DNA of 64,000 nt from Candidatus Woesearchaeota archaeon (GTDB taxonomy: Archaea > Nanobdellota > Nanobdellia > Woesearchaeales > JAZDKJ01), in assembly GCA_043803105.1 (NCBI GenBank), contig JAZDKJ010000006.1, forward strand, positions 288,001 through 352,000, given 5' to 3'. A model generated the notes under the pieces. That model did not search any database, had not been told where the DNA came from, and was given only the letters and a program-made list of their open reading frames with translations. The position numbers and the translations under genes were made by a program. How positions within the stretch are numbered: the first letter of the stretch is position 1; each line of letters starts with the position of its first letter. Positions 1 through 64,000 of the stretch are shown here, one piece after another.

Positions 1-1254
1 GACTTTGGTTGCAATATTCCTTAGTATAATCTTGTCCCTTTCTTTGTCCAGCTTGAGCCTTGCAGGCAATCTGAGACAGTATTCCACTAGCTTTGTGTCA
101 AGGAATGGTAACCTTAGCTCCAGGCTGTTGTGCATGGTTATTACGTCATCACGGTAGAGATCCCTCTCATATATCTTCAGCAATCCTGACAGGCACTCTT
201 TGTTTATATCAGAAGAGTTCTTGTGCCTTTGATATCCTGCGAATATCTCTTCTGAGCCAAGCCCTGAAAAAATTACCTTGCATCCATCCTTGTGTGCCTG
301 CCTGCACGCCAAAAAAAATGGTAGGGCCACTGCCACTTTGGTTACGTTTGTGTCCTCTATCAATGGGACTGCTTGCTGTAATAGCCTAGGAACCTCTTTT
401 TCTGTGGCATGCGTTACCTTGAGCTTTAGCCCAAGTTGTTTTGCTGCCTTCTTGGCATAACCTAAGTCTTCAGCGTGGTCTCCGACACATGCTGTGTAGC
501 AGTTAAACTTGCAACCCAATTCCTTCAATATCTTTGCAATGATTGTTGAATCAACCCCTCCTGAGAACAACAGCCCGAATTTCTTGTCAGGAACTCTCTT
601 GCGTATTGCCTCAAGCAACAGCTCCTGCACTTTCTCCTGTGCACCTTCCGGGTTCACTTCTTTGTCGGTCTTGAAGAACTTCCTGTCAACAAATGTCATC
701 TTGTCAGCAGCTAAATTATACACAACTATCTGTCGCGGATTAAGTTCAATTATGTCACCATACCCTAAATCTTCAAGCGCTTTCTTCTCAGATGCAAAGG
801 CAAACCCTTCTGAGTGGCTGTACCAAACTGGCTTTTCTCCGATTATGTCCCTCGCAAGCCAGAGTGTTTCTTCCTGTAGAAATGCGAAAGCATAGACTCC
901 GTCCAGTTGTTCTATAGGTTTTAAGCCGTGAACTTCCATCATCCTTTGTATAAGCTCAGCATCATTCCTTGCGTTATACTCTTTATTCAATTCCTTCCAA
1001 TTGTATATCTCGCAATTTGCCACAAAACAGTTTGCCAATGGTTGGTCAATCTTTCCAACGATCGAATGCAGCGCATGGCCAAGGATGTTTCTTGACTTTA
1101 GAACTGGGAGTTTTGAGGGCTTGCTTGCAAAGTAAGTCTTTTTGCCATCAGTTATTCCATACCCATCCTTCCCCCTCTTCTTTAATATCTCGAGGCCTCT
1201 CTTTATCTTTTGTCCCGCCTCTGGATTGTTGAATATTCCTATTATGCCGCACAT
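1..1254 (-). CDS. asnB: Asparagine synthetase B-like (Ntn glutamine amidotransferase + synthase); 3' end runs off the window
   Basis: Manual translation: MCGIIG N-terminus, RGKDGYG, NCEIYNW, LFSGGVDS, FSGLGSEEIFAGY. Confidence 0.85.
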   Translation of the reverse strand, partial: MCGIIGIFNNPEAGQKIKRGLEILKKRGKDGYGITDGKKTYFASKPSKLPVLKSRNILGHALHSIVGKIDQPLANCFVANCEIYNWKELNKEYNARNDAELIQRMMEVHGLKPIEQLDGVYAFAFLQEETLWLARDIIGEKPVWYSHSEGFAFASEKKALEDLGYGDIIELNPRQIVVYNLAADKMTFVDRKFFKTDKEVNPEGAQEKVQELLLEAIRKRVPDKKFGLLFSGGVDSTIIAKILKELGCKFNCYTACVGDHAEDLGYAKKAAKQLGLKLKVTHATEKEVPRLLQQAVPLIEDTNVTKVAVALPFFLACRQAHKDGCKVIFSGLGSEEIFAGYQRHKNSSDINKECLSGLLKIYERDLYRDDVITMHNSLELRLPFLDTKLVEYCLRLPARLKLDKERDKIILRNIATKV

Positions 1255-1332
1255 ATCCTACAAAGTTAAGGGAGCACTTTAAAAAGCTAGCGTTGACCAA
1301 GCTTTAAATATGGCTTACTGATTTGCCCTGGT

Positions 1333-2289
1333 ATGAAGAGCGCTTTGGTCGGCCTTTCATTGTTGATTGTGGGGTACCAGTCCATTAACCCATTTACAAC
1401 CCCTGTAGTTTCTGCGCAGGTGCAAAACGAGACATTAGAGGATAGGGTGTTGATGCAGGTCGACCGTGCCAAAAAGCTCCTGGATCTAGGTAGGGAAGAC
1501 CTTGCCTATGACCTGTTCAAGAGAGCTTTGTCTGTGATGGCATGCAGCCCATCAACTTTTAGGTTTGAAAATGTCCTTGACTGCCTTGATGGTTATGATA
1601 CGTCATTCCATACTTACATTGCGAAGAAGGTGTGCCTCAGCGTTGACAATAAGGAATCGCTTAAAGAGGCAAATGAGAAGATAGTCCGTTTCCAGGGTGA
1701 GAGGTATACCCTGACAGACAATCTGAAGGATATGAGCAACCTTGCCTACGTATTGCTCGATATAAAGAATAAGGATACCTTGCACTTCTACAAAAAGTTG
1801 GCTGACTTTCTGGGTGAGGATGAGCACCCGTACACCCTCTTGGTGTATTCGGCAGTCCGCAACTCTCTCTTGACTGCTTTAAAAGAATCAGTACGCAGCA
1901 AAGGAAACATTAGCGAAGGTTTTTCTATCTGCAAACTGCTTATCGACTATCCATCCAACCATGACGATTGGCAATCAGATTTCATCCTCTCTATTGCTAA
2001 AGAGCTTAGGCTTAACCGCGAACGTTTTGAGCAACTGCCTTGTACTCACAGCAAAGAGGTCTTATCTAACCAATTGAACCTTCTTAAGCAGTTTGCTTAT
2101 CTTGTTTTGAACGCTGTACCTACATTTGAAATGTTAAGAAAAGAGGATTACCAAACAGAAATGCGCCAGGTTGAGTTTGAGGTCGCTATCACTCAATTTT
2201 ACGTTGACTTTGCAATATCTTGTGTCCTGCGCAAGCCCTTGCCCACATCCCCACCAGGCAAGCCTCTTGATTTCTTGGACCTTGGTTAG
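1333..2289 (+). CDS. Hypothetical secreted helical protein
   Basis: 318-aa ORF with N-terminal hydrophobic signal; TTTAAATA upstream. Confidence 0.65.
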   Translation: MKSALVGLSLLIVGYQSINPFTTPVVSAQVQNETLEDRVLMQVDRAKKLLDLGREDLAYDLFKRALSVMACSPSTFRFENVLDCLDGYDTSFHTYIAKKVCLSVDNKESLKEANEKIVRFQGERYTLTDNLKDMSNLAYVLLDIKNKDTLHFYKKLADFLGEDEHPYTLLVYSAVRNSLLTALKESVRSKGNISEGFSICKLLIDYPSNHDDWQSDFILSIAKELRLNRERFEQLPCTHSKEVLSNQLNLLKQFAYLVLNAVPTFEMLRKEDYQTEMRQVEFEVAITQFYVDFAISCVLRKPLPTSPPGKPLDFLDLG

Positions 2290-2380
2290 GACCATCGATG
2301 AAGCAAATTTTTGTGCCAGAGTTCTTCTTCTAAAAACCTTTAAATATCATCCAACAAAACTCTGTTAAAGTTTACCAATT

Positions 2381-2521
2381 GCGGGAGTGCCGGAGTGGCC
2401 AAATGATGCCTAGAAAGCTTCAGGCTTGACGGGTACGGTTCAGGGCCGTATGGCTTAGACAATTCAAGGGCTTCCTTGTCTTGGAGCAGTGCCTACGAGG
2501 GTTCGAACCCCTTCTCCCGCA
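2381..2521 (+). tRNA. tRNA-Leu(CAG) with two non-canonical introns (2403-2428 in D-loop; 2459-2489 in variable arm)
   Basis: GCGGGAG/CTCCCGC acceptor, TACGG-TTCAGGG-CCGTA anticodon arm, GAGGGTTCGAACCCCTT T-arm; BHB-like helices GGCC/GGCT and GCTT/GAGC with 3-nt bulges. Confidence 0.92.
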
Positions 2522-2569
2522 TTTTGTTCTTCTGAATTTTGTAAAATCCTAGTTACCTTGAATCCAATA

Positions 2570-2611
2570 ATTGTCCACAAAAACGAAATATTTATATATA
2601 ATGTGGACAAT
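2570..2611. promoter_or_regulatory. Inverted repeat ATTGTCCACA-N22-TGTGGACAAT flanking the TATA box of Fic gene 1 (candidate operator)
   Basis: Perfect 10-bp inverted repeat on either side of TTTATATA. Confidence 0.55.
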
Positions 2612-2620
2612 ACTATCCTT

Positions 2621-3529
2621 ATGGCATATATCGATAGAGTCAAATCCGGGAAAAAGACCTTCTATTACCTTGGGAAGACAATAAGGTTGGGCCAAAAGGA
2701 ATGGAAGAAGATAAGGATTAAACTAGGTGAAAAAGAGCCCACAAAGGAAGAAATCGCAGCCAAACTCAAGGATTTGAGACTTGAGCAATACAAAGTCTAT
2801 AATGAGGAATACCTTGATGCAGCGAAACTTGAGGTCATTGATGATTTCAGAGAGGTTTATCAAAACCATGTCAAGACTATCCCGAAGACAGTCCTTGAAA
2901 AGGAGGAAAATGCCTTTGTTATTAGGTTCACCTACAACTCAAATGCCATTGAAGGCAATAGGCTGACTTTACGAGATACTTACCTTATCATCAAGGAAAA
3001 ACAAATTCCATCAGGCGCTCCTCCAAAGGACTACAATGAAGCCATCAATGGCAGGGAAGCCTTTGACTTCATTAAGGAATACACGGGCAAGCTGACGATA
3101 GAGTTTATCGAAAAACTGAACGGCATCCTCACAAAGAACACAGGAGTGATTTATCCTGGAAGGGTGCGCTTCTTTCCGGTAAAGATCGAAGGAACGGAAT
3201 ATCAGCCGCCTGATGAAAAGGACGTGCCAAAACTACTGAAAAAGATGATTACATTCTATGACGAAAACAAACGAAAGATACATCCGTTTGTTTTGGCTTG
3301 CCTGATTCATGCGCAATTTGTTGAAATCCATCCTTTTGAAGATGGAAACGGGAGAACAGGCAGGGCACTGATGAACTGGGTCTTGCTGCAATCAGACTAT
3401 CCCAAGCTGTTTGTCCCGGTCAAGCTGCGGCCAAAATATTATGAGGCCATTGATCTGCACAATGCAGGAAATGTTAAAGGATATTGCGAAAAGATGTTTG
3501 AGATAGTTGTTGAGCAATTCACCTTGTGA
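2621..3529 (+). CDS. Fic family protein with N-terminal inhibitory motif
   Basis: HPFEDGNGRTGR Fic motif; SNAIEGN inhibitory helix; ATG at 2621 after TATA. Confidence 0.93.
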   Translation: MAYIDRVKSGKKTFYYLGKTIRLGQKEWKKIRIKLGEKEPTKEEIAAKLKDLRLEQYKVYNEEYLDAAKLEVIDDFREVYQNHVKTIPKTVLEKEENAFVIRFTYNSNAIEGNRLTLRDTYLIIKEKQIPSGAPPKDYNEAINGREAFDFIKEYTGKLTIEFIEKLNGILTKNTGVIYPGRVRFFPVKIEGTEYQPPDEKDVPKLLKKMITFYDENKRKIHPFVLACLIHAQFVEIHPFEDGNGRTGRALMNWVLLQSDYPKLFVPVKLRPKYYEAIDLHNAGNVKGYCEKMFEIVVEQFTL

Positions 3530-3669
3530 GGCCAAGAGTGGTAGCAACAATATCGCCGCATCCAACGATACGGTTGCTGTGCTTCTAACATACGTCCTCT
3601 CTCCAAAACTGCTATTGTCAAAAGAAAGATTTATATACACAGTATATATTAATGTATACGTGATGTAAC

Positions 3670-3897
3670 ATGGTACAAGCTGTGATAGATATTGATGAGA
3701 ACACCAACAGGGTCCTGAATATTGTGAAAGCTAAACACGGGCTCAAAGATAAATCTCAGGCCATTAATCTTGTTGTGACTGAATACGAAGAGAGTTTTCT
3801 CGAACCCGAATTAAGACCTGAGTACAAGAACAAGCTTGCCAAGATTTTGAAAGGTAGACACCTTTCCAGAGCAGAACTTGAGGGAGAGGCAAAATAA
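3670..3897 (+). CDS. Antitoxin (DUF2683-like, RHH-type)
   Basis: MVQAVIDIDENTNRVLNIVKAKHGLKDKSQAI...EPELRPEY; directly upstream of RelE-like toxin. Confidence 0.8.
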   Translation: MVQAVIDIDENTNRVLNIVKAKHGLKDKSQAINLVVTEYEESFLEPELRPEYKNKLAKILKGRHLSRAELEGEAK

Positions 3898-4164
3898 TTG
3901 TATGCAGACCAATACAGTGAAGAAATTACTGATAAATTAGGCAGGCTCAAGAAGAAAGACACTAAACAATATCAAATTGTTTTCAAAAAGATTGATTGGA
4001 TCCTCGCAAATCCAAATCACAGATATAAAGATCTTCACCACAGCATGAAAGGGTTGCAACGCGTCCACCTGGGGCATTTCGTCCTGGTCTTTAGGATAGA
4101 CCATGCCAACAAGATTGTTTCTTTTGAAGACTATGACCATCACGATAAGATATACATAACTTGA
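3898..4164 (+). CDS. RelE/ParE family toxin
   Basis: 88 aa, basic, LQRVHLGHFVLVF...DHHDKIY. Confidence 0.85.
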   Translation: MYADQYSEEITDKLGRLKKKDTKQYQIVFKKIDWILANPNHRYKDLHHSMKGLQRVHLGHFVLVFRIDHANKIVSFEDYDHHDKIYIT

Positions 4165-4282
4165 AAGAGCAATATCGTCCGCATCCAACTGTACGGTCGC
4201 CACGCTTCTCATGCACATTTTAACTCCTATTGTAGTCACCCAAAATAGTAAGACTTAAATATGTAGTCACCTTACATATCCT

Positions 4283-5224
4283 ATGCATGTAGAAATCAGA
4301 AAAAAAGGAAAAAAGACCAAATATTACTTGGCACATTCCTTCAGGGAAGGGGGAAAAGTCCGAAAGATTCGGAAATACCTTGGGGAAGGCATTTCTAAAG
4401 ACCAGATTAAGGAAAAGCTGCAAAAAGCAGAATGGCAGATAAAAGAAACACTAAAAATCTATAATGAGATAAAAGACCCTCTAAAAAACTTGCTAACGAA
4501 TGAAGAGTTGGATCATTTGAAGATGCTAAGCTTTGATATTGGGCTAAAAATACAGCATCTTTCCGAAAAAGACTGGCAAAGGTTTGCCGAGGCCTTTACC
4601 TACGACACAAATGCCATAGAAGGATCAACAGTCACACTAGGGGAAGTAAAGAATATCATTGAGGGGAAGGAATGGCCAAGAGATGCGTCCAAGGAAGACA
4701 TCGCAGAGACATATGGGGTGGCAGAAGCAGTGCATTACATCAGGCAAACCAAAGAGCATGTTTCCATCAACCTCATAAAGAAACTGCACAGTATAGTATT
4801 TGCAAACTCAAAGCATTTTGCCGGAAAACTGAGGCCTAAGGGGGTTGAGGTCGTGATTCGGGATGGCAGGGGGAACATAGTCCATCAAGGTGCACCTGCA
4901 ACAAAGATCACCGCGTTGATAAGAGAACTTGCTGGTTGGTATGAGGTAAACAAGGCAAATTACCACCCAATCATCCTGGCTGCGGTTATCCATAATCAGT
5001 TTGAAAGCATTCATCCATTTCAGGATGGAAACGGAAGGGTGGGAAGGTTGCTTCTCAACAACATCCTGATAAAACATGGTTTGCCTCCAGTCAATATAGA
5101 GCTGAAGAACCGTGCGGAATATTATACCTCGCTCCAGGAATACCAGAGCAATGGCAATTTGAGGCCAACGATAGATTTGATTCTTAAGGAATACAAAATC
5201 CTTAAGAGACATCTTAAGAGGTGA
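4283..5224 (+). CDS. Fic family protein 2
   Basis: HPFQDGNGRVGR; TNAIEGS inhibitory motif. Confidence 0.93.
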   Translation: MHVEIRKKGKKTKYYLAHSFREGGKVRKIRKYLGEGISKDQIKEKLQKAEWQIKETLKIYNEIKDPLKNLLTNEELDHLKMLSFDIGLKIQHLSEKDWQRFAEAFTYDTNAIEGSTVTLGEVKNIIEGKEWPRDASKEDIAETYGVAEAVHYIRQTKEHVSINLIKKLHSIVFANSKHFAGKLRPKGVEVVIRDGRGNIVHQGAPATKITALIRELAGWYEVNKANYHPIILAAVIHNQFESIHPFQDGNGRVGRLLLNNILIKHGLPPVNIELKNRAEYYTSLQEYQSNGNLRPTIDLILKEYKILKRHLKR

Positions 5225-5258
5225 CTACAAAATGATGATTGTGTAGTCACCCAAAAGA

Positions 5259-5360
5259 GTGAATGGTAAGAAGATGTCGAAGTCCGATGGGAATTTTTAC
5301 ACAGTGCAGGATCTTGTTGACAGGGGTTTTAGCCCTGAAGCGATCAGGTATGCACTTTGG
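5259..5360 (+). pseudogene. Isolated fragment of a class I aminoacyl-tRNA synthetase (CysRS-like KMSKS region)
   Basis: Translates VNGKKMSKSDGNFYTVQDLVDRGFSPEAIRYAL. Confidence 0.8.
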
Positions 5361-5385
5361 GTACAAATTCTCTGGTGACTAATCT

Positions 5386-5934
5386 TTAATGTAGGAGGAG
5401 TCGGATTGCCTCATACTTGTTTTTCACTGCTTTCTTCTGGCCAGGTGATAATTTTTGCCATGACTTCTGGTATTTTTTAAGGACCCATTCCTTGGCTTTA
5501 TCATGATTGAACCCGTTTATGCTGTAACCTTGGAATGCTTGAAGTACAAAATGGTCGAAATGGGATAGTGCATCAGCGTCTGTCAATGCGGTAGCTTCCT
5601 TCGATTTGAGGTCATCTAGCAGATCATGCTTCGATATACAATCCTTGACCCTCTTGATCATGGCCTTATCATAATGCAATTCCTCGAGTATCTTTGCAGC
5701 CTCTCTTGCCCCTGTTTTACTGTGAGATTTGAAGTCACCGCCCTTGATCAGATCGATATCATGTAACCATGCTGCCAATTCCACAATTCTTGGGTCTGCA
5801 CCATTTCTAGCTGCGAGCTTCTTTGCATATCGCACAGTGGACTTGATGTGGCTTTCCCAGTCAATCTTGTCGTTAAGACCTTGAGTTTCTTTTGTCCTGC
5901 AGAGCCTCAGCACAACATCTTCTACATCTCTCAT
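5386..5934 (-). CDS. HD domain phosphohydrolase
   Basis: H...AAWLHDID...H...DADALSHFD. Confidence 0.85.
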   Translation of the reverse strand: MRDVEDVVLRLCRTKETQGLNDKIDWESHIKSTVRYAKKLAARNGADPRIVELAAWLHDIDLIKGGDFKSHSKTGAREAAKILEELHYDKAMIKRVKDCISKHDLLDDLKSKEATALTDADALSHFDHFVLQAFQGYSINGFNHDKAKEWVLKKYQKSWQKLSPGQKKAVKNKYEAIRLLLH

Positions 5935-6107
5935 GGCACACCTTATGTTGCTGGCATTTATTAAATTATTGTTTGCAGATGCCTGTTTTTATGATTTTTC
6001 GTACTACTTGATGCAGTTAAAACAAATTTACCTTTCTGATCAAAAAAATCGATTGACTCGTTTGACATATAGTCTCTCATAGCGTTTTATTTCAATAATC
6101 TTTCGTT

Positions 6108-6411
6108 TCATTTCGGAATGCACCGATAATCCTGAATGTCCAACACCCAGCAATCTCCAGTCTTTACCACTTTATTATCCTTTAGGTAGATCTTTCCGTG
6201 GAACAAGGGGCTGTCGGTCACAAACGTGTGAAATTCACCGTATTCTCCACAAGGGTCTAACCCCTTCCCTTTTAAATACGCAATGAACTGTTCATCAAAC
6301 TTCTTTCCAACCCAGCCCATGTCTATGAGTGCCGCATTTACACAAATGATGTATGCTTCAATCCCCGATCTAATAGTCTCCCTTGCTAATTCTTCGGTGT
6401 TTTCATTCGCA
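6108..6411 (-). pseudogene. 5'-truncated diphthine-ammonia ligase / ATP pyrophosphatase (Dph6 family) C-terminal fragment
   Basis: EAYIICVNA...DPCGEYGEFHTFVTDSPLF; N-terminal SGGKDS half absent. Confidence 0.8.
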
Positions 6412-6445
6412 AACTTTAAATACTTATAACTAATTATAACAACTT

Positions 6446-6670
6446 ATGGCAACAACAATACAAGTCTCAGATAGGGTAAAGCAGACTCTTGACAGGATGA
6501 AACTCTATGAACGAGAAAGCTATAATGACGTGATTGAGAACCTGATTGAGGATCATCTGGAACTGAACGAAGACACGAAGAAACAGATTGAAGAAGCAAG
6601 AAAAAGAATCAAGTCTGGCAAATTCGTGACACAGGAAGAGATAGAGAGACGACTCCAATGTTCAAGATAG
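6446..6670 (+). CDS. Antitoxin (RHH/CopG-like, RelB-type)
   Basis: MATTIQVS...ESYNDVI...IKSGKFVTQEEI; overlaps toxin start. Confidence 0.8.
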   Translation: MATTIQVSDRVKQTLDRMKLYERESYNDVIENLIEDHLELNEDTKKQIEEARKRIKSGKFVTQEEIERRLQCSR

Positions 6671-6906
6671 TCTGGGACGCGAAGGCATTCCAGGAGCTTG
6701 AAAAGCTGGAATCCACTGTTTCTCGCAGGATACTTAAGAAAGTGAGGCAGCTGGAGGAAGACCCTTTCGCAAAAGACGTCAAGAAGCTAAAAGGCAGTGA
6801 TGGCTTCAGGCTGCGTATTGGTGATTATAGAGTTATCTTTGCGGTTGATAGCGGGCAAATCCAAGTTCTAAAAGTAGGTCATAAGAAGAACATCTACAAG
6901 GACTAA
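6658..6906 (+). CDS. relE: RelE family toxin
   Basis: VKKLKG..FRLRIGDYRVIF...VGHKKNIY. Confidence 0.9.
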   Translation: MFKIVWDAKAFQELEKLESTVSRRILKKVRQLEEDPFAKDVKKLKGSDGFRLRIGDYRVIFAVDSGQIQVLKVGHKKNIYKD

Positions 6907-6962
6907 GACCTTTGGAGACTCCTCTCCGCATCCAACTATAAGGTTGCTGCGCTTCTCGGGCA

Positions 6963-8108
6963 TTATGCCTTTTTCCCAAGCAGCTGTGCAGCGTATTCGT
7001 CCATGACTGAAGAACTTTCAGGGCTGACTTTCCTCTCAAGCTCTTGCAATTCATAGTAAACCATCTTCAGCTTTCTAATGGCTTTGGGATGGGTTCCTTC
7101 CTTAACTGCAGCCTGGAGACCCTTCGTGTAGTCAGCCAGGTCGCTGGCAAACCCCAAGTCCGGCAGTTTTTTTACCAGATTTTCTAGCGGATCCATTTCC
7201 GGCCGGTTTCCGAATTTGCTGTGAAGCTCTGCGTATTTCCGAACAAATGACTTAATAACTGCAAGATAATCTCTCAAGTTACTAACCTCTTCGCGTGAAA
7301 GCCTAAGAGCATTCTCCGCTTCGAGCTTTCTATCGAATTTCTTGATCTGTTGGTGGCTCCTCTCCATAAAAATTTTCGAATTCGAAAGTTCATTCTCATA
7401 GTGTCTGCCGATTGGGACAAAATGTGGCTTATATCCCTTTGCTTTGAAGAATTCGGCAAGGCAAGTTGAAATGTAATCCATTTTCTCAGCCATGCTCCAA
7501 TCGCTATGGATTTGAAAGCGCAATCCATTGTATCCAAAAGGGGCATTCATTACCTTCTCGAGGCAGAACGTTGTGAGCGGCTCGCGTTCAGACCTTGGGA
7601 GTTGTCTTGCATTCTGCAGATGATATTCTTTATTGTCTTGAACAGCATCAAAAAATTTTCTGAATTCTTCAATTATTTTTGGTCTTTCTCCCTTGTCTTC
7701 ATAGAAAAAGTACATGTCGTTATTCTGCACTTCAGGCAGCGGCCAATCGTCAACTTTATTTATGCTGAGATTGATAACTAACTTTATAGCTGCGTCTTTT
7801 TCCGTGGTTGGAATCTTGAAATATTCCTGTCTGGCTATTGAGCTATGGTCAATTTGATCAAACGTGAAAGCTGGTCTCCCAGTCTTGTAGTTCATAACCA
7901 GCTTTACTGCTGTTTTGCCTTCTAGGTCTTGGCGTTTTAAGGTAGGAACGTCCCCATATTTAGCAGCATAATACACCCTTATTGTGTCCTTAAGCTCAAC
8001 TAATTTTTTTTTCCAGAATTTTTCTGCGTTTGAATTGGTTTCCAGATTTTCATAATAGTGACTAAGTCTGTAAAGATGTTCCTCAAGGTTCATTTTTGTT
8101 TTTGACAT
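6963..8108 (-). CDS. Hypothetical protein (cassette between repeats 3 and 4)
   Basis: 381-aa ORF with TATA upstream. Confidence 0.7.
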   Translation of the reverse strand: MSKTKMNLEEHLYRLSHYYENLETNSNAEKFWKKKLVELKDTIRVYYAAKYGDVPTLKRQDLEGKTAVKLVMNYKTGRPAFTFDQIDHSSIARQEYFKIPTTEKDAAIKLVINLSINKVDDWPLPEVQNNDMYFFYEDKGERPKIIEEFRKFFDAVQDNKEYHLQNARQLPRSEREPLTTFCLEKVMNAPFGYNGLRFQIHSDWSMAEKMDYISTCLAEFFKAKGYKPHFVPIGRHYENELSNSKIFMERSHQQIKKFDRKLEAENALRLSREEVSNLRDYLAVIKSFVRKYAELHSKFGNRPEMDPLENLVKKLPDLGFASDLADYTKGLQAAVKEGTHPKAIRKLKMVYYELQELERKVSPESSSVMDEYAAQLLGKKA

Positions 8109-8434
8109 CGGCGAATCACTTACTATTTAAAACAAAACAAAGAAGGAGGCACGCTTACTTCTTATATAGCTTTCTCCTTGTCGGTTACCGCATCCAACTA
8201 TATGGTTGCTGCGCTTCTCCCGCATTTTTTTGTGTAATCCAATATCAGTGTAAAGCCTTTTGGACATAACAATAAAACCATGATTTGGTCTGTGGAACGG
8301 TACCTGCCAAGAGGATATTCTTCTGCTGAATCTTTTCTCTCGTTCTTCGCAAGATTCGTATGATTGATATGAACAAGTAGCATAGAGCCAAAAAAGCAAT
8401 ATTATTATATATTAATATTGGAGGTCAGACTCAT

Positions 8435-9511
8435 ATGGAGATTTCAGATAACGACTTAGACTTCTTAAGAGAAACAGCGAGGCCTTGGAAACATTATCTG
8501 CAATATTATAAGGAATATATTCAATTGGCTCAAGGACTTGAGGAAATTGATGTGGACCCACACTATTTCAATAGGGCAGAGAGACGAAAGCGGATTATGA
8601 TAGAATTCTTAAATAGATTTCGCATTGACGATTTCACCGGCGATTTACGGAGCCTTAGGAAATCGCTAAAGTCAGGCATTCTCGTCGGTTGGAAAAAAAA
8701 GAAGTTACTAAAAGGAATAGACCGATGGGCAGTAATTGGGATTGTCCAAGAATCCATGCTGGATCTTCGTTGGTTGGTTCATTTGAGAGATAGCAATTTT
8801 AATGAGGGAAAACCCTTGGAGTTACGTTTGAGAATATCGAGTAGGGATTGTCAGGAATTTCTTAACATCTTGACCAAAAATTATGAAGTTCTGGAACATA
8901 TGATACAAATTGAGGACTCACGTATTGCATTTTGGAATTCGGTCAAGAGCGAATGCGCCAGAAAGAGACTAAATATTTTTGGACAAGCCCTGTCAGTCCA
9001 TGCAACCAGTTATAATTGGACTGTCAGGGAAATAATGAGATTTCGCCGTATAGGATTAATGTCCCCAAACGAGATTGGAAGGGTAGGAAAGGGAAGCTGG
9101 GCAGGTAGTCATTTTCCGTCTTGCATTTCTCTGTGTTTTAATGAAAGTGGTTATCAACGCTACGAAAAGGGGAGGGTTAACTTCATCATAGACCCTAGTT
9201 TCGTAAGAGGTAGTAATCAATTCTTTTACATAGGCGACAAGCCTGATGACAAAGGACGGCAGGTACTGGCCCAGGCAGGAATCGGAATTGAGCAGGGCAC
9301 TCGTTTTTGCCGAGATTATGGACCCAATCCTGGTTTCCATAATGAGGTTCTTTCATTGATGCCAATCCCTTTTGAAGCCATAATCGGAATTGTCATTGAA
9401 CCAGAGCATCTAGCGGATATTTCTCCATTTTTACTTAAGTTTGCGGAAAGAGACTACAAAAATGCCATTCCAGTCTATGATTTTGACGGGAATATGATAT
9501 GGCCTGTCTAA
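8435..9511 (+). CDS. Hypothetical protein with C-terminal ADP-ribosyltransferase-like (DarT/Tpt1-fold) pattern
   Basis: HAT...I...GLMS, ISL, FIID, NEVL...IP...IIGIVI; GGAGG RBS. Confidence 0.55.
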   Translation: MEISDNDLDFLRETARPWKHYLQYYKEYIQLAQGLEEIDVDPHYFNRAERRKRIMIEFLNRFRIDDFTGDLRSLRKSLKSGILVGWKKKKLLKGIDRWAVIGIVQESMLDLRWLVHLRDSNFNEGKPLELRLRISSRDCQEFLNILTKNYEVLEHMIQIEDSRIAFWNSVKSECARKRLNIFGQALSVHATSYNWTVREIMRFRRIGLMSPNEIGRVGKGSWAGSHFPSCISLCFNESGYQRYEKGRVNFIIDPSFVRGSNQFFYIGDKPDDKGRQVLAQAGIGIEQGTRFCRDYGPNPGFHNEVLSLMPIPFEAIIGIVIEPEHLADISPFLLKFAERDYKNAIPVYDFDGNMIWPV

Positions 9512-9633
9512 TTTTTTTGATTAAATATGTCCTCCAAGAGTGAAACAACACTATGCCTGGGGTTCGAACTATACGGTTGCTGCGCTTCTCCCGCATTATT
9601 TTTGTTTATGGGTTCCTCTACCTTTGGCTGCCT

Positions 9634-11040
9634 TCAGACATCAAGAACTATCTTATCTGTTATCTCTCCAGGCTTTCCGCCCTGGAAGTTCATGAAACCC
9701 TTATGTAAAGAAAAATCTGGAAACATGAATTTCTTTGTCGCTTTCTTTCCAATAAATTCCTGCATAGCCTCACGTATAGGCTGGTAATTTGATAAAGTAC
9801 CTGCTTTGGTATTTGCAACTATATCCACCTGTTCACTATATAATTCCTTTAGTTTTGGTAGGAACTCCTTGAGTACCTGATAAGCTATATTCTTTGTGAA
9901 TTCAGGGCATTGGACAGAATCTATAAGAAGGCTTCTTCGTTGTTCATGCAGGACGTCAAAGTCCTTGTCACTTTCCACTATGTATATGTTTCCGACATAT
10001 TTTTCGTCTGCATAAATCTTGAAGTTGTGGCAATTTGCCTGATAAAATGGCAGTGGTTTATCTCGCGTGCAATCCCTTGATACTTGGCCTGCCTTGAAGT
10101 CTATTTCCGGATTGTATTCAGGGTCTATTCTGTATTTCGTGGTTTTTTCTACTGAGTTTATCGCTGGTGTCAGCACTTTGGTCAGACTCTCACAACCTTT
10201 GGCTAATTCAGTATAAGCTCGGTAGGAGGGGACGAAGTAATCTGCAACGTTCGAGAGTTCAATCATCATCTGCTCATCTTCCTCTCTTATCTTGTTCAAT
10301 TGCCGCACTATTCTACGTGTCTTGGTCTTGGATGCAGTTTTCAACTGGCTTGCCAGCTCTATCTCTAGATTATGTAGGGGAAGTTCCTTGCGCTTGATGT
10401 TCCGAAGCTTTTGTCCTATTTCTGAAATGCTCAATACCTTGAGCCTGTCTGCTATTTCATCATAGCCGTATTCGTCTGCAATGTATCTTAGCAATTTTCC
10501 CCTGAAGAAAGGGGTTCCCATCTCCTCCTCAATTCTTTTGTGATATGTTTCAACCAAGAAATCCTTGTCTTCTGTTATGCTTTTTATTATTGATGCAAGC
10601 TTGTATACTTCCTTGAAATCTGCACTTATTCTTTCACCCATCTCATCGAGTGGCTTTGCTTTTGACAACAAAAGGTAACGGTCATTAGATAATTGGGTTA
10701 ACATTCCTGTCAGCTTGTGTACGTGGCAGAATAGATTTTCATCAACACAACCAAACACACTTGAGAGCTGCCGATTCGTCCCATCATCCAGTATGTATTC
10801 GCCTCTCCAGTCAGCACCAAATGCCTTTGTCAGCTCTGCCCGGCCAAGGTTATCCCAGTCGCAATACAGCCAGTTATTGTATCCCCTTGCTTTAAACATG
10901 TCCTCCCTGTCTAATCTGTCACGGACAGCCAATATTCTTGTGACCATGGTTTCCAGTGAGTCATCTGCCAATTCCTGTTCCCGCCATTTTAGCTCGCAGT
11001 CTATGACAGGGACAATTCTATGACCTTTTGCCTTTTCCAT
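9634..11040 (-). CDS. Hypothetical protein (coiled-coil middle, possible GNAT-like C-terminus)
   Basis: 468-aa ORF, TATA upstream. Confidence 0.7.
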   Translation of the reverse strand: MEKAKGHRIVPVIDCELKWREQELADDSLETMVTRILAVRDRLDREDMFKARGYNNWLYCDWDNLGRAELTKAFGADWRGEYILDDGTNRQLSSVFGCVDENLFCHVHKLTGMLTQLSNDRYLLLSKAKPLDEMGERISADFKEVYKLASIIKSITEDKDFLVETYHKRIEEEMGTPFFRGKLLRYIADEYGYDEIADRLKVLSISEIGQKLRNIKRKELPLHNLEIELASQLKTASKTKTRRIVRQLNKIREEDEQMMIELSNVADYFVPSYRAYTELAKGCESLTKVLTPAINSVEKTTKYRIDPEYNPEIDFKAGQVSRDCTRDKPLPFYQANCHNFKIYADEKYVGNIYIVESDKDFDVLHEQRRSLLIDSVQCPEFTKNIAYQVLKEFLPKLKELYSEQVDIVANTKAGTLSNYQPIREAMQEFIGKKATKKFMFPDFSLHKGFMNFQGGKPGEITDKIVLDV

Positions 11041-11186
11041 GGAGCAATTCCCTTTGAATACCTCTATATAAATCTTTCCTTTTGTAATTACTATAAAGAG
11101 ACGACAATAACTCGCTCTTTAACTGTCCTCCAGAATAGCATTAACCTATACGCCTGATACGCTTCTCCCGCATTTCTCTAGATGAC

Positions 11187-11241
11187 AAAAAAAAGAAAAA
11201 GGGTTCGCGGAACATGGTTAACGAACCTGACCAAGTCTTCA
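11187..11241 (-). ncRNA. Putative small antisense RNA 1, complementary to D-loop and variable arm of the tRNA(GAA) at 11357
   Basis: GGAACATGGTTAAC (11209-22 = 11368-81) and TGACCAAGTCTTCA (11228-41 = 11407-20); minus-strand TATA at 11264-72; U-tract terminator. Confidence 0.75.
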
Positions 11242-11356
11242 AATGGTTTTATTTTAATTATTCTATATAAAACTTTCTCCAATCCGTGCGAAACTTTTCC
11301 GAAAATTTTTGGCAAAAGTATAATACAGTCTTGTTTTGATGATTTAACCGTGCGAA

Positions 11357-11510
11357 GCCGGGTTGCAGGAACATGGTTAACTGACTCTGCTGAAAACAGA
11401 GAGACTTGACCAAGTCTTCAGGTGTCAGAGACAAAGTCTCTGAGCATGCTCAGAAATTCAATGAATTTCTGACAGTTCAAAACTTAACAGGGAGAATCCC
11501 TGGCCCGGCG
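11357..11510 (+). tRNA. Atypical tRNA(GAA) with long variable arm and G73; 52-bp palindromic insertion in T-stem and 15-nt T-loop intron
   Basis: GCCGGGT/GCCCGGC acceptor; CTCTG-CTGAAAA-CAGAG; AGACTT-GACC-AAGTCT variable arm; CAGG(G)TTCAAA..TCCCTG. Confidence 0.75.
11423..11474. repeat. 52-bp compound palindrome (MITE/REP-like) inside the tRNA T-stem
   Basis: TGTCAGA...TCTGACA termini, central CTGAGCATGCTCAG, internal hairpins. Confidence 0.7.
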
Positions 11511-11516
11511 CAAAAT

Positions 11517-12248
11517 TCAGCGCGGATGTTTAAGCATTTCGTTAAATCTGTTCAGCGATTCTGCATAAGCGTCATGATACTCACTGGGTGTTTGTGCCTT
11601 ATGCTCGAAAACGATTATCACATCCTCAGGTATTTTCTTCACGAATGGTTCAGTTATTTTTGTTCCGATTACCATGTGTCTTTTTGTTCCATCAAAATCT
11701 GATAAATGAATCACCTTGATATGTTTGCCAATTTCCTTCAAGAAATCATCGATATTAAGTCCGCTCTCAAGGGCATGGCAGGTGTCAAAACACAAGTTTA
11801 TGCCTGAGTTTAGTACCATACCAATCTCTTTCACGCCCATTTTGAAGTTAGTTTCTGCTGCATTTTCCACAATGATAGAGTCACTTGAGGTCTGCATTTT
11901 TATTAGTTCAACGATGGATACTAGATTATCATGATCTTTTGGATGTATGATGAGGTATTTAGAACTCAATATTTCTTTTACTTCCAGGTACACAGCAAGA
12001 GTGTTGATTGATTCATTCTTAGCGGTCGGGAGCCATCCGTGAACAACTGGAAAGTCAAGCTTATACCTTGCAGCATTTTCTTTCATCTGTCGAGCCTTAT
12101 CTGGAAAAGAATTGTCTAGAGATGGATTCTGCTCGTTAATGCCATAATGAACGAAACTGAATTGTGCGTGCTTGAAACCAATAGAACTTATTTGGCTAAA
12201 TAACAATCCTAATTCAATATTCTTTGTGAGATTGGCACAGACTATCAT
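11517..12248 (-). CDS. Sugar phosphate isomerase/epimerase (xylose isomerase-like TIM barrel)
   Basis: VEN, CFDTCH, IHLSD..G..RHM..G, VFEH motifs. Confidence 0.75.
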   Translation of the reverse strand: MIVCANLTKNIELGLLFSQISSIGFKHAQFSFVHYGINEQNPSLDNSFPDKARQMKENAARYKLDFPVVHGWLPTAKNESINTLAVYLEVKEILSSKYLIIHPKDHDNLVSIVELIKMQTSSDSIIVENAAETNFKMGVKEIGMVLNSGINLCFDTCHALESGLNIDDFLKEIGKHIKVIHLSDFDGTKRHMVIGTKITEPFVKKIPEDVIIVFEHKAQTPSEYHDAYAESLNRFNEMLKHPR

Positions 12249-12334
12249 TTGTAAAGCAATAGATATGGTAGTTTATATGCCTTTTTGCCAAAATCCCCAA
12301 AGCTTTATAATTCTCAAACGAACAATATGATGTT

Positions 12335-13180
12335 ATGAAGGATTTAACTCGCCGCGAATTCGGGCATCTTTGTTTACAGGCTGCAGCGGTAATGGCTCTT
12401 CCTTCTGAACTTGAAGCAATAACCAAAGAAGAATCGAAGTACTTTCCGTTGGCTAAAGGCAACACATGGACTTATGTAAGGAATCTCTTAAGGCCACAAG
12501 AGGTTTCGAGTTACTATGAAGCAACTGTGTTATCTCAAGGGGAAGGCGACGCTCCTGCAGGGTCAAATGTGTTTTGGGTCGAACATTTGTCATCTGAAGC
12601 CAAGAAAACCTCAACTGAAACATATACAATCACAGGTCTGAAGCGCGAAGGGTTTGAGGTTGAGCGCTCAGCAGCTGATGTGCGCGACGGCAGGTATGAC
12701 ATAACTTCAGATCTTGACACCTTCCCAAAAGTCTTCTGGACGTATTATAATGCTTGTGTGAAGGAAAGTTATACTGAGGGCAGCAAAAAGGCAGGCCATA
12801 GGAACATCTGGAGGTTCACCGCAGTTCTAGACCCAGGCACCATAGTCGGGCGCCATAAGAATCCTCGATGGCATGTTGCAGCAATTGAATACGACAAGTC
12901 AATAACCGTTCCGGCAGGAAGATTCGGCAACATCTTGAAGAACGTAACTCTAGTCTTTGGAACGAATATTGCGGATGTCATCTTTAAGGACGCAAAGCCA
13001 ATTTACCAGAAGGATAGGCGTGCTGACAATTGTTTCATGACCGTGGTATATTATGCTCCAAAGGTTGGCCTCGTAAAGGAGGTCCAGTACAATCGGGAGG
13101 GAAAAGAGACGTACACCTTGGAGCTGCAATCATTTAACGTAAAGAACTTCTTGAAACAGACCATTTTCGCAAAAATTTAA
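12335..13180 (+). CDS. Tat-signal secreted beta-rich protein (DUF3108-like)
   Basis: TRREF twin-arginine signal; YFPLAKGNTWTY, ITVPAGRF, YYAPKVGLVKE. Confidence 0.7.
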   Translation: MKDLTRREFGHLCLQAAAVMALPSELEAITKEESKYFPLAKGNTWTYVRNLLRPQEVSSYYEATVLSQGEGDAPAGSNVFWVEHLSSEAKKTSTETYTITGLKREGFEVERSAADVRDGRYDITSDLDTFPKVFWTYYNACVKESYTEGSKKAGHRNIWRFTAVLDPGTIVGRHKNPRWHVAAIEYDKSITVPAGRFGNILKNVTLVFGTNIADVIFKDAKPIYQKDRRADNCFMTVVYYAPKVGLVKEVQYNREGKETYTLELQSFNVKNFLKQTIFAKI

Positions 13181-13206
13181 ATATCTCTTTGACAGACTAC
13201 GCTTCT

Positions 13207-13788
13207 ATGTCAAACAGGCTTGCCATCAATATTGTCCTTCTTCCTTCTCCCGAGATGACCAGAAAATGTATCTACCTAAACAGGAAGCTGCCTGACAGAG
13301 ATATTGTTCTAGATGCGCAAAGCTGCATTCCTCACCTGTCACTTTGCATGGCAGGTATTGAGGCAGGGAATCTTTCCAAAGTCTCAGCTGTGCTTGACCA
13401 ACTGAAAGTTAAACCGCTTAGCCTGGAATCCAATGGTTTACAGGCATACCCTGTGCCAAAAGCAAAGCCTTTTTGCGGGCTCTACATAACAAAAACCCCA
13501 GAGCTCACCAAATTGCAAGAACAGGTCATAGACATCATAAAGCCATTTGCCGTAAAAGTTGGTGTTGCTGACTTTATAGATGGGCCAAAGCCCCTTGATG
13601 CTGTTTGGGTAAGTAACTATGTGAAGAACGCATCCAGTGGCAAATTTAATCCCCATATAACCATTGGCTTGGGAAAGTTTGAGCAATTATCCTCTCCAAT
13701 AAGTTTCGAAGCAACCAAGCTTGCTATCTGCCATCTTGGAAAGTTTTGCACTTGCAGAAAATTGCTCCATGAGGTTCAACTAAAGTGA
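13207..13788 (+). CDS. 2H phosphoesterase (2'-5' RNA ligase family)
   Basis: Two HxS/T motifs: PHLSL, PHITI. Confidence 0.85.
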   Translation: MSNRLAINIVLLPSPEMTRKCIYLNRKLPDRDIVLDAQSCIPHLSLCMAGIEAGNLSKVSAVLDQLKVKPLSLESNGLQAYPVPKAKPFCGLYITKTPELTKLQEQVIDIIKPFAVKVGVADFIDGPKPLDAVWVSNYVKNASSGKFNPHITIGLGKFEQLSSPISFEATKLAICHLGKFCTCRKLLHEVQLK

Positions 13789-14144
13789 TAATCAAGAAAG
13801 CACATAAGGCGATTATTTCAGCAGACGGCTGCATTTTAAAAGAGCTCCTGACAAAGAAAGATAAAGCCAAGTACAGTGTTGCCCTTGCCAAGCTTGCTCC
13901 CAATAAGTCAAGCAAGCCTCACAAACTAAAGAGCTCTGAAGCCTATTTTATAATCAAAGGAACAGGGATCATGCATATCGGCAAAGAGTCAAGGAGAGTA
14001 ACACAAAATCAGTTGATTTATATCCAGCCAAATTCTTTGCAGTATATCAAGAACATAGGGAAAACAGACCTCATCTTTCTTTGCATCGTCAGTCCGCCTT
14101 GGAAGAAGTCCGATGAGGTAGTTTTCAGAGGTAAATCGGTTTGA
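13785..14144 (+). CDS. Cupin domain protein
   Basis: HKLKSSEAYFIIKGTG...FLCIVSPPW. Confidence 0.85.
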   Translation: MIIKKAHKAIISADGCILKELLTKKDKAKYSVALAKLAPNKSSKPHKLKSSEAYFIIKGTGIMHIGKESRRVTQNQLIYIQPNSLQYIKNIGKTDLIFLCIVSPPWKKSDEVVFRGKSV

Positions 14145-14191
14145 CTTTTGCTCGACTTATAAATCTATGACTTCTCTCAACTCTGAACTGG

Positions 14192-14617
14192 CTAAGAAAT
14201 GCGCGCACGTATTCTATTGATGCGTTTCCTTTTGACTATCTCTCGCAATGCCCACGCAGCCATCTCGATGCTCGTGAGTAACTCTTCTGCTCCGGTTCTC
14301 ACCTTTGGAAAGAACTCACGGACATCCTTATCTGCAAAGTATTGGTCGATGGATTTTATGGTCTTAGTCCTTGTATCCTCGCCCTTGCCGTACATCTGGC
14401 CAGGGTGAAAAAGCTCAATTTGTTTTCCAAGAAAGTACTGCCATTCATCTATCTCTTTGCAATCTAGCACTGAATCAATGCTGTCACGGATTCTTCTGTT
14501 TGGCATGAGTGCATCCCTTGCTTTGAAAATATCCTCTGCAATCAGATATCTTGGAAATTCTGTGTGCCTTTCATCAGTTAGCTGTCCGACCTTGACAAGA
14601 GCTGCATAGTATCCCAT
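14192..14617 (-). CDS. Hypothetical protein
   Basis: ORF with TTTAAATA upstream. Confidence 0.55.
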   Translation of the reverse strand: MGYYAALVKVGQLTDERHTEFPRYLIAEDIFKARDALMPNRRIRDSIDSVLDCKEIDEWQYFLGKQIELFHPGQMYGKGEDTRTKTIKSIDQYFADKDVREFFPKVRTGAEELLTSIEMAAWALREIVKRKRINRIRARIS

Positions 14618-14693
14618 CTTCAAGGGAATCTCACTGTATTATTTAAACATTGATAGGAAAACCTTTTTATTGCCTGCCTTGTTCCGCAACCTC

Positions 14694-15188
14694 ATGCCTG
14701 GGAAAAGCATTGTGCTGATAGATGGTCTTGATTGCTATATAGAAAGTTTGTCTATCTGCATTGAGGATCTTGGTTATGTGGCTAGACCCCTTATCCTTGA
14801 CCTGGAAAAGAATGTTGTGGGCCAAGCCAGAGACTTCTTTACCAAACTTGACAGGTTTTCTATAGAAAAGGTTATTCTCTCAGAGCTGAGGAGAGAGTAC
14901 TTGCCTCACATTAATGAAAATGCAACCAGGCAGGAGGTGCAGGCAGAAATATGCAGATATCAGTCCATTGAGGACGCTAACTATGGGCAGACATTGAGCG
15001 TTCTGGTGTGGTTGAAATCAAACTCTTTCAAGGATATTTCAATGGTTCTTCCGAGTTTGCAGGCAGCTCAGCACGAGATATTGACTTTGTATCGGCAGCA
15101 TGGGGCAAGCAGGATTTTAGAAAAGGTCGCAGATTGTGATAAAACCTTGGCCGCGATTCTTCATGGCTCGCCACAATTCCCTTCGTGA
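14694..15188 (+). CDS. Degenerate response-regulator receiver-like protein
   Basis: SIVLIDG...LGY...GASRILEK pattern. Confidence 0.45.
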   Translation: MPGKSIVLIDGLDCYIESLSICIEDLGYVARPLILDLEKNVVGQARDFFTKLDRFSIEKVILSELRREYLPHINENATRQEVQAEICRYQSIEDANYGQTLSVLVWLKSNSFKDISMVLPSLQAAQHEILTLYRQHGASRILEKVADCDKTLAAILHGSPQFPS

Positions 15189-15258
15189 CCACAATCACTG
15201 CACGAATTCTTCTCTTTGTACCAAATCTTTTTAAGCTTTGCAGGATTTTTTATCTCCC

Positions 15259-15732
15259 ATGTCAAGGACTCTTCTCTACATTGAGGATGATGAATCTCTG
15301 GTTAGGATGTGGAGGTCTGTCCTGCAGGCTTATGGCCATGGAACAGAGGAGCCAAAAGAGCCGCTTGACGACTCTAATCTGAACCAGACAATTGATATGG
15401 TCATTGTCCATGACCTTAAGAATGCTGCTGGTTGGTACAGTGGTCCTGTAATCCCTGAATCAGATTTTCAGAAGGCAAAACAACTTGTGAGGCAGGAGGA
15501 ACTTAAGCCCTATGCCTTAAGCATTCTTGTCATCTACACCTTCAGGCACTTTTTTCAATACACCAATCCGATTTGTGTCTTGGTTGATGATTTATCCTTT
15601 GCCCCAAAGGCTCTTGTGCCAGCATATCAAAGTCTTGGCGCAAATTTTGTGCTGGAAAAGCCTTTGTCTGTCATGGACTTTGTGAGGGATACCCTGCCGT
15701 TTCTCTATGATAAGCCCCTGGCTTCATCGTAG
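15259..15732 (+). CDS. Atypical response-regulator receiver (CheY-like) protein
   Basis: TLLYIEDD...AYGH...IDMVIVHD...LGANFVLEKP. Confidence 0.65.
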   Translation: MSRTLLYIEDDESLVRMWRSVLQAYGHGTEEPKEPLDDSNLNQTIDMVIVHDLKNAAGWYSGPVIPESDFQKAKQLVRQEELKPYALSILVIYTFRHFFQYTNPICVLVDDLSFAPKALVPAYQSLGANFVLEKPLSVMDFVRDTLPFLYDKPLASS

Positions 15733-15769
15733 AAATTCTTATAAACAATTTGCATTTCTTCTCTCTCAA

Positions 15770-15841
15770 GGGCACGTAGCTCAGTAGCAGAGCGTTCCCC
15801 TCGCACGGGAAAGGCCGCGAGTGCGACTCTCGCCGTGTCCA
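15770..15841 (+). tRNA. tRNA-Ala(CGC)
   Basis: GGGCACG/CGTGTCC with G3:U70; TTCCC-CTCGCAC-GGGAA; T-loop TGCGACT. Confidence 0.88.
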
Positions 15842-15953
15842 GTCACTTTGAATCGGTTGGACGAGTTCGTTTTCCCAGGTTCGCCCGAGCTTAAGCGAGC
15901 GGCGTGCCAGAAAACTGATGGTTTTCTGAGCATTTGCATATTGCAAAAAGCTG

Positions 15954-16056
15954 CGCGAGTGCGACTCTCGCCGTGTCCAGTTCTGCTAAAAGCGTGGTCG
16001 TTTTTCCCAGGTTTTTGCGTATCGCAAAAAGCTGTTCCGGCTCTCGCCGTGTCCAC
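15954..16056 (+). repeat. Two extra copies of the tRNA-Ala(CGC) 3' end (att-like scars)
   Basis: CGCGAGTGCGACTCTCGCCGTGTCCAGT at 15954; CTCTCGCCGTGTCCA at ~16042; spacers share TTTTCCCAGGTT and GCAAAAAGCTG. Confidence 0.85.
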
Positions 16057-16068
16057 TCTTTGACAATT

Positions 16069-16112
16069 AAAAAAAAAGAAAAAGCTCGCACAATCAGGCT
16101 GGGTTCGCGTCC
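16069..16112 (-). ncRNA. Putative small antisense RNA 2, complementary to D-arm and variable arm of the tRNA(GAA) at 16225
   Basis: GCTCGCACAATCAGG vs GCTCGCATAATCAGG; TGGGTTCGCGTCC vs TGGATTCGCGTCC; TATA at 16135-43; same U-tract as RNA 1. Confidence 0.75.
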
Positions 16113-16224
16113 GGTTGTATTGAAAATATTCAAATATATAAAACTTGCCTCGGATTTTCCGGAAAATCAGCTATATTTTGTCAGTCAACAATAAGAACCA
16201 AGTGATACCGAATATAGACGCGAA

Positions 16225-16323
16225 GCCGGGCTCGCATAATCAGGTATTGCGTCTGCCTGAAGAGCAGATGGATTCGCGTCCATCAGGGTTCAAATTCTCA
16301 TCATGAGAATCCCTGGCCCGGCG
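16225..16323 (+). tRNA. Atypical tRNA(GAA) with Ser-like long variable arm, G73 and 15-nt BHB intron at 59/60 (16295-16309)
   Basis: GCCGGGC/GCCCGGC; TCTGC-CTGAAGA-GCAGA; TGGA-TTCGCG-TCCA; A15:U48; CAGGG/CCCTG; BHB TTCA/TGAG with AAT bulges; 84-nt mature. Confidence 0.85.
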
Positions 16324-16395
16324 CAAATCAACAAGATTTTCTGCCAGGGTCCGGCCTTTACTCAGGTGTATGTCTAGCTTCCTGTTGTTAGAATT

Positions 16396-16704
16396 CTATT
16401 GTCTGCAGCCAGAGCAGAGTGCAGCCTCTTTGCTGCTTTGCGACATTATCTTTGTGTCTGGCCCTTTCCTCAGCAATGATTCTGTCAACCTTTGAAGCGG
16501 GTCAAACTGCTGATGAACACTGTCTGGCAGAATGTTGGGGCTTGGTAATTGACTGTAATTATCATACATCCTTAAAAGTCCTGGAAGGCCACCATACAGT
16601 GGAATGCCCATTGCATAATCCTTTTTTTCTGGAGGAAGAAACGGAATACTCAGTGCATAATCCTGCTCCTGCTTTCGTTCCGGTACATTATATCCTACTT
16701 CCAT
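16396..16704 (-). CDS. Hypothetical protein
   Basis: 102-aa ORF with TTTAAA upstream. Confidence 0.45.
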   Translation of the reverse strand: MEVGYNVPERKQEQDYALSIPFLPPEKKDYAMGIPLYGGLPGLLRMYDNYSQLPSPNILPDSVHQQFDPLQRLTESLLRKGPDTKIMSQSSKEAALCSGCRQ

Positions 16705-16739
16705 AATACTAAGAATTCCTTTATTCTTTAAATTCCTTT

Positions 16740-19163
<2,424 letters not shown>

Positions 19164-19348
19164 CTAAAAAATAGGACTTTTTCCGTCTGGAATAAACCCC
19201 TGCATATTTAAATACCTTTCGTTTTTGGAATGCCTTTATAGCGTCTAGCAAGCCCGAATTTGGGCTTTGTAGCCGGTGCAATATTTTCCAGTAAAACTAA
19301 TTAATTTCCATATAGAAAAAAAATTGTTCACTTCACCTTTATCCCAAG

Positions 19349-19377
19349 CACTGGACATCCTTGTGTGGGACTTTTAA
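19349..19377 (+). promoter_or_regulatory. CAYTGGACA-N15-TTTAA motif, copy 1 (others at 38036 and 40831)
   Basis: TGGAC to TTTAA distance is 21 bp in all three. Confidence 0.6.
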
Positions 19378-19396
19378 ACCGAAGGATTTCCGTTTA

Positions 19397-20194
19397 ATGC
19401 AGATGATAGAAAACAGTTTTCTTTTCCTGGAGAGAATAAGTGAAGAGCTCGAGAAAAAGTTCTGGCGGCAGGGTATTTGCAGTTGGCATGATTTTCTTCA
19501 GGCAGACAAGATTCTTGGATTGTCAAGCCACAGAAAATTGTACTATGACCGCAGGTTAAAGGAGGCGCAACTGGCGTTGTATAGCCAGGATGCAAACTTT
19601 TTCATTGGCAAACTTCCTGCCTGCGAAAACTGGCGCCTTTACAGGTTCTTTTCAGATGAAGCAGTCTTTCTTGATATCGAGACTGCTGGTCTTGACAGGA
19701 ATGATGCAGTGACTGTTGTTGGCATCTTTGATGGTATCACCACAAAAACCATGATTCGCGGCATCAATCTTGATCCTAAAGCCCTTGCAAGAGAGCTGCA
19801 GAAATACAAGCTCCTTGTGACTTTTAACGGCTCTTCATTTGACATTCCTTTTCTGAAACGCCAGTTCCCTAGCCTGTTGCCCAACATTCCTCATATTGAT
19901 TTGCGCGTCTTGTGCCAAAGAATTGGTTTGTCTGGAGGCCTAAAAAACATAGAAAAGAGGTTTGACATCAAGAGAAACATTATAATTGAGCGTTTATACG
20001 GTGGTGATGCCCTGCGATTGTGGAGGATGTTTCGCGCAAGCAATGATGAGCATTATCTCAAACTCCTTGTAGAATACAATGAGGAGGATATTATCAACCT
20101 GAAGATTATTGCTGATTATGCCTCACGAAAGCTTGAGAAAGATTTGCGGGATCAGTATTTTGTAAGAAAGTTGGTAGACGCAACAACTCCTTAA
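19397..20194 (+). CDS. RNase H-like (YprB/RNase_H_2) exonuclease
   Basis: FLDIET, TFNGSSFDIPFL, GGLKNIEK, YNEED. Confidence 0.88.
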   Translation: MQMIENSFLFLERISEELEKKFWRQGICSWHDFLQADKILGLSSHRKLYYDRRLKEAQLALYSQDANFFIGKLPACENWRLYRFFSDEAVFLDIETAGLDRNDAVTVVGIFDGITTKTMIRGINLDPKALARELQKYKLLVTFNGSSFDIPFLKRQFPSLLPNIPHIDLRVLCQRIGLSGGLKNIEKRFDIKRNIIIERLYGGDALRLWRMFRASNDEHYLKLLVEYNEEDIINLKIIADYASRKLEKDLRDQYFVRKLVDATTP

Positions 20195-20259
20195 CCATGA
20201 AATCATTATTTCTTGTCTTCCTTTGTTATGAGATTGATCAGTGCGCAGTAATCCTTTAA

Positions 20260-21525
20260 TTAGGCCTTTATTGCCTTGACACAATCGTCTATTCCAAGAA
20301 GTTTTTCTTCTCCGCTCTGCATGTTCTTTAGCTTTACCTTTTTCTCCCTTAGCTCTTCCTCTCCGATTATTGCAACAAAAGGAATTCCTAGCGAGTTTGC
20401 ATACTGAAGGTTCTTGCTCGGTCCTCTGCCTGAAAGGTCTACATCTGTCCTTATGCCATTTGCACGCAACTGTTCAGCTATCTTCAGGCTTTGTGCAAAA
20501 GTCTTTATCGGGATTACATAGACCTGTGCTACTGTTTTTGCCCCTGCCTTATTCATCTCTGTATAAGCATCATGTATCCTGTCGAGTCCAAAGGAGATGC
20601 CCACTGCAGGATAGTCTCCCTTGCCAAGGAATTCCCCTATCATCTTGTCATATCTTCCGCCTGCGCAGACTGAGCTTTCTATCTTGGATTTTTTCATGAA
20701 TATCTCGATTACTGTTCCTGTGTAATATGATAGTCCTCTGGCAAGTGCTGCCTCAAACTCTGCCTCAACCCCAATTATCTTTAGATAATTCAGTAGGTCT
20801 TCTAACTCCTTTATTCCGTCTGATTGCACTATCCCCTTGAAGTAGGCTATTTTCTCTTCATTTGTGCCCTTGTAGCTCACAGAGTATAGAAGCTCGTCTA
20901 TCTGATCTTCACTTACCCCTTTGTCTTCCAGCTCTTTCTTGACCCCTGCTACTCCGATTTTTGCCAGTTTGTCAACGCTAAGTATCACTTCCTCATGCTT
21001 TTTGATCTTGAATTTGGTCAGTATGTCGTTGAGTAGCTTCCTGTTGTTTATCTTTATCTTAATCTCAAGCCCCAGAGCATCAAACACTTTTTCTGCAAGC
21101 GATAATAGTTCAGCCTCTGCAGTCACTTCCTTGCATCCTGCGATATCCACGTCGCATTGCGTGAATTGCCTGTATCTGCCAAGCCCCATTGGACCGTCCC
21201 TGAACACCTCTCCCACATGGTATCTCTTGAAAGGCATTTTCAGTTGAGGGTTCATTCCGATGATTCTTGCGAAAGGAACAGTGAGGTCATACCTTAATGC
21301 CAGCTCTCTTCCTCCCTGGTCAGCCAATTTGAAAGTCTCTTTTAGTATCTCTGCCCCTCCAGCATATTTCGACGCCATTACATCAAACCTTTCGAGTACA
21401 GGGGTCTCCAGCGGTGGATAGCCATACAGTTCAAACACTGCCTTTAGTCTGCCCACTATCTCTTGCCTTACAATCTGCTCTTCAGGCAGAAAGTCCCTTG
21501 TTCCCTTTGATCTCTCGAGCTGCAT
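20260..21525 (-). CDS. hisS: Histidyl-tRNA synthetase
   Basis: KGTRDF, LRYDLTVP, RYRQFTQ, RGLSYYTG, GGRYD. Confidence 0.97.
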   Translation of the reverse strand: MQLERSKGTRDFLPEEQIVRQEIVGRLKAVFELYGYPPLETPVLERFDVMASKYAGGAEILKETFKLADQGGRELALRYDLTVPFARIIGMNPQLKMPFKRYHVGEVFRDGPMGLGRYRQFTQCDVDIAGCKEVTAEAELLSLAEKVFDALGLEIKIKINNRKLLNDILTKFKIKKHEEVILSVDKLAKIGVAGVKKELEDKGVSEDQIDELLYSVSYKGTNEEKIAYFKGIVQSDGIKELEDLLNYLKIIGVEAEFEAALARGLSYYTGTVIEIFMKKSKIESSVCAGGRYDKMIGEFLGKGDYPAVGISFGLDRIHDAYTEMNKAGAKTVAQVYVIPIKTFAQSLKIAEQLRANGIRTDVDLSGRGPSKNLQYANSLGIPFVAIIGEEELREKKVKLKNMQSGEEKLLGIDDCVKAIKA

Positions 21526-21677
21526 AGACTAACAATTGCGTCCTGATAGTTTATATAATTTGCTATTGGCAGTGCAAAAACAAAAATTTTATAAGCGAGC
21601 CTAAAAAAACGCTGTCTCTGGCCTTTTAAACCCTGGGAAGGGGTTTTCGAGCGAAAATAATTTGATACGAGGTGAAA

Positions 21678-22040
21678 ATGAAAGGGGACGGAATTCATCT
21701 GAATCTAGGTAAGTGTAAAATCAACATCGCTGATAATCCTGCACAGCTAAAAAAAGTTATTAACCATCTTGTGAAGCTTACTGGCTTGAAAAAACTCGGC
21801 CGGGGCGATGTGCAGGTCGGTGCGTCATACCTTCCTGGAGCGAGTGTCTGCCAAATCATCGAGACTTCTCATATCGCAATTCATGGTTTTTCGATCAACA
21901 GCTGCTATGATGTTACGATCGTAAGCTGCGCACCTTTTAGCTCAAGAAAGGTGATTTCATATCTGCGCAAAACCTTAAAACCAACGAGCATGAGAAGCCA
22001 GCTCTTCAAAGTGGACACGATTTATCGTGTCACAAAGTAA
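21678..22040 (+). CDS. S-adenosylmethionine decarboxylase family (pyruvoyl) protein
   Basis: IIETSHIAIH self-cleavage-like motif, SCAPF; GAGGTG RBS. Confidence 0.7.
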   Translation: MKGDGIHLNLGKCKINIADNPAQLKKVINHLVKLTGLKKLGRGDVQVGASYLPGASVCQIIETSHIAIHGFSINSCYDVTIVSCAPFSSRKVISYLRKTLKPTSMRSQLFKVDTIYRVTK

Positions 22041-22042
22041 CC

Positions 22043-22645
22043 CTATTTTTTGTGCTTATACCTTCCCCTTTTCTCTACTATCTCAAGCCTCTTAAGGATC
22101 TCTGCTGATTGTTTTGCGTCTTTCTCATACGCCTTGAGTGCAGCATTAAAGCATTCATTGCAGATGGTGTAATGCTTTGATTCTAGCGCCTGCTTGAACA
22201 AATGCAGGTCCACTGCCTTGTCTTCAACCTTTTCAGAAAAAAAGCTTAGCCCAAAATCGATGAAGTAGACCTCTGTGTGCATTATCATGTTGCTCGTTGT
22301 CAGGTCTCCGTGGATTATTCCATTGTTGTGCACTATGGCAATTTTTCTGCCTATCTCTTGGCTTATCTTATGATAGTCTGATTTCTCAAGTAGATCCCTT
22401 ACCTTCTCCCCAGGAATATACTCCATGACCAAAGTCTGCTTCTCATCATTATTTATGAGTTTTGGGCTTGGAAAGCCTATCCTCTGCAGCCGTCCTATGA
22501 CCTTGGCTTCTCTGTTTGTCCGAAATCTCCTCAGCCTGTTGTCTATTTCCTGGATCCTATAACCTTTCTTGACTCTCTCCTTGACAACATCCTTATCATG
22601 ATAGATGATTGCCTCTGCTCCCCTGCCTATGATTTTTCTGGCCAT
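22043..22645 (-). CDS. bud32: KEOPS kinase Bud32
   Basis: GRGAEA, HGDLTTSNM, IDFGL, EDKAVDL, RGRY. Confidence 0.95.
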   Translation of the reverse strand: MARKIIGRGAEAIIYHDKDVVKERVKKGYRIQEIDNRLRRFRTNREAKVIGRLQRIGFPSPKLINNDEKQTLVMEYIPGEKVRDLLEKSDYHKISQEIGRKIAIVHNNGIIHGDLTTSNMIMHTEVYFIDFGLSFFSEKVEDKAVDLHLFKQALESKHYTICNECFNAALKAYEKDAKQSAEILKRLEIVEKRGRYKHKK

Positions 22646-22813
22646 GTCCTGCACAACCTTCGAAAGATTATATAAATTTTTGTAGCTTTTTCGGCTATAA
22701 AACTAAAGGTTTAAAAAGGGTGCGTAATCTCTTCTTATAGAACATATAAGAGAATGTAACTAGTTCTTTTGTGTGTTGGATAAATAAGTAACAAACGAAT
22801 TAGGTGAATGAAT

Positions 22814-22969
22814 ATGGCCTTTGGGCAAAGACGAGATTTTGGCGGAGAGAGAAAGATGTTTAAGGTGACCTGTGCTGATTGCGGCAATGAAACAGAAGTC
22901 CCCTTCAAACCGGACGGCACCCGCCCAGTATATTGCAGAGACTGCTACATGAAGCGAAAGAAAGTTTAA
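22814..22969 (+). CDS. CxxC-x17-CxxC zinc-ribbon protein (below ORF-track cutoff)
   Basis: MAFGQRR...CADCGNETEVPFKPDGTRPVYCRDC; AGGTGA RBS. Confidence 0.9.
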   Translation: MAFGQRRDFGGERKMFKVTCADCGNETEVPFKPDGTRPVYCRDCYMKRKKV

Positions 22970-23033
22970 ATTCTTTTATTTTCTTTTTTTATCGCCGAAA
23001 CATTTTTATAGTAGTAAAACTGGACTTTGAGCA

Positions 23034-23354
23034 GTGATTTGCTTGGCAGAAACCTTACAACTTGGCGGCAACATTGAATTGACCGGTTTTTCTGAGGTTG
23101 ATCCTGCTACTTTGGTGGTCTTGAAGAAGATTGTTGGCAACCATGCCAAGAGGTTCTCGACTGTTGCCAAGGACTTTGAGAAGCTTCACATCACTCTAAA
23201 GAACGTGCACAAGCAGGAGGATTCCCAGAAGTATGAGCTTCACGCAAAGCTTGACGCCGGAGGCAAGAGCTATGTTGCAGAGATTACTGACCTTAACCTT
23301 TTCTTCGTGCTTGACAAGGTCTTGAAAAAGATTGAGAACGAGATTTCTAAATAG
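23034..23354 (+). CDS. Conserved protein, possible HPF/RaiA-like fold
   Basis: beta-alpha-beta3-alpha pattern: LHITLK..KYELHAKL..D.NLFFVLDKVLKKIENEI. Confidence 0.55.
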   Translation: MICLAETLQLGGNIELTGFSEVDPATLVVLKKIVGNHAKRFSTVAKDFEKLHITLKNVHKQEDSQKYELHAKLDAGGKSYVAEITDLNLFFVLDKVLKKIENEISK

Positions 23355-23882
23355 TTAGTACCCGCTAAATTCTTTTAGTTCGTCCTGCCATCTTTCGCCA
23401 ATTCTCCAAAGGTTCTGGACAACATCTTTGGCTTCAATTGTAGGCTGGACAAAATAATTGTTTGCATGGTCCTTTCTTAAAAATAAACCGAACTGGTAAT
23501 AACTACAGTCTGGTACGGTTCTGCCTGTGTAGGTTGCTGTTGGTTGTACCAAGAGCTTCAGCTCAAGGGAGTGATCCAAAGCATCTGCAAACGCTTGATT
23601 CAATGTTTTGAAAATGTTCTCAAGGTTCAAGGTTTTCACTCGCCCTAAGTTTGCTGCCAGGGTTTTTTGCAGGGGCAGATAATCCGTGACGATGGAATTC
23701 AGGACTATGTTTTGTGGTCCATGTTGCCTGCCAAGCCTGCGAAAGTACTCTTCCGGAGTTGACCTAAGTCTACTTGAAGGAAGTGTTAGCTTTTTTTCAC
23801 CTAAAAGTATTGCTTCTGGTGGTGACTGCTTCTCCCTTAGGTGTCTTGGCCGCTGTATGTGATGGCCCTTCTTGTATGGCAT
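23355..23882 (-). CDS. Hypothetical protein
   Basis: 175-aa ORF, TATA upstream. Confidence 0.55.
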   Translation of the reverse strand: MPYKKGHHIQRPRHLREKQSPPEAILLGEKKLTLPSSRLRSTPEEYFRRLGRQHGPQNIVLNSIVTDYLPLQKTLAANLGRVKTLNLENIFKTLNQAFADALDHSLELKLLVQPTATYTGRTVPDCSYYQFGLFLRKDHANNYFVQPTIEAKDVVQNLWRIGERWQDELKEFSGY

Positions 23883-23956
23883 AAGACTTGTTGTTCATAC
23901 AGAACTTATAAAGCTTTTTGGCTAATTTTATATACTAGGAAAGCTTGTTTGTTCTC

Positions 23957-24721
23957 ATGAAACTCGACCATGTCCTTCTGGTGCATAGCATTCAGGGCTG
24001 CAAGACAACTGCCCTGGTTGAGGATGTGCTTGACAGCCATGACATTGGCCACACAGTGATTCATCGGTCTCGATTAGCTCAAAGGTTCTTCAAAGGCAAT
24101 GACCTTGTTATTGTTGTTGGCGGTGACGGCACTCTCCTGCGCACATCCCACTTTGTCAAGGACAAAACCCCTGTTCTTGGCGTAAACTGCAATGTTAAGG
24201 TAAATGAAGGATTTTTCATGCGGGCAAACAGGGACAATTTTGCGGGCAGGCTTCTTCGTATTCTGAAGGGAAAAAACCGCCTCTTGAAACTGCATCGGCT
24301 TGAAGTCACCCTCAATAATAAGCTGCTTCCAGAGCTTGCCTTGAATGATGTTTTTCTTGGAGACCACAAATCCTATCATGTTGCAAGGTACTGGCTCGAT
24401 AACGAGTACCAGAAGAGCAGTGGCGTAATTGTTTCGACAGCAGCAGGAAGTTATAGCTGGTACAAGTCAGCAGGTGGCAAGCCTCTTGCGCTTGGCTCGT
24501 CAAAATTTGCATTCAAGGTAAGAGAACCTTACACCGGCCGGCTCTTTCGCCCAAGAAAACTGTCTGGTATCCTCAATCCAGGCCAAAGGCTTACTGTCAG
24601 GTCAGATATATTTGACGGGCTCATAGTCTTTGACAGCGTGAGCCAGGAATACAAGTTCTGCTGCAGCGATACTGCTGTTATTAAGTTGTCTAAAAAGCCT
24701 CTTTTGCTCGTAGAATTCTAG
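23957..24721 (+). CDS. nadK: NAD kinase
   Basis: GGDGTLL, ALND, SSGVIVSTAAGS. Confidence 0.92.
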   Translation: MKLDHVLLVHSIQGCKTTALVEDVLDSHDIGHTVIHRSRLAQRFFKGNDLVIVVGGDGTLLRTSHFVKDKTPVLGVNCNVKVNEGFFMRANRDNFAGRLLRILKGKNRLLKLHRLEVTLNNKLLPELALNDVFLGDHKSYHVARYWLDNEYQKSSGVIVSTAAGSYSWYKSAGGKPLALGSSKFAFKVREPYTGRLFRPRKLSGILNPGQRLTVRSDIFDGLIVFDSVSQEYKFCCSDTAVIKLSKKPLLLVEF

Positions 24722-26163
24722 CTGTTTAAACCAAGGCTCTCAATGACTATGCTCGGGTCAAATTTCTTTAAGTCTTGATATTCTTGTCCTGTGCCAATAT
24801 ATAGTATTGGCTTGTTTGTGACGTAAGAGATGGATATTGCAGCCCCGCCCTTTTCGTCTATGTCTGCCTTTGAGAGGATGATACCGTCAAGGTGTACTGC
24901 CTCGTTGAACATCCTCGCCTGCTCTACGCAGTCATTGCCTGTGATTGACTCACCGACAAATATTACCATGTCAGGCTTTGCAACCCTCACTACCTTTTTC
25001 ATCTCGTCCATCAGGTTTGCGTTTGAGTGCAGCCTTCCCGCAGTGTCAATGAGAACTACATCCTTGTTCTTCGACTCTGCATGTTTTATCGCGTCAAACG
25101 CAACAGCTGCTGCGTCGCTCCCATAATCATGTTTTATCAGCCTTACGCCAAGCTTGTCTGCATGTACTTCAAGCTGGTCGATTGCCGCTGCCCGAAATGT
25201 GTCTGCTGCTGCAATCACTACTGACAAGCTGTGCTGCTTGAACAGGTATGCGACCTTTGCTATTGTTGTTGTCTTCCCAGAGCCGTTTACTCCGACAAAG
25301 CATATCACATAAGGTTTCTTCTTTTTTGCAGACTCTACTAGGTCTGTGGGTTTGAATTCCTTGAATAGGTCTTCCACAGACCGGGTTAGCGATTTTGTGA
25401 TTGTATCTTCTATGGAGCCACGCCGTATTGGTTTGTCCACTATCTGTCCCTTTAGGTCTTGCTTCATTTTGTCAATGACCTCAACTGCCACATTGTTCTC
25501 CAGGAGCACAACCTCGAGGTCCCAGAACATCTCGTTGAATTTGTCTTCAGTTATGCTTACTGTCTGGACTTTTTCCTTGAGTTTCTGAAAAATCCCCTTG
25601 GCCTCTTCAGCCTTTGGCTCTTCTTCTTTTGTTTCTTGCTTTGTGAATCTCTCCTTGATTTTCTGAAAGAATCCGGTTTTTTCTTCGGTTGCAGGTTCTT
25701 TTGTCAGAGCGACTTTTTCTTCCTCCCATTTTACTTCTGCTTTTTTCACTTCTTTTAGAGGTTCTGCTTTTTGTTCTTCTTTGATGTGTTCTGCTTTTTT
25801 TTCTCGTTTAGCAGGCCCTCTTTCTTCCGTGACAGGTGCAGCCTTTTTTTCTGCTTGGATAGGATCTCTCTTGATTGGCTCAACTTTTTTTTCTTCTTTG
25901 ACAGGCTCTACCCTTTTCTCTTCCTGTGGTTTCTTAGGTTCTTCGAGCTTCTTTTGGATTGGTGGAGCGCTTTCTGCCTGCTTTTTTATTTGCTCTGGTT
26001 TCTGTTCCTCTTTCTTATGCCCCTCTGGTTTGTGCTCGGGTTTTTTTGCTGGTTCAACCTTCTTCAATGGTTCTTCCTGAGGCTCCTCCTCTGCAGTCTT
26101 TTCTGCTTTCTGCGAGAAGATTGAAATAGCCGACTTTAGCTTCTCCTTCAAGAACTTGAACAT
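24718..26163 (-). CDS. ftsY: SRP receptor FtsY with long E/K-rich N-terminus
   Basis: GVNGSGKTTT, DTFRAAA, DTAGR, SKADIDEKGG. Confidence 0.96.
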   Translation of the reverse strand: MFKFLKEKLKSAISIFSQKAEKTAEEEPQEEPLKKVEPAKKPEHKPEGHKKEEQKPEQIKKQAESAPPIQKKLEEPKKPQEEKRVEPVKEEKKVEPIKRDPIQAEKKAAPVTEERGPAKREKKAEHIKEEQKAEPLKEVKKAEVKWEEEKVALTKEPATEEKTGFFQKIKERFTKQETKEEEPKAEEAKGIFQKLKEKVQTVSITEDKFNEMFWDLEVVLLENNVAVEVIDKMKQDLKGQIVDKPIRRGSIEDTITKSLTRSVEDLFKEFKPTDLVESAKKKKPYVICFVGVNGSGKTTTIAKVAYLFKQHSLSVVIAAADTFRAAAIDQLEVHADKLGVRLIKHDYGSDAAAVAFDAIKHAESKNKDVVLIDTAGRLHSNANLMDEMKKVVRVAKPDMVIFVGESITGNDCVEQARMFNEAVHLDGIILSKADIDEKGGAAISISYVTNKPILYIGTGQEYQDLKKFDPSIVIESLGLNS

Positions 26164-26165
26164 TC

Positions 26166-26573
26166 CTATTCACCAGATTCAGTTATTTCCCTTTCCAATC
26201 CTTGCATCTGGCTTTCTATCTTTTGTACCACTTCGATTATCGCTTGGTGCATCCTCTGCACTTCAATGAGCTGTTTTGAGAGCATTTCTTGTGTGGAGTC
26301 CACTGTTTTTGAAACTGCTGTTCCCGCCCCAACATTGACTATGAGCTCTCCTGGCTTTTGGATTTTTGCTTTGGCAAAAATCCCGCTACTCACCGGAACC
26401 AGAATCTCTGTGCCTTCCTTGACTTTCTTTAACTCCTCAAGCCCTTGCTGGGTGTATATGATTTCCACCACCTGGTCCTCCAGCGCTTGCAGTTGCTTTT
26501 GCGTCTGCTTCATTTGCTGGTCAAGCATCTGGAATTCCATGTATTTTTGCTGCAGTTCTTCCTGTTTAACCAT
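26166..26573 (-). CDS. pfdA: Prefoldin alpha subunit
   Basis: EILVPVSSG, IVNVGAG hairpins between coiled coils. Confidence 0.9.
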   Translation of the reverse strand: MVKQEELQQKYMEFQMLDQQMKQTQKQLQALEDQVVEIIYTQQGLEELKKVKEGTEILVPVSSGIFAKAKIQKPGELIVNVGAGTAVSKTVDSTQEMLSKQLIEVQRMHQAIIEVVQKIESQMQGLEREITESGE

Positions 26574-26615
26574 CCTCTTGAGAAACCGCTCTTTCTTTAA
26601 AAATGTTTGCGATGG

Positions 26616-27356
26616 CTATGAGAGTTCCCTGTCTACCTCTTTTCTCGCAAGAATTATCTCGATGTCTCCGAAATGCTCTTTTTGCCACAGGTCGATTTTC
26701 CTTTGGTTTGACAGGTGGAGCAATGGTATGAAAGTGTGCACCTTGTCTTTTTTTGCTTCAGAAGGTACCAACTCAGAGAACGTCACGACCTTATGCCCTG
26801 TTGAGAACATTACCATTATTTGGTTGTACACCTTCCTTATGACTACGCTGATGTCCATCTTCTTCTCGGGTGCTTCCATCTGGAGGGCTGGGATGTCTCG
26901 CATGATTCTCCTGCGCTTCACCTCGAGTGCTTGCTCAAGAGCTCCTATAAGATCATATACCGAGACCTTTCTCTTTCTTGGTTGAGGTGTCCTGGGGATT
27001 AGCCCCGGTGCCATTAGGTCCTCTTTCCTCAACATGTTGTTCTCTAATTCGTCATAGAATTGATCCTGGTCAATGTCATCAGTTGGGTAGAGCAGCCTGT
27101 CAAGCTCAAGCATGTCGTCTCCGACCAATCGGGTTGATTTGATTCTAAGAAGTATTGCAGCTGCGAGGAGCACCTTGCCAGAAACCCGAAAGTCCATCTG
27201 CTGCAGTCCCTTCACTATTCCGATGTACTTATGCGTGAGCTCTGTTATGTTGATGTCCCATGGGTCCATCTGCTCTGTTCGCACGAGGTCGTAGATGATG
27301 GTCTGCCAGGTGATGTCATCCTGTTCGAACAGCAATTGGAATATTTTCTCCTGCAT
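26616..27356 (-). CDS. scpA: Segregation/condensation protein A (kleisin)
   Basis: MDPWDINI, SGKVLLAAAILLRIKS, FIPLLHL...QKEHFGDI. Confidence 0.92.
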   Translation of the reverse strand: MQEKIFQLLFEQDDITWQTIIYDLVRTEQMDPWDINITELTHKYIGIVKGLQQMDFRVSGKVLLAAAILLRIKSTRLVGDDMLELDRLLYPTDDIDQDQFYDELENNMLRKEDLMAPGLIPRTPQPRKRKVSVYDLIGALEQALEVKRRRIMRDIPALQMEAPEKKMDISVVIRKVYNQIMVMFSTGHKVVTFSELVPSEAKKDKVHTFIPLLHLSNQRKIDLWQKEHFGDIEIILARKEVDRELS

Positions 27357-27399
27357 CCTGGTTCTTTTGTTTGAGAAATAGTATTTAAACCTATTGCTG

Positions 27400-28035
27400 C
27401 TACAGGTACTTGTCTACCTCGGAAAGATTGGTTATCTTGTGGTCGTAGGTTCTTGTATTTTTCCGGTCGATTAGAACAGGCTTTATGCCAGCCTTTTCAG
27501 CTCCTAGTATGTCGCTCTGCATGCTATCCCCTACCATTATCACCTCATCCTTCTTGACATGCAGCTTCCTTAGCACATATCCGAACATCTTTGGGTCTGT
27601 CTTCAGGAATCCTATTTCATAGGAGCATGCTATCACGTCAAAGAATTTTCGCATGTCAAATTTCTCAAGCACTGGTTCCACTGAGAAAGGGTCTGTGTTT
27701 GAAATAATCGCCAGCTTGTGGTTTTTTTTCAGCCTTTCGAGCGTCTGTATTGTTTCCGGGAATGGCTTGGCAAGGAGCATGTTCTTGTTCCACATGCCTA
27801 TAACCCTCTCGACATCGTAGGGTTTTGGCTGGATTTGGAATTCCTTGCAAACCTCTTCAAATGCTTCATTTAGGTTGGCGTACTTCTTTATCATGAATGC
27901 TGTCTCGAATTTTGTGACAAACTCATGGAAGGGCATGTTTATCCTCAGAATGTATTGGACCTGCTTAATTGGCGACGGGAACACCCCTGATTCAAGCAAT
28001 GTTCCCCACGAGTCAAATAATACTGCCTTTATCAT
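27400..28035 (-). CDS. HAD family hydrolase
   Basis: FDSWGTL, ISN, K.DP, VGDSMQSD. Confidence 0.9.
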   Translation of the reverse strand: MIKAVLFDSWGTLLESGVFPSPIKQVQYILRINMPFHEFVTKFETAFMIKKYANLNEAFEEVCKEFQIQPKPYDVERVIGMWNKNMLLAKPFPETIQTLERLKKNHKLAIISNTDPFSVEPVLEKFDMRKFFDVIACSYEIGFLKTDPKMFGYVLRKLHVKKDEVIMVGDSMQSDILGAEKAGIKPVLIDRKNTRTYDHKITNLSEVDKYL

Positions 28036-28514
28036 AATTTAATCACTTCCACTTTGTCTTTTATTGTATCTAGCACCATTATAGTTTCAGATCCGCCATA
28101 ATAGTGCGCCCCAGGGTTTAGCAGCCTTGTTTTTCCCAACATTTCATCAGTCAGGAGGTGCGTATGCCCGCTCAAAACATATCGGTATTTGCCTGAGCTA
28201 ATAAACTTATCCAGTTTTTGCTTGTCTGTTCCGTGGTAGATGAAGAGTTTCTTTCCGTCGAGGATTATCTCTGCCTGCTCGCCAAGGTACTCTCCGCCGA
28301 TTTCTGCGAGTTTTGTCTTGAATGCCTCGATGTCCCGATCGCAGTTGCCTCTCACCATCTTGAGCACTATGCCATTGAAGAACTCTATGGTCTTCGGTGC
28401 AACAATGTCTCCGCAATGCAAGACAAGGCTTACATCCCTTTTTTGAAAAGCCTTTACAGCAAACAAAATATTCTCGACATTGTCGTGCGTGTCAGATATG
28501 ATTCCTATTTTCAT
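28032..28514 (-). CDS. YfcE-like metallophosphoesterase
   Basis: SDTHDN, HCGD, GNCD, GHTH, NPG. Confidence 0.92.
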   Translation of the reverse strand: MKIGIISDTHDNVENILFAVKAFQKRDVSLVLHCGDIVAPKTIEFFNGIVLKMVRGNCDRDIEAFKTKLAEIGGEYLGEQAEIILDGKKLFIYHGTDKQKLDKFISSGKYRYVLSGHTHLLTDEMLGKTRLLNPGAHYYGGSETIMVLDTIKDKVEVIKL

Positions 28515-28520
28515 CGTAAG

Positions 28521-28646
28521 TGGACCGGCCGGGATTTGAATTTCCGCTCGAGAGCATGTTGCTCTAGAGTCCCGGAGCCTCCGCATAGCCAATGCGGCGT
28601 TCTATTCCCTAACAGTGCACCTGTCACCAGGTTGAACCACCGGCCC
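28521..28646 (-). tRNA. tRNA-Ala(GGC) with a 22-nt D-loop intron and a 30-nt intron at 53/54
   Basis: GGGCCGG/CCGGTCC (G3:U70); CCGCA-TTGGCTA-TGCGG; BHB TCCG/CGGA; 74-nt mature. Confidence 0.92.
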
Positions 28647-28742
28647 ACAAAGTTTTTGGTTTGTCTTGGTCAGACGAATATTTACTTTCATTCGGCTGAG
28701 GGACTTTATGTCCCGCGATGGTGCGAGCTTACTTTGAAGCTC

Positions 28743-28760
28743 GGTTGAACCACCGGCCCA
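28743..28760 (-). repeat. 18-bp duplicate of the tRNA-Ala(GGC) 5' end
   Basis: GGTTGAACCACCGGCCCA identical at 28630-28647. Confidence 0.85.
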
Positions 28761-28818
28761 ATTTAAAAAGCGAAGAAATAGTTACTATTAAAAGCTTTTC
28801 ATCCAAGAATTAGGTTAT

Positions 28819-29034
28819 CTATCCTTTCGCAGCCAGCCTTATGTCCTCATCGTTGACTGTTTTCCTGCCAGAATGTTTTGCTATCTTTGCTGCCTGGGTC
28901 GCTATCTTCTCTGTCCTTTCCTGCAGGATCTCTGAAAAGATCTCCACTGATCCTGCGCTAACCCTTTTTGCACCGGCGTTCATTAGAATTCTTGCAAGCG
29001 GTGCTTTTGGAATTACATTCGGTCTCTTTGCCAT
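28819..29034 (-). CDS. Archaeal histone (HMf family)
   Basis: IPKAPLARIL..GAKRVS...AKHSGRKTVNDEDI. Confidence 0.95.
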   Translation of the reverse strand: MAKRPNVIPKAPLARILMNAGAKRVSAGSVEIFSEILQERTEKIATQAAKIAKHSGRKTVNDEDIRLAAKG

Positions 29035-29277
29035 CTAACCCATCTCCACACCCTGGAGAAAAAATCCCTTTAGTCTTTAGTCTTGACGCTAATCCCCGTG
29101 TTGCTTATATTTAAACGTTTCGGTTACGCCTGTCGAGGATTCGTCGTATTGAAAATTGTTTTGTTTGGCTGCTTCACCTGTATCATATTCTGGAACCTTG
29201 CGTAAATATTTTAACTACTATATAGTAACTATAAAATCGAAAAGCTTATATAATAGTATTTATTACTACTAAGTAGT

Positions 29278-29418
29278 ATGAAACACAAACTAAGCATTTC
29301 AGTCGATTCAGAGACTGTTGACTTGATACATAAGCTCATTGCCGAGGGTAGGTTCAGGAACATTAGTCACGCATTGGAATACGCAGTTAACCATATGCTT
29401 CTGGAGGCACCTAAATGA
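29278..29418 (+). CDS. Ribbon-helix-helix DNA-binding protein (46 aa), coupled to SLT gene
   Basis: MKHKLSISVD...GRFRNISHALEYAV; ATGA overlap. Confidence 0.8.
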   Translation: MKHKLSISVDSETVDLIHKLIAEGRFRNISHALEYAVNHMLLEAPK

Positions 29419-30581
29419 GAAAGAGTGAACGATTTACACGCGAAAGACCGAGATGGTCGGATGACTGGACGGCTGTGCCTCAAGGTTATAGGTCTGTTGC
29501 TCTGGTTCGCAGGGCCGAGGAAAAAAGTGGCCCATTCAAGCTTCTTGCTCTTACCACTGCGGCAATAGGTATTTTAGTTACCAGTGGCATATACAAAGTA
29601 TCATCCGTGCTGCCTCAGATGCAGGCATTGTATTATTCTTCAGGAATCCCGGCACCTTCTGCTCCATCTGTTCGGGAACCTCCTATTGTAAGTTCTTCCA
29701 TTGTAACCGACAACTATTCCAAGAGCATCACTGTTCAACCTAAAGGGACACCAAAGATTGAATTACCTGCAATGAGTTATATTCAACCAGAGGTACCTGC
29801 CGAATTCAAAAAAACAATGCCATCCCTGCCTTCTCCTAAACCAGCTGCTGAACCACAATCAAAGAATTACTCTCAGCCTCAGACAAAGACTGATGTCAAA
29901 CCTTTTGAGCAGACCAATCAGAAGGCAGCGTCCAAGTCTACGCATGCAAATCTAGACAAGATCGTCAAAGACAATTGGTCGCTTCAAGATAATTTAGACA
30001 TCGTCGGAATAAATAAGATGATAAAAGAGGAATGTGTCAGATACAATACGAACATTGATAAGAATTTCAAAGGTTATCTGGTTGATCCCAACCTGTTCTC
30101 AATCCTGGTAAAGTTTGAGTCTGGTTATGATCCAGCAAAGATTCATTACAAGGTCAGACGTCAGTTGAATCCTGCTTGGGACGTGCACATGAAGCAGGTG
30201 AAGAAAGGGAAAGTTCAACTGGATCCATCAATCAAGCAATACAAGCATGTCTACGTGCACGACAATGAAGGTAAACGCATACCATCTGCTTATGGTTTGG
30301 CTGGTTTGGCGCCTGAGACTGCCAAAACCCTTGGCATTAAGTTAAAGGATATCCTCGACTCTCGCACCAACATGCGTGGCGGAATCCAAAAGATTGGCGA
30401 GCTATTGTCCCTTTATGACGGAGATGTCAGCCTTGCCTTGGCTGGGTATAATGCGGGCGAGAGCAGGGTTGAGCAATTTGGCTTCGAGATACCACCAATA
30501 GAGCAGACCAAGAATTATGTTGCCAGGATAACGCATGCCTACGCAAAATTGTCATCTGCCAAGGCTTCCAAGCACCGTTAG
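29415..30581 (+). CDS. Membrane-anchored lytic transglycosylase (SLT domain)
   Basis: TM helix, P/S-rich linker, FESG, AYGL, ALAGYNAG, IPP..QTKNYV. Confidence 0.85.
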   Translation: MRKSERFTRERPRWSDDWTAVPQGYRSVALVRRAEEKSGPFKLLALTTAAIGILVTSGIYKVSSVLPQMQALYYSSGIPAPSAPSVREPPIVSSSIVTDNYSKSITVQPKGTPKIELPAMSYIQPEVPAEFKKTMPSLPSPKPAAEPQSKNYSQPQTKTDVKPFEQTNQKAASKSTHANLDKIVKDNWSLQDNLDIVGINKMIKEECVRYNTNIDKNFKGYLVDPNLFSILVKFESGYDPAKIHYKVRRQLNPAWDVHMKQVKKGKVQLDPSIKQYKHVYVHDNEGKRIPSAYGLAGLAPETAKTLGIKLKDILDSRTNMRGGIQKIGELLSLYDGDVSLALAGYNAGESRVEQFGFEIPPIEQTKNYVARITHAYAKLSSAKASKHR

Positions 30582-31331
30582 CATTTTTTGGCTGTCTCCT
30601 ATCGGGTCAGGGCTCTCATTGATTATTGTGATGTCGGTCTTTCGCTTTGTTATTTCCTGCAGTAATGATTTCATCTCATTCTTGTCAGTCAGCAGGTGTC
30701 TCCTCTCGCCTTTCTCTGTAAACTCTATACCTGAAAAGTGAGAGTGCACGTGCTTTAGCTGTTTCAGCTTGTCGAGCATCTCTGAATAGCCCATCTTGCC
30801 AAGGCTTCTTGCCTTCCAGTGAGAAAAGTCTATTGTCATGTGGCATCCAGTATCCTGCTTTAGCTGCATCAGCTCGTCCACATCCCCGAATTGCGTTGCC
30901 TTTCCTGTGAGTTCAGGGGCTAGTGTTGTTTTCCAGCCCTTGCTCTTTATGATATCACTCAACTCCTGCAACCCTTGAGCCATCTGCCGGTACACATCCT
31001 CTTTTTTTGCTCCCTGGTAGAATCCTGCGTGGAACACAACATACCTTGCACCCAGGTGATGAGCCCTCTCGCAGCTATCCAATATTCGTTTCTTGCTCGC
31101 TGTTATTATGTTTTTCTTGTTTGAGGCAAGGTTGATATAGTAAGGTCCATGAACAGAAAGTGCTATTCCATAGCCTTTTGCGAGTTTGCCAACGCGCAAT
31201 GCCTCCTCGTTGCTCATCCTAACTCCGTATGTGAACTCAACCTCCATCGCAGAGAGCCCTAGCTCGTGGATTTTGCCTAACCCCTTGTCATAACCAAGCC
31301 CTGCTGTGCCGCCTGGGCCTAAAAGAATCAT
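30552..31331 (-). CDS. nfo: Endonuclease IV
   Basis: SVHGPYYINL, VFHAG, ELTGKATQFG, IDFSH, HFSGI, GERRH. Confidence 0.9.
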   Translation of the reverse strand: MILLGPGGTAGLGYDKGLGKIHELGLSAMEVEFTYGVRMSNEEALRVGKLAKGYGIALSVHGPYYINLASNKKNIITASKKRILDSCERAHHLGARYVVFHAGFYQGAKKEDVYRQMAQGLQELSDIIKSKGWKTTLAPELTGKATQFGDVDELMQLKQDTGCHMTIDFSHWKARSLGKMGYSEMLDKLKQLKHVHSHFSGIEFTEKGERRHLLTDKNEMKSLLQEITKRKTDITIINESPDPIGDSQKMLTVLGSLGR

Positions 31332-32470
31332 CTCGCTGCCTTGGTCGTTGCCCAGGATAGTATCTGGCTGTAAATGATTACTCCAACGATTACCTGTATG
31401 AGGGGCATAAGAGATTCTGTTCCTAAGAATATTGCGTTTAATGCTATTGCTGTTACAGCAATTCCCTTTGGAGGAAGGATTGTCATTATGACCAGTTCTT
31501 TTTGGTTGAAGTATTCATGCTTCAATATGACAGCAAGTGACAAGTATCTTATGATGAGGTATGCCAGGTAGATGAGCATCGTTAGAATTAGAAAGTTTGT
31601 CGAGAGCGGGATTGAGACCACCATTCCAAGGAGCAGCAGCATCAATATTTCTATTGACTGTGAAAAGGTCCTTGAGAACTCTTCCAGTTCTTTCTTGTGT
31701 TTTATTGTGAATGCCCCAAACAGTATGGCCATTGACACTATAGCAAATATGCCTGCCCCGTTGAGCGCCTCAGCGAACAAATAGACTCCGAGGCAAAGCC
31801 CAATCAATGCTATTGGTGATATCCTCTTGGATAATCTCCTGAAAATCTTGAAAACGACAAGGCCTGAAAATAAGCCTGTCCCAAGTCCCACGAATATGGT
31901 CAGGCTAAACATTATCATGAACATGGTCACAGGCATGTCCATTATTGTGTTTCTTAGAAACATGATAAACTCAAGGAGAAGGGCGCTCGCAAATATGATG
32001 AGTGCTTCATTGAATTCAGATTCTGTCTCAATAAAGTGTTTAATCCTTGCCACCTTTGAACTGAAAGCGGGTGCGCCCAATCCTGCTACTAGCGTGCACA
32101 TGAGAAAGGCGATGAACGGATCATCAGTAAGCTGCAGCATCAAGAATATTCCCCCAATCATGACTATGGTCAGGCCGAAAAGTATTGCTGTTATGCGGGT
32201 CGCGCTTTGCGAATAATTGTCTGACCTGTGGGGCTTGATTCTGGAAAATATATCATAAGTGATCATGATTAGACCGAAGATTGCTACGCCAAGCACAAAG
32301 GACTTTGGAAATGTTACTATCTTGTCAGGCAGGGGCAGCTTGCTGAGGATGACCCCTGTTGCAAGGAGCATTAGCTGCATCGGCATTTTCCATCTGTGGC
32401 AGAAGAAAGAGACCACCAGCCCAACCACAAAAATGAATGTTATAGGGTACAATGCTTCTAGTTGGTACAT
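31328..32470 (-). CDS. Cation:proton antiporter (CPA1-like)
   Basis: Multi-TM; ESEFNE, PKG motifs. Confidence 0.75.
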   Translation of the reverse strand: MYQLEALYPITFIFVVGLVVSFFCHRWKMPMQLMLLATGVILSKLPLPDKIVTFPKSFVLGVAIFGLIMITYDIFSRIKPHRSDNYSQSATRITAILFGLTIVMIGGIFLMLQLTDDPFIAFLMCTLVAGLGAPAFSSKVARIKHFIETESEFNEALIIFASALLLEFIMFLRNTIMDMPVTMFMIMFSLTIFVGLGTGLFSGLVVFKIFRRLSKRISPIALIGLCLGVYLFAEALNGAGIFAIVSMAILFGAFTIKHKKELEEFSRTFSQSIEILMLLLLGMVVSIPLSTNFLILTMLIYLAYLIIRYLSLAVILKHEYFNQKELVIMTILPPKGIAVTAIALNAIFLGTESLMPLIQVIVGVIIYSQILSWATTKAAR

Positions 32471-32565
32471 TTATTACCTCTTTTTATTTGCTCATCTTGG
32501 GTGTTGATTATATTAAATTTACTATTTTGCAAAGTTTTTTATAATCCCCATGTTAAGGTTCTGGC

Positions 32566-33801
32566 ATGAAAAAGATACTTGCAAATGTGCTCAAAGCGAT
32601 TGTCCCAACCAGGCAAGAGGAGGAACAGGTTTTTTCAAAGATAAATGCCTTCCTGGCAAAGCTTGGTTCAAGCCTTGGTGATGCAGCACCCATCCTAGGC
32701 GGCTCAATGGCAAAAGGCACTTGGATTAAAGGTGTACATGATGCGGATATTTTCGTCAAGTTCCCTTATAAGAAATACTCGGGCAAGACGAGCGAACTCT
32801 CTGACATTCTTGAGAAAAAGATAAGGAGGCTTAAGCTGACTAGGCTTCATGGAAGCAGGGACTATTTCCAGATACGCCAAGAGTCCATCACTTATGAGAT
32901 TATCCCTATCCTTGATATAGCAAAGGCTGATCATGCCTTGAACATTACTGACATTAGCCCTCTGCACGCAAAATGGGTCAAGAAAAACCTAAAGGATCCG
33001 AGCCAAGTAAGGTTAGCCAAAGCATTCTGCAAGGCGCAGGGTGTTTATGGTGCTGAAAGCTATATCATGGGATTTTCAGGTTATGTTGTCGAGATACTCA
33101 CTGTCTATTACGGCTCATTCGAGAGGTTTGTTAGGCAGGCATCCAAATGGGGTTCAAGGACTATCATCGACCCTATGAAATATCACAAGAATGTGATGTT
33201 TGAGGTCAACCAGTCAAAACTAGTCAGCCCCCTTGTGCTTATTGATCCTGTCCAGAAGGGCAGGAATACTGCAGCAGGTCTGAGCAAGGAAAACTATGAC
33301 CGTTTTGTGCGTGCCTGCCAGGCTTATTTGGACCAGCCTTCTGAGGATTTCTTTATTGCCAAGAAAGTCTCAAAATCAGATTTGTCGCAAAAAGCTAAGG
33401 ATAAGGCTCTTATCTTCGTCGAGGTTAAGGCAGTGTCTGGCAAGGAGGATGTTGTCGGAGGAAAACTAAAGAAGGCATTTGACTTTTTTTCTCGGGAGCT
33501 TGTCAGGCACGACTTTTTGGTTGCTGATAAGGGTTGGGAATTTGACATTCCCACAAAAGCGATTTTCTGGTACTTTGTGAGCCCGAAAGAGCTCCCAAAA
33601 AAGCGGGAATGGCCAGGTCCGCCACTGAAGAGCAGCCAGAACGTTGATGCATTCAAGAAAAAGTATAGCAACACCTTTACCAAAGGTAATCGCATATTTG
33701 CAACCATTACAAGAAAGTACACCAAGCCATCAGATTTGATTAAATCTCTTGGCAAAGACCCTTACTTGAAAGATAAATTGAAGTCTTATGAACTAAAATG
33801 A
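32566..33801 (+). CDS. cca: CCA-adding enzyme (class I)
   Basis: GGSMAKGTW..DADIF, GFSGY, IDPV..RN. Confidence 0.93.
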   Translation: MKKILANVLKAIVPTRQEEEQVFSKINAFLAKLGSSLGDAAPILGGSMAKGTWIKGVHDADIFVKFPYKKYSGKTSELSDILEKKIRRLKLTRLHGSRDYFQIRQESITYEIIPILDIAKADHALNITDISPLHAKWVKKNLKDPSQVRLAKAFCKAQGVYGAESYIMGFSGYVVEILTVYYGSFERFVRQASKWGSRTIIDPMKYHKNVMFEVNQSKLVSPLVLIDPVQKGRNTAAGLSKENYDRFVRACQAYLDQPSEDFFIAKKVSKSDLSQKAKDKALIFVEVKAVSGKEDVVGGKLKKAFDFFSRELVRHDFLVADKGWEFDIPTKAIFWYFVSPKELPKKREWPGPPLKSSQNVDAFKKKYSNTFTKGNRIFATITRKYTKPSDLIKSLGKDPYLKDKLKSYELK

Positions 33802-34136
33802 AACAGGTAATATTGTTGCGCGCAGATTTAAGGCTTGGTGTTGGAAAGGCCTCTGCCCAGGTCGCGCATGCAAGCCTGGATGCTGCTTTGAAGTCAAGCA
33901 AGGATAAGCTTAGCGAATGGAGAAAAGAAGGGATGAAAAAGGTTGTGCTGAAAGTAAAAGACGACAAAGAGCTAATCCAATTCCAGAATCTGGCCAAGGA
34001 CAAAAAGTTGGTCGCAAGCTTAATAACAGATGCAGGCCTTACTGAGATCCCTCCTGGCACTATCACATGTCTTGCGATTGGGCCTGATGAAGAAGGGCTC
34101 ATAGATTCTATCACTGGAAAGCTCAAGATGTATTAA
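33798..34136 (+). CDS. pth2: Peptidyl-tRNA hydrolase 2
   Basis: KQVILLRADL, GKASAQVAHAS, DAGLTEI, IGP. Confidence 0.95.
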   Translation: MKQVILLRADLRLGVGKASAQVAHASLDAALKSSKDKLSEWRKEGMKKVVLKVKDDKELIQFQNLAKDKKLVASLITDAGLTEIPPGTITCLAIGPDEEGLIDSITGKLKMY

Positions 34137-34205
34137 ATATAGTCTGCATAATATATTTTATATTATATAAATCCTTAAATATGCTTTTTTACAGTTTTAT
34201 AGTCT

Positions 34206-34532
34206 ATGCCAACAGGTCAATTGGTTACTTGTGATCACTGCAGGAAGGGAATTCCACTTTCTGAAATAAAATATGTTCTTAAAGGCAAGGACCAGACTGT
34301 TCCTTTGTGTGCTGCCTGCAGGTCTAAGTACAAAACGCCTGTTGAGAAAAAGTCTGTTGAGCCAAAATCAGATAAGGTCCCGTATTTCTGCATAAGGTGC
34401 AAGTACAAGTTCAGGTACAACCCGAAGAGCGGGACTGCATTGAGATGCCCGTTCTGCGGCAGGGAAGATAAGGTCATTGAAGACAAGGTGCCTGATGCAG
34501 ATACCTTGATAAGGACTCTTCACGACGAATGA
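34206..34532 (+). CDS. Zinc-finger hypothetical protein
   Basis: Four CxxC pairs. Confidence 0.7.
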   Translation: MPTGQLVTCDHCRKGIPLSEIKYVLKGKDQTVPLCAACRSKYKTPVEKKSVEPKSDKVPYFCIRCKYKFRYNPKSGTALRCPFCGREDKVIEDKVPDADTLIRTLHDE

Positions 34533-35108
34533 TTAGTTCTCAAGAAGCCCTTTCTTTTCCATCAGGAGGTAAGGATATCCTCTGAGGTCAGGGCTTGAAA
34601 TGTCAAGTTCTATGCTCTTTGCAAACTCTCCAATCTTTTTTCTTGCTGCGCTCACGCTCCCAAAATCTTTTTTTGCCTCAATCTCAACGTAGAACCCTAA
34701 CTCCTTTACCTTGTCTATCGCTACTTCAAACTCGTCCTTGTAAAGGTAGGTCTCCCTTTCCTTTTCTATGGTGACCAGTTTTTTCACGTCAAGGCTGATG
34801 AAGATTTTTCGCAGTTGCTCCGGGTTTGCCACTTCTGTTTCATACTCTTCACAATGCGTGTGCACCTGTGCATTTTCAGGATGAAAGTGCTTGTAGTTTA
34901 GTATTGTTATCTCTCCCCTCTGCCTTATGCTTAACCACTCGAAAGGGTATTCTGGTTCGACAAAGCTCCTGTGTGCTGGTGTATAATATTCATCTTTCTG
35001 CTTGGCTATCTTTCCAAATATTGCTATTTCTTTTAGTCTTGCTTTCAGTTTTGCCGCAATTTGTGCATCGATCTGCACCTTAACCTCAACCTCTGTGTTG
35101 TTGGCCAT
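34533..35108 (-). CDS. cyaB: CYTH / class IV adenylate cyclase family
   Basis: EVEVK, KERETY, LGFYVEIE. Confidence 0.88.
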   Translation of the reverse strand: MANNTEVEVKVQIDAQIAAKLKARLKEIAIFGKIAKQKDEYYTPAHRSFVEPEYPFEWLSIRQRGEITILNYKHFHPENAQVHTHCEEYETEVANPEQLRKIFISLDVKKLVTIEKERETYLYKDEFEVAIDKVKELGFYVEIEAKKDFGSVSAARKKIGEFAKSIELDISSPDLRGYPYLLMEKKGLLEN

Positions 35109-35129
35109 GGTCAATAGTACTCAATCTGA

Positions 35130-35675
35130 CTATTTAATTGTTGCGTGTTTGAGAAGGTCTGCAAGCCTCCTGAACGCCATCATGCGTATGTGGGCCTTGT
35201 CTATTGGCTCGCCCTCCATCTCGCCGTAGGTTACATCAAAACCCTCTGGCTGGAATATTGGGTCCCATCCAAAGCCAGAACTGCCTCTTGGCTTGACTAT
35301 CCTGCCCTTTACTTTGTGGTCAAAGAAAATTATCTCATTGCCATCAAAGTATCCTAAGGATACGCAAGCCTCTGCCCTGTCATTCCCAAGCTTATCAGCT
35401 ATTTTGTACAGTCCATCGAGCCCTATTGTTTTGATGAACCACTTGATTAGAGGGCCCGGAAGCCCATTGAGGCATTGCAGTGAGAGCGAGGTGTCGTCAA
35501 CGACAAAACGTCCTTTGTGGTGTTTTCTTGCTTCTTCCAGCTTTGCCTTTATTATCTCATGCTGGTCAATATGTTGTATCTCTGGGAGGTCTATTTCCAT
35601 GAGCTCAAGTTCAGGTATTATTTTTTTTGCTTGTGCGAATTTTCCCCTGTTCTGCGTTATGAAATAGATTGTCAT
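35130..35675 (-). CDS. Non-canonical purine NTP pyrophosphatase (Ham1/ITPase)
   Basis: [29 protein letters not shown]. Confidence 0.92.
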
Positions 35676-37993
35676 CTTGCGAGCGCTTCTTTTATGATGT
35701 CATACACTTTGGGGTGAAGGTCAGTGTCAAGCAGTGTTGCGTGCAGCATCTCAAGCCCATTGCACGTTCCGTTGACTACAGAATTGTTTGCTCCTTTGAG
35801 CCTTGCGTTCTGCTCTAGCACTACACCGTCACCATTTCCCTGGGGCATCTTGCAACCTGTGCCTATTATGTTGAAAACGGGTATTGTAATTGGAGCTTGG
35901 TTGACTTTGTTTATGAACAGGCTGTCTGCGTTCATCTCCTCGCATTCTGTCTGCGCCCCGACTATTGGGCAATAATCTGCTATCTCTCCTTCTATTCCAA
36001 GGTTTGGGGTGGCTATCAACATAACCTTGTAGAGGCTGTCAGCACCAAAGACCTGCATGTATCTTCTTGTCACAAGGCCTCCCATGCTGTGGGCAATGAT
36101 TATGACCTTGTCCTTTCCTGTCATGGTTTTTGCCTGGTTCACTATCTCCCTTAGCCTTATTGCATAGCTGTCTATGCCTTGTGTCTTTGTCTGCACCACT
36201 ACAAATTTCTCTGGTCCAGAAAAGAGGTCAAAATAAAAGCTTGATTTAAGATTCAGCGGCACTCTGGTCTCTCCGAATACTCCTGGCTGCACATTGCTAT
36301 ATGTTGATATCGCCCCAGCATCCAAGTAACCATCTTGCTCGAGCCTCGCTTCTATCTTGTTGAACGCATCCAAACTGTATTCAAAAGAGGTTTGCCTGTT
36401 AAAGGCATGGCCGTGCACAAAGATTATCGGGTAGAGTGTTGGTTCATAAGTGCACTCTCCGGCTGTGCAGCATTCAGCACATTTGTTTGACACGCAACAT
36501 TTTGCTACCGGCTCTGTGAATTGTATGCTCACCTGTACATCAGATGCTGTTGGGATATCGACAGTTTCAAATTTATACACGCTGAGCTGTTTTAATGTAA
36601 TGTTTCTGGGACTGCATCTGCTAGGCAATATCCGTTGAAGGTCTTTTGTAAAGTTCTGCCCTAGGTTAGGCAATGAATTTAATTGTTGTATAATCAGGTC
36701 AGAATTAGGATGGGTCGAGGACAGGTTGTCCGTGTATTTTGCTATAACTGTTTGCATAGAAAGGTTAGTTGAATTTTCGCTGGAAATATGCGCCAGTTGT
36801 TCTGTCAAATTTTCTAAATCATTGCATGCATTGCTCAATCTGAACTCGGTTTGCCTTGCCCTTTCGATAATGCTTGGGTAGCCATTGCAACTCAGGTTTG
36901 CCATGCAGAGCGCTGTTCTTATGACATCAGCCCTTACCTCGATATTAAGTGTCTGGTCCCTCAGCATTTCATTGATGATTAAGCTTGTTGTATTCACTTT
37001 CTTTAGCAAGCCGAGCACCGCTTTCTCTTTTTGCTCCATTGTGTTTCGCTGGTTGAATTTAAACGCTGCAAAGTTAAAATCATCAATTTCTGAGTTTGCA
37101 TTCTGAATTGGCAGCGGATTGTCCTGCAATAATACAATAATCTCATGCAGGATTTGTCCTGTTGCGTTGAGCTCGATCGCAGCTGTGTTGTAACGTTTCA
37201 CTAAATCAGACAGGCTTTTGTTGAAAATCTGTGTTTCTTGTTGCGATTGTGCATATTCTAGTTCAAAGGCGGCGGTATCATTCTCAAGCCTTGTATAGTC
37301 TTGTTCCTCCCAATAGGCCTGAAGGTCTCTCAAATGAGCAGTTAACAGGCTTAGCTTTACAGTCAAGTTGGAGCCTGTCTTCTCTATGCTGATTAGTTGC
37401 AGATTCTGTCCGAGCGCACCACTCACCTCTTGGAGCGCTTGTTCTGTTCCGAGCATCTGCCCGAGCCCTGCTGATAATTCCTCGAGCCTTGCTTTCAATT
37501 CAGCTTTTTGCTGTTTCTCCTCATCTGATAGGTCATAGTTTAATGCAACCAACACAGTTCTCTCAGTTGGCATCTGCGAGGTATGGCATAAGAGTGATTG
37601 CGCACTGTGGCATTCTATGCTAAAGCTGTAGAGTTCCTGGCCAAAGCCAAATTTTTGGACCTGCAAAGAGTATGTCTTGCTGAATGATTTTCCTGTAGAG
37701 AGTGTGAAATTGCTTTGGTCAATAAGGCGTCCTGAGCTTATGTCCTTGAAGCTTGAATTGCACATCGCATTGCAGAACAGGTTTGTTTGCGTTGTTGCTT
37801 CAAAGGTTACTGTTGCTGACTGCTCTCTCACAAGGTTGAACACCTCATTGTCAGCACTCAATTTAAGAATTATGTCGTTGCCTAAAAGAAGGTTAATATA
37901 AAGTGCTATCTCTGTGCCAAAGACCACCAAAAGTGCGGCAGCAATTGCTATGATTGTGATATACAACCATCTTCTGCTCTTCTTTTTTTTCAT
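35672..37993 (-). CDS. Membrane-anchored surface protein with coiled-coil stalk and C-terminal lipase-like alpha/beta hydrolase
   Basis: N-terminal TM; IFVHG, AHSMGG, TPN.G, DGVV, H. Confidence 0.82.
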
Positions 37994-38083
37994 TGTCCTT
38001 AAATAAATAAATCTTATATTTAAATGTAGCACACTCACTGGACAATTAGCCACAGCATATTTAAATTAAAAAAATAATTCTGT

Positions 38084-38773
38084 ATGGTGGCACTTACTGG
38101 TATTAAAGGCGAGTATGCAAACACTGAGTTGCTCTTGTATGCTATAACCAATAAGCCGTCGCTTATCATTGACTGTGCTAACTGCGCAGATCCTCATAGC
38201 CTCTTCCCTTTTGTTTTTCCTGAGGATTTTGTTGATGTGCACGTAATAGAGATTGAGTTGCTCTACCTTTTGCGTGATGTGCTGAAAAGAACGGGGGCAT
38301 TGGCTGATGAGTTGAAGCTAAGATGCGTGGTCATCCCGACGTTTGATTATTTGTTTGCCTATGATGACAAGGAGGAGAACAATGAGATTTTTTCGCAGTG
38401 CTGGAAACTCATAAAGGATTTGTCGCTAGATCACAACGTTGTTGTCGCCATCCACAAGTCTCATGATGGTTTTGCAGCAGGCTATTGTGATAAAATTGTT
38501 GAGGGTGAATTTATGGGTCATACTGTGCGAAGCCAAAGGTGCAACCTTGATGTCCTGCTTGAGGAGCTTAATGCATATGGCAAGTCTTTGAATGCTAAGG
38601 ACAAGGAAATCTTTGAGAAGATGCTGAAGCTCCCTTACCTTCATGTGGGCAGCATCTCTTATGCAAACAGCTTCCATGCCTGGGCCTTTCTTCTTTTGTC
38701 TATAATGCTCGAGCAGGAAAAAAGGATTAAGGAATTGGAAGAAATGAAGGATTTTGCCAACGAGATTAGCTAA
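38084..38773 (+). CDS. PolB2-associated inactive RadA-like ATPase fused to small helical accessory subunit (arCOG07300-like)
   Basis: IIDCANCADP region; internal MGHTVRSQR...LNAKDKEIF typical of polB2 operon gene. Confidence 0.65.
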   Translation: MVALTGIKGEYANTELLLYAITNKPSLIIDCANCADPHSLFPFVFPEDFVDVHVIEIELLYLLRDVLKRTGALADELKLRCVVIPTFDYLFAYDDKEENNEIFSQCWKLIKDLSLDHNVVVAIHKSHDGFAAGYCDKIVEGEFMGHTVRSQRCNLDVLLEELNAYGKSLNAKDKEIFEKMLKLPYLHVGSISYANSFHAWAFLLLSIMLEQEKRIKELEEMKDFANEIS

Positions 38774-38784
38774 ATTTTGCCTGG

Positions 38785-39093
38785 TCACGATTCATCGAGA
38801 ACGCAAACCTTCACTCTTGAGGCTCCTGCATATCTTGTGCTGCACTCATCACTCCTGATCAAGTCTACATAAGCTGCATCGCTTGTCATAACCCAATAAT
38901 GATTATACTGTTCTACCGGTTCTTTGACACGAATGTATTTCTCTGACTGTGTGCCCATCAGATGGAACACAAACCCTTTTGCCTCAGCCTCAAGGCAAGG
39001 GGTGCATTCCGCAGTTCTTTTCAGTTGCAATGCCTCTTTCCTCAACAATAAGAAGCTGATGTCGCTGGTTGATTCGCAGAACAGGACCTTCAT
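38785..39093 (-). CDS. Hypothetical protein
   Basis: ORF with AT-rich box upstream. Confidence 0.45.
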   Translation of the reverse strand: MKVLFCESTSDISFLLLRKEALQLKRTAECTPCLEAEAKGFVFHLMGTQSEKYIRVKEPVEQYNHYWVMTSDAAYVDLIRSDECSTRYAGASRVKVCVLDES

Positions 39094-39402
39094 TGCCAAT
39101 GCTAATCAAAGATATCTATTAAACTTTGCGCTGCCGAGGCAGGTAGCAACTAAACAATCGGCCTAGAATTCAATATCATAGCACCACCCCTTGCGGTACC
39201 TGCAGGCATCTTATAAATGAATTTGGGTCGCCTGCAACCACAGTCATATGCATGCAATACATTCAAAGAAGGAAAAACTGGATTTTTCCTAAGATAGAAA
39301 AATACAAAATAGAAGAATTGTATCCCCATCATTATACACCCGTTAATTGGGTTGGATGGCGAGTGGACTGAATTGACTGAGCGACCTTTCCAAATGTTGT
39401 GT

Positions 39403-39885
39403 TCAGAAACATGCACTGCATGGTTCTTGGTTTTTCCGACTTTCCACAGGTTTCTTCCTTTCCAAGAGACTGGGTAATTCTCTGATGTAATCCACCAAAT
39501 GTTGATACAGGTCTTTCTTCCTAGAAGGCTCTTTTTCTAACCATGACAAGAATTCCTCTGTCGTTATATCATCTATACTGCTCCTTGCTGGAAAAACATC
39601 ATCCGCTTTTCGGTCGATGAAAACTCTTTGAATACCTCCATTGTAAGCAACATAGAATTGATGACCTTGTAAGTCTGTTTCACTAATGGTCTCATACTTA
39701 TTTGTTAGGTTAGCGCTGGGAAGTCTATATGCCTTATTCACCAACAACACACCATCTAAAAGGGCAGCTATATCACAAGTGTAACGGTCTTGGAGTGGAC
39801 CAGTAGCTTGTGTTTTTGATTGAAATTCTTTTGGCATTTGAATCATAAAGTCCTTTGCATATTTAATTCTTTTGTGTTTTATCAT
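39403..39885 (-). CDS. Hypothetical protein
   Basis: 160-aa AT-rich ORF overlapping GNAT gene. Confidence 0.55.
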   Translation of the reverse strand: MIKHKRIKYAKDFMIQMPKEFQSKTQATGPLQDRYTCDIAALLDGVLLVNKAYRLPSANLTNKYETISETDLQGHQFYVAYNGGIQRVFIDRKADDVFPARSSIDDITTEEFLSWLEKEPSRKKDLYQHLVDYIRELPSLLERKKPVESRKNQEPCSACF

Positions 39886-40729
39886 AGTCCCTTCTTATCA
39901 AGTAAAAGATGGTAGGTTGTTCCGGATCTATTTTTGCTCCGCGGTCTAAATACATTGGCACAAGATTGCCTCTAGCTGCCCCCCTAATTTCTATTGCATG
40001 ATTTGCTAATGCGAGGCTATTCAATGCATTGTGCAATCTTACGGATATGCCTTTTCTCCTGCTTCTTTGGGATACGAGAACTTGGTGAGCATGAATGATT
40101 ATTTTATTGTTGTTTTCTTCGACAGCCGATAGTAATACCCCCTCTATATTGCCATCGTCATAAACAAGACAAGTGGAAGGTGACATGTTATATAACAATC
40201 TCACAGCCCTATGTCTTAAAGTATACTCTTCCAAAAAGAGTTTTTCAACAAGAGGCACATCTGAGTCATTCATCGCCCTTATGCTTTCGTCAATGATATA
40301 GTGACTATCTTTTGTGACAGGGATGTAAATAGGAACTAATGCGGCAGCAGTTCTGTTAATAGGGATTTCATTTTCTAGTTTATCAGTTAATGCACAAAAT
40401 CCATGGTTTTTGAATGTAGCATAGTCCCTTTCATTACATCGCAAAATTTGCGGCACTTCGAATATTTTATCTAATACAAGAATGTAATCTTCCAGTGTTA
40501 TAGCATCACCTTTAAGGCTGACAAGATCGCATTGATCAATCGTGAAATTAACATAAGGGTCCGCAGCTTTTTGCCTCCATATCTTGATAAATCCAATAGC
40601 AGATTTATCAGTCACAAGAATATACTTGTCGTAATAAGTAAACTCTTTTCTGACTTGTGACCCTGGATCAGGTCCCAATTTGTTGATTAAAGGTCCAATA
40701 TTTTCAACTGTTAAACATTCATAAAACAT
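39863..40729 (-). CDS. GNAT-domain protein
   Basis: IRAMNDSD...VLVSQRSRRKGIS motif A. Confidence 0.7.
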   Translation of the reverse strand: MFYECLTVENIGPLINKLGPDPGSQVRKEFTYYDKYILVTDKSAIGFIKIWRQKAADPYVNFTIDQCDLVSLKGDAITLEDYILVLDKIFEVPQILRCNERDYATFKNHGFCALTDKLENEIPINRTAAALVPIYIPVTKDSHYIIDESIRAMNDSDVPLVEKLFLEEYTLRHRAVRLLYNMSPSTCLVYDDGNIEGVLLSAVEENNNKIIIHAHQVLVSQRSRRKGISVRLHNALNSLALANHAIEIRGAARGNLVPMYLDRGAKIDPEQPTIFYLIRRDYDKTQKN

Positions 40730-40882
40730 CAGTGCATTGCGTTCAGCGTGCTTAAAATGTCTTGTTTAAGAACAACCGAAAATTTTCCGAAATGTACAAA
40801 GGATTTTCAATTTTGTGCGCAAAACACCCTCATTGGACATCCTGTCAAAGCCTATTTAAGTCAGAAAAAAGATTCTCAACCT

Positions 40883-43456
40883 GTGAAAGCATGGCTCATG
40901 GATTCTTACAGGAGCAGGAACTCTATAGTGCTTTGGATAAAGACTCCTGACTCTGACATAAGGCTTGTGAGGCGCTTCAACACATTTATCTACGTTGATG
41001 TGCGAGCAGAGCCTTTTTTAAAAAAGCAGGGCCTTGTCTACTTTAGGCTGCAGAAGCAGACCTATCTTAGGAAGTGGAAGACTGTCCTTGCTGTGCTTGT
41101 GCCAAATCTTTCTGATTTTGAGAGGTTTGTCTCCTGGATTGAAAAAAGCACTAACTACACAGTCCCCATGTATAATGCTGATATTGTTCCTGAGCAGATG
41201 TTTTTTTACGAGCATAGGCTTGTCCCATGCAGTGCTGTCGAGATTGAGAACAACGTGATTATGAAAATGCCCGATGATGTCTCGATTCCTTTAAAGACCA
41301 TGGAGGTCAAGATTTGCACTAAAAATGCAAGGGACAATACTGTAAAGGTTGATTCTATTACTCTTGCTAACAAGCGTTTTGAAGGTGATGAATCATCTAT
41401 ATTAAAGTCATTTGTTGATGAATTTGTTGCTTTCGACCCTGATGTAATCGTGATTGAGCACGCATTCTCGCTTTTGCCTTATCTTGATTACAGGCTAAGG
41501 ATGAATGGATTGCATTGCCCTTTCCATCGCTGGGACGAATTGCCTATAAGGTACAGAGGCGGAAAGTCTTATTACACTTATGGCAGTGTGCGCTACCAGG
41601 ATTTTGCTATCCGCCTTCACGGCCGTTTTCTTGTTGATTCTTCTACAATGATAGGCGCAACCTGCGAGATTGATGCTATAATCGAGCTTTGCCATCTCTC
41701 TCACACAAGGTTTCAGGAGCTTGCCTCAAGAAGTTTTGGTGCAGTCTTTCAGTCTTCCCTTGTTAGGGAGATGGTTAACCATGGCTTTCTTGTCCCTTTC
41801 AAGGAGAAGCCTGTTGACAAGCCTATAAGTCTTTTCGAGCTGATGAAGTCTGACCAGGCTGCTCACAGGATTGACCCTAAGCCAGGCTTTCACACTGATG
41901 TTGCAGAGATTGATTTCTGTTCCATGTTCCCCTGGATCATCTACAACCATAACATCAGCGCTGACACAATACTTTCTGACAATGGTCCTTTCGAGCATGT
42001 TCCAGGCATTCCTGTAAGGATTTCCCTTAGCCATAAGGGCCTTGTCCCTATAGCAATAAAGCCAATACTTGATAGGCGCATGGAATACAAGAAAAACCCT
42101 ACTGCTGTGAACAAGGCCAGGGCAGTTGGCCTAAAATGGGTTCTTGTTACAAGCTATGGCTATCTCCGCTTCAGGGAGTTTAAGCTTGGCATTGCAAGGT
42201 CTCACATGGCTGTATGTGCTTATGCTAGGGAGATTCTTCTTTCTGCCATGCGACTTGCAGAGGAGAAGGGCTTTGAGGTGGTTCACGGCATTGTTGACTC
42301 GCTCTACATCAAGAAAAAAGGTATTGCAGAACAGGAAGTCAGGGACTTTTGCAGGGAGCTTGAGATGATGACAGGAATCCCTGTGGGCCTTGAAGGAATT
42401 TTCAAGTGGATTGTTTTTCTTCCAAGCGTTGTTGACAAGGACAGGCCTTTGCCTACCTGCTATTATGGGGTTTTTCATAATGGCGACATAAAGGCCAGGG
42501 GCATAGAAATCAGGAAAAGAAGCTCGCCTAATATTGTGAAGTATTTCCAGAAAAAGGCTCTTGAAGAATTGAGCAGCTGCTCCACAGAAGAAGAGATTGT
42601 GCAAAAGGCTCCAAAGCTTTGTTCTCTCCTGAAAAGGACTATCGGCAGGCTTGCAAGCCTTGATGCTAATGCCCTGTCCTGCTGTCTTCGGCTTGCCAAG
42701 CCTGATTACAAGTTTGATATTCCACAGAAGAAAGTTATGAGGCTTTTGGCTAAAAAAGGCATTTCTGTTTTTCCTGGCCAGACTGTGAGCTTTGTTTTCC
42801 AGCAGAACAGGTTGGTCTTACCAGAGGATTATAATGGCAAGCCAGACATCGCGTTTTACAGGAAGCTTTTGTTAAGGGCTCTTTTTGTCGTATTGCAGCC
42901 TTTTGGCTTCACCAAGGAAATGCTTGAGGAGTTGCTTAAATCCCAGACAAAGCTCCTTGACTTTGACACTGTTAGGCATGTTTTTGTCCCGATGCAAAAA
43001 CAATATTCTGAGCGGCAAGGTTTATCAGAGCGCATCCTTGCGAGGCGTTTGATAAAACAAGGCTGGTCTGTATGGAGGGGTGGCTTGATTAATATAGTGA
43101 ACAAGGACGACCTTTATCCCAATGTGAGAAAAAGATATGAGAAGCTTAACTCCCTTCTTTTCAAGCACCGCCCTGACCTCTTAGACTATCTGCATTATCT
43201 GTGTGATGTCCATCATGGCATGCCTGATTTCATATGCTTCAGGAACGGTGTTTTCAAGTTTGTGGAATGCAAGCTCGGCCATGAGCAATTAAGCGTTAGG
43301 CAGAAGAAATGCATTGCAAAGCTCCAGGAGATTGGATTTGTTGTTGAGGTTCACAAGCTTGTTGAGAGCTGCACAAAGGCAAGGATTGCACAGGTTAATC
43401 TTGCTGAGGGCACTAAGGTTGTGTTTGAAAGGCAGGCTAGACTTGTTTTATACTAG
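40883..43456 (+). CDS. Family B DNA polymerase (PolB2 type) with C-terminal VRR-NUC nuclease domain
   Basis: DFCSMFP, KWVLVTSYGY, HGIVDS, RGIE; C-terminal GMPDF..FVECK..LSVRQ. Confidence 0.88.
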   Translation: MKAWLMDSYRSRNSIVLWIKTPDSDIRLVRRFNTFIYVDVRAEPFLKKQGLVYFRLQKQTYLRKWKTVLAVLVPNLSDFERFVSWIEKSTNYTVPMYNADIVPEQMFFYEHRLVPCSAVEIENNVIMKMPDDVSIPLKTMEVKICTKNARDNTVKVDSITLANKRFEGDESSILKSFVDEFVAFDPDVIVIEHAFSLLPYLDYRLRMNGLHCPFHRWDELPIRYRGGKSYYTYGSVRYQDFAIRLHGRFLVDSSTMIGATCEIDAIIELCHLSHTRFQELASRSFGAVFQSSLVREMVNHGFLVPFKEKPVDKPISLFELMKSDQAAHRIDPKPGFHTDVAEIDFCSMFPWIIYNHNISADTILSDNGPFEHVPGIPVRISLSHKGLVPIAIKPILDRRMEYKKNPTAVNKARAVGLKWVLVTSYGYLRFREFKLGIARSHMAVCAYAREILLSAMRLAEEKGFEVVHGIVDSLYIKKKGIAEQEVRDFCRELEMMTGIPVGLEGIFKWIVFLPSVVDKDRPLPTCYYGVFHNGDIKARGIEIRKRSSPNIVKYFQKKALEELSSCSTEEEIVQKAPKLCSLLKRTIGRLASLDANALSCCLRLAKPDYKFDIPQKKVMRLLAKKGISVFPGQTVSFVFQQNRLVLPEDYNGKPDIAFYRKLLLRALFVVLQPFGFTKEMLEELLKSQTKLLDFDTVRHVFVPMQKQYSERQGLSERILARRLIKQGWSVWRGGLINIVNKDDLYPNVRKRYEKLNSLLFKHRPDLLDYLHYLCDVHHGMPDFICFRNGVFKFVECKLGHEQLSVRQKKCIAKLQEIGFVVEVHKLVESCTKARIAQVNLAEGTKVVFERQARLVLY

Positions 43457-43520
43457 CACTCTCAAATATATTATGGGTTATAATAAAACATAAAAACAAG
43501 CTGCTCATTATTTTCTGCCA

Positions 43521-44246
43521 ATGATTACCCCTGTCAGGAACATTGTGCGTAGTGACGGCAAGACCTTTGTCATCAAGGGACCTGTCCATAAAGCTTTTCC
43601 CAACGATTGGATTTTAGCAACTGGCGACATTGACGATAAGTCTTATGTATTCTTCCCCGAAGACCCGGGGCCAGTGCCCTCCGTTTACACAATGGAGGAC
43701 AGGCACACTATCACGCTTCACAAGCGCTCAACTGAGGCGAAGAAGCTCTACAGTCTTCTGGCCTTTGAATGGCAGAAATACGTCGCTGACCTTGACGATC
43801 GACTGTCTAATTTGTTTATAGAGACAAAGGAACTCATCGAGCACGGTGATGTTTTTGTTGCAGAGGAAGAGTTAGACTACATCCAACATAAACTGCAAAT
43901 TAATAGGACTGTTGTAGAGCGCCTGCTGAAAGACAGGGATTATGATGTTAGTCCCTTACAGGCTGCCCTAAGAAATGCTTATACCAAGGGGGTGGAATTC
44001 TATATTGGCATGGCCATCAAATACGCACCCAAGTTTGGCAGAGATGCTTTGGAGCATTTCTGCAACTGTGCTATTGTCTGCGCCCAAAAATCCAACCTTG
44101 AACAGAAGGTTTACGACATTCAAAAAGTTTGGACAGAACATTTGCCTGTAGCTCAGAATGCAGACATAAGGAACGAGGTTGAGCAGCTTCAGACAGGAAG
44201 GATACTTCACATGCTTAGCATGTGGCCGTCTATACCTTCGGCATAA
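43521..44246 (+). CDS. Hypothetical protein
   Basis: 241-aa ORF. Confidence 0.6.
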   Translation: MITPVRNIVRSDGKTFVIKGPVHKAFPNDWILATGDIDDKSYVFFPEDPGPVPSVYTMEDRHTITLHKRSTEAKKLYSLLAFEWQKYVADLDDRLSNLFIETKELIEHGDVFVAEEELDYIQHKLQINRTVVERLLKDRDYDVSPLQAALRNAYTKGVEFYIGMAIKYAPKFGRDALEHFCNCAIVCAQKSNLEQKVYDIQKVWTEHLPVAQNADIRNEVEQLQTGRILHMLSMWPSIPSA

Positions 44247-44272
44247 TCCAAAAAAAATAAAAAGAAAAAAAT

Positions 44273-44470
44273 CTACTCCTTATATAAGAAGTATATCATG
44301 TACAGGGCGGCCAAACCAACCAAGATGTAGATTATGGTTACCAGCATGCTAATGCCACCAAAAATTGCTGTAACCAGATTTAGGTTAAATGCCCCAACCA
44401 GTCCCCAGTTCAGCCCTCCTATGATAACAAGGATCAGGCTAGTCCAGTCCAATGCGTTTTTTTCTGCCAC
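44273..44470 (-). CDS. DUF378 small membrane protein
   Basis: LVIIGGLNWGLVG.FN.NLV..IFG...IYILVGLA; GGAGG RBS. Confidence 0.9.
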   Translation of the reverse strand: MAEKNALDWTSLILVIIGGLNWGLVGAFNLNLVTAIFGGISMLVTIIYILVGLAALYMIYFLYKE

Positions 44471-44596
44471 TTTACCACCTCCAAACTATATATCAAAACC
44501 TGGCTATTCTCCTATATAAAAACTTTGCGCTTAAACCACCCTGTGTATGATGGTCGGTGCAAATCTTTTTAAATTCCATGGTAACAACCTTTCGCT

Positions 44597-45004
44597 ATGA
44601 AATACTGTAAAATCCCAGAACCTCCTGTTGATCCAGTAACCGGTCTGCGAATAGGCACCAGCAATCTGGTAATGTCATGCCTTGAGGATGAACTCCAAAA
44701 GGTGCAAAAAGCGCTGGAAGGCACTGGCTGGACAGTGAGGCAGATTCCAGGGGTTTTGCCTTATTGCCGTATCCCATATCTTCTCCCAGTACAATCAGGA
44801 AAGTCTGTTGTCTATCTCGCGCAGATTAGCGACCCCACTGGAACGGTCCTTGCCAACTTTGACGAAAAAATAGTCCGGCGATGGTTCAGTCCTTTTGATA
44901 CTGTCAACGCTATATTCAAGCTTCAATCTCCTGACGGGCAATGTCTAACTATTGAGTTTCCTGTAAAGGATGCGGGAGTTTATTGTCAAAGAAATCACAA
45001 ATGA
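44597..45004 (+). CDS. Hypothetical protein
   Basis: 135-aa ORF, TATA upstream. Confidence 0.5.
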   Translation: MKYCKIPEPPVDPVTGLRIGTSNLVMSCLEDELQKVQKALEGTGWTVRQIPGVLPYCRIPYLLPVQSGKSVVYLAQISDPTGTVLANFDEKIVRRWFSPFDTVNAIFKLQSPDGQCLTIEFPVKDAGVYCQRNHK

Positions 45005-45010
45005 GTATGC

Positions 45011-46111
45011 CTATTCTTTCTTGTTCACCAGCTCTACCACAGACTCGCTATGGTTTGTCTGCGGGAAGAAATCAAAGAGTGCAGCGCTCTTTACTCTGTA
45101 GTTCTTGAATTTAGGGATGTCCTTCGCAAGTTGTCCCACATTGCATGAGATATATATTATGGCTTCAGGCTCAAGCCTTTTCAATTGTGTTATTGTCTCC
45201 TGCTCCATTCCGCTCCTTGGAGGGTCAGCAATTACGAAGTTATGCTTTTCAAACCTTAACCTTCCAATCTGCCTTGCTTCAAGGTTAACTGCCTCAGCAT
45301 TCGTGACTTTGTTTTTCTGTATATTGTGCTTTGCAAATTCCACTGCGCGCTTGTAGCTTTCGACCATTACCACTCTCTTAAACAAATCAGAGTTTATTAT
45401 TCCGAAGGTTCCCACTCCAGAATACAGGTCTAACAAGGTTGCTGATTTGGTTGGGTAATCCTCAAGAAGTTTTCTAACATATCTATGCATCTCCTCTGCC
45501 ATCTCATGGTTGTTCTGGAAAAATCCTTGAATAGAGTACCTGAATTCTTTGTCCAGCAGGGTCTCGGTCAAATAGTCCCTTCCCTTGATAATTGCGAACT
45601 CTTCAGACACTCCTACATTTGTTCCTTTAGGAACGTATGTTACTAACACATTGTTTGCATTTGACCTAAAACCTTTAATCTGCTCAACAGCCTCATTGAG
45701 TCTTACTGATTCTTGATTCAATACAAAGGATATGCTCGAATCACCCGGTGGTGTCCTTATGACTGCAAACTTGTTTGTGCCGGTGAAGTTCTTGAAATCA
45801 AAAAAATCTCTATCCTTAAATTTAGAGTTAACCTCCGCAAGGAGCTTGTTTATCTCAGCGCTAGCTATCACGCATTCCTCTACTGCTATTACTGTTGTGG
45901 GCTCCCTTTCCTTTCTAAAGCCAAGGCCTTCCTTACAAAAAACCAAGTCCATCCTTGTCCTGTAGCCATACTCCTTGCCAGAAAAGACCTTGATGTCATC
46001 AATCTTGACAGCCTTCTGTAACACTTTTTTCTTGTTCTCGAGCTGCAATTCATAGGTGATATGCTGGCTTGTGCATCCCCCGCACTTTCCAAAGTATATG
46101 CATTCTGCCAT
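45011..46111 (-). CDS. RNA uracil-5 methyltransferase, RlmD/TrmA family
   Basis: CIYFGKCGGC Fe-S motif, FFQNN, DLYSGVG, DPPRSG, YISCN, FPQTNHSE. Confidence 0.92.
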   Translation of the reverse strand: MAECIYFGKCGGCTSQHITYELQLENKKKVLQKAVKIDDIKVFSGKEYGYRTRMDLVFCKEGLGFRKEREPTTVIAVEECVIASAEINKLLAEVNSKFKDRDFFDFKNFTGTNKFAVIRTPPGDSSISFVLNQESVRLNEAVEQIKGFRSNANNVLVTYVPKGTNVGVSEEFAIIKGRDYLTETLLDKEFRYSIQGFFQNNHEMAEEMHRYVRKLLEDYPTKSATLLDLYSGVGTFGIINSDLFKRVVMVESYKRAVEFAKHNIQKNKVTNAEAVNLEARQIGRLRFEKHNFVIADPPRSGMEQETITQLKRLEPEAIIYISCNVGQLAKDIPKFKNYRVKSAALFDFFPQTNHSESVVELVNKKE

Positions 46112-46185
46112 ACGCATTTGGAGTTCCTTCTTGTATTAAACTTTATGCAAAAAGCTTTTTAAGTGACATAGTAATTTTCCTGGCA

Positions 46186-47286
46186 ATGACGCCTGTACCG
46201 GTAACTTATGTGCCAGCAACTTATAATAGACTAATCCATTTAAGCTCAAGTCAGGCTGTCGAGCTGATTGCCCAATCATACCAAATCAAGAAGGAAGAGC
46301 TTGTCGAGCTCGTAAAAGGCAATTTTCGTGACAAACTCCCGCATTCTGCATGGCTAATACTAAATAGTTCGCACAAGAATCTTAAGATCCCTAAGGAAGA
46401 CTGTCTTACCCAGATAACTCCTGCAAAGATTGCTGCATTGGTTACTGATTGGTCTTCGCCCGTCTCAGACACGAAAGGGATTGAAAACATCCTACCCAAT
46501 CCTTACGGAACAGATGACCCAGTTACCGCACTTTCAAATTTCCAGAGAAAGACTGCAGAAAGGCTTTGGGGCAAAGGTTATGCCTATCAAGTCGGTGAAC
46601 CAACTCCTGCCAAGAAAGATAAGAGGTCGGTCTGGGCTAGGGACTTGAATGTTTATCATTTGTTTTTCTTTGGTGCTGTTAAGGCAGCCGGCACGCCTTA
46701 CGATGATGGAAGATTAACAATCTCTGGCGAGGCTGAAGATTCTGTATTCTATAATACCTGTCTTGAGGGTATGCTGAAAACTGTGTTCAAACTTAACATT
46801 CGAACTCAGGCAGAGTCCATAAACCACCGGAACGGCAAAGAGAACTGCATTGACCACCGTGTCCGTTTGTATTCCAGGTCGTGGAAACTCCATTCATATC
46901 TTCAAAACAGGATTGATTTATTTGATAAAGAGTGTTCTTTCTTGCCGCTAAAGCCAGAGCACCTTGTAAAAGACCAGACAGAGGCATCAAATTTTTCTCT
47001 AGCGTATCTTATGGGTATGATTGCTGCAGGTGGCTATTTCAAGATGAGGGATTATGGCAACTCGCTTCAATTCGATGACTCCAACCGAGAACTTATCCAC
47101 GACATAAAGCATGTTATTGATTCAAATTTTCTGCCCTTTGATTATCGCAATCCATCCAATAGTCCTGGCCACCTTACCTTTAGCCAGGCTGAAGTGCAAA
47201 AGATGGCTGAGCAATATGTTCCTTTTAAGATAGTCCCTGGCCAGATAGGCTTGCTCACAAACCTGAAACATATTGCTCGCTTGTGA
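46186..47286 (+). CDS. Hypothetical protein, probable degenerate double-motif LAGLIDADG
   Basis: FFFGAVKAAG and YLMGMIAAGG motifs, each followed by strand/helix pattern. Confidence 0.5.
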   Translation: MTPVPVTYVPATYNRLIHLSSSQAVELIAQSYQIKKEELVELVKGNFRDKLPHSAWLILNSSHKNLKIPKEDCLTQITPAKIAALVTDWSSPVSDTKGIENILPNPYGTDDPVTALSNFQRKTAERLWGKGYAYQVGEPTPAKKDKRSVWARDLNVYHLFFFGAVKAAGTPYDDGRLTISGEAEDSVFYNTCLEGMLKTVFKLNIRTQAESINHRNGKENCIDHRVRLYSRSWKLHSYLQNRIDLFDKECSFLPLKPEHLVKDQTEASNFSLAYLMGMIAAGGYFKMRDYGNSLQFDDSNRELIHDIKHVIDSNFLPFDYRNPSNSPGHLTFSQAEVQKMAEQYVPFKIVPGQIGLLTNLKHIARL

Positions 47287-47322
47287 ATAAAGTTTATATA
47301 TAGAAGATTCTTATGTATCCTC

Positions 47323-47433
47323 ATGAAAAAGAAGAAGAAACTGCTTGATGAAGAGCCCTTGGACATTGAGGACAACAGTGACATAGTGGTCCACGAGCCT
47401 TATGTGAAGGAAGAGCACAGGAAAGAGGTCTAG
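47323..47433 (+). CDS. Small hypothetical peptide (36 aa)
   Basis: MKKKKKLLDEEPLDIED...; TTTATATA ~25 bp upstream. Confidence 0.45.
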   Translation: MKKKKKLLDEEPLDIEDNSDIVVHEPYVKEEHRKEV

Positions 47434-47474
47434 CACAAACTTTTTTATATAACCCTAGATGCCAGTCTGCTTGC

Positions 47475-47590
47475 GGGCCCATAGCTTAGCAGGTAGAGCA
47501 TCCGGCTCTTAAGATTCAAAGCAACCGGAAGGTCGGGAGTTCAAAAGGCTCTTAGCGCATGTTAAGGCATTGAAAGCCTCCCTGGGCTCA
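47475..47590 (+). tRNA. tRNA-Lys(CTT) with 12-nt canonical intron (47512-47523) and 31-nt T-loop intron (47546-47576)
   Basis: GGGCCCA/TGGGCTC; TCCGG-CTCTTAA-CCGGA; BHB TTCA/TGAA. Confidence 0.92.
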
Positions 47591-47613
47591 CTTTTTTTCT
47601 CTGAGCAATTTAC

Positions 47614-48318
47614 TTAAGTTTGTTGTAAGAAATCTACTTTCTTTGTTGCCATTAAAGTCACAGATTCAAGTGCCTTAGGTGCTTTGTAAGGCCCTGGCCC
47701 AAGGCTTGCCTCTATTCCCGGTATGCTGCTTATTTGTTCATTTACGAACCTACTAAGATCATTTGGGCCAAAGGTAATATGATAAATGTTGGTTGCCTCT
47801 TCTGATTTCATCCTTTGAAGCACCACTTCTGGATGAGTGTTCAAATAGTCCTTTACCAGCCGCAAAGCCAACATCATCTGATCCAGCAATATTGGTCCAC
47901 TTTTCATGCTGATTGACAATTTCTGGTAATTGATAGACAGAGTCTTTATAACCAGTTCGTCAACCTTCTCAACCAAAGTTCCTTTGCCCAGGAAATTTGA
48001 CTTTAATGGCTCATCAGGCTTTTCTTTGCTGCAGCGAACGTAGAACATCTCGCTTCCATCACTAACTTGGAGATAGTAATCACGAACTCCTTGTTCAGTC
48101 ACTTTTGTTGTGGTCGCTTCTCCAAATGCTTCCAGTATTGCCAGTGTATGCCCCTGGTGCCTGTCCAAAAACCTTTGGTGGTCGTCTTGCGGCACCGCGC
48201 CTTGCGTCATTTCCTCAATAGTTTTGCCTTTGGCAACATTGTACTCAGGCCAATTGTCAAAAGGCGAAATTGGCTCTGCCTTTTTGCAGTCTCTACAAAA
48301 CCTGAATGCCTTAGCCAT
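47614..48318 (-). CDS. Hypothetical protein (N-terminal CxxC...HxxH)
   Basis: 234-aa ORF. Confidence 0.6.
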   Translation of the reverse strand: MAKAFRFCRDCKKAEPISPFDNWPEYNVAKGKTIEEMTQGAVPQDDHQRFLDRHQGHTLAILEAFGEATTTKVTEQGVRDYYLQVSDGSEMFYVRCSKEKPDEPLKSNFLGKGTLVEKVDELVIKTLSINYQKLSISMKSGPILLDQMMLALRLVKDYLNTHPEVVLQRMKSEEATNIYHITFGPNDLSRFVNEQISSIPGIEASLGPGPYKAPKALESVTLMATKKVDFLQQT

Positions 48319-48366
48319 AGGAGAGAGGAATCACCAAATGTTTATAATGTTTAACCTTTACAGAAA

Positions 48367-48876
48367 TCATTTTGTCTTTCGCATTCTGCGCAGGGCTTCT
48401 AGCTCTATTGGCCTCATTGTACTCTGAAGGCGCTCATAAGTCTTTTCCAGGTTCGAAAGAGTCCCCGGCTTATAGCCATTTTCTTCTAGCCACTTAAGAT
48501 AATCGCTAACAACACCCTGTATTGGGTACTGAATGGCTGATACATTGTTCTCCAGCCTGCTTATCCTGACCCTTGCAGATTGTACATTCTTTGCTCCTAA
48601 TTTGTTTGCAAGGTCTGCCAGGCTTAATCCTTGAATTTGCCTTATCATCCTGGCTTGTTTTCCGTCAAATGGCTTGTATTTTTTTGAGTTAACGCTTAGC
48701 TGCATTGCTACTGCCTCAACCCTTTGCACATAATCCAGTCTTTCTTGTCTCGGTAGCTTATGGAAATGGTCTGCCATTTGTTTCAGATAAAGCCCGAGAA
48801 CATTCTCAAGAGAACTGTCAAGTCTTTGCTTCGCCTTTTCCAGTTGTGCAATATATTGATGGTCATCCAGTACCAT
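48367..48876 (-). CDS. XRE-type helix-turn-helix protein
   Basis: RMIRQIQGLSLADLANKLG...ISRLEN. Confidence 0.7.
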   Translation of the reverse strand: MVLDDHQYIAQLEKAKQRLDSSLENVLGLYLKQMADHFHKLPRQERLDYVQRVEAVAMQLSVNSKKYKPFDGKQARMIRQIQGLSLADLANKLGAKNVQSARVRISRLENNVSAIQYPIQGVVSDYLKWLEENGYKPGTLSNLEKTYERLQSTMRPIELEALRRMRKTK

Positions 48877-49087
48877 TTTGGTTTGATTATTTCATTAAGC
48901 CTTAAAAAGCTTATCCCAGCCCTATCTCCCATTAGGCAATACGAAATTCATATATGGAAATTCCCAAAAAAACTAAACCTTTATAAACCCTTTAGGTTTC
49001 TTAAGTGCGAGAGAGAAAGAGTGAGGTCAAATTCAGAAAAAACTACTTTCTCGGCAATAAAATTGCTGTTTTGGAGAAAAAAGATTG

Positions 49088-49438
49088 ATGAACAAAATCA
49101 AGCCGATTTTGCCCAGCTTAAGGGAAAGAAAAAGGTATTTGGCTTTCGAAATAATCTCTGAAGACAAAGCACACGACTTTTCCGCTGTTTCAAAGGCTCT
49201 TTGGCAGGCTTTTTACAAATGCCTGGGAGAATTTGAGTGCAGCAGGGCAGGTATTCAGATTGTGGCAGAGAAGTACAACGCAAATCTGCAAAGAGGACTG
49301 TTGAGGGTAAACAATCGGTACGTAAACCATATAAAATCAGCCTTGATTTTCATCGATCATGTCAGCGGCACCAATGCTATAGTAAGGAGTGTTGGCGTGA
49401 GCGGCATGATCTCAAAAGCGCAACGGCAATACTTATAA
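49088..49438 (+). CDS. rnp2: RNase P protein Pop5/Rpp14
   Basis: LPSLRERKRYLAFE...GVSGMI; exosome operon context. Confidence 0.9.
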   Translation: MNKIKPILPSLRERKRYLAFEIISEDKAHDFSAVSKALWQAFYKCLGEFECSRAGIQIVAEKYNANLQRGLLRVNNRYVNHIKSALIFIDHVSGTNAIVRSVGVSGMISKAQRQYL

Positions 49439-49454
49439 TTCGGAGGTAAGAAAA

Positions 49455-50189
49455 ATGCAACAACCAATGCCCCATCAACTTATGGGTTACGATAGGGCTA
49501 TAACTATGTTCAGCCCAGACGGAAGGCTGTTACAGGTTGAATATGCTAAAAAGACTGTCAAGCAGGGCTCTACTGCCATTGGAATGGTTTGCAGCGATGG
49601 TGTTCTTCTTGTAACAGACAAGAGAATCTTAGACAAGCTCGTTGTTCCGGATTCTGTTGAGAAAATTTTCCAGATCGATGAGCACATAGGCGCAACTGCC
49701 TCAGGCATTCTCTCTGACGCGAGAGTGCTCATTGAGCGTGCACAATTGACTGCTCAGCAGCACAAGATTACTTACGATACTGCAATTGATGTTATTAGCA
49801 TAGTTAAGGACATCTGCAATTTGAAGCAGATATGCACTCAGTCAGGTGGTTTAAGACCTTTTGGGGTCTCTATCCTGGTTGCAGGTATAGACAGGAACGG
49901 GCCACAACTGTATGAGACTGATCCAACAGGAATTTTCTTCCAGTATAGGGCTACTGTCATTGGCGAAGGCGAGACAGAGATTGAGGACATACTTCACAAG
50001 CAGTACAGCGAGAAGATGAACCTTGATGAGGGCTTGAAGCTTTGTTTGCGCGCCTTAACCAAAGTGCTTGACCAGAATTTCACCATTGAAAGGCTTGATG
50101 CTGCGTTTATTCCTGTGGATAAGCCATTTTTCCAGAAGGTTTCAAGGGACAAGCTCGACAAGTTCTTGAAGGAAATAAAGAAGAAGTGA
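49455..50189 (+). CDS. psmA: Proteasome alpha subunit
   Basis: GYDRAITMFSPDGRLLQVEYA, RPFGVS. Confidence 0.97.
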   Translation: MQQPMPHQLMGYDRAITMFSPDGRLLQVEYAKKTVKQGSTAIGMVCSDGVLLVTDKRILDKLVVPDSVEKIFQIDEHIGATASGILSDARVLIERAQLTAQQHKITYDTAIDVISIVKDICNLKQICTQSGGLRPFGVSILVAGIDRNGPQLYETDPTGIFFQYRATVIGEGETEIEDILHKQYSEKMNLDEGLKLCLRALTKVLDQNFTIERLDAAFIPVDKPFFQKVSRDKLDKFLKEIKKK

Positions 50190-50194
50190 TTTTG

Positions 50195-50914
50195 ATGGCA
50201 GGCTTTAGTTTTGACAGGGAAAAGCTGCACCTAAACATTGCAAGGATTCACAAGGCTAACCAGACATTTGAGATAGCCGTTGACCCTGACCTGGCAATGG
50301 AGTTGCGCCAGGGCAAGAATGTTGACATTATTGATGTGCTCAAGAGCGAAAAAGTCTTTTCTGATGTAAGGAAAGGTCTTTTGGCCTCTGAGCATGTCAT
50401 GAAAAGCATTTTTGGCACTTCAGACCCTATGGAGGTTGCCAAGATAATAATTGCCGAAGGTGAGGTGCCGGTAAGTGCTGCCTATAAAGAACGGCAAAAA
50501 GAGGAGAAGATAAAACGGATTATTGACATCATTCACAGGAATGGTGTTGACCCAAAAACGCATCTGCCTCATCCCATCACAAGGATCGAGAATGCTATGG
50601 AAGAGGCAAAGGTTAAGATTGATGACCACAAGTCTGCAGAGGACCAGGTCATGGATATCTTAAAGGATCTAAGAGTCGTTTTGCCAATAAGGTTTGAGAT
50701 GAAGGAAATCGCAGTCAAGATCTCACCAGAGTATGCTGCAAAGTCATATTCTACGGTGAAGAGCTTTGGCACAATCCTTCGAGAGGACTGGCAATCAGAC
50801 GGTTCATGGTCAGTTGTAGTTGAGATCGCCGGTGGAATGGAAAGCGATTTCTATGACAAGATCAATGCGTTGACGCATGGAAATGTTGAAACAAAGGTGT
50901 TAAACACAAAATGA
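50195..50914 (+). CDS. Ribosome maturation protein SBDS/Sdo1
   Basis: FEIAVDP, DPKTHLPHP..RIE; operon context. Confidence 0.95.
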   Translation: MAGFSFDREKLHLNIARIHKANQTFEIAVDPDLAMELRQGKNVDIIDVLKSEKVFSDVRKGLLASEHVMKSIFGTSDPMEVAKIIIAEGEVPVSAAYKERQKEEKIKRIIDIIHRNGVDPKTHLPHPITRIENAMEEAKVKIDDHKSAEDQVMDILKDLRVVLPIRFEMKEIAVKISPEYAAKSYSTVKSFGTILREDWQSDGSWSVVVEIAGGMESDFYDKINALTHGNVETKVLNTK

Positions 50915-51648
50915 GCGAAATAAAAGTACAGGAAAAGGAAGTAGTGACTCCGGGAGAAGTCCTTGCAGAAGGCATTGATTTCATCCCAAGTCAAGGAACA
51001 TACAGGCAGGGCGACAATCTCATGGCTTGCCGCCTAGGATTAGTCAGCATTGAGGGAAAGGTCTTGAAGATAATTCCCTTGAGCGGAAAATACCTGCCTA
51101 AGAGAAACGATGTGATCATAGGAAAGATCGTCGAGATACTCATAAGCGGCTGGCGCATGGAGACAAATTGTGCCTATCCAGCAATGCTCTCAATGAAAGA
51201 GGCAACCTCTGAGTATATTGCTCGAGGTGCTGATCTCTCAAAGTTTTTTGACATCGATGATTACATTGTCACTAAGATTGTGAATGTCACAAGCCAGAAG
51301 CTTGTTGACGTTACGATGCGTGGCCCTGGCTTGAGGAAACTCGTTGGCGGGCGCGTAATAATGGTAAACACCAACAAGGTGCCTAGAATCATCGGAAAGC
51401 AGGGCACTATGATAAGCATGGTCAAGCAGACAACAAACTGCAGGATTATCGTAGGACAGAACGGCCTTATCTGGGTCTCTGGTGATGATCCGAAAAATGA
51501 GCTTATTGCTGTGCAGGTGATTAAGAAGATTGAGGAAGAATCCCATTTGACTGGTCTTACTGAGCGGATAAAACATCTGCTTGAGGAAAAGACTGGGAAC
51601 AAGGTTACAGAAACTAAAGGTGATCAGAATCAGCTACAAGAAACGTGA
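50911..51648 (+). CDS. rrp4: Exosome RNA-binding protein Rrp4
   Basis: VTPGE, KVPRIIGKQG, GQNGLIW. Confidence 0.95.
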   Translation: MSEIKVQEKEVVTPGEVLAEGIDFIPSQGTYRQGDNLMACRLGLVSIEGKVLKIIPLSGKYLPKRNDVIIGKIVEILISGWRMETNCAYPAMLSMKEATSEYIARGADLSKFFDIDDYIVTKIVNVTSQKLVDVTMRGPGLRKLVGGRVIMVNTNKVPRIIGKQGTMISMVKQTTNCRIIVGQNGLIWVSGDDPKNELIAVQVIKKIEEESHLTGLTERIKHLLEEKTGNKVTETKGDQNQLQET

Positions 51649-52330
51649 TGATGGTAGAGAATTTGACGAAACCAGGCCAATTGAGGCAAAGGCAGGGGTT
51701 ATCCCGAGGGCTGACGGTTCTGCCTACTTCAAGATTGGTTCAACTGAGGCTTATGCAGCTGTCTATGGCCCAAGGAATCTTTATCCTAGGTTCCTTCAGG
51801 ACCCTTCAACAGGCATTCTGAGGTGTCATTACAACATGATGCCTTTCTCAGGCTCGGGTGAGCGGGTTCGGCCAGGAGGCAGCAGGAGGTCAAAGGAGAT
51901 TTCTTCAGTCACAGAAAAGGCGCTTTTGCCTGTCCTTGACTTGACAGAGTTCCCTAATGCTGTTGTTGACGTCTTCATTGAGTTCCCGCAGACAGATGCT
52001 GGCTCAAGGTGTGCTGGCATTTGTGCAGCATCCATTGCCCTTGCTGATGCAGGCCTCTCGATGAAGGATCTTGTGAGCGCAATCGCAGTGGGTAAGGTTG
52101 AGGACAAGATTGTTGTCGACTTAAACTATGCTGAGGAGTCTCACGAGGGTGATGTTGCTGATGTGCCTCTTGCAGTCGTGCCCAGCACTGGTGAGATAAC
52201 CCTGCTTCAGCTTGATGGTCTCATTGACAAGGATGATTTGATCAAGGCTGTCAAGATGGGGATGGAAACGTGCAAGAAGATCAATCAAAAACAGCGCTTG
52301 GCGCTTAAGGAGAAGTACAGGTTAAAATGA
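51620..52330 (+). CDS. rrp41: Exosome subunit Rrp41 (start uncertain)
   Basis: RDDGR, ADGSA, VYGP, SRRSKEIS, DAGSR. Confidence 0.93.
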   Translation: MIRISYKKRDDGREFDETRPIEAKAGVIPRADGSAYFKIGSTEAYAAVYGPRNLYPRFLQDPSTGILRCHYNMMPFSGSGERVRPGGSRRSKEISSVTEKALLPVLDLTEFPNAVVDVFIEFPQTDAGSRCAGICAASIALADAGLSMKDLVSAIAVGKVEDKIVVDLNYAEESHEGDVADVPLAVVPSTGEITLLQLDGLIDKDDLIKAVKMGMETCKKINQKQRLALKEKYRLK

Positions 52331-53109
52331 ACAAGGACATGAAACAACATATTGAAGAGACCCTTTTGAAGGGTATTCGATTCGACGGTAGGGCCCCAGA
52401 CCAATACCGCGATATTTCTGTTGAGCTGGGTGTAACAAAAAACGCAGAAGGCTCTGCCAGGGTCAGGATTGGTGAGACTGATGTGATTGTCGGAGTAAAG
52501 CTTTCAATCGAAAAGCCCTTCCCTGATACTCCCGAGGAAGGCACTATGGCTGTGAACGTTGAGCTTCTGCCTTTGTCAAATCCAAGCTTTGAATCTGGGC
52601 CTCCGGGTATCCAGGCGATAGAGCTTGCTAGGGTTGTTGACCGGGGTGTACGCGAATCCAAGACAATTGACACTAAGCAATTGTGTGTTGAGAAGGGAGT
52701 GAAGGCTTGGTCAATCCTTATTGACATCTGCCCGATCAATGACTCAGGAAATCTTTTTGATGCCTCAAGCCTTGGCACTATTGCTGCATTGTTTGACACA
52801 AGGTTTCCAAAGTTTGACGGTACCGAGATTGATTACAAGGAGCACACTGACAAGCCCCTTCCCATGAAGATAATGCCTCTGGCAGTGACTGTTTATAAGA
52901 TTGGCAAGAGTCTAGTGGTAGACCCCTCGACTGAAGAGGAGGAAGCTGCAGACTCTAGGATTACTGTTTGTGCTACTGATGAGGGTAAGATTTGTGCTTT
53001 GCAGAAGGGAGGCAACCAGCCTCTCAGTATTGATGAATTGTCCCAGATGGTTGACCTTGCGCTCTCAAAGGTTAAGGAGCTGCGAAAGAAGGCAGGGGTG
53101 AAAAAGTGA
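52327..53109 (+). CDS. rrp42: Exosome subunit Rrp42
   Basis: RFDGR, AEGSA, PFPDTP, ELARVVDRG. Confidence 0.95.
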   Translation: MNKDMKQHIEETLLKGIRFDGRAPDQYRDISVELGVTKNAEGSARVRIGETDVIVGVKLSIEKPFPDTPEEGTMAVNVELLPLSNPSFESGPPGIQAIELARVVDRGVRESKTIDTKQLCVEKGVKAWSILIDICPINDSGNLFDASSLGTIAALFDTRFPKFDGTEIDYKEHTDKPLPMKIMPLAVTVYKIGKSLVVDPSTEEEEAADSRITVCATDEGKICALQKGGNQPLSIDELSQMVDLALSKVKELRKKAGVKK

Positions 53110-53336
53110 CTGATGAAATAACTGACTATACAAAATATGAGATCGCAAGGATTTTGGGTTCAAGGGCTCTGCAGATCTCGATGGGAGCTCCGATCCTGAT
53201 TAAGCTTGAGGAGCAGGACCTTGAGAAAATAAGGTACAATCCGATTGAGATTGCAAAGCTTGAGTTCAGCAAGGGGGTCATTCCTATCACTGTAAGACGG
53301 CCTTTCCCGAAAGTAAAAGAGAATGTGCCTACTTAG
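53106..53336 (+). CDS. rpoK: RNA polymerase subunit K (Rpo6)
   Basis: YTKYEIARILGSRALQISMGAP. Confidence 0.95.
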   Translation: MTDEITDYTKYEIARILGSRALQISMGAPILIKLEEQDLEKIRYNPIEIAKLEFSKGVIPITVRRPFPKVKENVPT

Positions 53337-53457
53337 GGCAGATTCCCAAATTTATTGGTATTATCCCCTTGGCTATCAGGTACATCACAATCAAGCCTAC
53401 AAAGAACGCGATTACACCCATGAAAAACGGATGGTGTATAAACCCTTTTCTGTTCAT
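53329..53457 (-). CDS. 42-aa membrane peptide with class III (prepilin-like) signal
   Basis: MNRKG|FIHHPFFMGVIAFFVGLIVMYLI; AGGTGA RBS and TATA. Confidence 0.65.
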   Translation of the reverse strand: MNRKGFIHHPFFMGVIAFFVGLIVMYLIAKGIIPINLGICPK

Positions 53458-53572
53458 TTGTTATCACCTTTTTTTATTATAATGATTCTCCAAATATAGG
53501 ATTATTTAAACGTTTCTATTTGGCGGGTTCTTTGTCAAAAAGCTTTTTAAGAAACAAGGATTATCCGTTCAC

Positions 53573-53851
53573 ATGCTTGAAAAAAAACTGGAACCAGAAG
53601 ACAGTGCTCTTTTTAAAAAGGTCCAAGAAGCAAGTGACCTCATTTTGGGGCTGGCTCACCAGGGGTTTATAGATAATAGTAAGTTATGTAAAGTTTACGA
53701 ACTGTATCAGGACCTTAGAAAACATCGAACAGATTGTCCACACTACCCTGCAATTGAGGCAGCTGCTGATTCGCTTCATGGTCTTGCAGAGCATTTTTTG
53801 AAAAAAGACCTTAACCACCCTGACATTATTGCCTGCGAGGTTCTTAAATAA
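53573..53851 (+). CDS. Hypothetical protein
   Basis: 92-aa ORF, TATA upstream. Confidence 0.5.
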   Translation: MLEKKLEPEDSALFKKVQEASDLILGLAHQGFIDNSKLCKVYELYQDLRKHRTDCPHYPAIEAAADSLHGLAEHFLKKDLNHPDIIACEVLK

Positions 53852-53869
53852 TTATTCAGTACCAGGTAA

Positions 53870-54130
53870 TCACTTGAGCGCAATCACCTGGAATCCATGC
53901 TTGTCAACATCCTTTTTGGTCCAGTACCTCATTTGCTTTGTCTTAAGAACATAGCTGACTTTCTTCTTTACCGTCCTGCCTGTATACTTCTTTTTCTTTG
54001 GGTCCCACTCCCTGAACACCATGATGTCTCCAGGCTTGCATTTAAAGTCATTCAGCCTCAAGTCAAATGTCTTTCTCTTTTCCTTTATTGCCTGAAAAGA
54101 TTCAGGCCAGCTTTTCTTTTCTATTATCAT
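53870..54130 (-). CDS. DUF3850 / ASCH-PUA domain protein
   Basis: KSWPESF...KTFDLR.ND...GD...EW....YTGR. Confidence 0.85.
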   Translation of the reverse strand: MIIEKKSWPESFQAIKEKRKTFDLRLNDFKCKPGDIMVFREWDPKKKKYTGRTVKKKVSYVLKTKQMRYWTKKDVDKHGFQVIALK

Positions 54131-54894
54131 CCTATATAGCTCATGTCTTGCTTTTTCCCGCTTTTCTTGACAACATTTGATAGCTCTTCTGATCTCTTGA
54201 TTATGTCCTTTTCCACAGTCTCAATCTCTTTGTCAAGTTCCTCGAGCTTGAGTTTAAGCTTGAAGCGTGCCTTCAGTATCTTTAGTATTTCCCGTGCTCC
54301 CTTTACCCCGATGTACATCGGGTGCCCATAGGTTTCTGCAAGCATCGCAATACCTGAGATTTTTTTCTTGGGTGCCAGGCCTATGAGTAGTCCGGTTACT
54401 CCCATAATTGGACCAACCACGCCATAAAGATTGTTGTCCATTCCTGTGCCGTATTTCTTTATCACGTCCCTGCTGGTCGCTGTGCAATATACCTTTGGCT
54501 TCTTCGGGATATCTCCTAATCCGATACCTCCCAGGGTTATCAATTCTTTTCCGCCGAGCTCCTTGAAAAGGTCAAGTATCATTTCGCAGAACTCGTAGCA
54601 GCTCTCTTCGTCTATTGGCTGTATGTCTCCCACAAGGAACAGTAGGTCCTGGCTGTTGTGCTTCTTGTAATGCAATTCTATGCTTGGCAATTCTACCAGG
54701 TTCTTCTCATTTACAAAAACAGAGTGCGGAAATCTGTGTGAGCTGAATGAAAAAAGCCTTGTGGTTCCTAGCTTGTCCACAATAAAATCAACAGCCACCT
54801 TGCCAACATTTGCAATCCCTGGAAGGCCCTCAATCAGTATAGGATTCTTTAGCTTTGGTGTTTTTGTGATATTTTTGACTTTCCATAGTGCCAT
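54127..54894 (-). CDS. PAC2 family proteasome assembly chaperone
   Basis: IEGLPGIANVGK, GDIQP, ITLGG, C-terminal SYIG. Confidence 0.92.
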   Translation of the reverse strand: MALWKVKNITKTPKLKNPILIEGLPGIANVGKVAVDFIVDKLGTTRLFSFSSHRFPHSVFVNEKNLVELPSIELHYKKHNSQDLLFLVGDIQPIDEESCYEFCEMILDLFKELGGKELITLGGIGLGDIPKKPKVYCTATSRDVIKKYGTGMDNNLYGVVGPIMGVTGLLIGLAPKKKISGIAMLAETYGHPMYIGVKGAREILKILKARFKLKLKLEELDKEIETVEKDIIKRSEELSNVVKKSGKKQDMSYIG

Positions 54895-55010
54895 GTTTAC
54901 TTGTTTTGGACAGCCCTATAAAAATATTTCTAAGAATGAAACTTGCGTAAAACCTTAACTTTGGATCTAACTCCAATAAGTATTTAAACGTGCTCAGGGA
55001 ACTTGCCAAT

Positions 55011-57044
55011 ATGGAATCTAGGCAGGTGATGGCTGCTGTTGTCCTTGGGTTCTCTTCGCTTGTGGCCCAGCTGCTTCTGACCAGAGAATTCATTTCAGTG
55101 TTTTCAGGAAATGAGCTGGTCATAGGCGTCCTTTTTGCCAACTGGCTTCTCTTGACTGGCTTAGGCGCATTGCTTGGCAACTACTTTCACTTAAGAAAGG
55201 AGTCTGTTCTTGCTTTCTTGTTATTGGTGTTTGGGTTTCTGCCCTTCCTCCTGCTATTGGCATTAAGGCGGATTTCTACAGGTTATGGTGTTATGGTTAG
55301 CCTGCAGCATGTTTGGCTTTTCTCTTTTGTTATTCTGCTCCCTTTCTGTCTCTTGAGCGGCTTTATCTTCACCTTTCTTGCAGGCCTGCTCAAACGGGCT
55401 GGCAAAGTATATTCACTAGAAAGCCTCGGCTCTGTGTTCGGTGGCGTCTTGTTCGGTTTCTTCTTGATTTTTTATGCTTCACCCTTCCAGACTGCGCTCT
55501 TGATACTTGTGCTCAACCTCATTGTTGTGCTCTGGCATTCAAAACGCCCGGTTTTGTGGGTTTCGGTTCTTATCATTCCTGTCCTTGCAGGCCTGCTTGT
55601 TGATTTTGATCTCTTGAGCCTGTCCTGGCAGTTTCCTGGAGAACAAATCCTTTCCCATGAGAACTCGCTTTACGGTCAGGTCGTCCTGACCAATAGTTCT
55701 GGCCAGCTTAATCTTTACTTTGACAGGATTCCGATCCAAAGCTCGAACAGCACGATAGTTAGCGAGGAGTCTGTGCATTATGCCCTTTCTCAGGTTGCTA
55801 ATCCTCAAAAAGTTCTCGTTGTCTCTGGTGGCATGGGTGTTGTCCTTGAGGCGTTGAAATATCCCAATTCTTCCATAACCTATCTTGAGCTCGATCCTTC
55901 AATAATACGGTTGGCCTTTCCTGGTTTTGCAGATGAAAGGGTCAGCCTGATTGCCGCTGACGCAAGGTCATTTATTTCTGGCTCTGAGCAACGCTTTGAT
56001 GCCATCCTGATTAGCCTGCCAGACCCACTCAACGGGGAGATAAACCGCTATTATACCAGGGAGTTTTTCACAATTGCAAAGAAGCACTTAGCTCCGCAAG
56101 GGGTGCTTTCTTTGAGCCTTACTGGCTCAGCAGATTATATGAGCGAACAGACAAGACAACTTGCCTCTTCCGTACAGAAGACGCTGCACTCTGCCTTTAA
56201 CAACATTCTTGTTTTTCCTGGTGAAAGGCTATTTTTTGTTGCTTCTGATTCGAACATTTCATACGCCAGAGCCTATTCTCTCTCAAGCAGGGGAATACAG
56301 GCCAACTATGTTAACCAGCATTACCTCGACGCCAATCTTGCAGAGGACCGCTTGGCTTATGTGCAGTCTGCTGTCAATGAAAGCGCCTCTGTCAACACTG
56401 ACTTTAGGCCTGTATCATACTATTATGCCTTGCAGTCATGGATGAACCAATTTCCCATCAACCTGCCGCTTGTGCTTTTCATTCTCCTGTGCGCCTTGAT
56501 TGCATACTGTCTCTTTCTTGAGCCGCTGCAGTTTTCGATTTTTACCACAGGCCTGTCTTCCTCTGCACTCCAGCTTGTGTTACTCTTGTCCTTCCAGTCT
56601 TTATACGGCTATGCCTACTTTGAGATTGTTGTGCTTTCAACCAGTTTTATTCTCGGGCTTGCCTTTGGTTCTTTCTTGACTTCAAGGCTTGTGCTTCACT
56701 TCTCGAGAAGGCAGATATTGCTTACTGAACTGGTGATCATAGTTCTAGTCTTGCTGCTTCCCTTAACCCTGATGTTCTTGCGACTCCCAACACTTGATCT
56801 CATTATTTTTCCAACATTCTCCTTTGCCTTGGCTGTCTGTTGCGGCTCACAGTTTGTCATTGCTTCAAGGGAAGATTCTGCAATGCGCTCTGCAAGCAAA
56901 CTCTACAGCTCAGACCTTATAGGTGCAGCGTTCGGCGCAATTGCTGCCAGTGTTCTCTTAGTCCCATTGATAGGCCTTCTTTACACCTGTCTTGTACTTG
57001 CTTTGCTTAAGCTGTCAAGCTACCTTTTGATGAGGGCTTCTTAA
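55011..57044 (+). CDS. Membrane-fused spermidine synthase-like / SAM-binding protein
   Basis: TM bundle + SLYG, EESVHY, ELDP, DAR, RYYTREFF + TM bundle (YSSDLIG). Confidence 0.85.
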   Translation: MESRQVMAAVVLGFSSLVAQLLLTREFISVFSGNELVIGVLFANWLLLTGLGALLGNYFHLRKESVLAFLLLVFGFLPFLLLLALRRISTGYGVMVSLQHVWLFSFVILLPFCLLSGFIFTFLAGLLKRAGKVYSLESLGSVFGGVLFGFFLIFYASPFQTALLILVLNLIVVLWHSKRPVLWVSVLIIPVLAGLLVDFDLLSLSWQFPGEQILSHENSLYGQVVLTNSSGQLNLYFDRIPIQSSNSTIVSEESVHYALSQVANPQKVLVVSGGMGVVLEALKYPNSSITYLELDPSIIRLAFPGFADERVSLIAADARSFISGSEQRFDAILISLPDPLNGEINRYYTREFFTIAKKHLAPQGVLSLSLTGSADYMSEQTRQLASSVQKTLHSAFNNILVFPGERLFFVASDSNISYARAYSLSSRGIQANYVNQHYLDANLAEDRLAYVQSAVNESASVNTDFRPVSYYYALQSWMNQFPINLPLVLFILLCALIAYCLFLEPLQFSIFTTGLSSSALQLVLLLSFQSLYGYAYFEIVVLSTSFILGLAFGSFLTSRLVLHFSRRQILLTELVIIVLVLLLPLTLMFLRLPTLDLIIFPTFSFALAVCCGSQFVIASREDSAMRSASKLYSSDLIGAAFGAIAASVLLVPLIGLLYTCLVLALLKLSSYLLMRAS

Positions 57045-57081
57045 CGCAAGTTTTTTATCTTGTATATGAACAATATGCGGT

Positions 57082-57777
57082 ATGTCTTATGAAGTGTTGT
57101 GTAATACTGGCGACTTTGTCCGGCTGAAGAACAAGATGGATGGAGACCTCACCCCTGAAGGGTTGAGGATTGCGTCTTCAGAGGTGTACATCATCAACAG
57201 ACATATCATGATTGATTCCGGTTCCAGAATGTATGCTGTGGTTCTCCTGGACACCCTAAACGCGCTAAGAATTTGGATTACGCACATCATCCCGACACAC
57301 TTGCATGCAGATCATCTTGGCTGGCCTGCCTATTTTCCTGAAGCAACAACCTGTATTAAGGGTGAATACATGGATATGCTAGAGAAAAACCCACTCGCAG
57401 TTCTTGATTACACTACAGGAAAAAACAAGATGACTGTTTCCGAAGATGCGTTAAAGCTCGCCAGCAATTTGCAGAAGTTCAGGAAGAAGCCTCTCGAAGA
57501 ATGCGTTTTGTGCGAAGAGGTTGATCCTGATAATTTTGGTTCTGTTATAGACGATAGGTTGCGTTACACTGTTGTCACTGGTCACGCCAGGTTTGATCTA
57601 GTGTTTTCCTACCGCAACTATATCATTCTGGGAGATTGTCTTGACATTTTTCTTCCTGAAAAACAGGCTTCGCTTCCAAGCGGCAAAGCCCTGTATAAGA
57701 AATTGAGGCGCAGGCAAAATAACCTGCAATTCTTCAGGGGTCATGAACCTTGGAGCAAGATTAGAAGCAAACTTTAA
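57082..57777 (+). CDS. Metallo-beta-lactamase fold hydrolase
   Basis: IDSG, THLHADH, GH, GD, GH. Confidence 0.8.
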   Translation: MSYEVLCNTGDFVRLKNKMDGDLTPEGLRIASSEVYIINRHIMIDSGSRMYAVVLLDTLNALRIWITHIIPTHLHADHLGWPAYFPEATTCIKGEYMDMLEKNPLAVLDYTTGKNKMTVSEDALKLASNLQKFRKKPLEECVLCEEVDPDNFGSVIDDRLRYTVVTGHARFDLVFSYRNYIILGDCLDIFLPEKQASLPSGKALYKKLRRRQNNLQFFRGHEPWSKIRSKL

Positions 57778-57803
57778 ATAAAATGATTTTTTCTGTTGAT
57801 AGT

Positions 57804-58982
57804 ATGAAAAAATCTTCCTTCTGGACAAAACCAATATCAAGGAAGGAATTTATCAAGAAAGGCGTGCTTGCTGCAGCAGGCCTAGGCATTAGCGGATATC
57901 TTCTTAAGGAGTATCTTGACAGCAGCCAATCTCTAGGCCTTGGTGACGCACCCGCTCCTAAATTGTGGAAATGGTCCAAAGAAGCATATCACTATGAACA
58001 GCTTGGTTTGAATGTGCAATGCCATGTTTGCCCTAACCAGTGCATGCTGGAAGAAAACGCACGAAGCATTTGCCGTAACAAGACAAACATCAAAGGCAAG
58101 ATGTACACTCTTGCCTACGGCAATCCTTGTGCTGTGCATCTTGACCCTATAGAGAAAAAGCCCTTGTTCCATTTTCTTCCAGGCTCTAAGGCTTTCTCCA
58201 TTGCGACTGCAGGCTGCAATTTCCGTTGCTTAAACTGCCAGAATTGGGAGATAAGCCAACAGTACCCTGAAAATACCTCAAACGAGGAGCTCTTTCCAGA
58301 TTCTGTAGTGCAAAACGCAAAGTCAACGGGTTCTCGCTCCATCGCCTACACATATTCTGAACCTATCGCCTATTATGAGTATATGTATGATACAGCCAAG
58401 CTTGCGAGGCAATCAGGCATTAAGAATTTATGGATAACCAACGGGCACATCAGGGAAGATGCTCTAAAGGACCTTGCCCAGTTTATCGACGCTGCAAACG
58501 TTAACCTCAAGAGCTTTAAGGAAAGCATTTATGGCACTCTCAACTCCGGAAGGCTTCAGCCTGTGCTTGATACCCTAAAGACCTTAAAATCAATGGGTGT
58601 CTGGTTTGAGGTGACAAACCTTGTTGTTCCCGGGTGGACAGACGACCTCGATATGATTAAGGAGATGTCTCAGTGGCTCTACAAAAACCTTGGACCTGAT
58701 TACCCACTGCATTTCTCTAGGTTTTATCCCTTGTACAAATTGGCAAACCTTGCCCAGACTCCACTCTCAACCCTGGAGAAGGCAAAAAAGATTGCTGTTG
58801 GCGAAGGATTGCACTTTGTCTATATCGGCAACACGCCTGAAATAGATGGAGAGAATACCTTGTGCTTCAAGTGCGGCAAGCTGCTTGTTGAGCGCAAGGG
58901 TTTTTCAGTGCTTCAGAATAACATAAAGGATAGTTCATGCAAGTTCTGTGGTCAGGGCATTGCCGGTGTATGGCAGGCTTAA
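57804..58982 (+). CDS. amrS: AmmeMemoRadiSam radical SAM enzyme with Tat-like signal
   Basis: SRKEFIK + hydrophobic stretch; DPIEKKPLFHF, CNFRCLNC, TYSEP, HFSRF. Confidence 0.92.
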   Translation: MKKSSFWTKPISRKEFIKKGVLAAAGLGISGYLLKEYLDSSQSLGLGDAPAPKLWKWSKEAYHYEQLGLNVQCHVCPNQCMLEENARSICRNKTNIKGKMYTLAYGNPCAVHLDPIEKKPLFHFLPGSKAFSIATAGCNFRCLNCQNWEISQQYPENTSNEELFPDSVVQNAKSTGSRSIAYTYSEPIAYYEYMYDTAKLARQSGIKNLWITNGHIREDALKDLAQFIDAANVNLKSFKESIYGTLNSGRLQPVLDTLKTLKSMGVWFEVTNLVVPGWTDDLDMIKEMSQWLYKNLGPDYPLHFSRFYPLYKLANLAQTPLSTLEKAKKIAVGEGLHFVYIGNTPEIDGENTLCFKCGKLLVERKGFSVLQNNIKDSSCKFCGQGIAGVWQA

Positions 58983-59542
58983 TGGTATCTTGTCTCAAAG
59001 GGCAATTCTGATTTTGTTTTCTGCCTTATCTCAAATTCTGTTAAGAACGGATACATTATGTGGAGTACCTCGTGTTTCTTTACCTCTTCAAAGTCCAGCC
59101 CGAAAAGGTGGTCTGCAATCTTAATTACTCCTGCGCCAGGATACGCTACCCCTAAGACTCCATGACCAAGCTGAGCCTGAGACACTTTCATTATTGTTAT
59201 GCCTGCAGGTGTGTATACAAAGAAATATTCTTGTGGCTTTTGGATGGCAGAAATGTTGTAATAGTACTGCGGCATCCTTGGTAGCACTTTCTTGTAGTCT
59301 GGCTGCCTTCTCTGCTTCTGAGCGCTTTCCATGCTATCGATTATCTCTTGTCCTGTTACCGCTCTTCCCCCAATCATGCTTTTTGGCTTTTGCAAGCTTT
59401 CTATGCTATTGATTATCTCTTTTTTTATTTTTTCTGGGTCCTCTTCGCGCTCACCAAACATGCTGTTTGTGAATTGTTGTTGAATATATTCAAATAATAG
59501 CTCGTCCACTTTAGGTCCAGAGGTTGAGTTGACAAATTCCAT
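58979..59542 (-). CDS. Hypothetical protein with HExxH motif
   Basis: HEVLH...E zincin-like. Confidence 0.55.
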   Translation of the reverse strand: MEFVNSTSGPKVDELLFEYIQQQFTNSMFGEREEDPEKIKKEIINSIESLQKPKSMIGGRAVTGQEIIDSMESAQKQRRQPDYKKVLPRMPQYYYNISAIQKPQEYFFVYTPAGITIMKVSQAQLGHGVLGVAYPGAGVIKIADHLFGLDFEEVKKHEVLHIMYPFLTEFEIRQKTKSELPFETRYH

Positions 59543-59595
59543 TGTTGTTTAAAAAATGAAAAAGTATAAATACCTTCTGAATAGGTTAATTCCAG

Positions 59596-61011
59596 ATGAA
59601 AAAGAGGCATATTGTCTGGATCGTTCTTGTGATATTGATTATTTTTATTGGGCTTGCAAGGACTTCTCTGCACTCGCCTTCATTAACAATAGCAACGACT
59701 CGTTTGCCTGCTGTTGCAGGCTCATGGTATCCTGGGGACAGAAATACCTTGAATAAGACAGTGTCAGATTATCTCTCAAAGGCTGATAATCTGGGTCTGG
59801 GCACAGTCAAGGCGATTATTGTCCCTCATGCTGGTTATGAGTATTCAGGCCAGGTTGCAGCCTTTGCGTTCAAGCAGCTCGCCAATGATTATGATAACGT
59901 CATTGTTCTCGGCACCAGCCATCATTTTCCTCTTGTTGGCGCTTCAACAGTGAATTACACATATTACAACACTCCTCTCGGCAACCTCAAGGTCAATCAG
60001 ATTCCTGGCATACCTGTCAGGAATGATGTTGACAAGCCAGAGCATTCCATAGAGATGGAGCTTCCTTTCCTTCAAACTATCTTAGGCTCTTTTGAGCTCG
60101 CTCCAGTTATTGTCGGCCGAGTCCAACCTGTAGATTTTGTTAAGACTCTTGAAGCTAATATTGATGAGAGAGCTCTATTAGTTGTTAGTGTTGATATGTC
60201 ACATTATCATCCATATGAAGAAGCCCTCAAGCTTGATAACTCGACCATCAATAATATCCTTTCATTGAATGCAAATGATATTTTCAGCAATGAGATTGAT
60301 TCTCCCTGGGCAGTCTCCACTCTCTTATTGCTTGCAAAAGAAAATGGATGGACTCCTCATTTGGCTAAATATGCAAACAGCGGTGATGTGACAGGAGATA
60401 GAAGCAGCGTCGTCGGCTATTCTGCGATTGTGTTCACTGAACAAACTGGTTTCACAGAACAAGAGCACGCTTTCCTATTGGATTTGGCAAGGAAAACTCT
60501 TCAATCCAAGCTTGCAGGCGGGACCTTACAGACAGTTGATGAGTCAAAGCTTTCTCCTGCTTTGCTTAAAGAACAGGGGTGTTTTGTAACGCTGAATGAG
60601 AAAGGCCGTTTGCGCGGCTGCATTGGTCATATATTGCCGCAGGAAGCCCTGTACAAATGTGTCATGGACAACGCGTTGAACGCTGCCTTACATGATTCAA
60701 GGTTTAATCCTGTTGCAGAGGACGAACTAAAGGATATCCAGATAGAGATTTCTGTTCTTTCAATTCCGCAACAGCTTGACTTCTCAGGGCCTGAAGACTT
60801 GAAGAGCAGATTAGTTCCCTTGCGTGACGGTGTTGTCCTGGAATCAGGCTGGCAAGGTGCGACTTATCTACCGCAGGTCTGGGAAGACCTGCCTGATAAG
60901 GAAGAATTCCTGTCCTCCCTTTGCGAGAAGGGTGGCGCTGTTGCAGATTGCTGGAAGGATGACAGCACAAAGGTCTACACCTACCAAGCAGAGGTGTTTT
61001 CTGAAAAGTAG
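59596..61011 (+). CDS. amrB: AmrB (MEMO1) - AmrA (AMMECR1) fusion with N-terminal membrane anchor/signal
   Basis: PAVAGSWYP, PHAGY, EHSIE, DMSHY; FVTL..LRGCIG, ATYLPQVW. Confidence 0.92.
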   Translation: MKKRHIVWIVLVILIIFIGLARTSLHSPSLTIATTRLPAVAGSWYPGDRNTLNKTVSDYLSKADNLGLGTVKAIIVPHAGYEYSGQVAAFAFKQLANDYDNVIVLGTSHHFPLVGASTVNYTYYNTPLGNLKVNQIPGIPVRNDVDKPEHSIEMELPFLQTILGSFELAPVIVGRVQPVDFVKTLEANIDERALLVVSVDMSHYHPYEEALKLDNSTINNILSLNANDIFSNEIDSPWAVSTLLLLAKENGWTPHLAKYANSGDVTGDRSSVVGYSAIVFTEQTGFTEQEHAFLLDLARKTLQSKLAGGTLQTVDESKLSPALLKEQGCFVTLNEKGRLRGCIGHILPQEALYKCVMDNALNAALHDSRFNPVAEDELKDIQIEISVLSIPQQLDFSGPEDLKSRLVPLRDGVVLESGWQGATYLPQVWEDLPDKEEFLSSLCEKGGAVADCWKDDSTKVYTYQAEVFSEK

Positions 61012-61016
61012 CCTGG

Positions 61017-61310
61017 TCAACTTCGCGCCACTTCAGCTAGCGAAGGATCTAATCTGCGTAAGGTTTGGTAAAAAACAGAGGCTTCCACTACCATTCTCTC
61101 CAGACGGGAGGTTCTGTTATTCCTGCCTTCTTTCTCAAAGATCTGCGTAATCTCGTCATATTCCCAGGGATTGATTGTCATTCCTCTTCTCTCTGCTCTT
61201 TCCTTCATACGCTCTATGTAGAAGTTCATCAAACCTTCAAATCCACGTTCGGCAAAATAGCGTGCATGCTTCAAATCCCGCCAATCCTTAAAATAGGTTG
61301 TGTCTGTCAT
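61017..61310 (-). CDS. Hypothetical protein
   Basis: 97-aa ORF, TATA upstream. Confidence 0.5.
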   Translation of the reverse strand: MTDTTYFKDWRDLKHARYFAERGFEGLMNFYIERMKERAERRGMTINPWEYDEITQIFEKEGRNNRTSRLERMVVEASVFYQTLRRLDPSLAEVARS

Positions 61311-61349
61311 ACTACAGGTTTTTCTTCAAAGATTTATAAAGATTTTGCC

Positions 61350-62042
61350 TCAGTACCTGAACACCCATAAGAGCAGGATTCCAAATTCAAACAAAAGTAT
61401 CATCGGTATCATGACAAGGATCTGTGTCACAATGTCGACCCCTGGAGTGATTATTGCTGCAAGTATGGTAATCGCTACGTAGATATATTTTCTCTGCGAG
61501 CTAAACCATTTTGAATTGGCTAGGTTGAGTTTCACAAAAGTCAGCATTATTAGCGGTATCTCAAATATGAGTGCTGTGCTGTAGATGGTAATGAAAAGGA
61601 AGTTTACCAGCGCGTTAAGGCTCCAGATATTTGCTATTCCTGCCGAAGGTGCAAACGGTGTGATATATTTCATTGTCAGGGGCATGAACAGGAAGTATGC
61701 AAAGGCAAGCCCTGCAAAGTAAAGCACGATAAAGACCGGGATTATGCTGCGCAAAATTTTGTTTTTTTGGATTGCAGGCTTGACAAATTGCATCAGCTCA
61801 TAGACCATTAACGGTGTCGCCACAATGATGCCCAAGTACAGACCTATCTTCAATTGCACAATAAAATACTCTATAGGTGTGAGTACTATCAAGCTGGCTC
61901 CTGCACCCACAAATTTTCTTCTAAGCTCTGCAAGAATTGGTTGTGTCAGCAAAACTCCGGCAATAAAACAAGCTCCCAGAAAAACAATTACAACAATTAT
62001 TCGTGTCCGAAGCTCTTCAAGGTGCTCTATCAGGGGCTTCAA
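61350..62042 (-). CDS. tatC: Tat translocase TatC
   Basis: PLIEHLEELRTR, FEIP, AAIITP.D, PM..LFE. Confidence 0.93.
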   Translation of the reverse strand: MKPLIEHLEELRTRIIVVIVFLGACFIAGVLLTQPILAELRRKFVGAGASLIVLTPIEYFIVQLKIGLYLGIIVATPLMVYELMQFVKPAIQKNKILRSIIPVFIVLYFAGLAFAYFLFMPLTMKYITPFAPSAGIANIWSLNALVNFLFITIYSTALIFEIPLIMLTFVKLNLANSKWFSSQRKYIYVAITILAAIITPGVDIVTQILVMIPMILLFEFGILLLWVFRY

Positions 62043-62052
62043 TAATGCCCAC

Positions 62053-62226
62053 CTACCCTTTCAGCTCCTTGGAACTCTTTTTTGGTTTATCCTCAGAATT
62101 GACTGTCTTGCGGTACTCTTTCACAGACTGTCCTATTGCCCTCGCAAGCTCCGGAAGCCTTTTGGGTCCAAATAGGATGAGCACCACGATAAGAATCAGC
62201 AGCACCTCAGTCATCCCAACGGCCAT
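62053..62226 (-). CDS. tatA: Tat translocase TatA (57 aa, below ORF-track cutoff)
   Basis: GMTEVLLILIVVLILFGPKRLPELARAIGQSVKEYRK. Confidence 0.93.
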   Translation of the reverse strand: MAVGMTEVLLILIVVLILFGPKRLPELARAIGQSVKEYRKTVNSEDKPKKSSKELKG

Positions 62227-62345
62227 CAAATCACCCTATCAACAAGACATACAGTTGGGATATAAATGTTTCGATTAGTCTGGCTCTGTGTAAATAGTGG
62301 TTTATGTGTAAAAAGTATTAAATACGACTTAACAACAGGGGTATT

Positions 62346-62729
62346 ATGAATGAAAACAAAATAGTAATTGTAATAAATAAGTCTATTAAAGAGGTATTTG
62401 AATTTACCACTAATCCAAAAAATACACATCTATGGATTCCTCAAATTAAAGAAGAGTTATCAGATAAGTATCCTCCAGAAATTCATACAATTTATAAGAA
62501 TCGTGGGAGTTCAGGAAAGTGGAATTATTATACAGTTATAGAATTTGACAAAGATAAAATTTTTACATTAAAATCCTCAGATTATAATTATTTTGTGCGA
62601 TACACATATGAAAAATTAAGCGAAACAAAGACTGAAATGGAGTATTTTGAGTGGGTTAAGGAAGGAAAAATAAAAAACCCATTTACGCAGGAAATTTTGC
62701 AAGGTTTAAAAGAAATTATGGAAAAATAA
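62346..62729 (+). CDS. SRPBCC-like protein, AT-rich
   Basis: IVINKSIKEVFEFTTNPKNTHLWIP...LQGLKEIME. Confidence 0.7.
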   Translation: MNENKIVIVINKSIKEVFEFTTNPKNTHLWIPQIKEELSDKYPPEIHTIYKNRGSSGKWNYYTVIEFDKDKIFTLKSSDYNYFVRYTYEKLSETKTEMEYFEWVKEGKIKNPFTQEILQGLKEIMEK

Positions 62730-62779
62730 AATTCTGTGTAAAAAGTAACCTCAGATTAGGACTATATACGCAAAGCAGA

Positions 62780-63328
62780 TTAGTCTGTGCCTAACGCTAT
62801 ATACAAAGCCTTGACATTTGGCGACCTGCGCCCAATGTAATTTTTTGCTATCTCAGCCAAAAGGTATATGTCAGGATAAAACCAGAGCCCATTCGTGGGT
62901 AGCAAGCCCTTCTTGTGCGCTCCCGTCAGTCTATCTGTGAATATGTAATGAAAGAATTGAAGCCCGTCAAATGCTGGCACAAATCTTGTCTCAGCACCCA
63001 TAAACATTGCCTTTTCAGAATCAACTATCCGGTCGTCCAATCCAATTTGGAAATTTGTCTGGATTTCGCTGGTTATGTAACAGCCTTCTTTAATTGTGTC
63101 GCGTCCAAGATGATTTGTGGATGCAACGATTTGGTCACCGTCACCCCTCAAATATGTTTCTGTCCTTATCCATGCCATGTCTTTAGGTTTGAGCGTGCCG
63201 AAAAGTTCCAAGTAATATGGCACTTCACTCCTGATTGGACTGGAAAAATCAAGCAACCGTGCAAGGCTATCCACAGTCTGGTGAAATCCTTTGGTGTCGC
63301 GAAGAAAATCTTTGGGCTCCATAGACAT
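62780..63328 (-). CDS. Hypothetical protein
   Basis: 182-aa ORF. Confidence 0.55.
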   Translation of the reverse strand: MSMEPKDFLRDTKGFHQTVDSLARLLDFSSPIRSEVPYYLELFGTLKPKDMAWIRTETYLRGDGDQIVASTNHLGRDTIKEGCYITSEIQTNFQIGLDDRIVDSEKAMFMGAETRFVPAFDGLQFFHYIFTDRLTGAHKKGLLPTNGLWFYPDIYLLAEIAKNYIGRRSPNVKALYIALGTD

Positions 63329-63355
63329 GCTGGTTCTGCAGCCCTTTTTAAAGCT

Positions 63356-63529
63356 TTATAGAAGGCCCTTCTCTTCCAGTTCTTTCTTCTTAACCTTTCT
63401 CCTGTATGCTGCGTATTTGTCGTCAGGAGAAAACCTTGCTGGTCTTGGAGAGACTGCCTTTCCTCCGCAGCTGCATTTCTCCTTCAATGTGTATTTGCCG
63501 CACTTCTGGCACTTTAGAATATGGAGCAT
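63356..63529 (-). CDS. nop10: H/ACA RNP protein Nop10
   Basis: KCQKCGKYTLKEKCSCG...PARFSPDDKYAAYR. Confidence 0.93.
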   Translation of the reverse strand: MLHILKCQKCGKYTLKEKCSCGGKAVSPRPARFSPDDKYAAYRRKVKKKELEEKGLL

Positions 63530-63530
63530 C

Positions 63531-64000
63531 TTATTGTTCTTGCCTGATAAATGATCCTTCGCTCTTGTTGGCCTGCATGTACTCAATTGCCTTTTCGCTT
63601 GATTCCTTGAGCAGCTCTTCAGCATCTGGATAATCTTCTGCCGTGACGCTCAGATGATATTTTCCACCGCCTAGGTATATGATCTTGATGTTCTCGTTGA
63701 TTAATGACTTCCTTATTGCATCCCTGACTATCTCTACTCCATTTGGTTCATAACTCATCAATACCAAGTCTCCGTGAATCGTGACCTCGCTTGGCTTAAT
63801 CCTGTCAACTATCTCTTTTGTTAGCACTTCTGCAACTTTTTTTTCTATTCCCAGGTTCTCGAGCGATTCGCTTCCTTCAGCAACTGCTTGGAAAGCATAA
63901 TGTAGCATAGGATACTTCTTTGCAGTCTTCTGGAACACTTCCTTGTAGAGTTCAGATAATTCTTTGTTCACCTCTTTGGCCAGGTACTCTAATATTTTTT
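63531..64000 (-). CDS. Translation initiation factor 2 alpha, C-terminal part
   Basis: SYEPNGVEIVR...YLGGGKY...AEDY..AE; directly upstream of nop10. Confidence 0.85.
   Translation of the reverse strand, partial: KILEYLAKEVNKELSELYKEVFQKTAKKYPMLHYAFQAVAEGSESLENLGIEKKVAEVLTKEIVDRIKPSEVTIHGDLVLMSYEPNGVEIVRDAIRKSLINENIKIIYLGGGKYHLSVTAEDYPDAEELLKESSEKAIEYMQANKSEGSFIRQEQ

What the first reader, a model, noticed from the sequence alone, without database searches (positions are those of the whole stretch)
11187..16323. Two copies of an RNA-only module: Ser-like tRNA with Phe anticodon plus a cognate divergent antisense RNA (candidate mistranslation toxin-antitoxin)
Seen: both loci (11187-11510 and 16069-16323) have the same layout on the + strand: A8-9GAAAAAG, a block matching the tRNA D-loop, a block matching the tRNA variable arm, TATATAAAACTT, TTTTCCG(G)AAAAT, GCGAA, then the tRNA. 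On the minus strand this reads BRE/TATA, complementary region starting exactly 23 bp away in both copies, then a U-tract terminator. The two tRNAs differ strongly in D-loop and variable arm, and each small RNA matches only its own tRNA (14+14 nt exact in copy 1; 14/15 with a G-U and 12/13 in copy 2), which is covariation. Known: SerRS recognises the long variable arm and not the anticodon. Inference: the tRNA inserts Ser at UUU/UUC and is toxic, and the antisense RNA masks its folding and identity elements, giving an all-RNA addiction or abortive-defence module. Both copies lie at tRNA-anchored integration hot spots, the first beside protein TA systems.
Basis: partly seen in the sequence, partly recalled or inferred. 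Interest (0 to 1): 0.95.

Follow-up and report, generated by a model that had tools for sequence, protein, structure and literature searches.

The report
Miscoding tRNA paired with antisense RNA
A small archaeal genome carries serine-type tRNAs that read phenylalanine codons, each beside a tiny gene whose RNA can pair with that tRNA; the pair recurs in related archaea and may act as poison and antidote, though nothing has been tested at the bench.

Summary
Both loci encode long-variable-arm, G73 tRNAs with a GAA anticodon. Copy 2 has the D arm of the order's tRNA-Ser. Both carry bulge-helix-bulge (BHB) introns in the T arm, so ARAGORN and Rfam miss them. The genome also has a normal tRNA-Phe (A73) and four normal tRNA-Ser, so these genes are extras.

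I assembled 22 non-redundant modules of this kind from Woesearchaeota/Nanoarchaeota assemblies. Anticodons are GAA 8, CAA 4, GAU 4, UAA 2, CAG 2 and GAC 2, all reading Phe/Leu/Ile/Val codons. The search that found them allowed only A or T in the middle position.

Each module has an upstream degenerate copy of its own tRNA. An A-run abuts its far end (20 of 22) and a TATA-like box lies 16-25 nt from its near end (15 of 21).

Differences between tRNA and element are strongly one-sided: 69 keep G-U pairing for a minus-strand RNA and 12 do not (40:12 after collapsing shared events). The cognate tRNA is the best duplex partner in 19 of 22.

So a divergent antisense small RNA is well supported by comparison. 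Transcription, serylation, toxicity and rescue are all untested. Best reading: an RNA-only, toxin-antitoxin-like pair. No prior report turned up in my searches.

The parts
11162..11172 (.). 11-mer CTTCTCCCGCA, equal to the 3' end of the Leu-like type II tRNA at 2381-2521. Read as an att-like scar that bounds a toxin-antitoxin-rich island.
11187..11201 (-). A-run on the + strand, which reads CTTTTTCTTTTTTTT on the minus strand. Proposed oligo-U terminator of antisense RNA 1.
   Evidence: A comparable run abuts the element in 20 of 22 modules.
11201..11246 (-). Proposed antisense small-RNA gene 1. The minus strand is complementary to the D region of tRNA 1 (block 11201-11222) and to its variable-arm loop and 3' strand (block 11225-11241). 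It is predicted to have a 5' single-stranded tail and a GGUUCG/CGAACC hairpin with the D-loop complement in its loop.
11264..11279 (-). TATA-like box that reads TTTTATATA on the minus strand, preceded there by AGAAAG. It lies 22 nt from the complementary block.
11295..11306 (.). Near-palindrome TTTTCCGAAAAT, shared with copy 2. Role unknown; possibly a regulator site ahead of the tRNA promoter.
11314..11326 (+). AAAAGTATAATAC, a candidate BRE/TATA for tRNA 1. It would give a leader of about 8 nt ending in GTGCGAA.
   Evidence: and reading. Inference.
11357..11510 (+). Class A tRNA 1. Type II, G73 at 11510, anticodon GAA at 11392-11394, variable arm about 18 nt. Insertions at 11423-11474 (in the 5' strand of the T stem) and about 11482-11496 (T loop, position 59/60).
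   Evidence: Intron limits come from reading, by analogy.
15770..16055 (+). tRNA-Ala(CGC) at 15770-15841, followed by two further copies of its last 15 nt (15965-15979 and 16041-16055). Read as integration scars directly ahead of module 2.
16069..16084 (-). A-run on the + strand, an oligo-U run on the minus strand. Proposed terminator of antisense RNA 2.
16084..16118 (-). Proposed antisense small-RNA gene 2. It is complementary to the D region of tRNA 2 (16084-16098, one G-U) and to its variable arm (16100-16112, one mismatch).
16135..16146 (-). TATA-like box that reads TTTTATATA on the minus strand, 22 nt from the complementary block.
16155..16167 (.). Palindrome TTTTCCGGAAAAT.
16225..16323 (+). 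Class A tRNA 2. Its D arm is identical to the tRNA-Ser of relatives. Anticodon GAA at 16259-16261, G30-C40 pair, 15-nt variable arm, G73 at 16323. A 15-nt BHB intron lies at 16295-16309 (position 59/60). After in-silico removal ARAGORN calls an 84-nt tRNA.

Best explanation
Each locus is a two-gene, RNA-only module of a family conserved in Woesearchaeota.

Gene 1, on the + strand, is an intron-bearing type II tRNA. It has the body of a tRNA-Ser (long variable arm, G73, and in most members the Ser-type D arm). Its anticodon reads a codon with U in the middle: GAA here, and CAA, UAA, CAG, GAC or GAU elsewhere.

Gene 2, on the minus strand, is transcribed divergently from a TATA box placed about 22 nt from it and ends at an oligo-U run. 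It is a 35-80 nt small RNA that evolved from a truncated copy of the tRNA. It keeps complementarity, G-U pairs included, to the exposed parts of its own tRNA: the anticodon loop or the variable-arm loop, and the D region.

Inferred mechanism:
1. SerRS ignores the anticodon, so the spliced tRNA would be charged with serine.
2. It would then insert serine at Phe (or Leu, Ile, Val) codons, which is harmful.
3. The antisense RNA seeds on an exposed loop and opens the D arm. This would mask the anticodon or the serine identity elements, or block maturation.
4. The pair would then behave like a toxin-antitoxin (addiction or abortive-defence) module whose toxin is a tRNA.

Shown by sequence and comparison: the tRNA features, the BHB intron, the conserved module, the cognate match, and the strand-specific substitution pattern.

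Inferred only: transcription of the minus strand, serylation, decoding, toxicity, neutralisation, and different stabilities of the two RNAs.
For: 1. tRNA nature.
- Ser-type D arm, long variable arm and G73.
- The T-loop insertion forms a BHB motif. Its central helix has 4 of 4 pairs in 11 of 15 parsable modules, 3 of 4 in 1, and 1 of 4 in 3. It covaries: TTCA with TGAA or TGAG, TTCG with CGGA or CGAA.
- After in-silico removal ARAGORN of 15 as tRNAs of 84-90 nt.

2. These genes are extras. G000 has a canonical A73 type I tRNA-Phe and tRNA-Ser with GGA, UGA, GCU and CGA.

3. Family.
- A Ser-type D arm with a non-Ser anticodon occurs in 8 of 401 genomes of the order, in 6 GTDB families.
- 19 of 41 genome-contig loci carry such modules.
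- 22 non-redundant modules were compiled (plus). G000 itself has a further one with GAU at C6:263590-263860.

4. The element matches its own tRNA. The cognate is the best duplex partner in 19 of 22. In the window the values are -60.0 and -44.3 for cognate pairs against -29.3 and -15.1 for swapped pairs.

5. Strand.
- Going from tRNA to element, T>C occurs 35 times and G>A 34 times, against C>T 9 and A>G 3. That is 69:12, p = 7e-11.
- After collapsing shared events the ratio is 40:12, p = 1.3e-4, with even base opportunity.
- T>C runs against drift towards A+T.
- The minus-sense fold is the more stable in 17 of 22.
- An A-run abuts the far end in 20 of 22. The TATA box lies 16-25 nt from the near end in 15 of 21, while the TATA-to-tRNA distance ranges from 15 to 93 nt.

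6. No conserved protein neighbour was found in 22 loci.

7. Outside experiments.
- Serine identity does not depend on the anticodon, and G73 is a strong determinant (PMC9976931, passages).
- tRNA-Ser with GAA, GAU or UAA anticodons is lethal in yeast (PMC6125640, passages).
- Ser-identity allo-tRNAs with Leu anticodons insert Ser and kill E. coli, and they lie near toxin-antitoxin loci (PMC5389517, passages).

8. Context. The module is patchy, multi-copy, next to tRNA integration scars and a Fic/ParE/VapB island. One dead copy, fused by deletion, lies at C8:41333-41446.
Against: - No transcript, charging or phenotype data exist for any member.
- The 81 transitions sit beside 60 transversions, so pairing is only partial.
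- Modules share ancestry, so the substitution counts are not independent events.
- Three of 22 elements do not rank their own tRNA first. For L031 I gave the call the wrong 80 nt; L017 and L027 fail outright.
- In many relatives the only clear TATA box sits 15-25 nt from the tRNA 5' end. That is too close to be the tRNA's own promoter, so how the tRNA is transcribed there is open.
- The count of purines in the BRE position was not decisive: 12 modules favour the minus strand, 7 the plus strand, 2 tie.
- Ser-like, G73 tRNAs with CAA and an anticodon-loop intron occur without any A-run or element in other Woesearchaeota (L034, L035, L042, L043, L062, L065). A Ser-like body on a Leu anticodon may therefore be tolerated, or charged differently, in this lineage.
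- One G000 module (GAU) and L063 (GAA) sit beside homologous membrane proteins, 43% identical. This looks like long chromosomal residence rather than a mobile addiction gene.
- The all-NAN anticodon spectrum was found with a pattern that allowed only A or T in the middle position. The control for G or C used another collection and only third bases C or G.
- The D loop of copy 1 departs from the Ser type, and by my reading its second T-loop intron has only 3 of 4 pairs in the central helix.
Confidence: 0.45

Rival explanations
1. Regulated ambiguous decoding. The pair is real, but it serves the host. The antisense RNA tunes the level of a serine-inserting tRNA so that a controlled amount of Ser goes in at NUN codons under some condition. 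It is not an addiction or defence module.
For: All the module evidence fits this reading equally well. The module is kept at a chromosomal locus beside a conserved membrane protein in two distant genomes, with different anticodons. Ser-like CAA tRNAs exist without a partner. Adaptive misincorporation is discussed in PMC6125640 (Discussion passage).
Against: The distribution is patchy (8 of 401 genomes). There are several copies per genome with different anticodons, one dead copy, and the modules sit at integration scars beside toxin-antitoxin genes. This profile is that of dispensable selfish or defence loci. GAA, GAU and UAA on a Ser scaffold are among the most harmful anticodons in yeast.
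Confidence: 0.2
2. A tRNA-like RNA with a job outside decoding. It could be a serine donor for a tRNA-dependent enzyme, or a primer or structural RNA. The small RNA would be its regulator or processing guide.
For: SerRS-type bodies are reused for other jobs, as with tRNA-Sec (PMC9976931 passage). Mukai et al. judged many allo-tRNA(UAU) species to be unused in translation. Leader and trailer are conserved and mutually complementary (TTGTGC ... GCACAA).
Against: No conserved protein neighbour was found in 22 loci. The anticodon loops keep U33 and a purine at 37, and the anticodons seen are only NAN rather than drifting. By my reading, the element copies the anticodon loop exactly in 7 of the roughly 13 modules where it spans that loop. 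The T arm becomes canonical after BHB splicing.
Confidence: 0.12
3. Scars and pseudogenes. The upstream blocks are decaying tRNA fragments left by mobile elements that integrate into tRNA genes. The GAA genes are mutated tRNA-Ser copies with no function.
For: tRNA fragments left upstream of tRNA genes by a mobile element are documented in Caldiarchaeum (PMC3293823, abstract). Both loci lie among att-like repeats. Other G000 tRNAs carry exact upstream copies of their first 14 nt. One module is clearly dead.
Against: The same architecture recurs in 22 modules across at least 6 GTDB families. The elements lack the tRNA's first 3-7 nt and its whole T arm. They are bounded by a conserved A-run and a TATA box at fixed distance. 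Their differences from the tRNA are one-sided, 69:12, with T>C against A+T drift. They form new perfect hairpins whose loops keep the tRNA complement. The tRNAs keep BHB covariation and full cloverleafs.
Confidence: 0.08
4. A true or dual-identity tRNA-Phe. PheRS reads the GAA anticodon and charges it with Phe, so no miscoding occurs.
For: G34, A35 and A36 are PheRS determinants in all domains (table in PMC9976931).
Against: Archaeal Phe identity also needs A73, G20 and C13-G22 (same table). These tRNAs have G73, a long variable arm and a Ser-type D arm. A canonical tRNA-Phe is present in G000, and in G001 and G168. Sister modules carry Leu, Ile and Val anticodons on the same body.
Confidence: 0.05

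Closest known systems
Bacterial allo-tRNAs (Mukai et al. 2017, PMC5389517; passages read)
   Same: Natural tRNAs with serine identity and mostly non-serine anticodons. Members with Leu anticodons (GAG, UAA) insert Ser at Leu codons and arrest or kill E. coli. They are often found near toxin-antitoxin loci and transposons.
   Different: Allo-tRNAs are bacterial and defined by an 8/4 or 9/3 acceptor/T branch. Their anticodons cover 35 codons. The term 'antisense' does not occur in that paper's text. The present family is archaeal, has the normal 7/5 branch, carries a BHB intron in the T loop, showed only NAN anticodons, and has a dedicated cognate small-RNA gene.
Type I toxin-antitoxin systems (antisense RNA antitoxin, e.g. 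hok/sok; general knowledge, and abstracts listed)
   Same: An adjacent small antisense RNA with hairpins and a terminator. Partial complementarity to the toxin RNA. Patchy, multi-copy distribution.
   Different: There the toxin is a small protein and the antisense RNA blocks its mRNA. Here no ORF is involved and the proposed toxin is the RNA itself. The PMC12390103 abstract says type I systems were known only from three bacterial phyla. Whether any archaeal type I system is known I did not check.
RNA-toxin systems (type VIII): CreTA (PMC8501985, abstract only); SdsR/RyeA (recalled, not looked up)
   Same: Both partners are RNAs. CreT harms the cell through the tRNA pool by sequestering a tRNA. 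CreTA occurs in archaea.
   Different: CreA is a CRISPR-like guide that represses the creT promoter through Cascade. CreT is a small RNA, not a tRNA. Here the toxin would be a complete tRNA that miscodes, and the antitoxin would act by direct pairing.
Engineered tRNA-Ser anticodon variants in yeast (PMC6125640; passages read) and Candida tRNA-Ser(CAG) (mentioned in that paper)
   Same: A serine body on a foreign anticodon. tS-F(GAA), tS-I(GAU) and tS-L(UAA) are lethal when they accumulate. Toxicity is controlled through the level of the tRNA.
   Different: Those variants are engineered, or in Candida a fixed codon reassignment. Their level is controlled by tRNA decay, not by a dedicated antisense RNA.
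tRNA fragments left by integrating elements in archaea (Sugahara et al. 2012, PMC3293823; abstract read)
   Same: A partial copy of a tRNA lies upstream of the intact gene, in a setting of integration scars.
   Different: Those are 5' fragments separated from the gene by a recombinase-bearing element. Here the copy lacks the 5' end, lies 40-160 nt away, is flanked by promoter and terminator signals, and co-varies with the tRNA across families.

Membership tests
tRNA-Ser (serine identity) | Long variable arm (type II) | tested here: met
   Variable arms of about 18 nt (copy 1) and 15 nt (copy 2). Spliced forms of 15 family members are 84-90 nt.
tRNA-Ser (serine identity) | Discriminator G73; weaker G30-C40 pair (PMC9976931 passage) | tested here: met
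   G73 is present in both copies and in all 22 modules. G30-C40 is present in copy 2. Copy 1 has U30-A40, by reading.
tRNA-Ser (serine identity) | Anticodon of a serine codon (NGA or GCU) | tested here: not met
   The anticodon is GAA in both copies. They are therefore not serine isoacceptors in decoding.
tRNA-Ser (serine identity) | Charged by SerRS | not testable with these tools
   Needs an aminoacylation assay.
tRNA-Phe | A73, G20, C13-G22 and a short variable loop in addition to GAA (archaeal set, PMC9976931 table) | tested here: not met
   G73 and a long variable arm. The genome's real tRNA-Phe (A73, 5-nt variable loop) is at C12:181423-181652.
allo-tRNA | 8/4 or 9/3 acceptor/T-stem branch | tested here: not met
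   7-bp acceptor stem and 5-bp T stem in the 15 modules parsed.
Archaeal BHB-intron tRNA | Two 3-nt bulges separated by a 4-bp helix at the exon-intron joints | tested here: met
   The central helix is T loop nt 54-57 paired with the 4 nt that precede a 3-nt bulge before the 3' strand of the T stem. It has 4 of 4 pairs in 11 of 15, and TTCA/TGAA changes to TTCG/CGRA in step. Copy 2 has TTCA/TGAG with bulges AAT and AAT.
Antisense-RNA toxin-antitoxin (type I or type VIII like) | Antitoxin RNA complementary to the toxin RNA, encoded next to it | tested here: met
   for complementarity and cognate specificity. for G-U-tolerant conservation on the minus strand.
Antisense-RNA toxin-antitoxin (type I or type VIII like) | Both RNAs are transcribed | tested here: inconclusive
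   Only promoter and terminator signals were found. No sequencing run was listed.
Antisense-RNA toxin-antitoxin (type I or type VIII like) | The toxin arrests growth, the antitoxin rescues, the toxin is stable and the antitoxin labile | not testable with these tools
   Needs expression experiments.
Integration scar (att duplication) | A contiguous copy of a tRNA end that bounds an integrated element | tested here: not met
   The upstream elements lack both tRNA ends and in 3 modules skip the anticodon arm. They are separated from the tRNA only by a promoter region. True scars of tRNA-Ala and tRNA-Leu lie beside them.
Box C/D guide RNA | C (RUGAUGA) and D (CUGA) boxes flanking 10-12 nt guides | tested here: not met
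   Reading of the minus strands printed shows no C box. Rfam reported no match in 9000-19000 at E up to 1.

The most novel reading that the evidence does not exclude
Woesearchaeota carry a family of protein-free toxin-antitoxin or abortive-defence modules.
- The toxin is a complete, spliced, serine-accepting tRNA that reads Phe, Leu, Ile or Val codons, so it attacks the hydrophobic cores of all new proteins.
- The antitoxin is a short-lived antisense RNA that evolved from a truncated copy of that same tRNA.
- The antitoxin presents the matching codon, or the complement of the variable-arm loop, as a seed.
- Anticodons switch within the NAN set at one and the same locus.

This would be the first toxin that works by rewriting the genetic code, and the first dedicated antisense regulator of a tRNA.
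Probability: 0.35. Interest if true: 0.93.

Novelty: new variant of a known kind. Interest (0 to 1): 0.85.

Why it matters
If the reading is right, a cell or a selfish element uses deliberate miscoding as a weapon and holds it in check with a matching RNA. That would join three fields that have not met:
- natural tRNAs whose identity does not match their anticodon,
- RNA-only toxin-antitoxin systems,
- tRNA biology in DPANN archaea.

It would also give a natural, compact, programmable switch for proteome-wide Phe, Leu, Ile or Val to Ser substitution.

It shows that direct antisense control of a tRNA can evolve by duplicating and truncating the tRNA gene. It also warns annotators that tRNA genes in these genomes are largely invisible to standard tools, and that isotype calls made from the anticodon alone can be wrong.

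Even on the cautious reading, a conserved pair of a tRNA gene and a cognate small-RNA gene is a new kind of locus. It can be tested with simple experiments.

Tried and rejected
**Standard detectors**
- ARAGORN on the window finds only tRNA-Ala and a spurious 'tmRNA' at 15887-16330.
- Rfam finds only tRNA-Ala in 9000-19000.
- ARAGORN with introns finds 9 tRNAs in the whole genome.
- Its 'tRNA-Phe' at C12:77067 is by my reading a Leu-like type II tRNA with A73.

**Searches that added little**
- BLAST of module 2 against 40 relatives found no homologous module, only tRNA-Ser pieces.
- My first two anticodon scanners were far too loose. A stricter one listed 28 GAA candidates. By my judgement only the two loci look like tRNAs. 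It also missed the real tRNA-Phe, which has an intron in its D loop.
- Expression: no sequencing run was listed for window 11000-16500. No RNA holder was listed.
- IMG/VR with the same pattern gave 2 hits and no module.
- Same-genus genome G001 is too divergent for DNA synteny. It shows no module in the roughly 550 nt after its tRNA-Ala, but it is only 84% complete.

**Tests that gave no clear answer**
- BRE orientation by purine count was inconclusive: 12 for minus, 7 for plus, 2 ties.
- A conserved protein partner was not found. The apparent cluster of four loci came partly from ORFs read through the tRNA itself.
- A BHB at the leader-trailer helix does not give mature ends (reading only), so I left it unexplained.

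**Ideas considered and dropped**
- A box C/D or H/ACA guide: no boxes by reading, and no Rfam match.
- A split or permuted tRNA: the downstream gene is complete.
- A35 editing to restore a serine anticodon: tRNA-Ser(GGA) exists.
- UUY reassigned to Ser: a canonical tRNA-Phe is present.

**Literature searches for a prior report** found none. This holds only for the held library. Supplementary tables of PMC6125640 and PMC5389517 were not seen and may list more anticodons.

Full report
**1. What is at the two loci**

On the + strand each locus has, in order:
- an A-run (11187-11201; 16069-16084),
- a block equal to the D region of the downstream tRNA,
- a block equal to its variable arm,
- TATATAAAACTT,
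- a TTTTCCG(G)AAAAT palindrome,
- GCGAA,
- a tRNA-like gene (11357-11510; 16225-16323).

The repeat finder reports direct repeats of 22 nt (86%) and 17 nt (94%) in locus 1 and 13 nt (92%) in locus 2. The gap between the variable-arm block and the TATA box is 22 nt in both.

Both genes have a 7-bp acceptor stem, U8, a D loop with GG, the anticodon loops CUGAAAA and CUGAAGA (anticodon GAA), a long variable arm and G73.

Neither is called by ARAGORN or by Rfam at its threshold. Rfam gives only a partial 19.2-bit match to copy 2. The reason is insertions in the T arm: one of 15 nt in copy 2, and two (52 and about 15 nt) in copy 1.

**2. They are serine-type bodies and they are extras**

The D arm of copy 2 is identical to that of tRNA-Ser(CGA), and near-identical to those of tRNA-Ser(GGA) and tRNA-Ser(GCU), in three relatives from other families.

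The genome (1.56 Mb, 96% complete) yields only 9 tRNAs to ARAGORN and 6 above the Rfam cut-off, because its tRNAs carry several introns each.

Using the canonical tRNA-Phe of the same-genus genome G001 as a probe, I found the G000 ortholog at C12:181423-181652. It is type I, has A73 and the anticodon loop CUGAAGA, and carries three insertions.

A scan for the D arm found tRNA-Ser with GGA, UGA, GCU and CGA. So the GAA genes are neither the cell's tRNA-Phe nor needed to read serine codons.

The same scan showed a further gene of this kind with anticodon GAU at C6:263590-263860 on the minus strand. It has its own A-run, element and TATA box. A dead copy lies at C8:41333-41446, where an A-run and an element-like 5' part are fused directly to the 3' part of the tRNA. 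That is the product expected if the two direct repeats recombine.

**3. A conserved family**

A pattern made of the Ser-type D arm plus a GAA anticodon loop, with up to one mismatch, matched 10 of 401 genomes of the order. Eight of them, in six GTDB families, carry non-serine anticodons: GAA, CAA, UAA or GAC.

The same D arm with A or T in the middle of the anticodon matched 41 loci in genome contigs. Nearly all come from assemblies titled Woesearchaeota, Nanoarchaeota or the like. Nineteen of these loci carry the module.

With the three G000 modules this makes 22 non-redundant modules:

| Anticodon | Modules | Codons read |
|---|---|---|
| GAA | 8 | Phe |
| CAA | 4 | Leu |
| GAU | 4 | Ile |
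| UAA | 2 | Leu |
| CAG | 2 | Leu |
| GAC | 2 | Val |

One locus has two modules in tandem.

All read codons with U in the middle. No member had T in the middle position.

The pattern could not see G or C in the middle. A control pattern (middle G or C, third base G or C) run on metagenome contigs gave 7 loci and no module. That is a different collection, so the restriction to NAN is likely but not settled. IMG/VR gave no module.

**4. The T-loop insertion is a true intron**

In the 15 modules with a simple T arm:
- T-loop nt 54-57 pair with the four bases that precede a 3-nt bulge before the 3' strand of the T stem.
- All four pairs form in 11 modules, three in 1, and one in 3. Those 3 have long insertions that may be nested.
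- The helix covaries: UUCA with UGAA or UGAG, UUCG with CGGA or CGAA.

This is the hBHBh' geometry with the splice site at 59/60. After in-silico removal ARAGORN calls all 15 as tRNAs of 84-90 nt.

The family also shares a leader (TTGTGCAAT, or GTGCGAA in G000) and a trailer (G73 followed by CACAA or CAAA) that are complementary to each other. I could not explain this.

**5. The upstream element is a diverged copy of its own tRNA**

Local alignment shows that each element matches its own tRNA from about nt 4-8 up to the anticodon loop or the variable arm. It never includes the T arm or the acceptor ends. In three modules (both window copies and L021) it skips the anticodon arm.

As a minus-strand RNA the element pairs best with its own tRNA in 19 of 22 modules when tried against all 22. 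L017 and L027 fail. For L031 I gave the call the wrong 80 nt.

In the window, cognate duplexes are -60.0 and -44.3 kcal/mol, swapped ones are -29.3 and -15.1, and shuffled ones about -20.

**6. Which strand works**

Three lines point to the minus strand.

(a) Direction of the differences. Where element and tRNA differ, the change from tRNA to element is T>C 35 times and G>A 34 times, against C>T 9 and A>G 3.
- The first two keep a pair (G-U or U-G) between the tRNA and a minus-strand transcript of the element. The last two break it.
- The ratio is 69:12, binomial p = 7e-11.
- Compatible changes exceed incompatible ones in 18 modules, tie in 4, and never go the other way.
- After collapsing changes shared at the same tRNA position the ratio is 40:12, p = 1.3e-4. 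The four bases are equally frequent in the aligned tRNA columns.
- Drift towards A+T would favour C>T, not T>C.
- The counts are not phylogenetically independent, and 60 transversions show that pairing is partial.

(b) Signals.
- A purine run rich in A abuts the far end of the element in 20 of 22. On the minus strand this is an oligo-U run, the usual archaeal terminator (established knowledge).
- A TATA-like box lies 16-25 nt from the near edge of the match in 15 of 21. In the other six the local alignment stopped early or ran on.
- The distance from that box to the tRNA varies from 15 to 93 nt. The box is therefore placed with respect to the element.
- On the minus strand it reads TTTTATATA, TTTATATA or TTAAATA.
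- In one subgroup the promoter is a perfect palindrome, GCAAAGTATATAAGCTTTGC, which would fire both ways.
- A count of purines at the BRE position was not decisive (12:7:2).

(c) Folding.
- The minus-sense fold is more stable than the plus-sense fold in 17 of 22 (Wilcoxon p = 0.01).
- By my count about 16 of 22 show a hairpin just before the U-run.
- The stems of that hairpin differ widely between modules (GCCGC, GCUGGG, CCAGG, GCUCAAU, GGUUCG). The loop keeps UUAUGYG, the complement of tRNA nt 8-15.
- In modules where the element spans the anticodon arm, the loop or the 5' tail of the antisense RNA carries the matching codon. Examples are UUC, or UUU with a G-U pair.

**7. How it most likely works**

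Shown here: the features in sections 1-6.

From established knowledge:
- Serine identity rests on the variable arm and G73 and ignores the anticodon.
- G73 blocks LeuRS in Haloferax.
- Archaeal PheRS needs A73.
(All from PMC9976931, passages.)

From outside experiments:
- tRNA-Ser with GAA, GAU or UAA is lethal in yeast when it accumulates. The GAA case is suppressed by extra tRNA-Phe (PMC6125640, passages).
- Bacterial Ser-identity allo-tRNAs with Leu anticodons insert Ser and kill E. coli (PMC5389517, passages).

Inference:
1. The spliced tRNA is serylated and puts Ser at Phe codons.
2. The antisense RNA seeds on the most exposed loop. In most relatives this is the anticodon loop. In the two window copies it is the variable-arm loop.
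3. It then invades the D arm. That hides the anticodon or the SerRS determinants, or stops maturation.
4. The conserved T-loop intron would leave the D loop free of its T-loop partner in the precursor. That may be the window in which the antisense RNA acts. This last point is speculation.

A stable tRNA and a short antisense RNA would give toxin-antitoxin behaviour. I put 0.45 on this full chain. On my own estimate, not a computed value, the bare claim of a functional tRNA and antisense pair is clearly more likely, roughly three in four.

**8. Context**

Module 2 follows tRNA-Ala and two scars of its 3' end, and is followed by core genes: GyrB with an intein, HisRS and FtsY.

Module 1 follows an 11-nt scar of a Leu-like tRNA that lies 8.6 kb upstream. 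Between the two lie two Fic genes, two ParE-like toxin genes (one below Pfam's cut-off), a VapB-type antitoxin gene, an HD-domain gene and a fragment of a diphthamide synthase gene.

The dead copy also follows a Leu-like tRNA. The ancestral arrangement therefore seems to be 'tRNA gene, then module', with elements later integrating between them.

No protein family is shared by the 22 neighbourhoods. The G000 GAU module and the L063 GAA module sit beside homologous membrane proteins, 43% identical. This suggests one old locus whose anticodon changed.

**9. Points against, and rivals**

See the fields above. The strongest cautions are:
- There is no expression or charging data at all.
- The promoter of the tRNA is unclear in many relatives.
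- Serine-like CAA tRNAs without any partner exist in other Woesearchaeota.
- The way the anticodon spectrum was ascertained was biased.

The scar or pseudogene reading (compare PMC3293823, abstract) is contradicted by the conserved signals, the one-sided substitutions and the BHB covariation.

**10. Novelty**

In six searches of the held library I found no report of a tRNA gene paired with a cognate antisense RNA gene, nor of such serine-type NAN tRNAs in archaea.

The nearest known things are bacterial allo-tRNAs, which have a different fold and no partner, and RNA-RNA toxin-antitoxin pairs, whose toxins are not tRNAs.

I rate it a new variant of a known kind. If the mechanism is proven, it would be a new class of toxin. 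Interest: 0.85.

Noticed in passing
G000 C6:449376-449584 (+), C6:221251-221050 (-), C8:113780-114015 (+); also C6:6873 (-). All outside the window.: Canonical tRNAs (Arg-UCG, one undetermined, Ser-CGA) are each preceded, 70-100 nt upstream, by an exact copy of their first 14 nt. That copy is followed by a conserved hairpin CTCACAGAAC-loop-GTTCTGTGG. Relative G035 has two such upstream copies before tRNA-Ser(GCU), with different but still paired hairpins. It could be a scar of an element that integrates at the 5' end, or another tRNA-linked RNA.
   Followed up: partly
L034 (two genes), L035, L042, L043, L062, L065 (genome-contig loci): Serine-like tRNAs (Ser-type D arm, long variable arm, G73) with anticodon CAA and an anticodon-loop intron. 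They have a normal T arm and no A-run or upstream element, and occur in up to three copies per assembly. Either UUG is read partly as Ser there or these tRNAs are charged otherwise.
   Followed up: no
L044 (contig titled Micrarchaeota): An intron-less 86-nt serine-like tRNA with anticodon UAA and G73, and no partner element.
   Followed up: no
window 2489-6906: An island of toxin-antitoxin type genes. Two Fic/DOC proteins (2489-3529, 4283-5224). A DUF2683 gene with a weak ParE-like gene (3670-4164). A VapB-type antitoxin gene with a ParE gene (6446-6906). An HD-domain protein (5386-5934). A 70-aa fragment of diphthamide synthase (6108-6320).
   Followed up: partly
window 16740-19124 (-): DNA gyrase subunit B interrupted by an intein (Intein_splicing, residues 435-591).
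   Followed up: no
window 15887-16330: ARAGORN reports a 'tmRNA*' with tag peptide DTEYRREAGLA. It spans the tRNA-Ala scars and module 2 and is a false call.
   Followed up: yes
window 11423-11474; G000 C6:263690-263635 (-); C8:41377-41406; introns in L027, L028, L031, L038, L054: A recurring intron type made of two hairpins around a GCATGC-like centre (TGTCAGA...TCTGA GCATGC TCAGA...TCTGACA). It is inserted at different places in different tRNAs, as if mobile.
   Followed up: no
window 11350-11356 with 11510-11515, 16218-16224 with 16323-16328; relatives: The leader (TTGTGCAAT, or GTGCGAA here) and the trailer (G73-CACAA, or G73-CAAA here) of the family are complementary. They would extend the acceptor helix past a 3-nt bulge. 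The purpose is unknown.
   Followed up: partly
window 11295-11306 and 16155-16167; similar TTTCCGGAAA-like sites near modules L017, L019, L028, L038, L063: A palindromic TTTCCGGAAA-type motif recurs near the modules. In G000 it sits between the TATA box and the tRNA; in relatives it sits beyond the A-run. It occurs at 5 sites in G000 (6 strand-wise matches, because the palindromic copy 2 site is counted on both strands). It may be a regulator site.
   Followed up: no
window 47482-47553 (G000 C6:335482-335553, +): A partial Rfam tRNA match (24.2 bits, model positions 8-63), below the cut-off. Probably another intron-bearing tRNA that standard tools miss.
   Followed up: no
G000 C12:77067-77166: ARAGORN labels this tRNA-Phe(gaa) with an intron. 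By reading it is a type II, A73 tRNA, most likely tRNA-Leu(GAG), with the intron misplaced.
   Followed up: partly

Follow-up and report, generated by a model that had tools for sequence, protein, structure and literature searches.

A serine-type tRNA gene with a phenylalanine anticodon belongs to an intron-bearing family conserved across the archaeal order Woesearchaeales

Introduction

The locus analyzed here raised a simple question: what is a tRNA gene that combines the body of a serine tRNA with the anticodon of a phenylalanine tRNA, and what might such a gene do in an archaeal cell? tRNAs in which body and anticodon disagree are raw material for genetic-code change and deliberate mistranslation. 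To our knowledge, the known natural families of this kind are bacterial (the allo-tRNAs) or eukaryotic (the nev-tRNAs and the tRNA-Ser of CTG-clade yeasts).

The gene lies in a 64,000-nucleotide stretch of DNA, which we refer to as the window. The genome that contains the window (G000) is a Woesearchaeota-type DPANN MAG of 1.56 Mb in 13 contigs that is 96% complete. The best relatives of the HisRS encoded in the window, which were at most 61% identical, were found in Candidatus Woesearchaeota or Nanoarchaeota MAGs. A preliminary description of the locus had proposed that the gene is an apparently intact, chimeric tRNA with anticodon GAA on a serine-type scaffold. Here, we examine the structure of the gene, its place among the tRNA genes of its genome and its order, and the ways in which its product might be charged and used.

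Results

Structure of the tRNA gene. The gene, referred to as copy A, and the partial tRNA copy that precedes it consisted of the following features (window coordinates).

16225-16323, plus strand: copy A, a 99-nt, intron-bearing class II tRNA gene with discriminator G73 and anticodon GAA
about 16225-16294, plus strand: exon 1 of copy A
16259-16261, plus strand: anticodon GAA
about 16295-16309, plus strand: 15-nt T-loop intron at 59/60, which matches the intron of tRNA-Val(CAC)
about 16310-16323, plus strand: exon 2 of copy A
16084-16118, plus strand: partial copy of a tRNA 5' part (a D-arm-like segment joined to a variable-arm-like segment), about 140 nt upstream of copy A

The acceptor stem (GCCGGGC/GCCCGGC) contained seven Watson-Crick pairs, including G1:C72, C2:G71, and C3:G70, and the discriminator at window position 16323 was G73. 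The D arm had a 3-bp stem (GCA/UGC) and an 11-nt loop, with U8, A14, A15, and G18G19 present, and the anticodon stem (UCUGC/GCAGA) closed the loop CUGAAGA. The acceptor pairs, discriminator, and anticodon loop of the preliminary description were therefore read directly from the gene. The 15-nt variable region formed a stem of 4 to 5 bp with a 4-nt loop and left a single unpaired U before the T stem (CAGGG/CCCUG). The T stem enclosed 22 nt, which corresponded to a 7-nt T loop and 15 extra nucleotides.

Unspliced copy A was not called by ARAGORN, which reported a false "tmRNA" instead, and scored only 19.2 bits with Rfam. When the 15 extra nucleotides were removed in silico, ARAGORN drew a complete 84-nt class II cloverleaf, tRNA(gaa), that had the long arm and a 7/5 fold (7 bp in the acceptor stem and 5 bp in the T stem). 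The fold of the pre-tRNA had a z score of -4.4, and none of 200 shuffled sequences was as stable; together with the covariation in the family described below, this z score indicated that the structure did not arise by chance. The G73 discriminator, the long arm, and the full cloverleaf that appeared after in silico splicing confirmed that copy A is a real, apparently intact tRNA gene with a class II, serine-type scaffold and anticodon GAA.

The T-loop intron. The splice point of the copy A intron could slide between 57/58 and 60/61 with no change in the product because A/U was repeated at the junction. In a strict bulge-helix-bulge motif, the exon-intron junctions lie in two bulges of 3 nt each, with a helix of 4 bp between them. 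An intron of equal length and position, with the same attainable helix-bulge geometry, was present in the tRNA-Val(CAC) gene at C6:83839-83926. In the minimum-energy fold of that intron, T-loop bases 54-57 paired with the 3' part of the intron in a 4-bp helix in addition to the T stem, and 3 nt were bulged out ahead of the 3' exon. In copy A, a fold with the T stem, a 4-bp helix (UUCA/UGAG, with one G.U pair), and a 3-nt 3' bulge (AAU) had an energy of -5.9 kcal/mol, and the 5' cut in this fold was located in an 11-nt loop (the relaxed form). The minimum-energy fold of copy A was instead a competing 7-bp hairpin (-11.4 kcal/mol). Thus, the clean bulge-helix-bulge motif at 59/60 that had been proposed was attainable as a relaxed, local-type motif, but it was not the most stable fold.

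Other copies in the genome. Four additional members of the same kind were found in this genome.

window 11357-11510, plus strand: copy E, a diverged paralogue with G73, loop CUGAAAA (anticodon GAA), and a compensated D stem (CAG/CUG)
C6:403310-403463, minus strand: copy B, anticodon GAA, with two acceptor-stem mismatches
C6:263594-263761, minus strand: copy C, intact, loop CUGAUGC, anticodon GAU
C8:41345-41442: copy D, truncated

Copy E had a 17-nt variable region and two introns, one of 52 nt inside the T stem and one of 15 nt in the T loop. The spliced form was called by ARAGORN as an 87-nt tRNA(gaa) and scored 60.2 bits with the covariance model R1 described below. The diverged second GAA copy reported in the preliminary description was thus real, and its presence made a sequencing error in the copy A anticodon unlikely. 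The copies shared the tRNA and a repeat, with no further flanking homology. Copies E, B, and C were all interrupted in the T stem, at 52/53, by an intron of about 52 nt with a conserved palindromic core, which was also present in truncated copy D; in copy E, it spanned window positions 11419-11472. This intron may be mobile or inherited, and it may be specific to these tRNAs in this genome.

These copies bear on whether copy A is a decaying, inactive duplicate in a family that is nonetheless real. The damage to copies B and D would fit such decay, as would the hairpin that competes with the splicing fold and the TATA-like element of copy A, which was weak and located at about -36, whereas those of most relatives were strong. 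On the other hand, copy A was the most regular of the copies in the genome: its four stems and variable-arm stem were fully paired with one G.U pair, the tertiary-pair positions were kept, and the T loop was canonical once spliced. We consider decay of copy A quite unlikely.

Downstream of copy A, there was an intein-bearing GyrB gene, an RNase H-like gene, and the HisRS gene. The intein (Pfam Intein_splicing, residues 435-591) split the GyrB gene (window 16740-19124, minus strand). The 17-nt anticodon arm of copy A recurred exactly in the HisRS reading frame near its start (window 21474-21490, minus strand), where it encoded LPEEQ. An antisense or mimic link to HisRS was rejected: the match was in the same sense, LPEEQ is a common peptide, and similar matches were found in unrelated proteins of relatives. 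The recurrence was probably a coincidence.

Serine-type body. Copy A was compared with four tRNA-Ser and four tRNA-Phe sequences in a reference-only alignment of the 5' 64 nt from which the anticodon columns were dropped. The identity of copy A to the four tRNA-Ser sequences was 61-69%, versus 31-39% to the four tRNA-Phe sequences of relatives. In the D-arm region (columns 8-28), copy A shared 15-20 of 21 positions with tRNA-Ser, versus 10-11 of 21 with tRNA-Phe. The match was closest to a tRNA-Ser(CGA) of a relative, with which copy A was identical at positions 8-27 and shared 20 of 21 positions over columns 8-28. In addition, the 15-nt variable region had the same length as those of the tRNA-Ser genes of this genome with anticodons GGA, UGA, CGA, and GCU.

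PMC9976931 describes the archaeal tRNA-Ser identity set as the long variable arm, G73, and a weaker contribution from G30:C40. All three were present in copy A, although only half of the 10 aligned family members had G30:C40. None of the serine anticodons (GGA, UGA, CGA, or GCU) was present; with GAA in their place, copy A was no ordinary serine isoacceptor, even though the anticodon is not read by SerRS. For tRNA-Phe, PMC9976931 lists A73 as one of four strictly conserved determinants and the anticodon as strict, with G20 used in A. pernix. Of these determinants, copy A had only the anticodon (G34, A35, and A36), with G73 in place of A73 and U20 in place of G20. The long arm also set copy A apart from the class I body of tRNA-Phe, which has a 5-nt variable loop. 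A tRNA-Leu assignment failed as well, since tRNA-Leu requires A73 and a Leu-type D arm, and the tRNA-Leu of this genome had A73 and a D arm that differed from that of copy A.

An uninterrupted class I tRNA-Phe was found in 13 of 40 relatives, and all 13 had A73. The serine-over-phenylalanine assignment of the preliminary description was therefore supported by the alignment, and relatives did not use the copy A form as their ordinary tRNA-Phe.

Canonical tRNAs and the meaning of UUY codons. ARAGORN called 9 tRNA genes in the genome, and Rfam yielded 17 matches, 6 of which were above the family cut-off. A hand-built scan recovered about 37 tRNA genes from this genome, in which the tRNA genes were crowded with noncanonical introns. 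The canonical genes most relevant to copy A were the following.

C12:about 181423-181670: class I tRNA-Phe(GAA) with A73 and three introns, from the hand-built scan
C7:30536: tRNA-Ser(GGA) with introns, from the hand-built scan
C8:105988: tRNA-Ser(UGA)
C8:113874: tRNA-Ser(CGA)
C10:28584: tRNA-Ser(GCU)

The idea that canonical tRNAs are missing was ruled out, since tRNA-Phe and tRNA-Ser(GGA) were both recovered, albeit only by the hand-built scan. The search for a canonical tRNA-Phe elsewhere in the genome, which the preliminary description had called for, thus succeeded. The genome also encoded one PheRS alpha/beta pair and one SerRS with an N-terminal arm domain (PF02403), and a search of the genome for a dedicated extra synthetase found no further class II synthetase core.

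The tRNA genes of G000 contained up to three introns each. A palindromic repeat element was located within the T-loop introns of many of these genes (Phe, Pro, Gln, Glu, and Ser), as in C12:181423-181670, C7:13023-13290, and C6:187242-187379. Two intron-bearing genes in the window were missed by ARAGORN and the Rfam cut-off: a tRNA-Leu(CAG) with D-loop and variable-region introns (2381-2521) and a tRNA-Lys(CUU) with anticodon-loop and T-loop introns (47475-47590).

The preliminary description had also raised recoding as an alternative. The code itself might have changed, so that UUY codons now mean Ser and no longer Phe, or copy A might be the sole tRNA for UUY codons. The anticodon itself was the one point in favor of this alternative. 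The meaning of the codons was assessed in two genes, HisRS and TctA, each aligned with 28 relatives. Phe was the most common residue at 12 of the 17 positions at which HisRS of this genome had a UUY codon, and Ser was the most common at none of the 17. In TctA, all eight UUY codons in conserved columns corresponded to Phe, and 11 of 14 AUY codons corresponded to Ile. The Phe columns in these two genes, which were never Ser columns at UUY codons, and the canonical class I tRNA-Phe with A73 ruled out a reassignment, and we regard this alternative as extremely improbable. With a full set of canonical tRNAs and a standard code, copy A was supernumerary.

A family conserved across Woesearchaeales. 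A pattern scan for a serine-type D-arm end followed by a GAA loop was applied to 400 other genomes of the order. Matches were found in 12 genomes, versus 7 control matches, and inspection identified 5 genuine class II tRNAs with G73 and anticodon GAA. The intron-free 5' parts of 10 members were then aligned. In the D and anticodon stems, 80 of 80 cells were paired, all 8 pairs had changed on both sides, and none of 500 shuffles was as good. U33, G34, and A35 were invariant in the ten aligned members.

Covariance model R1 was built from this 10-member alignment of GAA and GAU genes. Four copies in G000 scored 60-69 bits with R1 (62.8 bits for copy A, which was a training member), versus 19-32 bits for the true tRNA-Ser genes of this genome. 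R1 matched 66 of 150 genomes of the order, and 65 matches outside the training set were inspected. Ordinary tRNA-Ser genes accounted for 36 of these matches, and the remaining 29 had odd anticodons (11 GAA, 12 GAU, 2 CAA, and 1 each of UAG, GAG, CAG, and UAA), a tally that is biased toward GAA and GAU because R1 was trained on members with these anticodons. All 25 odd matches with a readable 3' end had G73. In addition, all 25 odd matches with a measurable length were at least 98 nt long, a length that indicated the presence of an intron; among 35 ordinary tRNA-Ser genes, only 6 exceeded 86 nt.

In total, we identified 42 genes of this mismatched serine-type family in 24 genomes from 21 GTDB families of one order, a count that leaves out 28 weaker R1 matches (42.3 bits or less) and a match in genome G112. 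The anticodons of the 42 genes were all N-A-N: 22 were GAA, 14 were GAU, and 6 were Leu types (CAA, UAA, UAG, CAG, or GAG). G73 was present wherever the 3' end was readable, and an intron was present wherever the full length was readable; this universality speaks for a single old origin of the family. Most members were preceded by TATA-like boxes, and some genomes carried sets of anticodons, such as GAA, GAU, and GAG in G053 and GAU, GAA, and UAA in G079. One of the GAA members in this total came from a phylum-level sample. Among the few genomes sampled from other orders of the class, there were only two matches, and both were ordinary tRNA-Ser(GGA). Copy A therefore belongs to a conserved, order-wide family with Phe, Ile, and Leu anticodons.

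Genomic context and a possible role outside translation. In four genomes (G000, in which the member is copy C, and G021, G003, and G009), a family member preceded the gene of a TctA-family transporter, with 6-11 nt separating it from the start codon. Among the TctA loci of 28 relatives, 3 had a further family member directly upstream of TctA, beyond those from the pattern scan, and G046 provided a fourth case. This arrangement would be consistent with a nontranslational role, such as an RNase P/Z processing signal for the downstream mRNA, an integration landing site, or a nonribosomal serine donor or regulator. The partial tRNA copies just upstream of many members point in the same direction. 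Nevertheless, most members were away from TctA, and no ORF started directly downstream of copy A. The 10 ORFs around copies E and A included no integrase or other mobile-element family, so that an integrated element between these copies was rejected. Moreover, a processing signal would need neither a 7-nt loop with invariant U33, G34, and A35 nor a perfectly covarying anticodon stem. In our judgment, a nontranslational role is unlikely.

A fragment like the partial copy upstream of copy A also preceded copy B and the genes of several relatives. Such short duplicates of the tRNA 5' half or anticodon arm were located 40-150 nt upstream of family members in many genomes (L098, L101, L108, L122, and L132) and of copies A and B, and they are possible scars of recombination or integration.

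Discussion

Charging and decoding. The conservation of the family in at least 21 GTDB families, with its own intron, sets of genes per genome, and anticodons for hydrophobic amino acids, speaks for a function that is tied to the anticodon. One way to account for this is that PheRS (or IleRS for the GAU members) charges these tRNAs via G34-A35-A36 despite G73 and the long arm, in which case the family would consist of correctly decoding backup isoacceptors. A different body might, for example, escape a nuclease or other factor that targets the normal tRNAs. A variant of this proposal is dual Ser/Phe charging, as in the tRNA-Ser(CAG) of CTG-clade yeasts. That 42 of 42 odd anticodons were N-A-N points to selection on the anticodon, and the sets of anticodons in G053 and G079 fit the proposal, as does G37 of copy A, which is also found in canonical tRNA-Phe genes. 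According to PMC9976931, PheRS strictly requires the anticodon, but A73 and, in A. pernix, G20 are also determinants, and copy A has G73 and U20. G73 was also found in all members with a readable 3' end. Furthermore, the members with Leu anticodons are left unexplained, since G73 is described there as an antideterminant for archaeal LeuRS. Overall, charging by anticodon-reading synthetases seems rather unlikely to us.

In the reading that we prefer, to which we give an even chance, copy A is genuine and probably functions as part of the conserved Woesearchaeales family, whose members share an intron and a serine-type body, and its product is serylated and reads UUY codons. The precursor would be transcribed, the splicing endonuclease would remove the T-loop intron, and CCA would be added. 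The single SerRS, with its N-terminal arm that binds the long variable arm, would then serylate the product; serylation is predicted because the long arm and G73 determine serine identity irrespective of the anticodon (PMC9976931). The resulting Ser-tRNA(GAA) would read UUC and UUU, so that serine would replace some phenylalanine, either at a low rate or only under certain conditions, and the sister tRNAs would act likewise at Ile and Leu codons. There is a precedent in PMC12993449, where Phe codons are translated as Ser by a human tRNA-Ser with the G35A change.

Several points argue against this reading: the weak TATA-like element of copy A, the hairpin fold of the intron, and the presence of G30:C40 in only half of the aligned members. 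In addition, Ser in place of Phe, Ile, or Leu would be expected to do harm by damaging hydrophobic cores, so plain mistranslation hardly explains why several genes are retained per genome. The restriction of the anticodons to those with A35 suggests that something other than SerRS reads the anticodon, and it leaves room for the anticodon-reading synthetases and nonribosomal roles considered above. Editing of A35 to inosine, which would create a serine anticodon, was rejected because the GAU and Leu-type members would not become Ser-reading and because tRNA-Ser(GGA) is already present.

A more speculative and, in our view, doubtful extension of the serylation reading is that Woesearchaeales keep a "shadow set" of Ser-charged tRNAs for codons with U at the second position, which would be released by splicing or promoter control to replace hydrophobic residues with Ser conditionally. 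If so, the set might keep ribosomes moving when these host-dependent cells are short of Phe, Ile, or Leu, or it might poison translation during virus attack. Either use would make the set an archaeal case of regulated deviation from the genetic code.

Relation to known mismatched tRNAs. The nearest counterparts of the family are the bacterial allo-tRNAs, the nematode nev-tRNAs, and a human tRNA-Ser G35A variant. The preliminary description had called copy A reminiscent of the allo-tRNAs (Mukai et al., PMC5389517; reviewed in PMC7609411) but with a 7/5 fold. This comparison was accurate. In these sources, allo-tRNAs have serine identity elements (the long arm, with tRNAs that are SerRS substrates) and nonserine anticodons, are supernumerary, and have no known natural role, and some allo-tRNA pseudogenes are tied to mobile elements. 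They also mistranslate in E. coli. As described there, allo-tRNAs occur in Clostridia, Proteobacteria, and Acidobacteria, have an 8/4 or 9/3 geometry and no introns, and carry anticodons that cover 35 codons. In contrast, the Woesearchaeales family is archaeal, has a 7/5 geometry, carries an intron in all readable members, and has only N-A-N anticodons. Copy A therefore shares the mismatch between body and anticodon with allo-tRNAs, but its 7-bp acceptor and 5-bp T stems differ from the 8/4 or 9/3 arrangement of their 12-bp acceptor/T branch.

The nematode nev-tRNAs (Hamashima et al., PMC3333845) are also class II, 7/5 tRNAs that are conserved in a lineage and have anticodons (Gly and Ile) that disagree with the body. 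They are charged according to the body, are weakly expressed, and decode in vitro. They differ from the Woesearchaeales family in that they are eukaryotic, derived from tRNA-Leu, and leucylated, whereas the Woesearchaeales members are archaeal and serine-type (G73), with anticodons for Phe, Ile, and Leu codons. The human tRNA-Ser-AGA-2-3 G35A variant (PMC12993449) is likewise a serine tRNA with A as the middle anticodon base that inserts Ser at Phe codons. This variant, with anticodon AAA, is a polymorphism that arose recently in a single gene and not a conserved family with an intron and paralogues.

No archaeal tRNA with a body/anticodon mismatch was found in the literature searched, although the supplementary lists of Mukai et al. 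might include some. The family described here is set apart from allo-tRNAs by its geometry and from the Leu-type nev-tRNAs by its serine-type body, and the kind of mismatch is itself known. In CTG-clade yeasts, a hydrophobic (Leu) codon is read by a tRNA with a serine-type body, tRNA-Ser(CAG), and that codon is reassigned or ambiguous genome-wide. The yeast tRNA thus differs from the Woesearchaeales case, in which the code is standard and in which the family members could place serine at hydrophobic codons.

Annotation is affected by these findings because ARAGORN and Rfam miss these genes, and naming based on the anticodon would make them tRNA-Phe, tRNA-Ile, or tRNA-Leu.

Two minor observations concern other tRNA genes of this genome. 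Archaea normally read AUA with a modified CAU anticodon. A class I tRNA gene with introns at C6:245346-245467 had a loop that was read as anticodon UAU (Ile), which is thus unusual. In the window (15770-16060), the 3' end of a tRNA-Ala(CGC) gene (15770-15841) recurred twice after the gene as direct repeats (about 15953-15981 and 16042-16057). These repeats were interleaved with the same palindromic repeat that was found within the T-loop introns of other tRNA genes, which had T or A runs around a short core and ended in a CCUGGGAAAA-like sequence. The repeats of the tRNA-Ala 3' end look like scars of repeated integration or repeat insertion.
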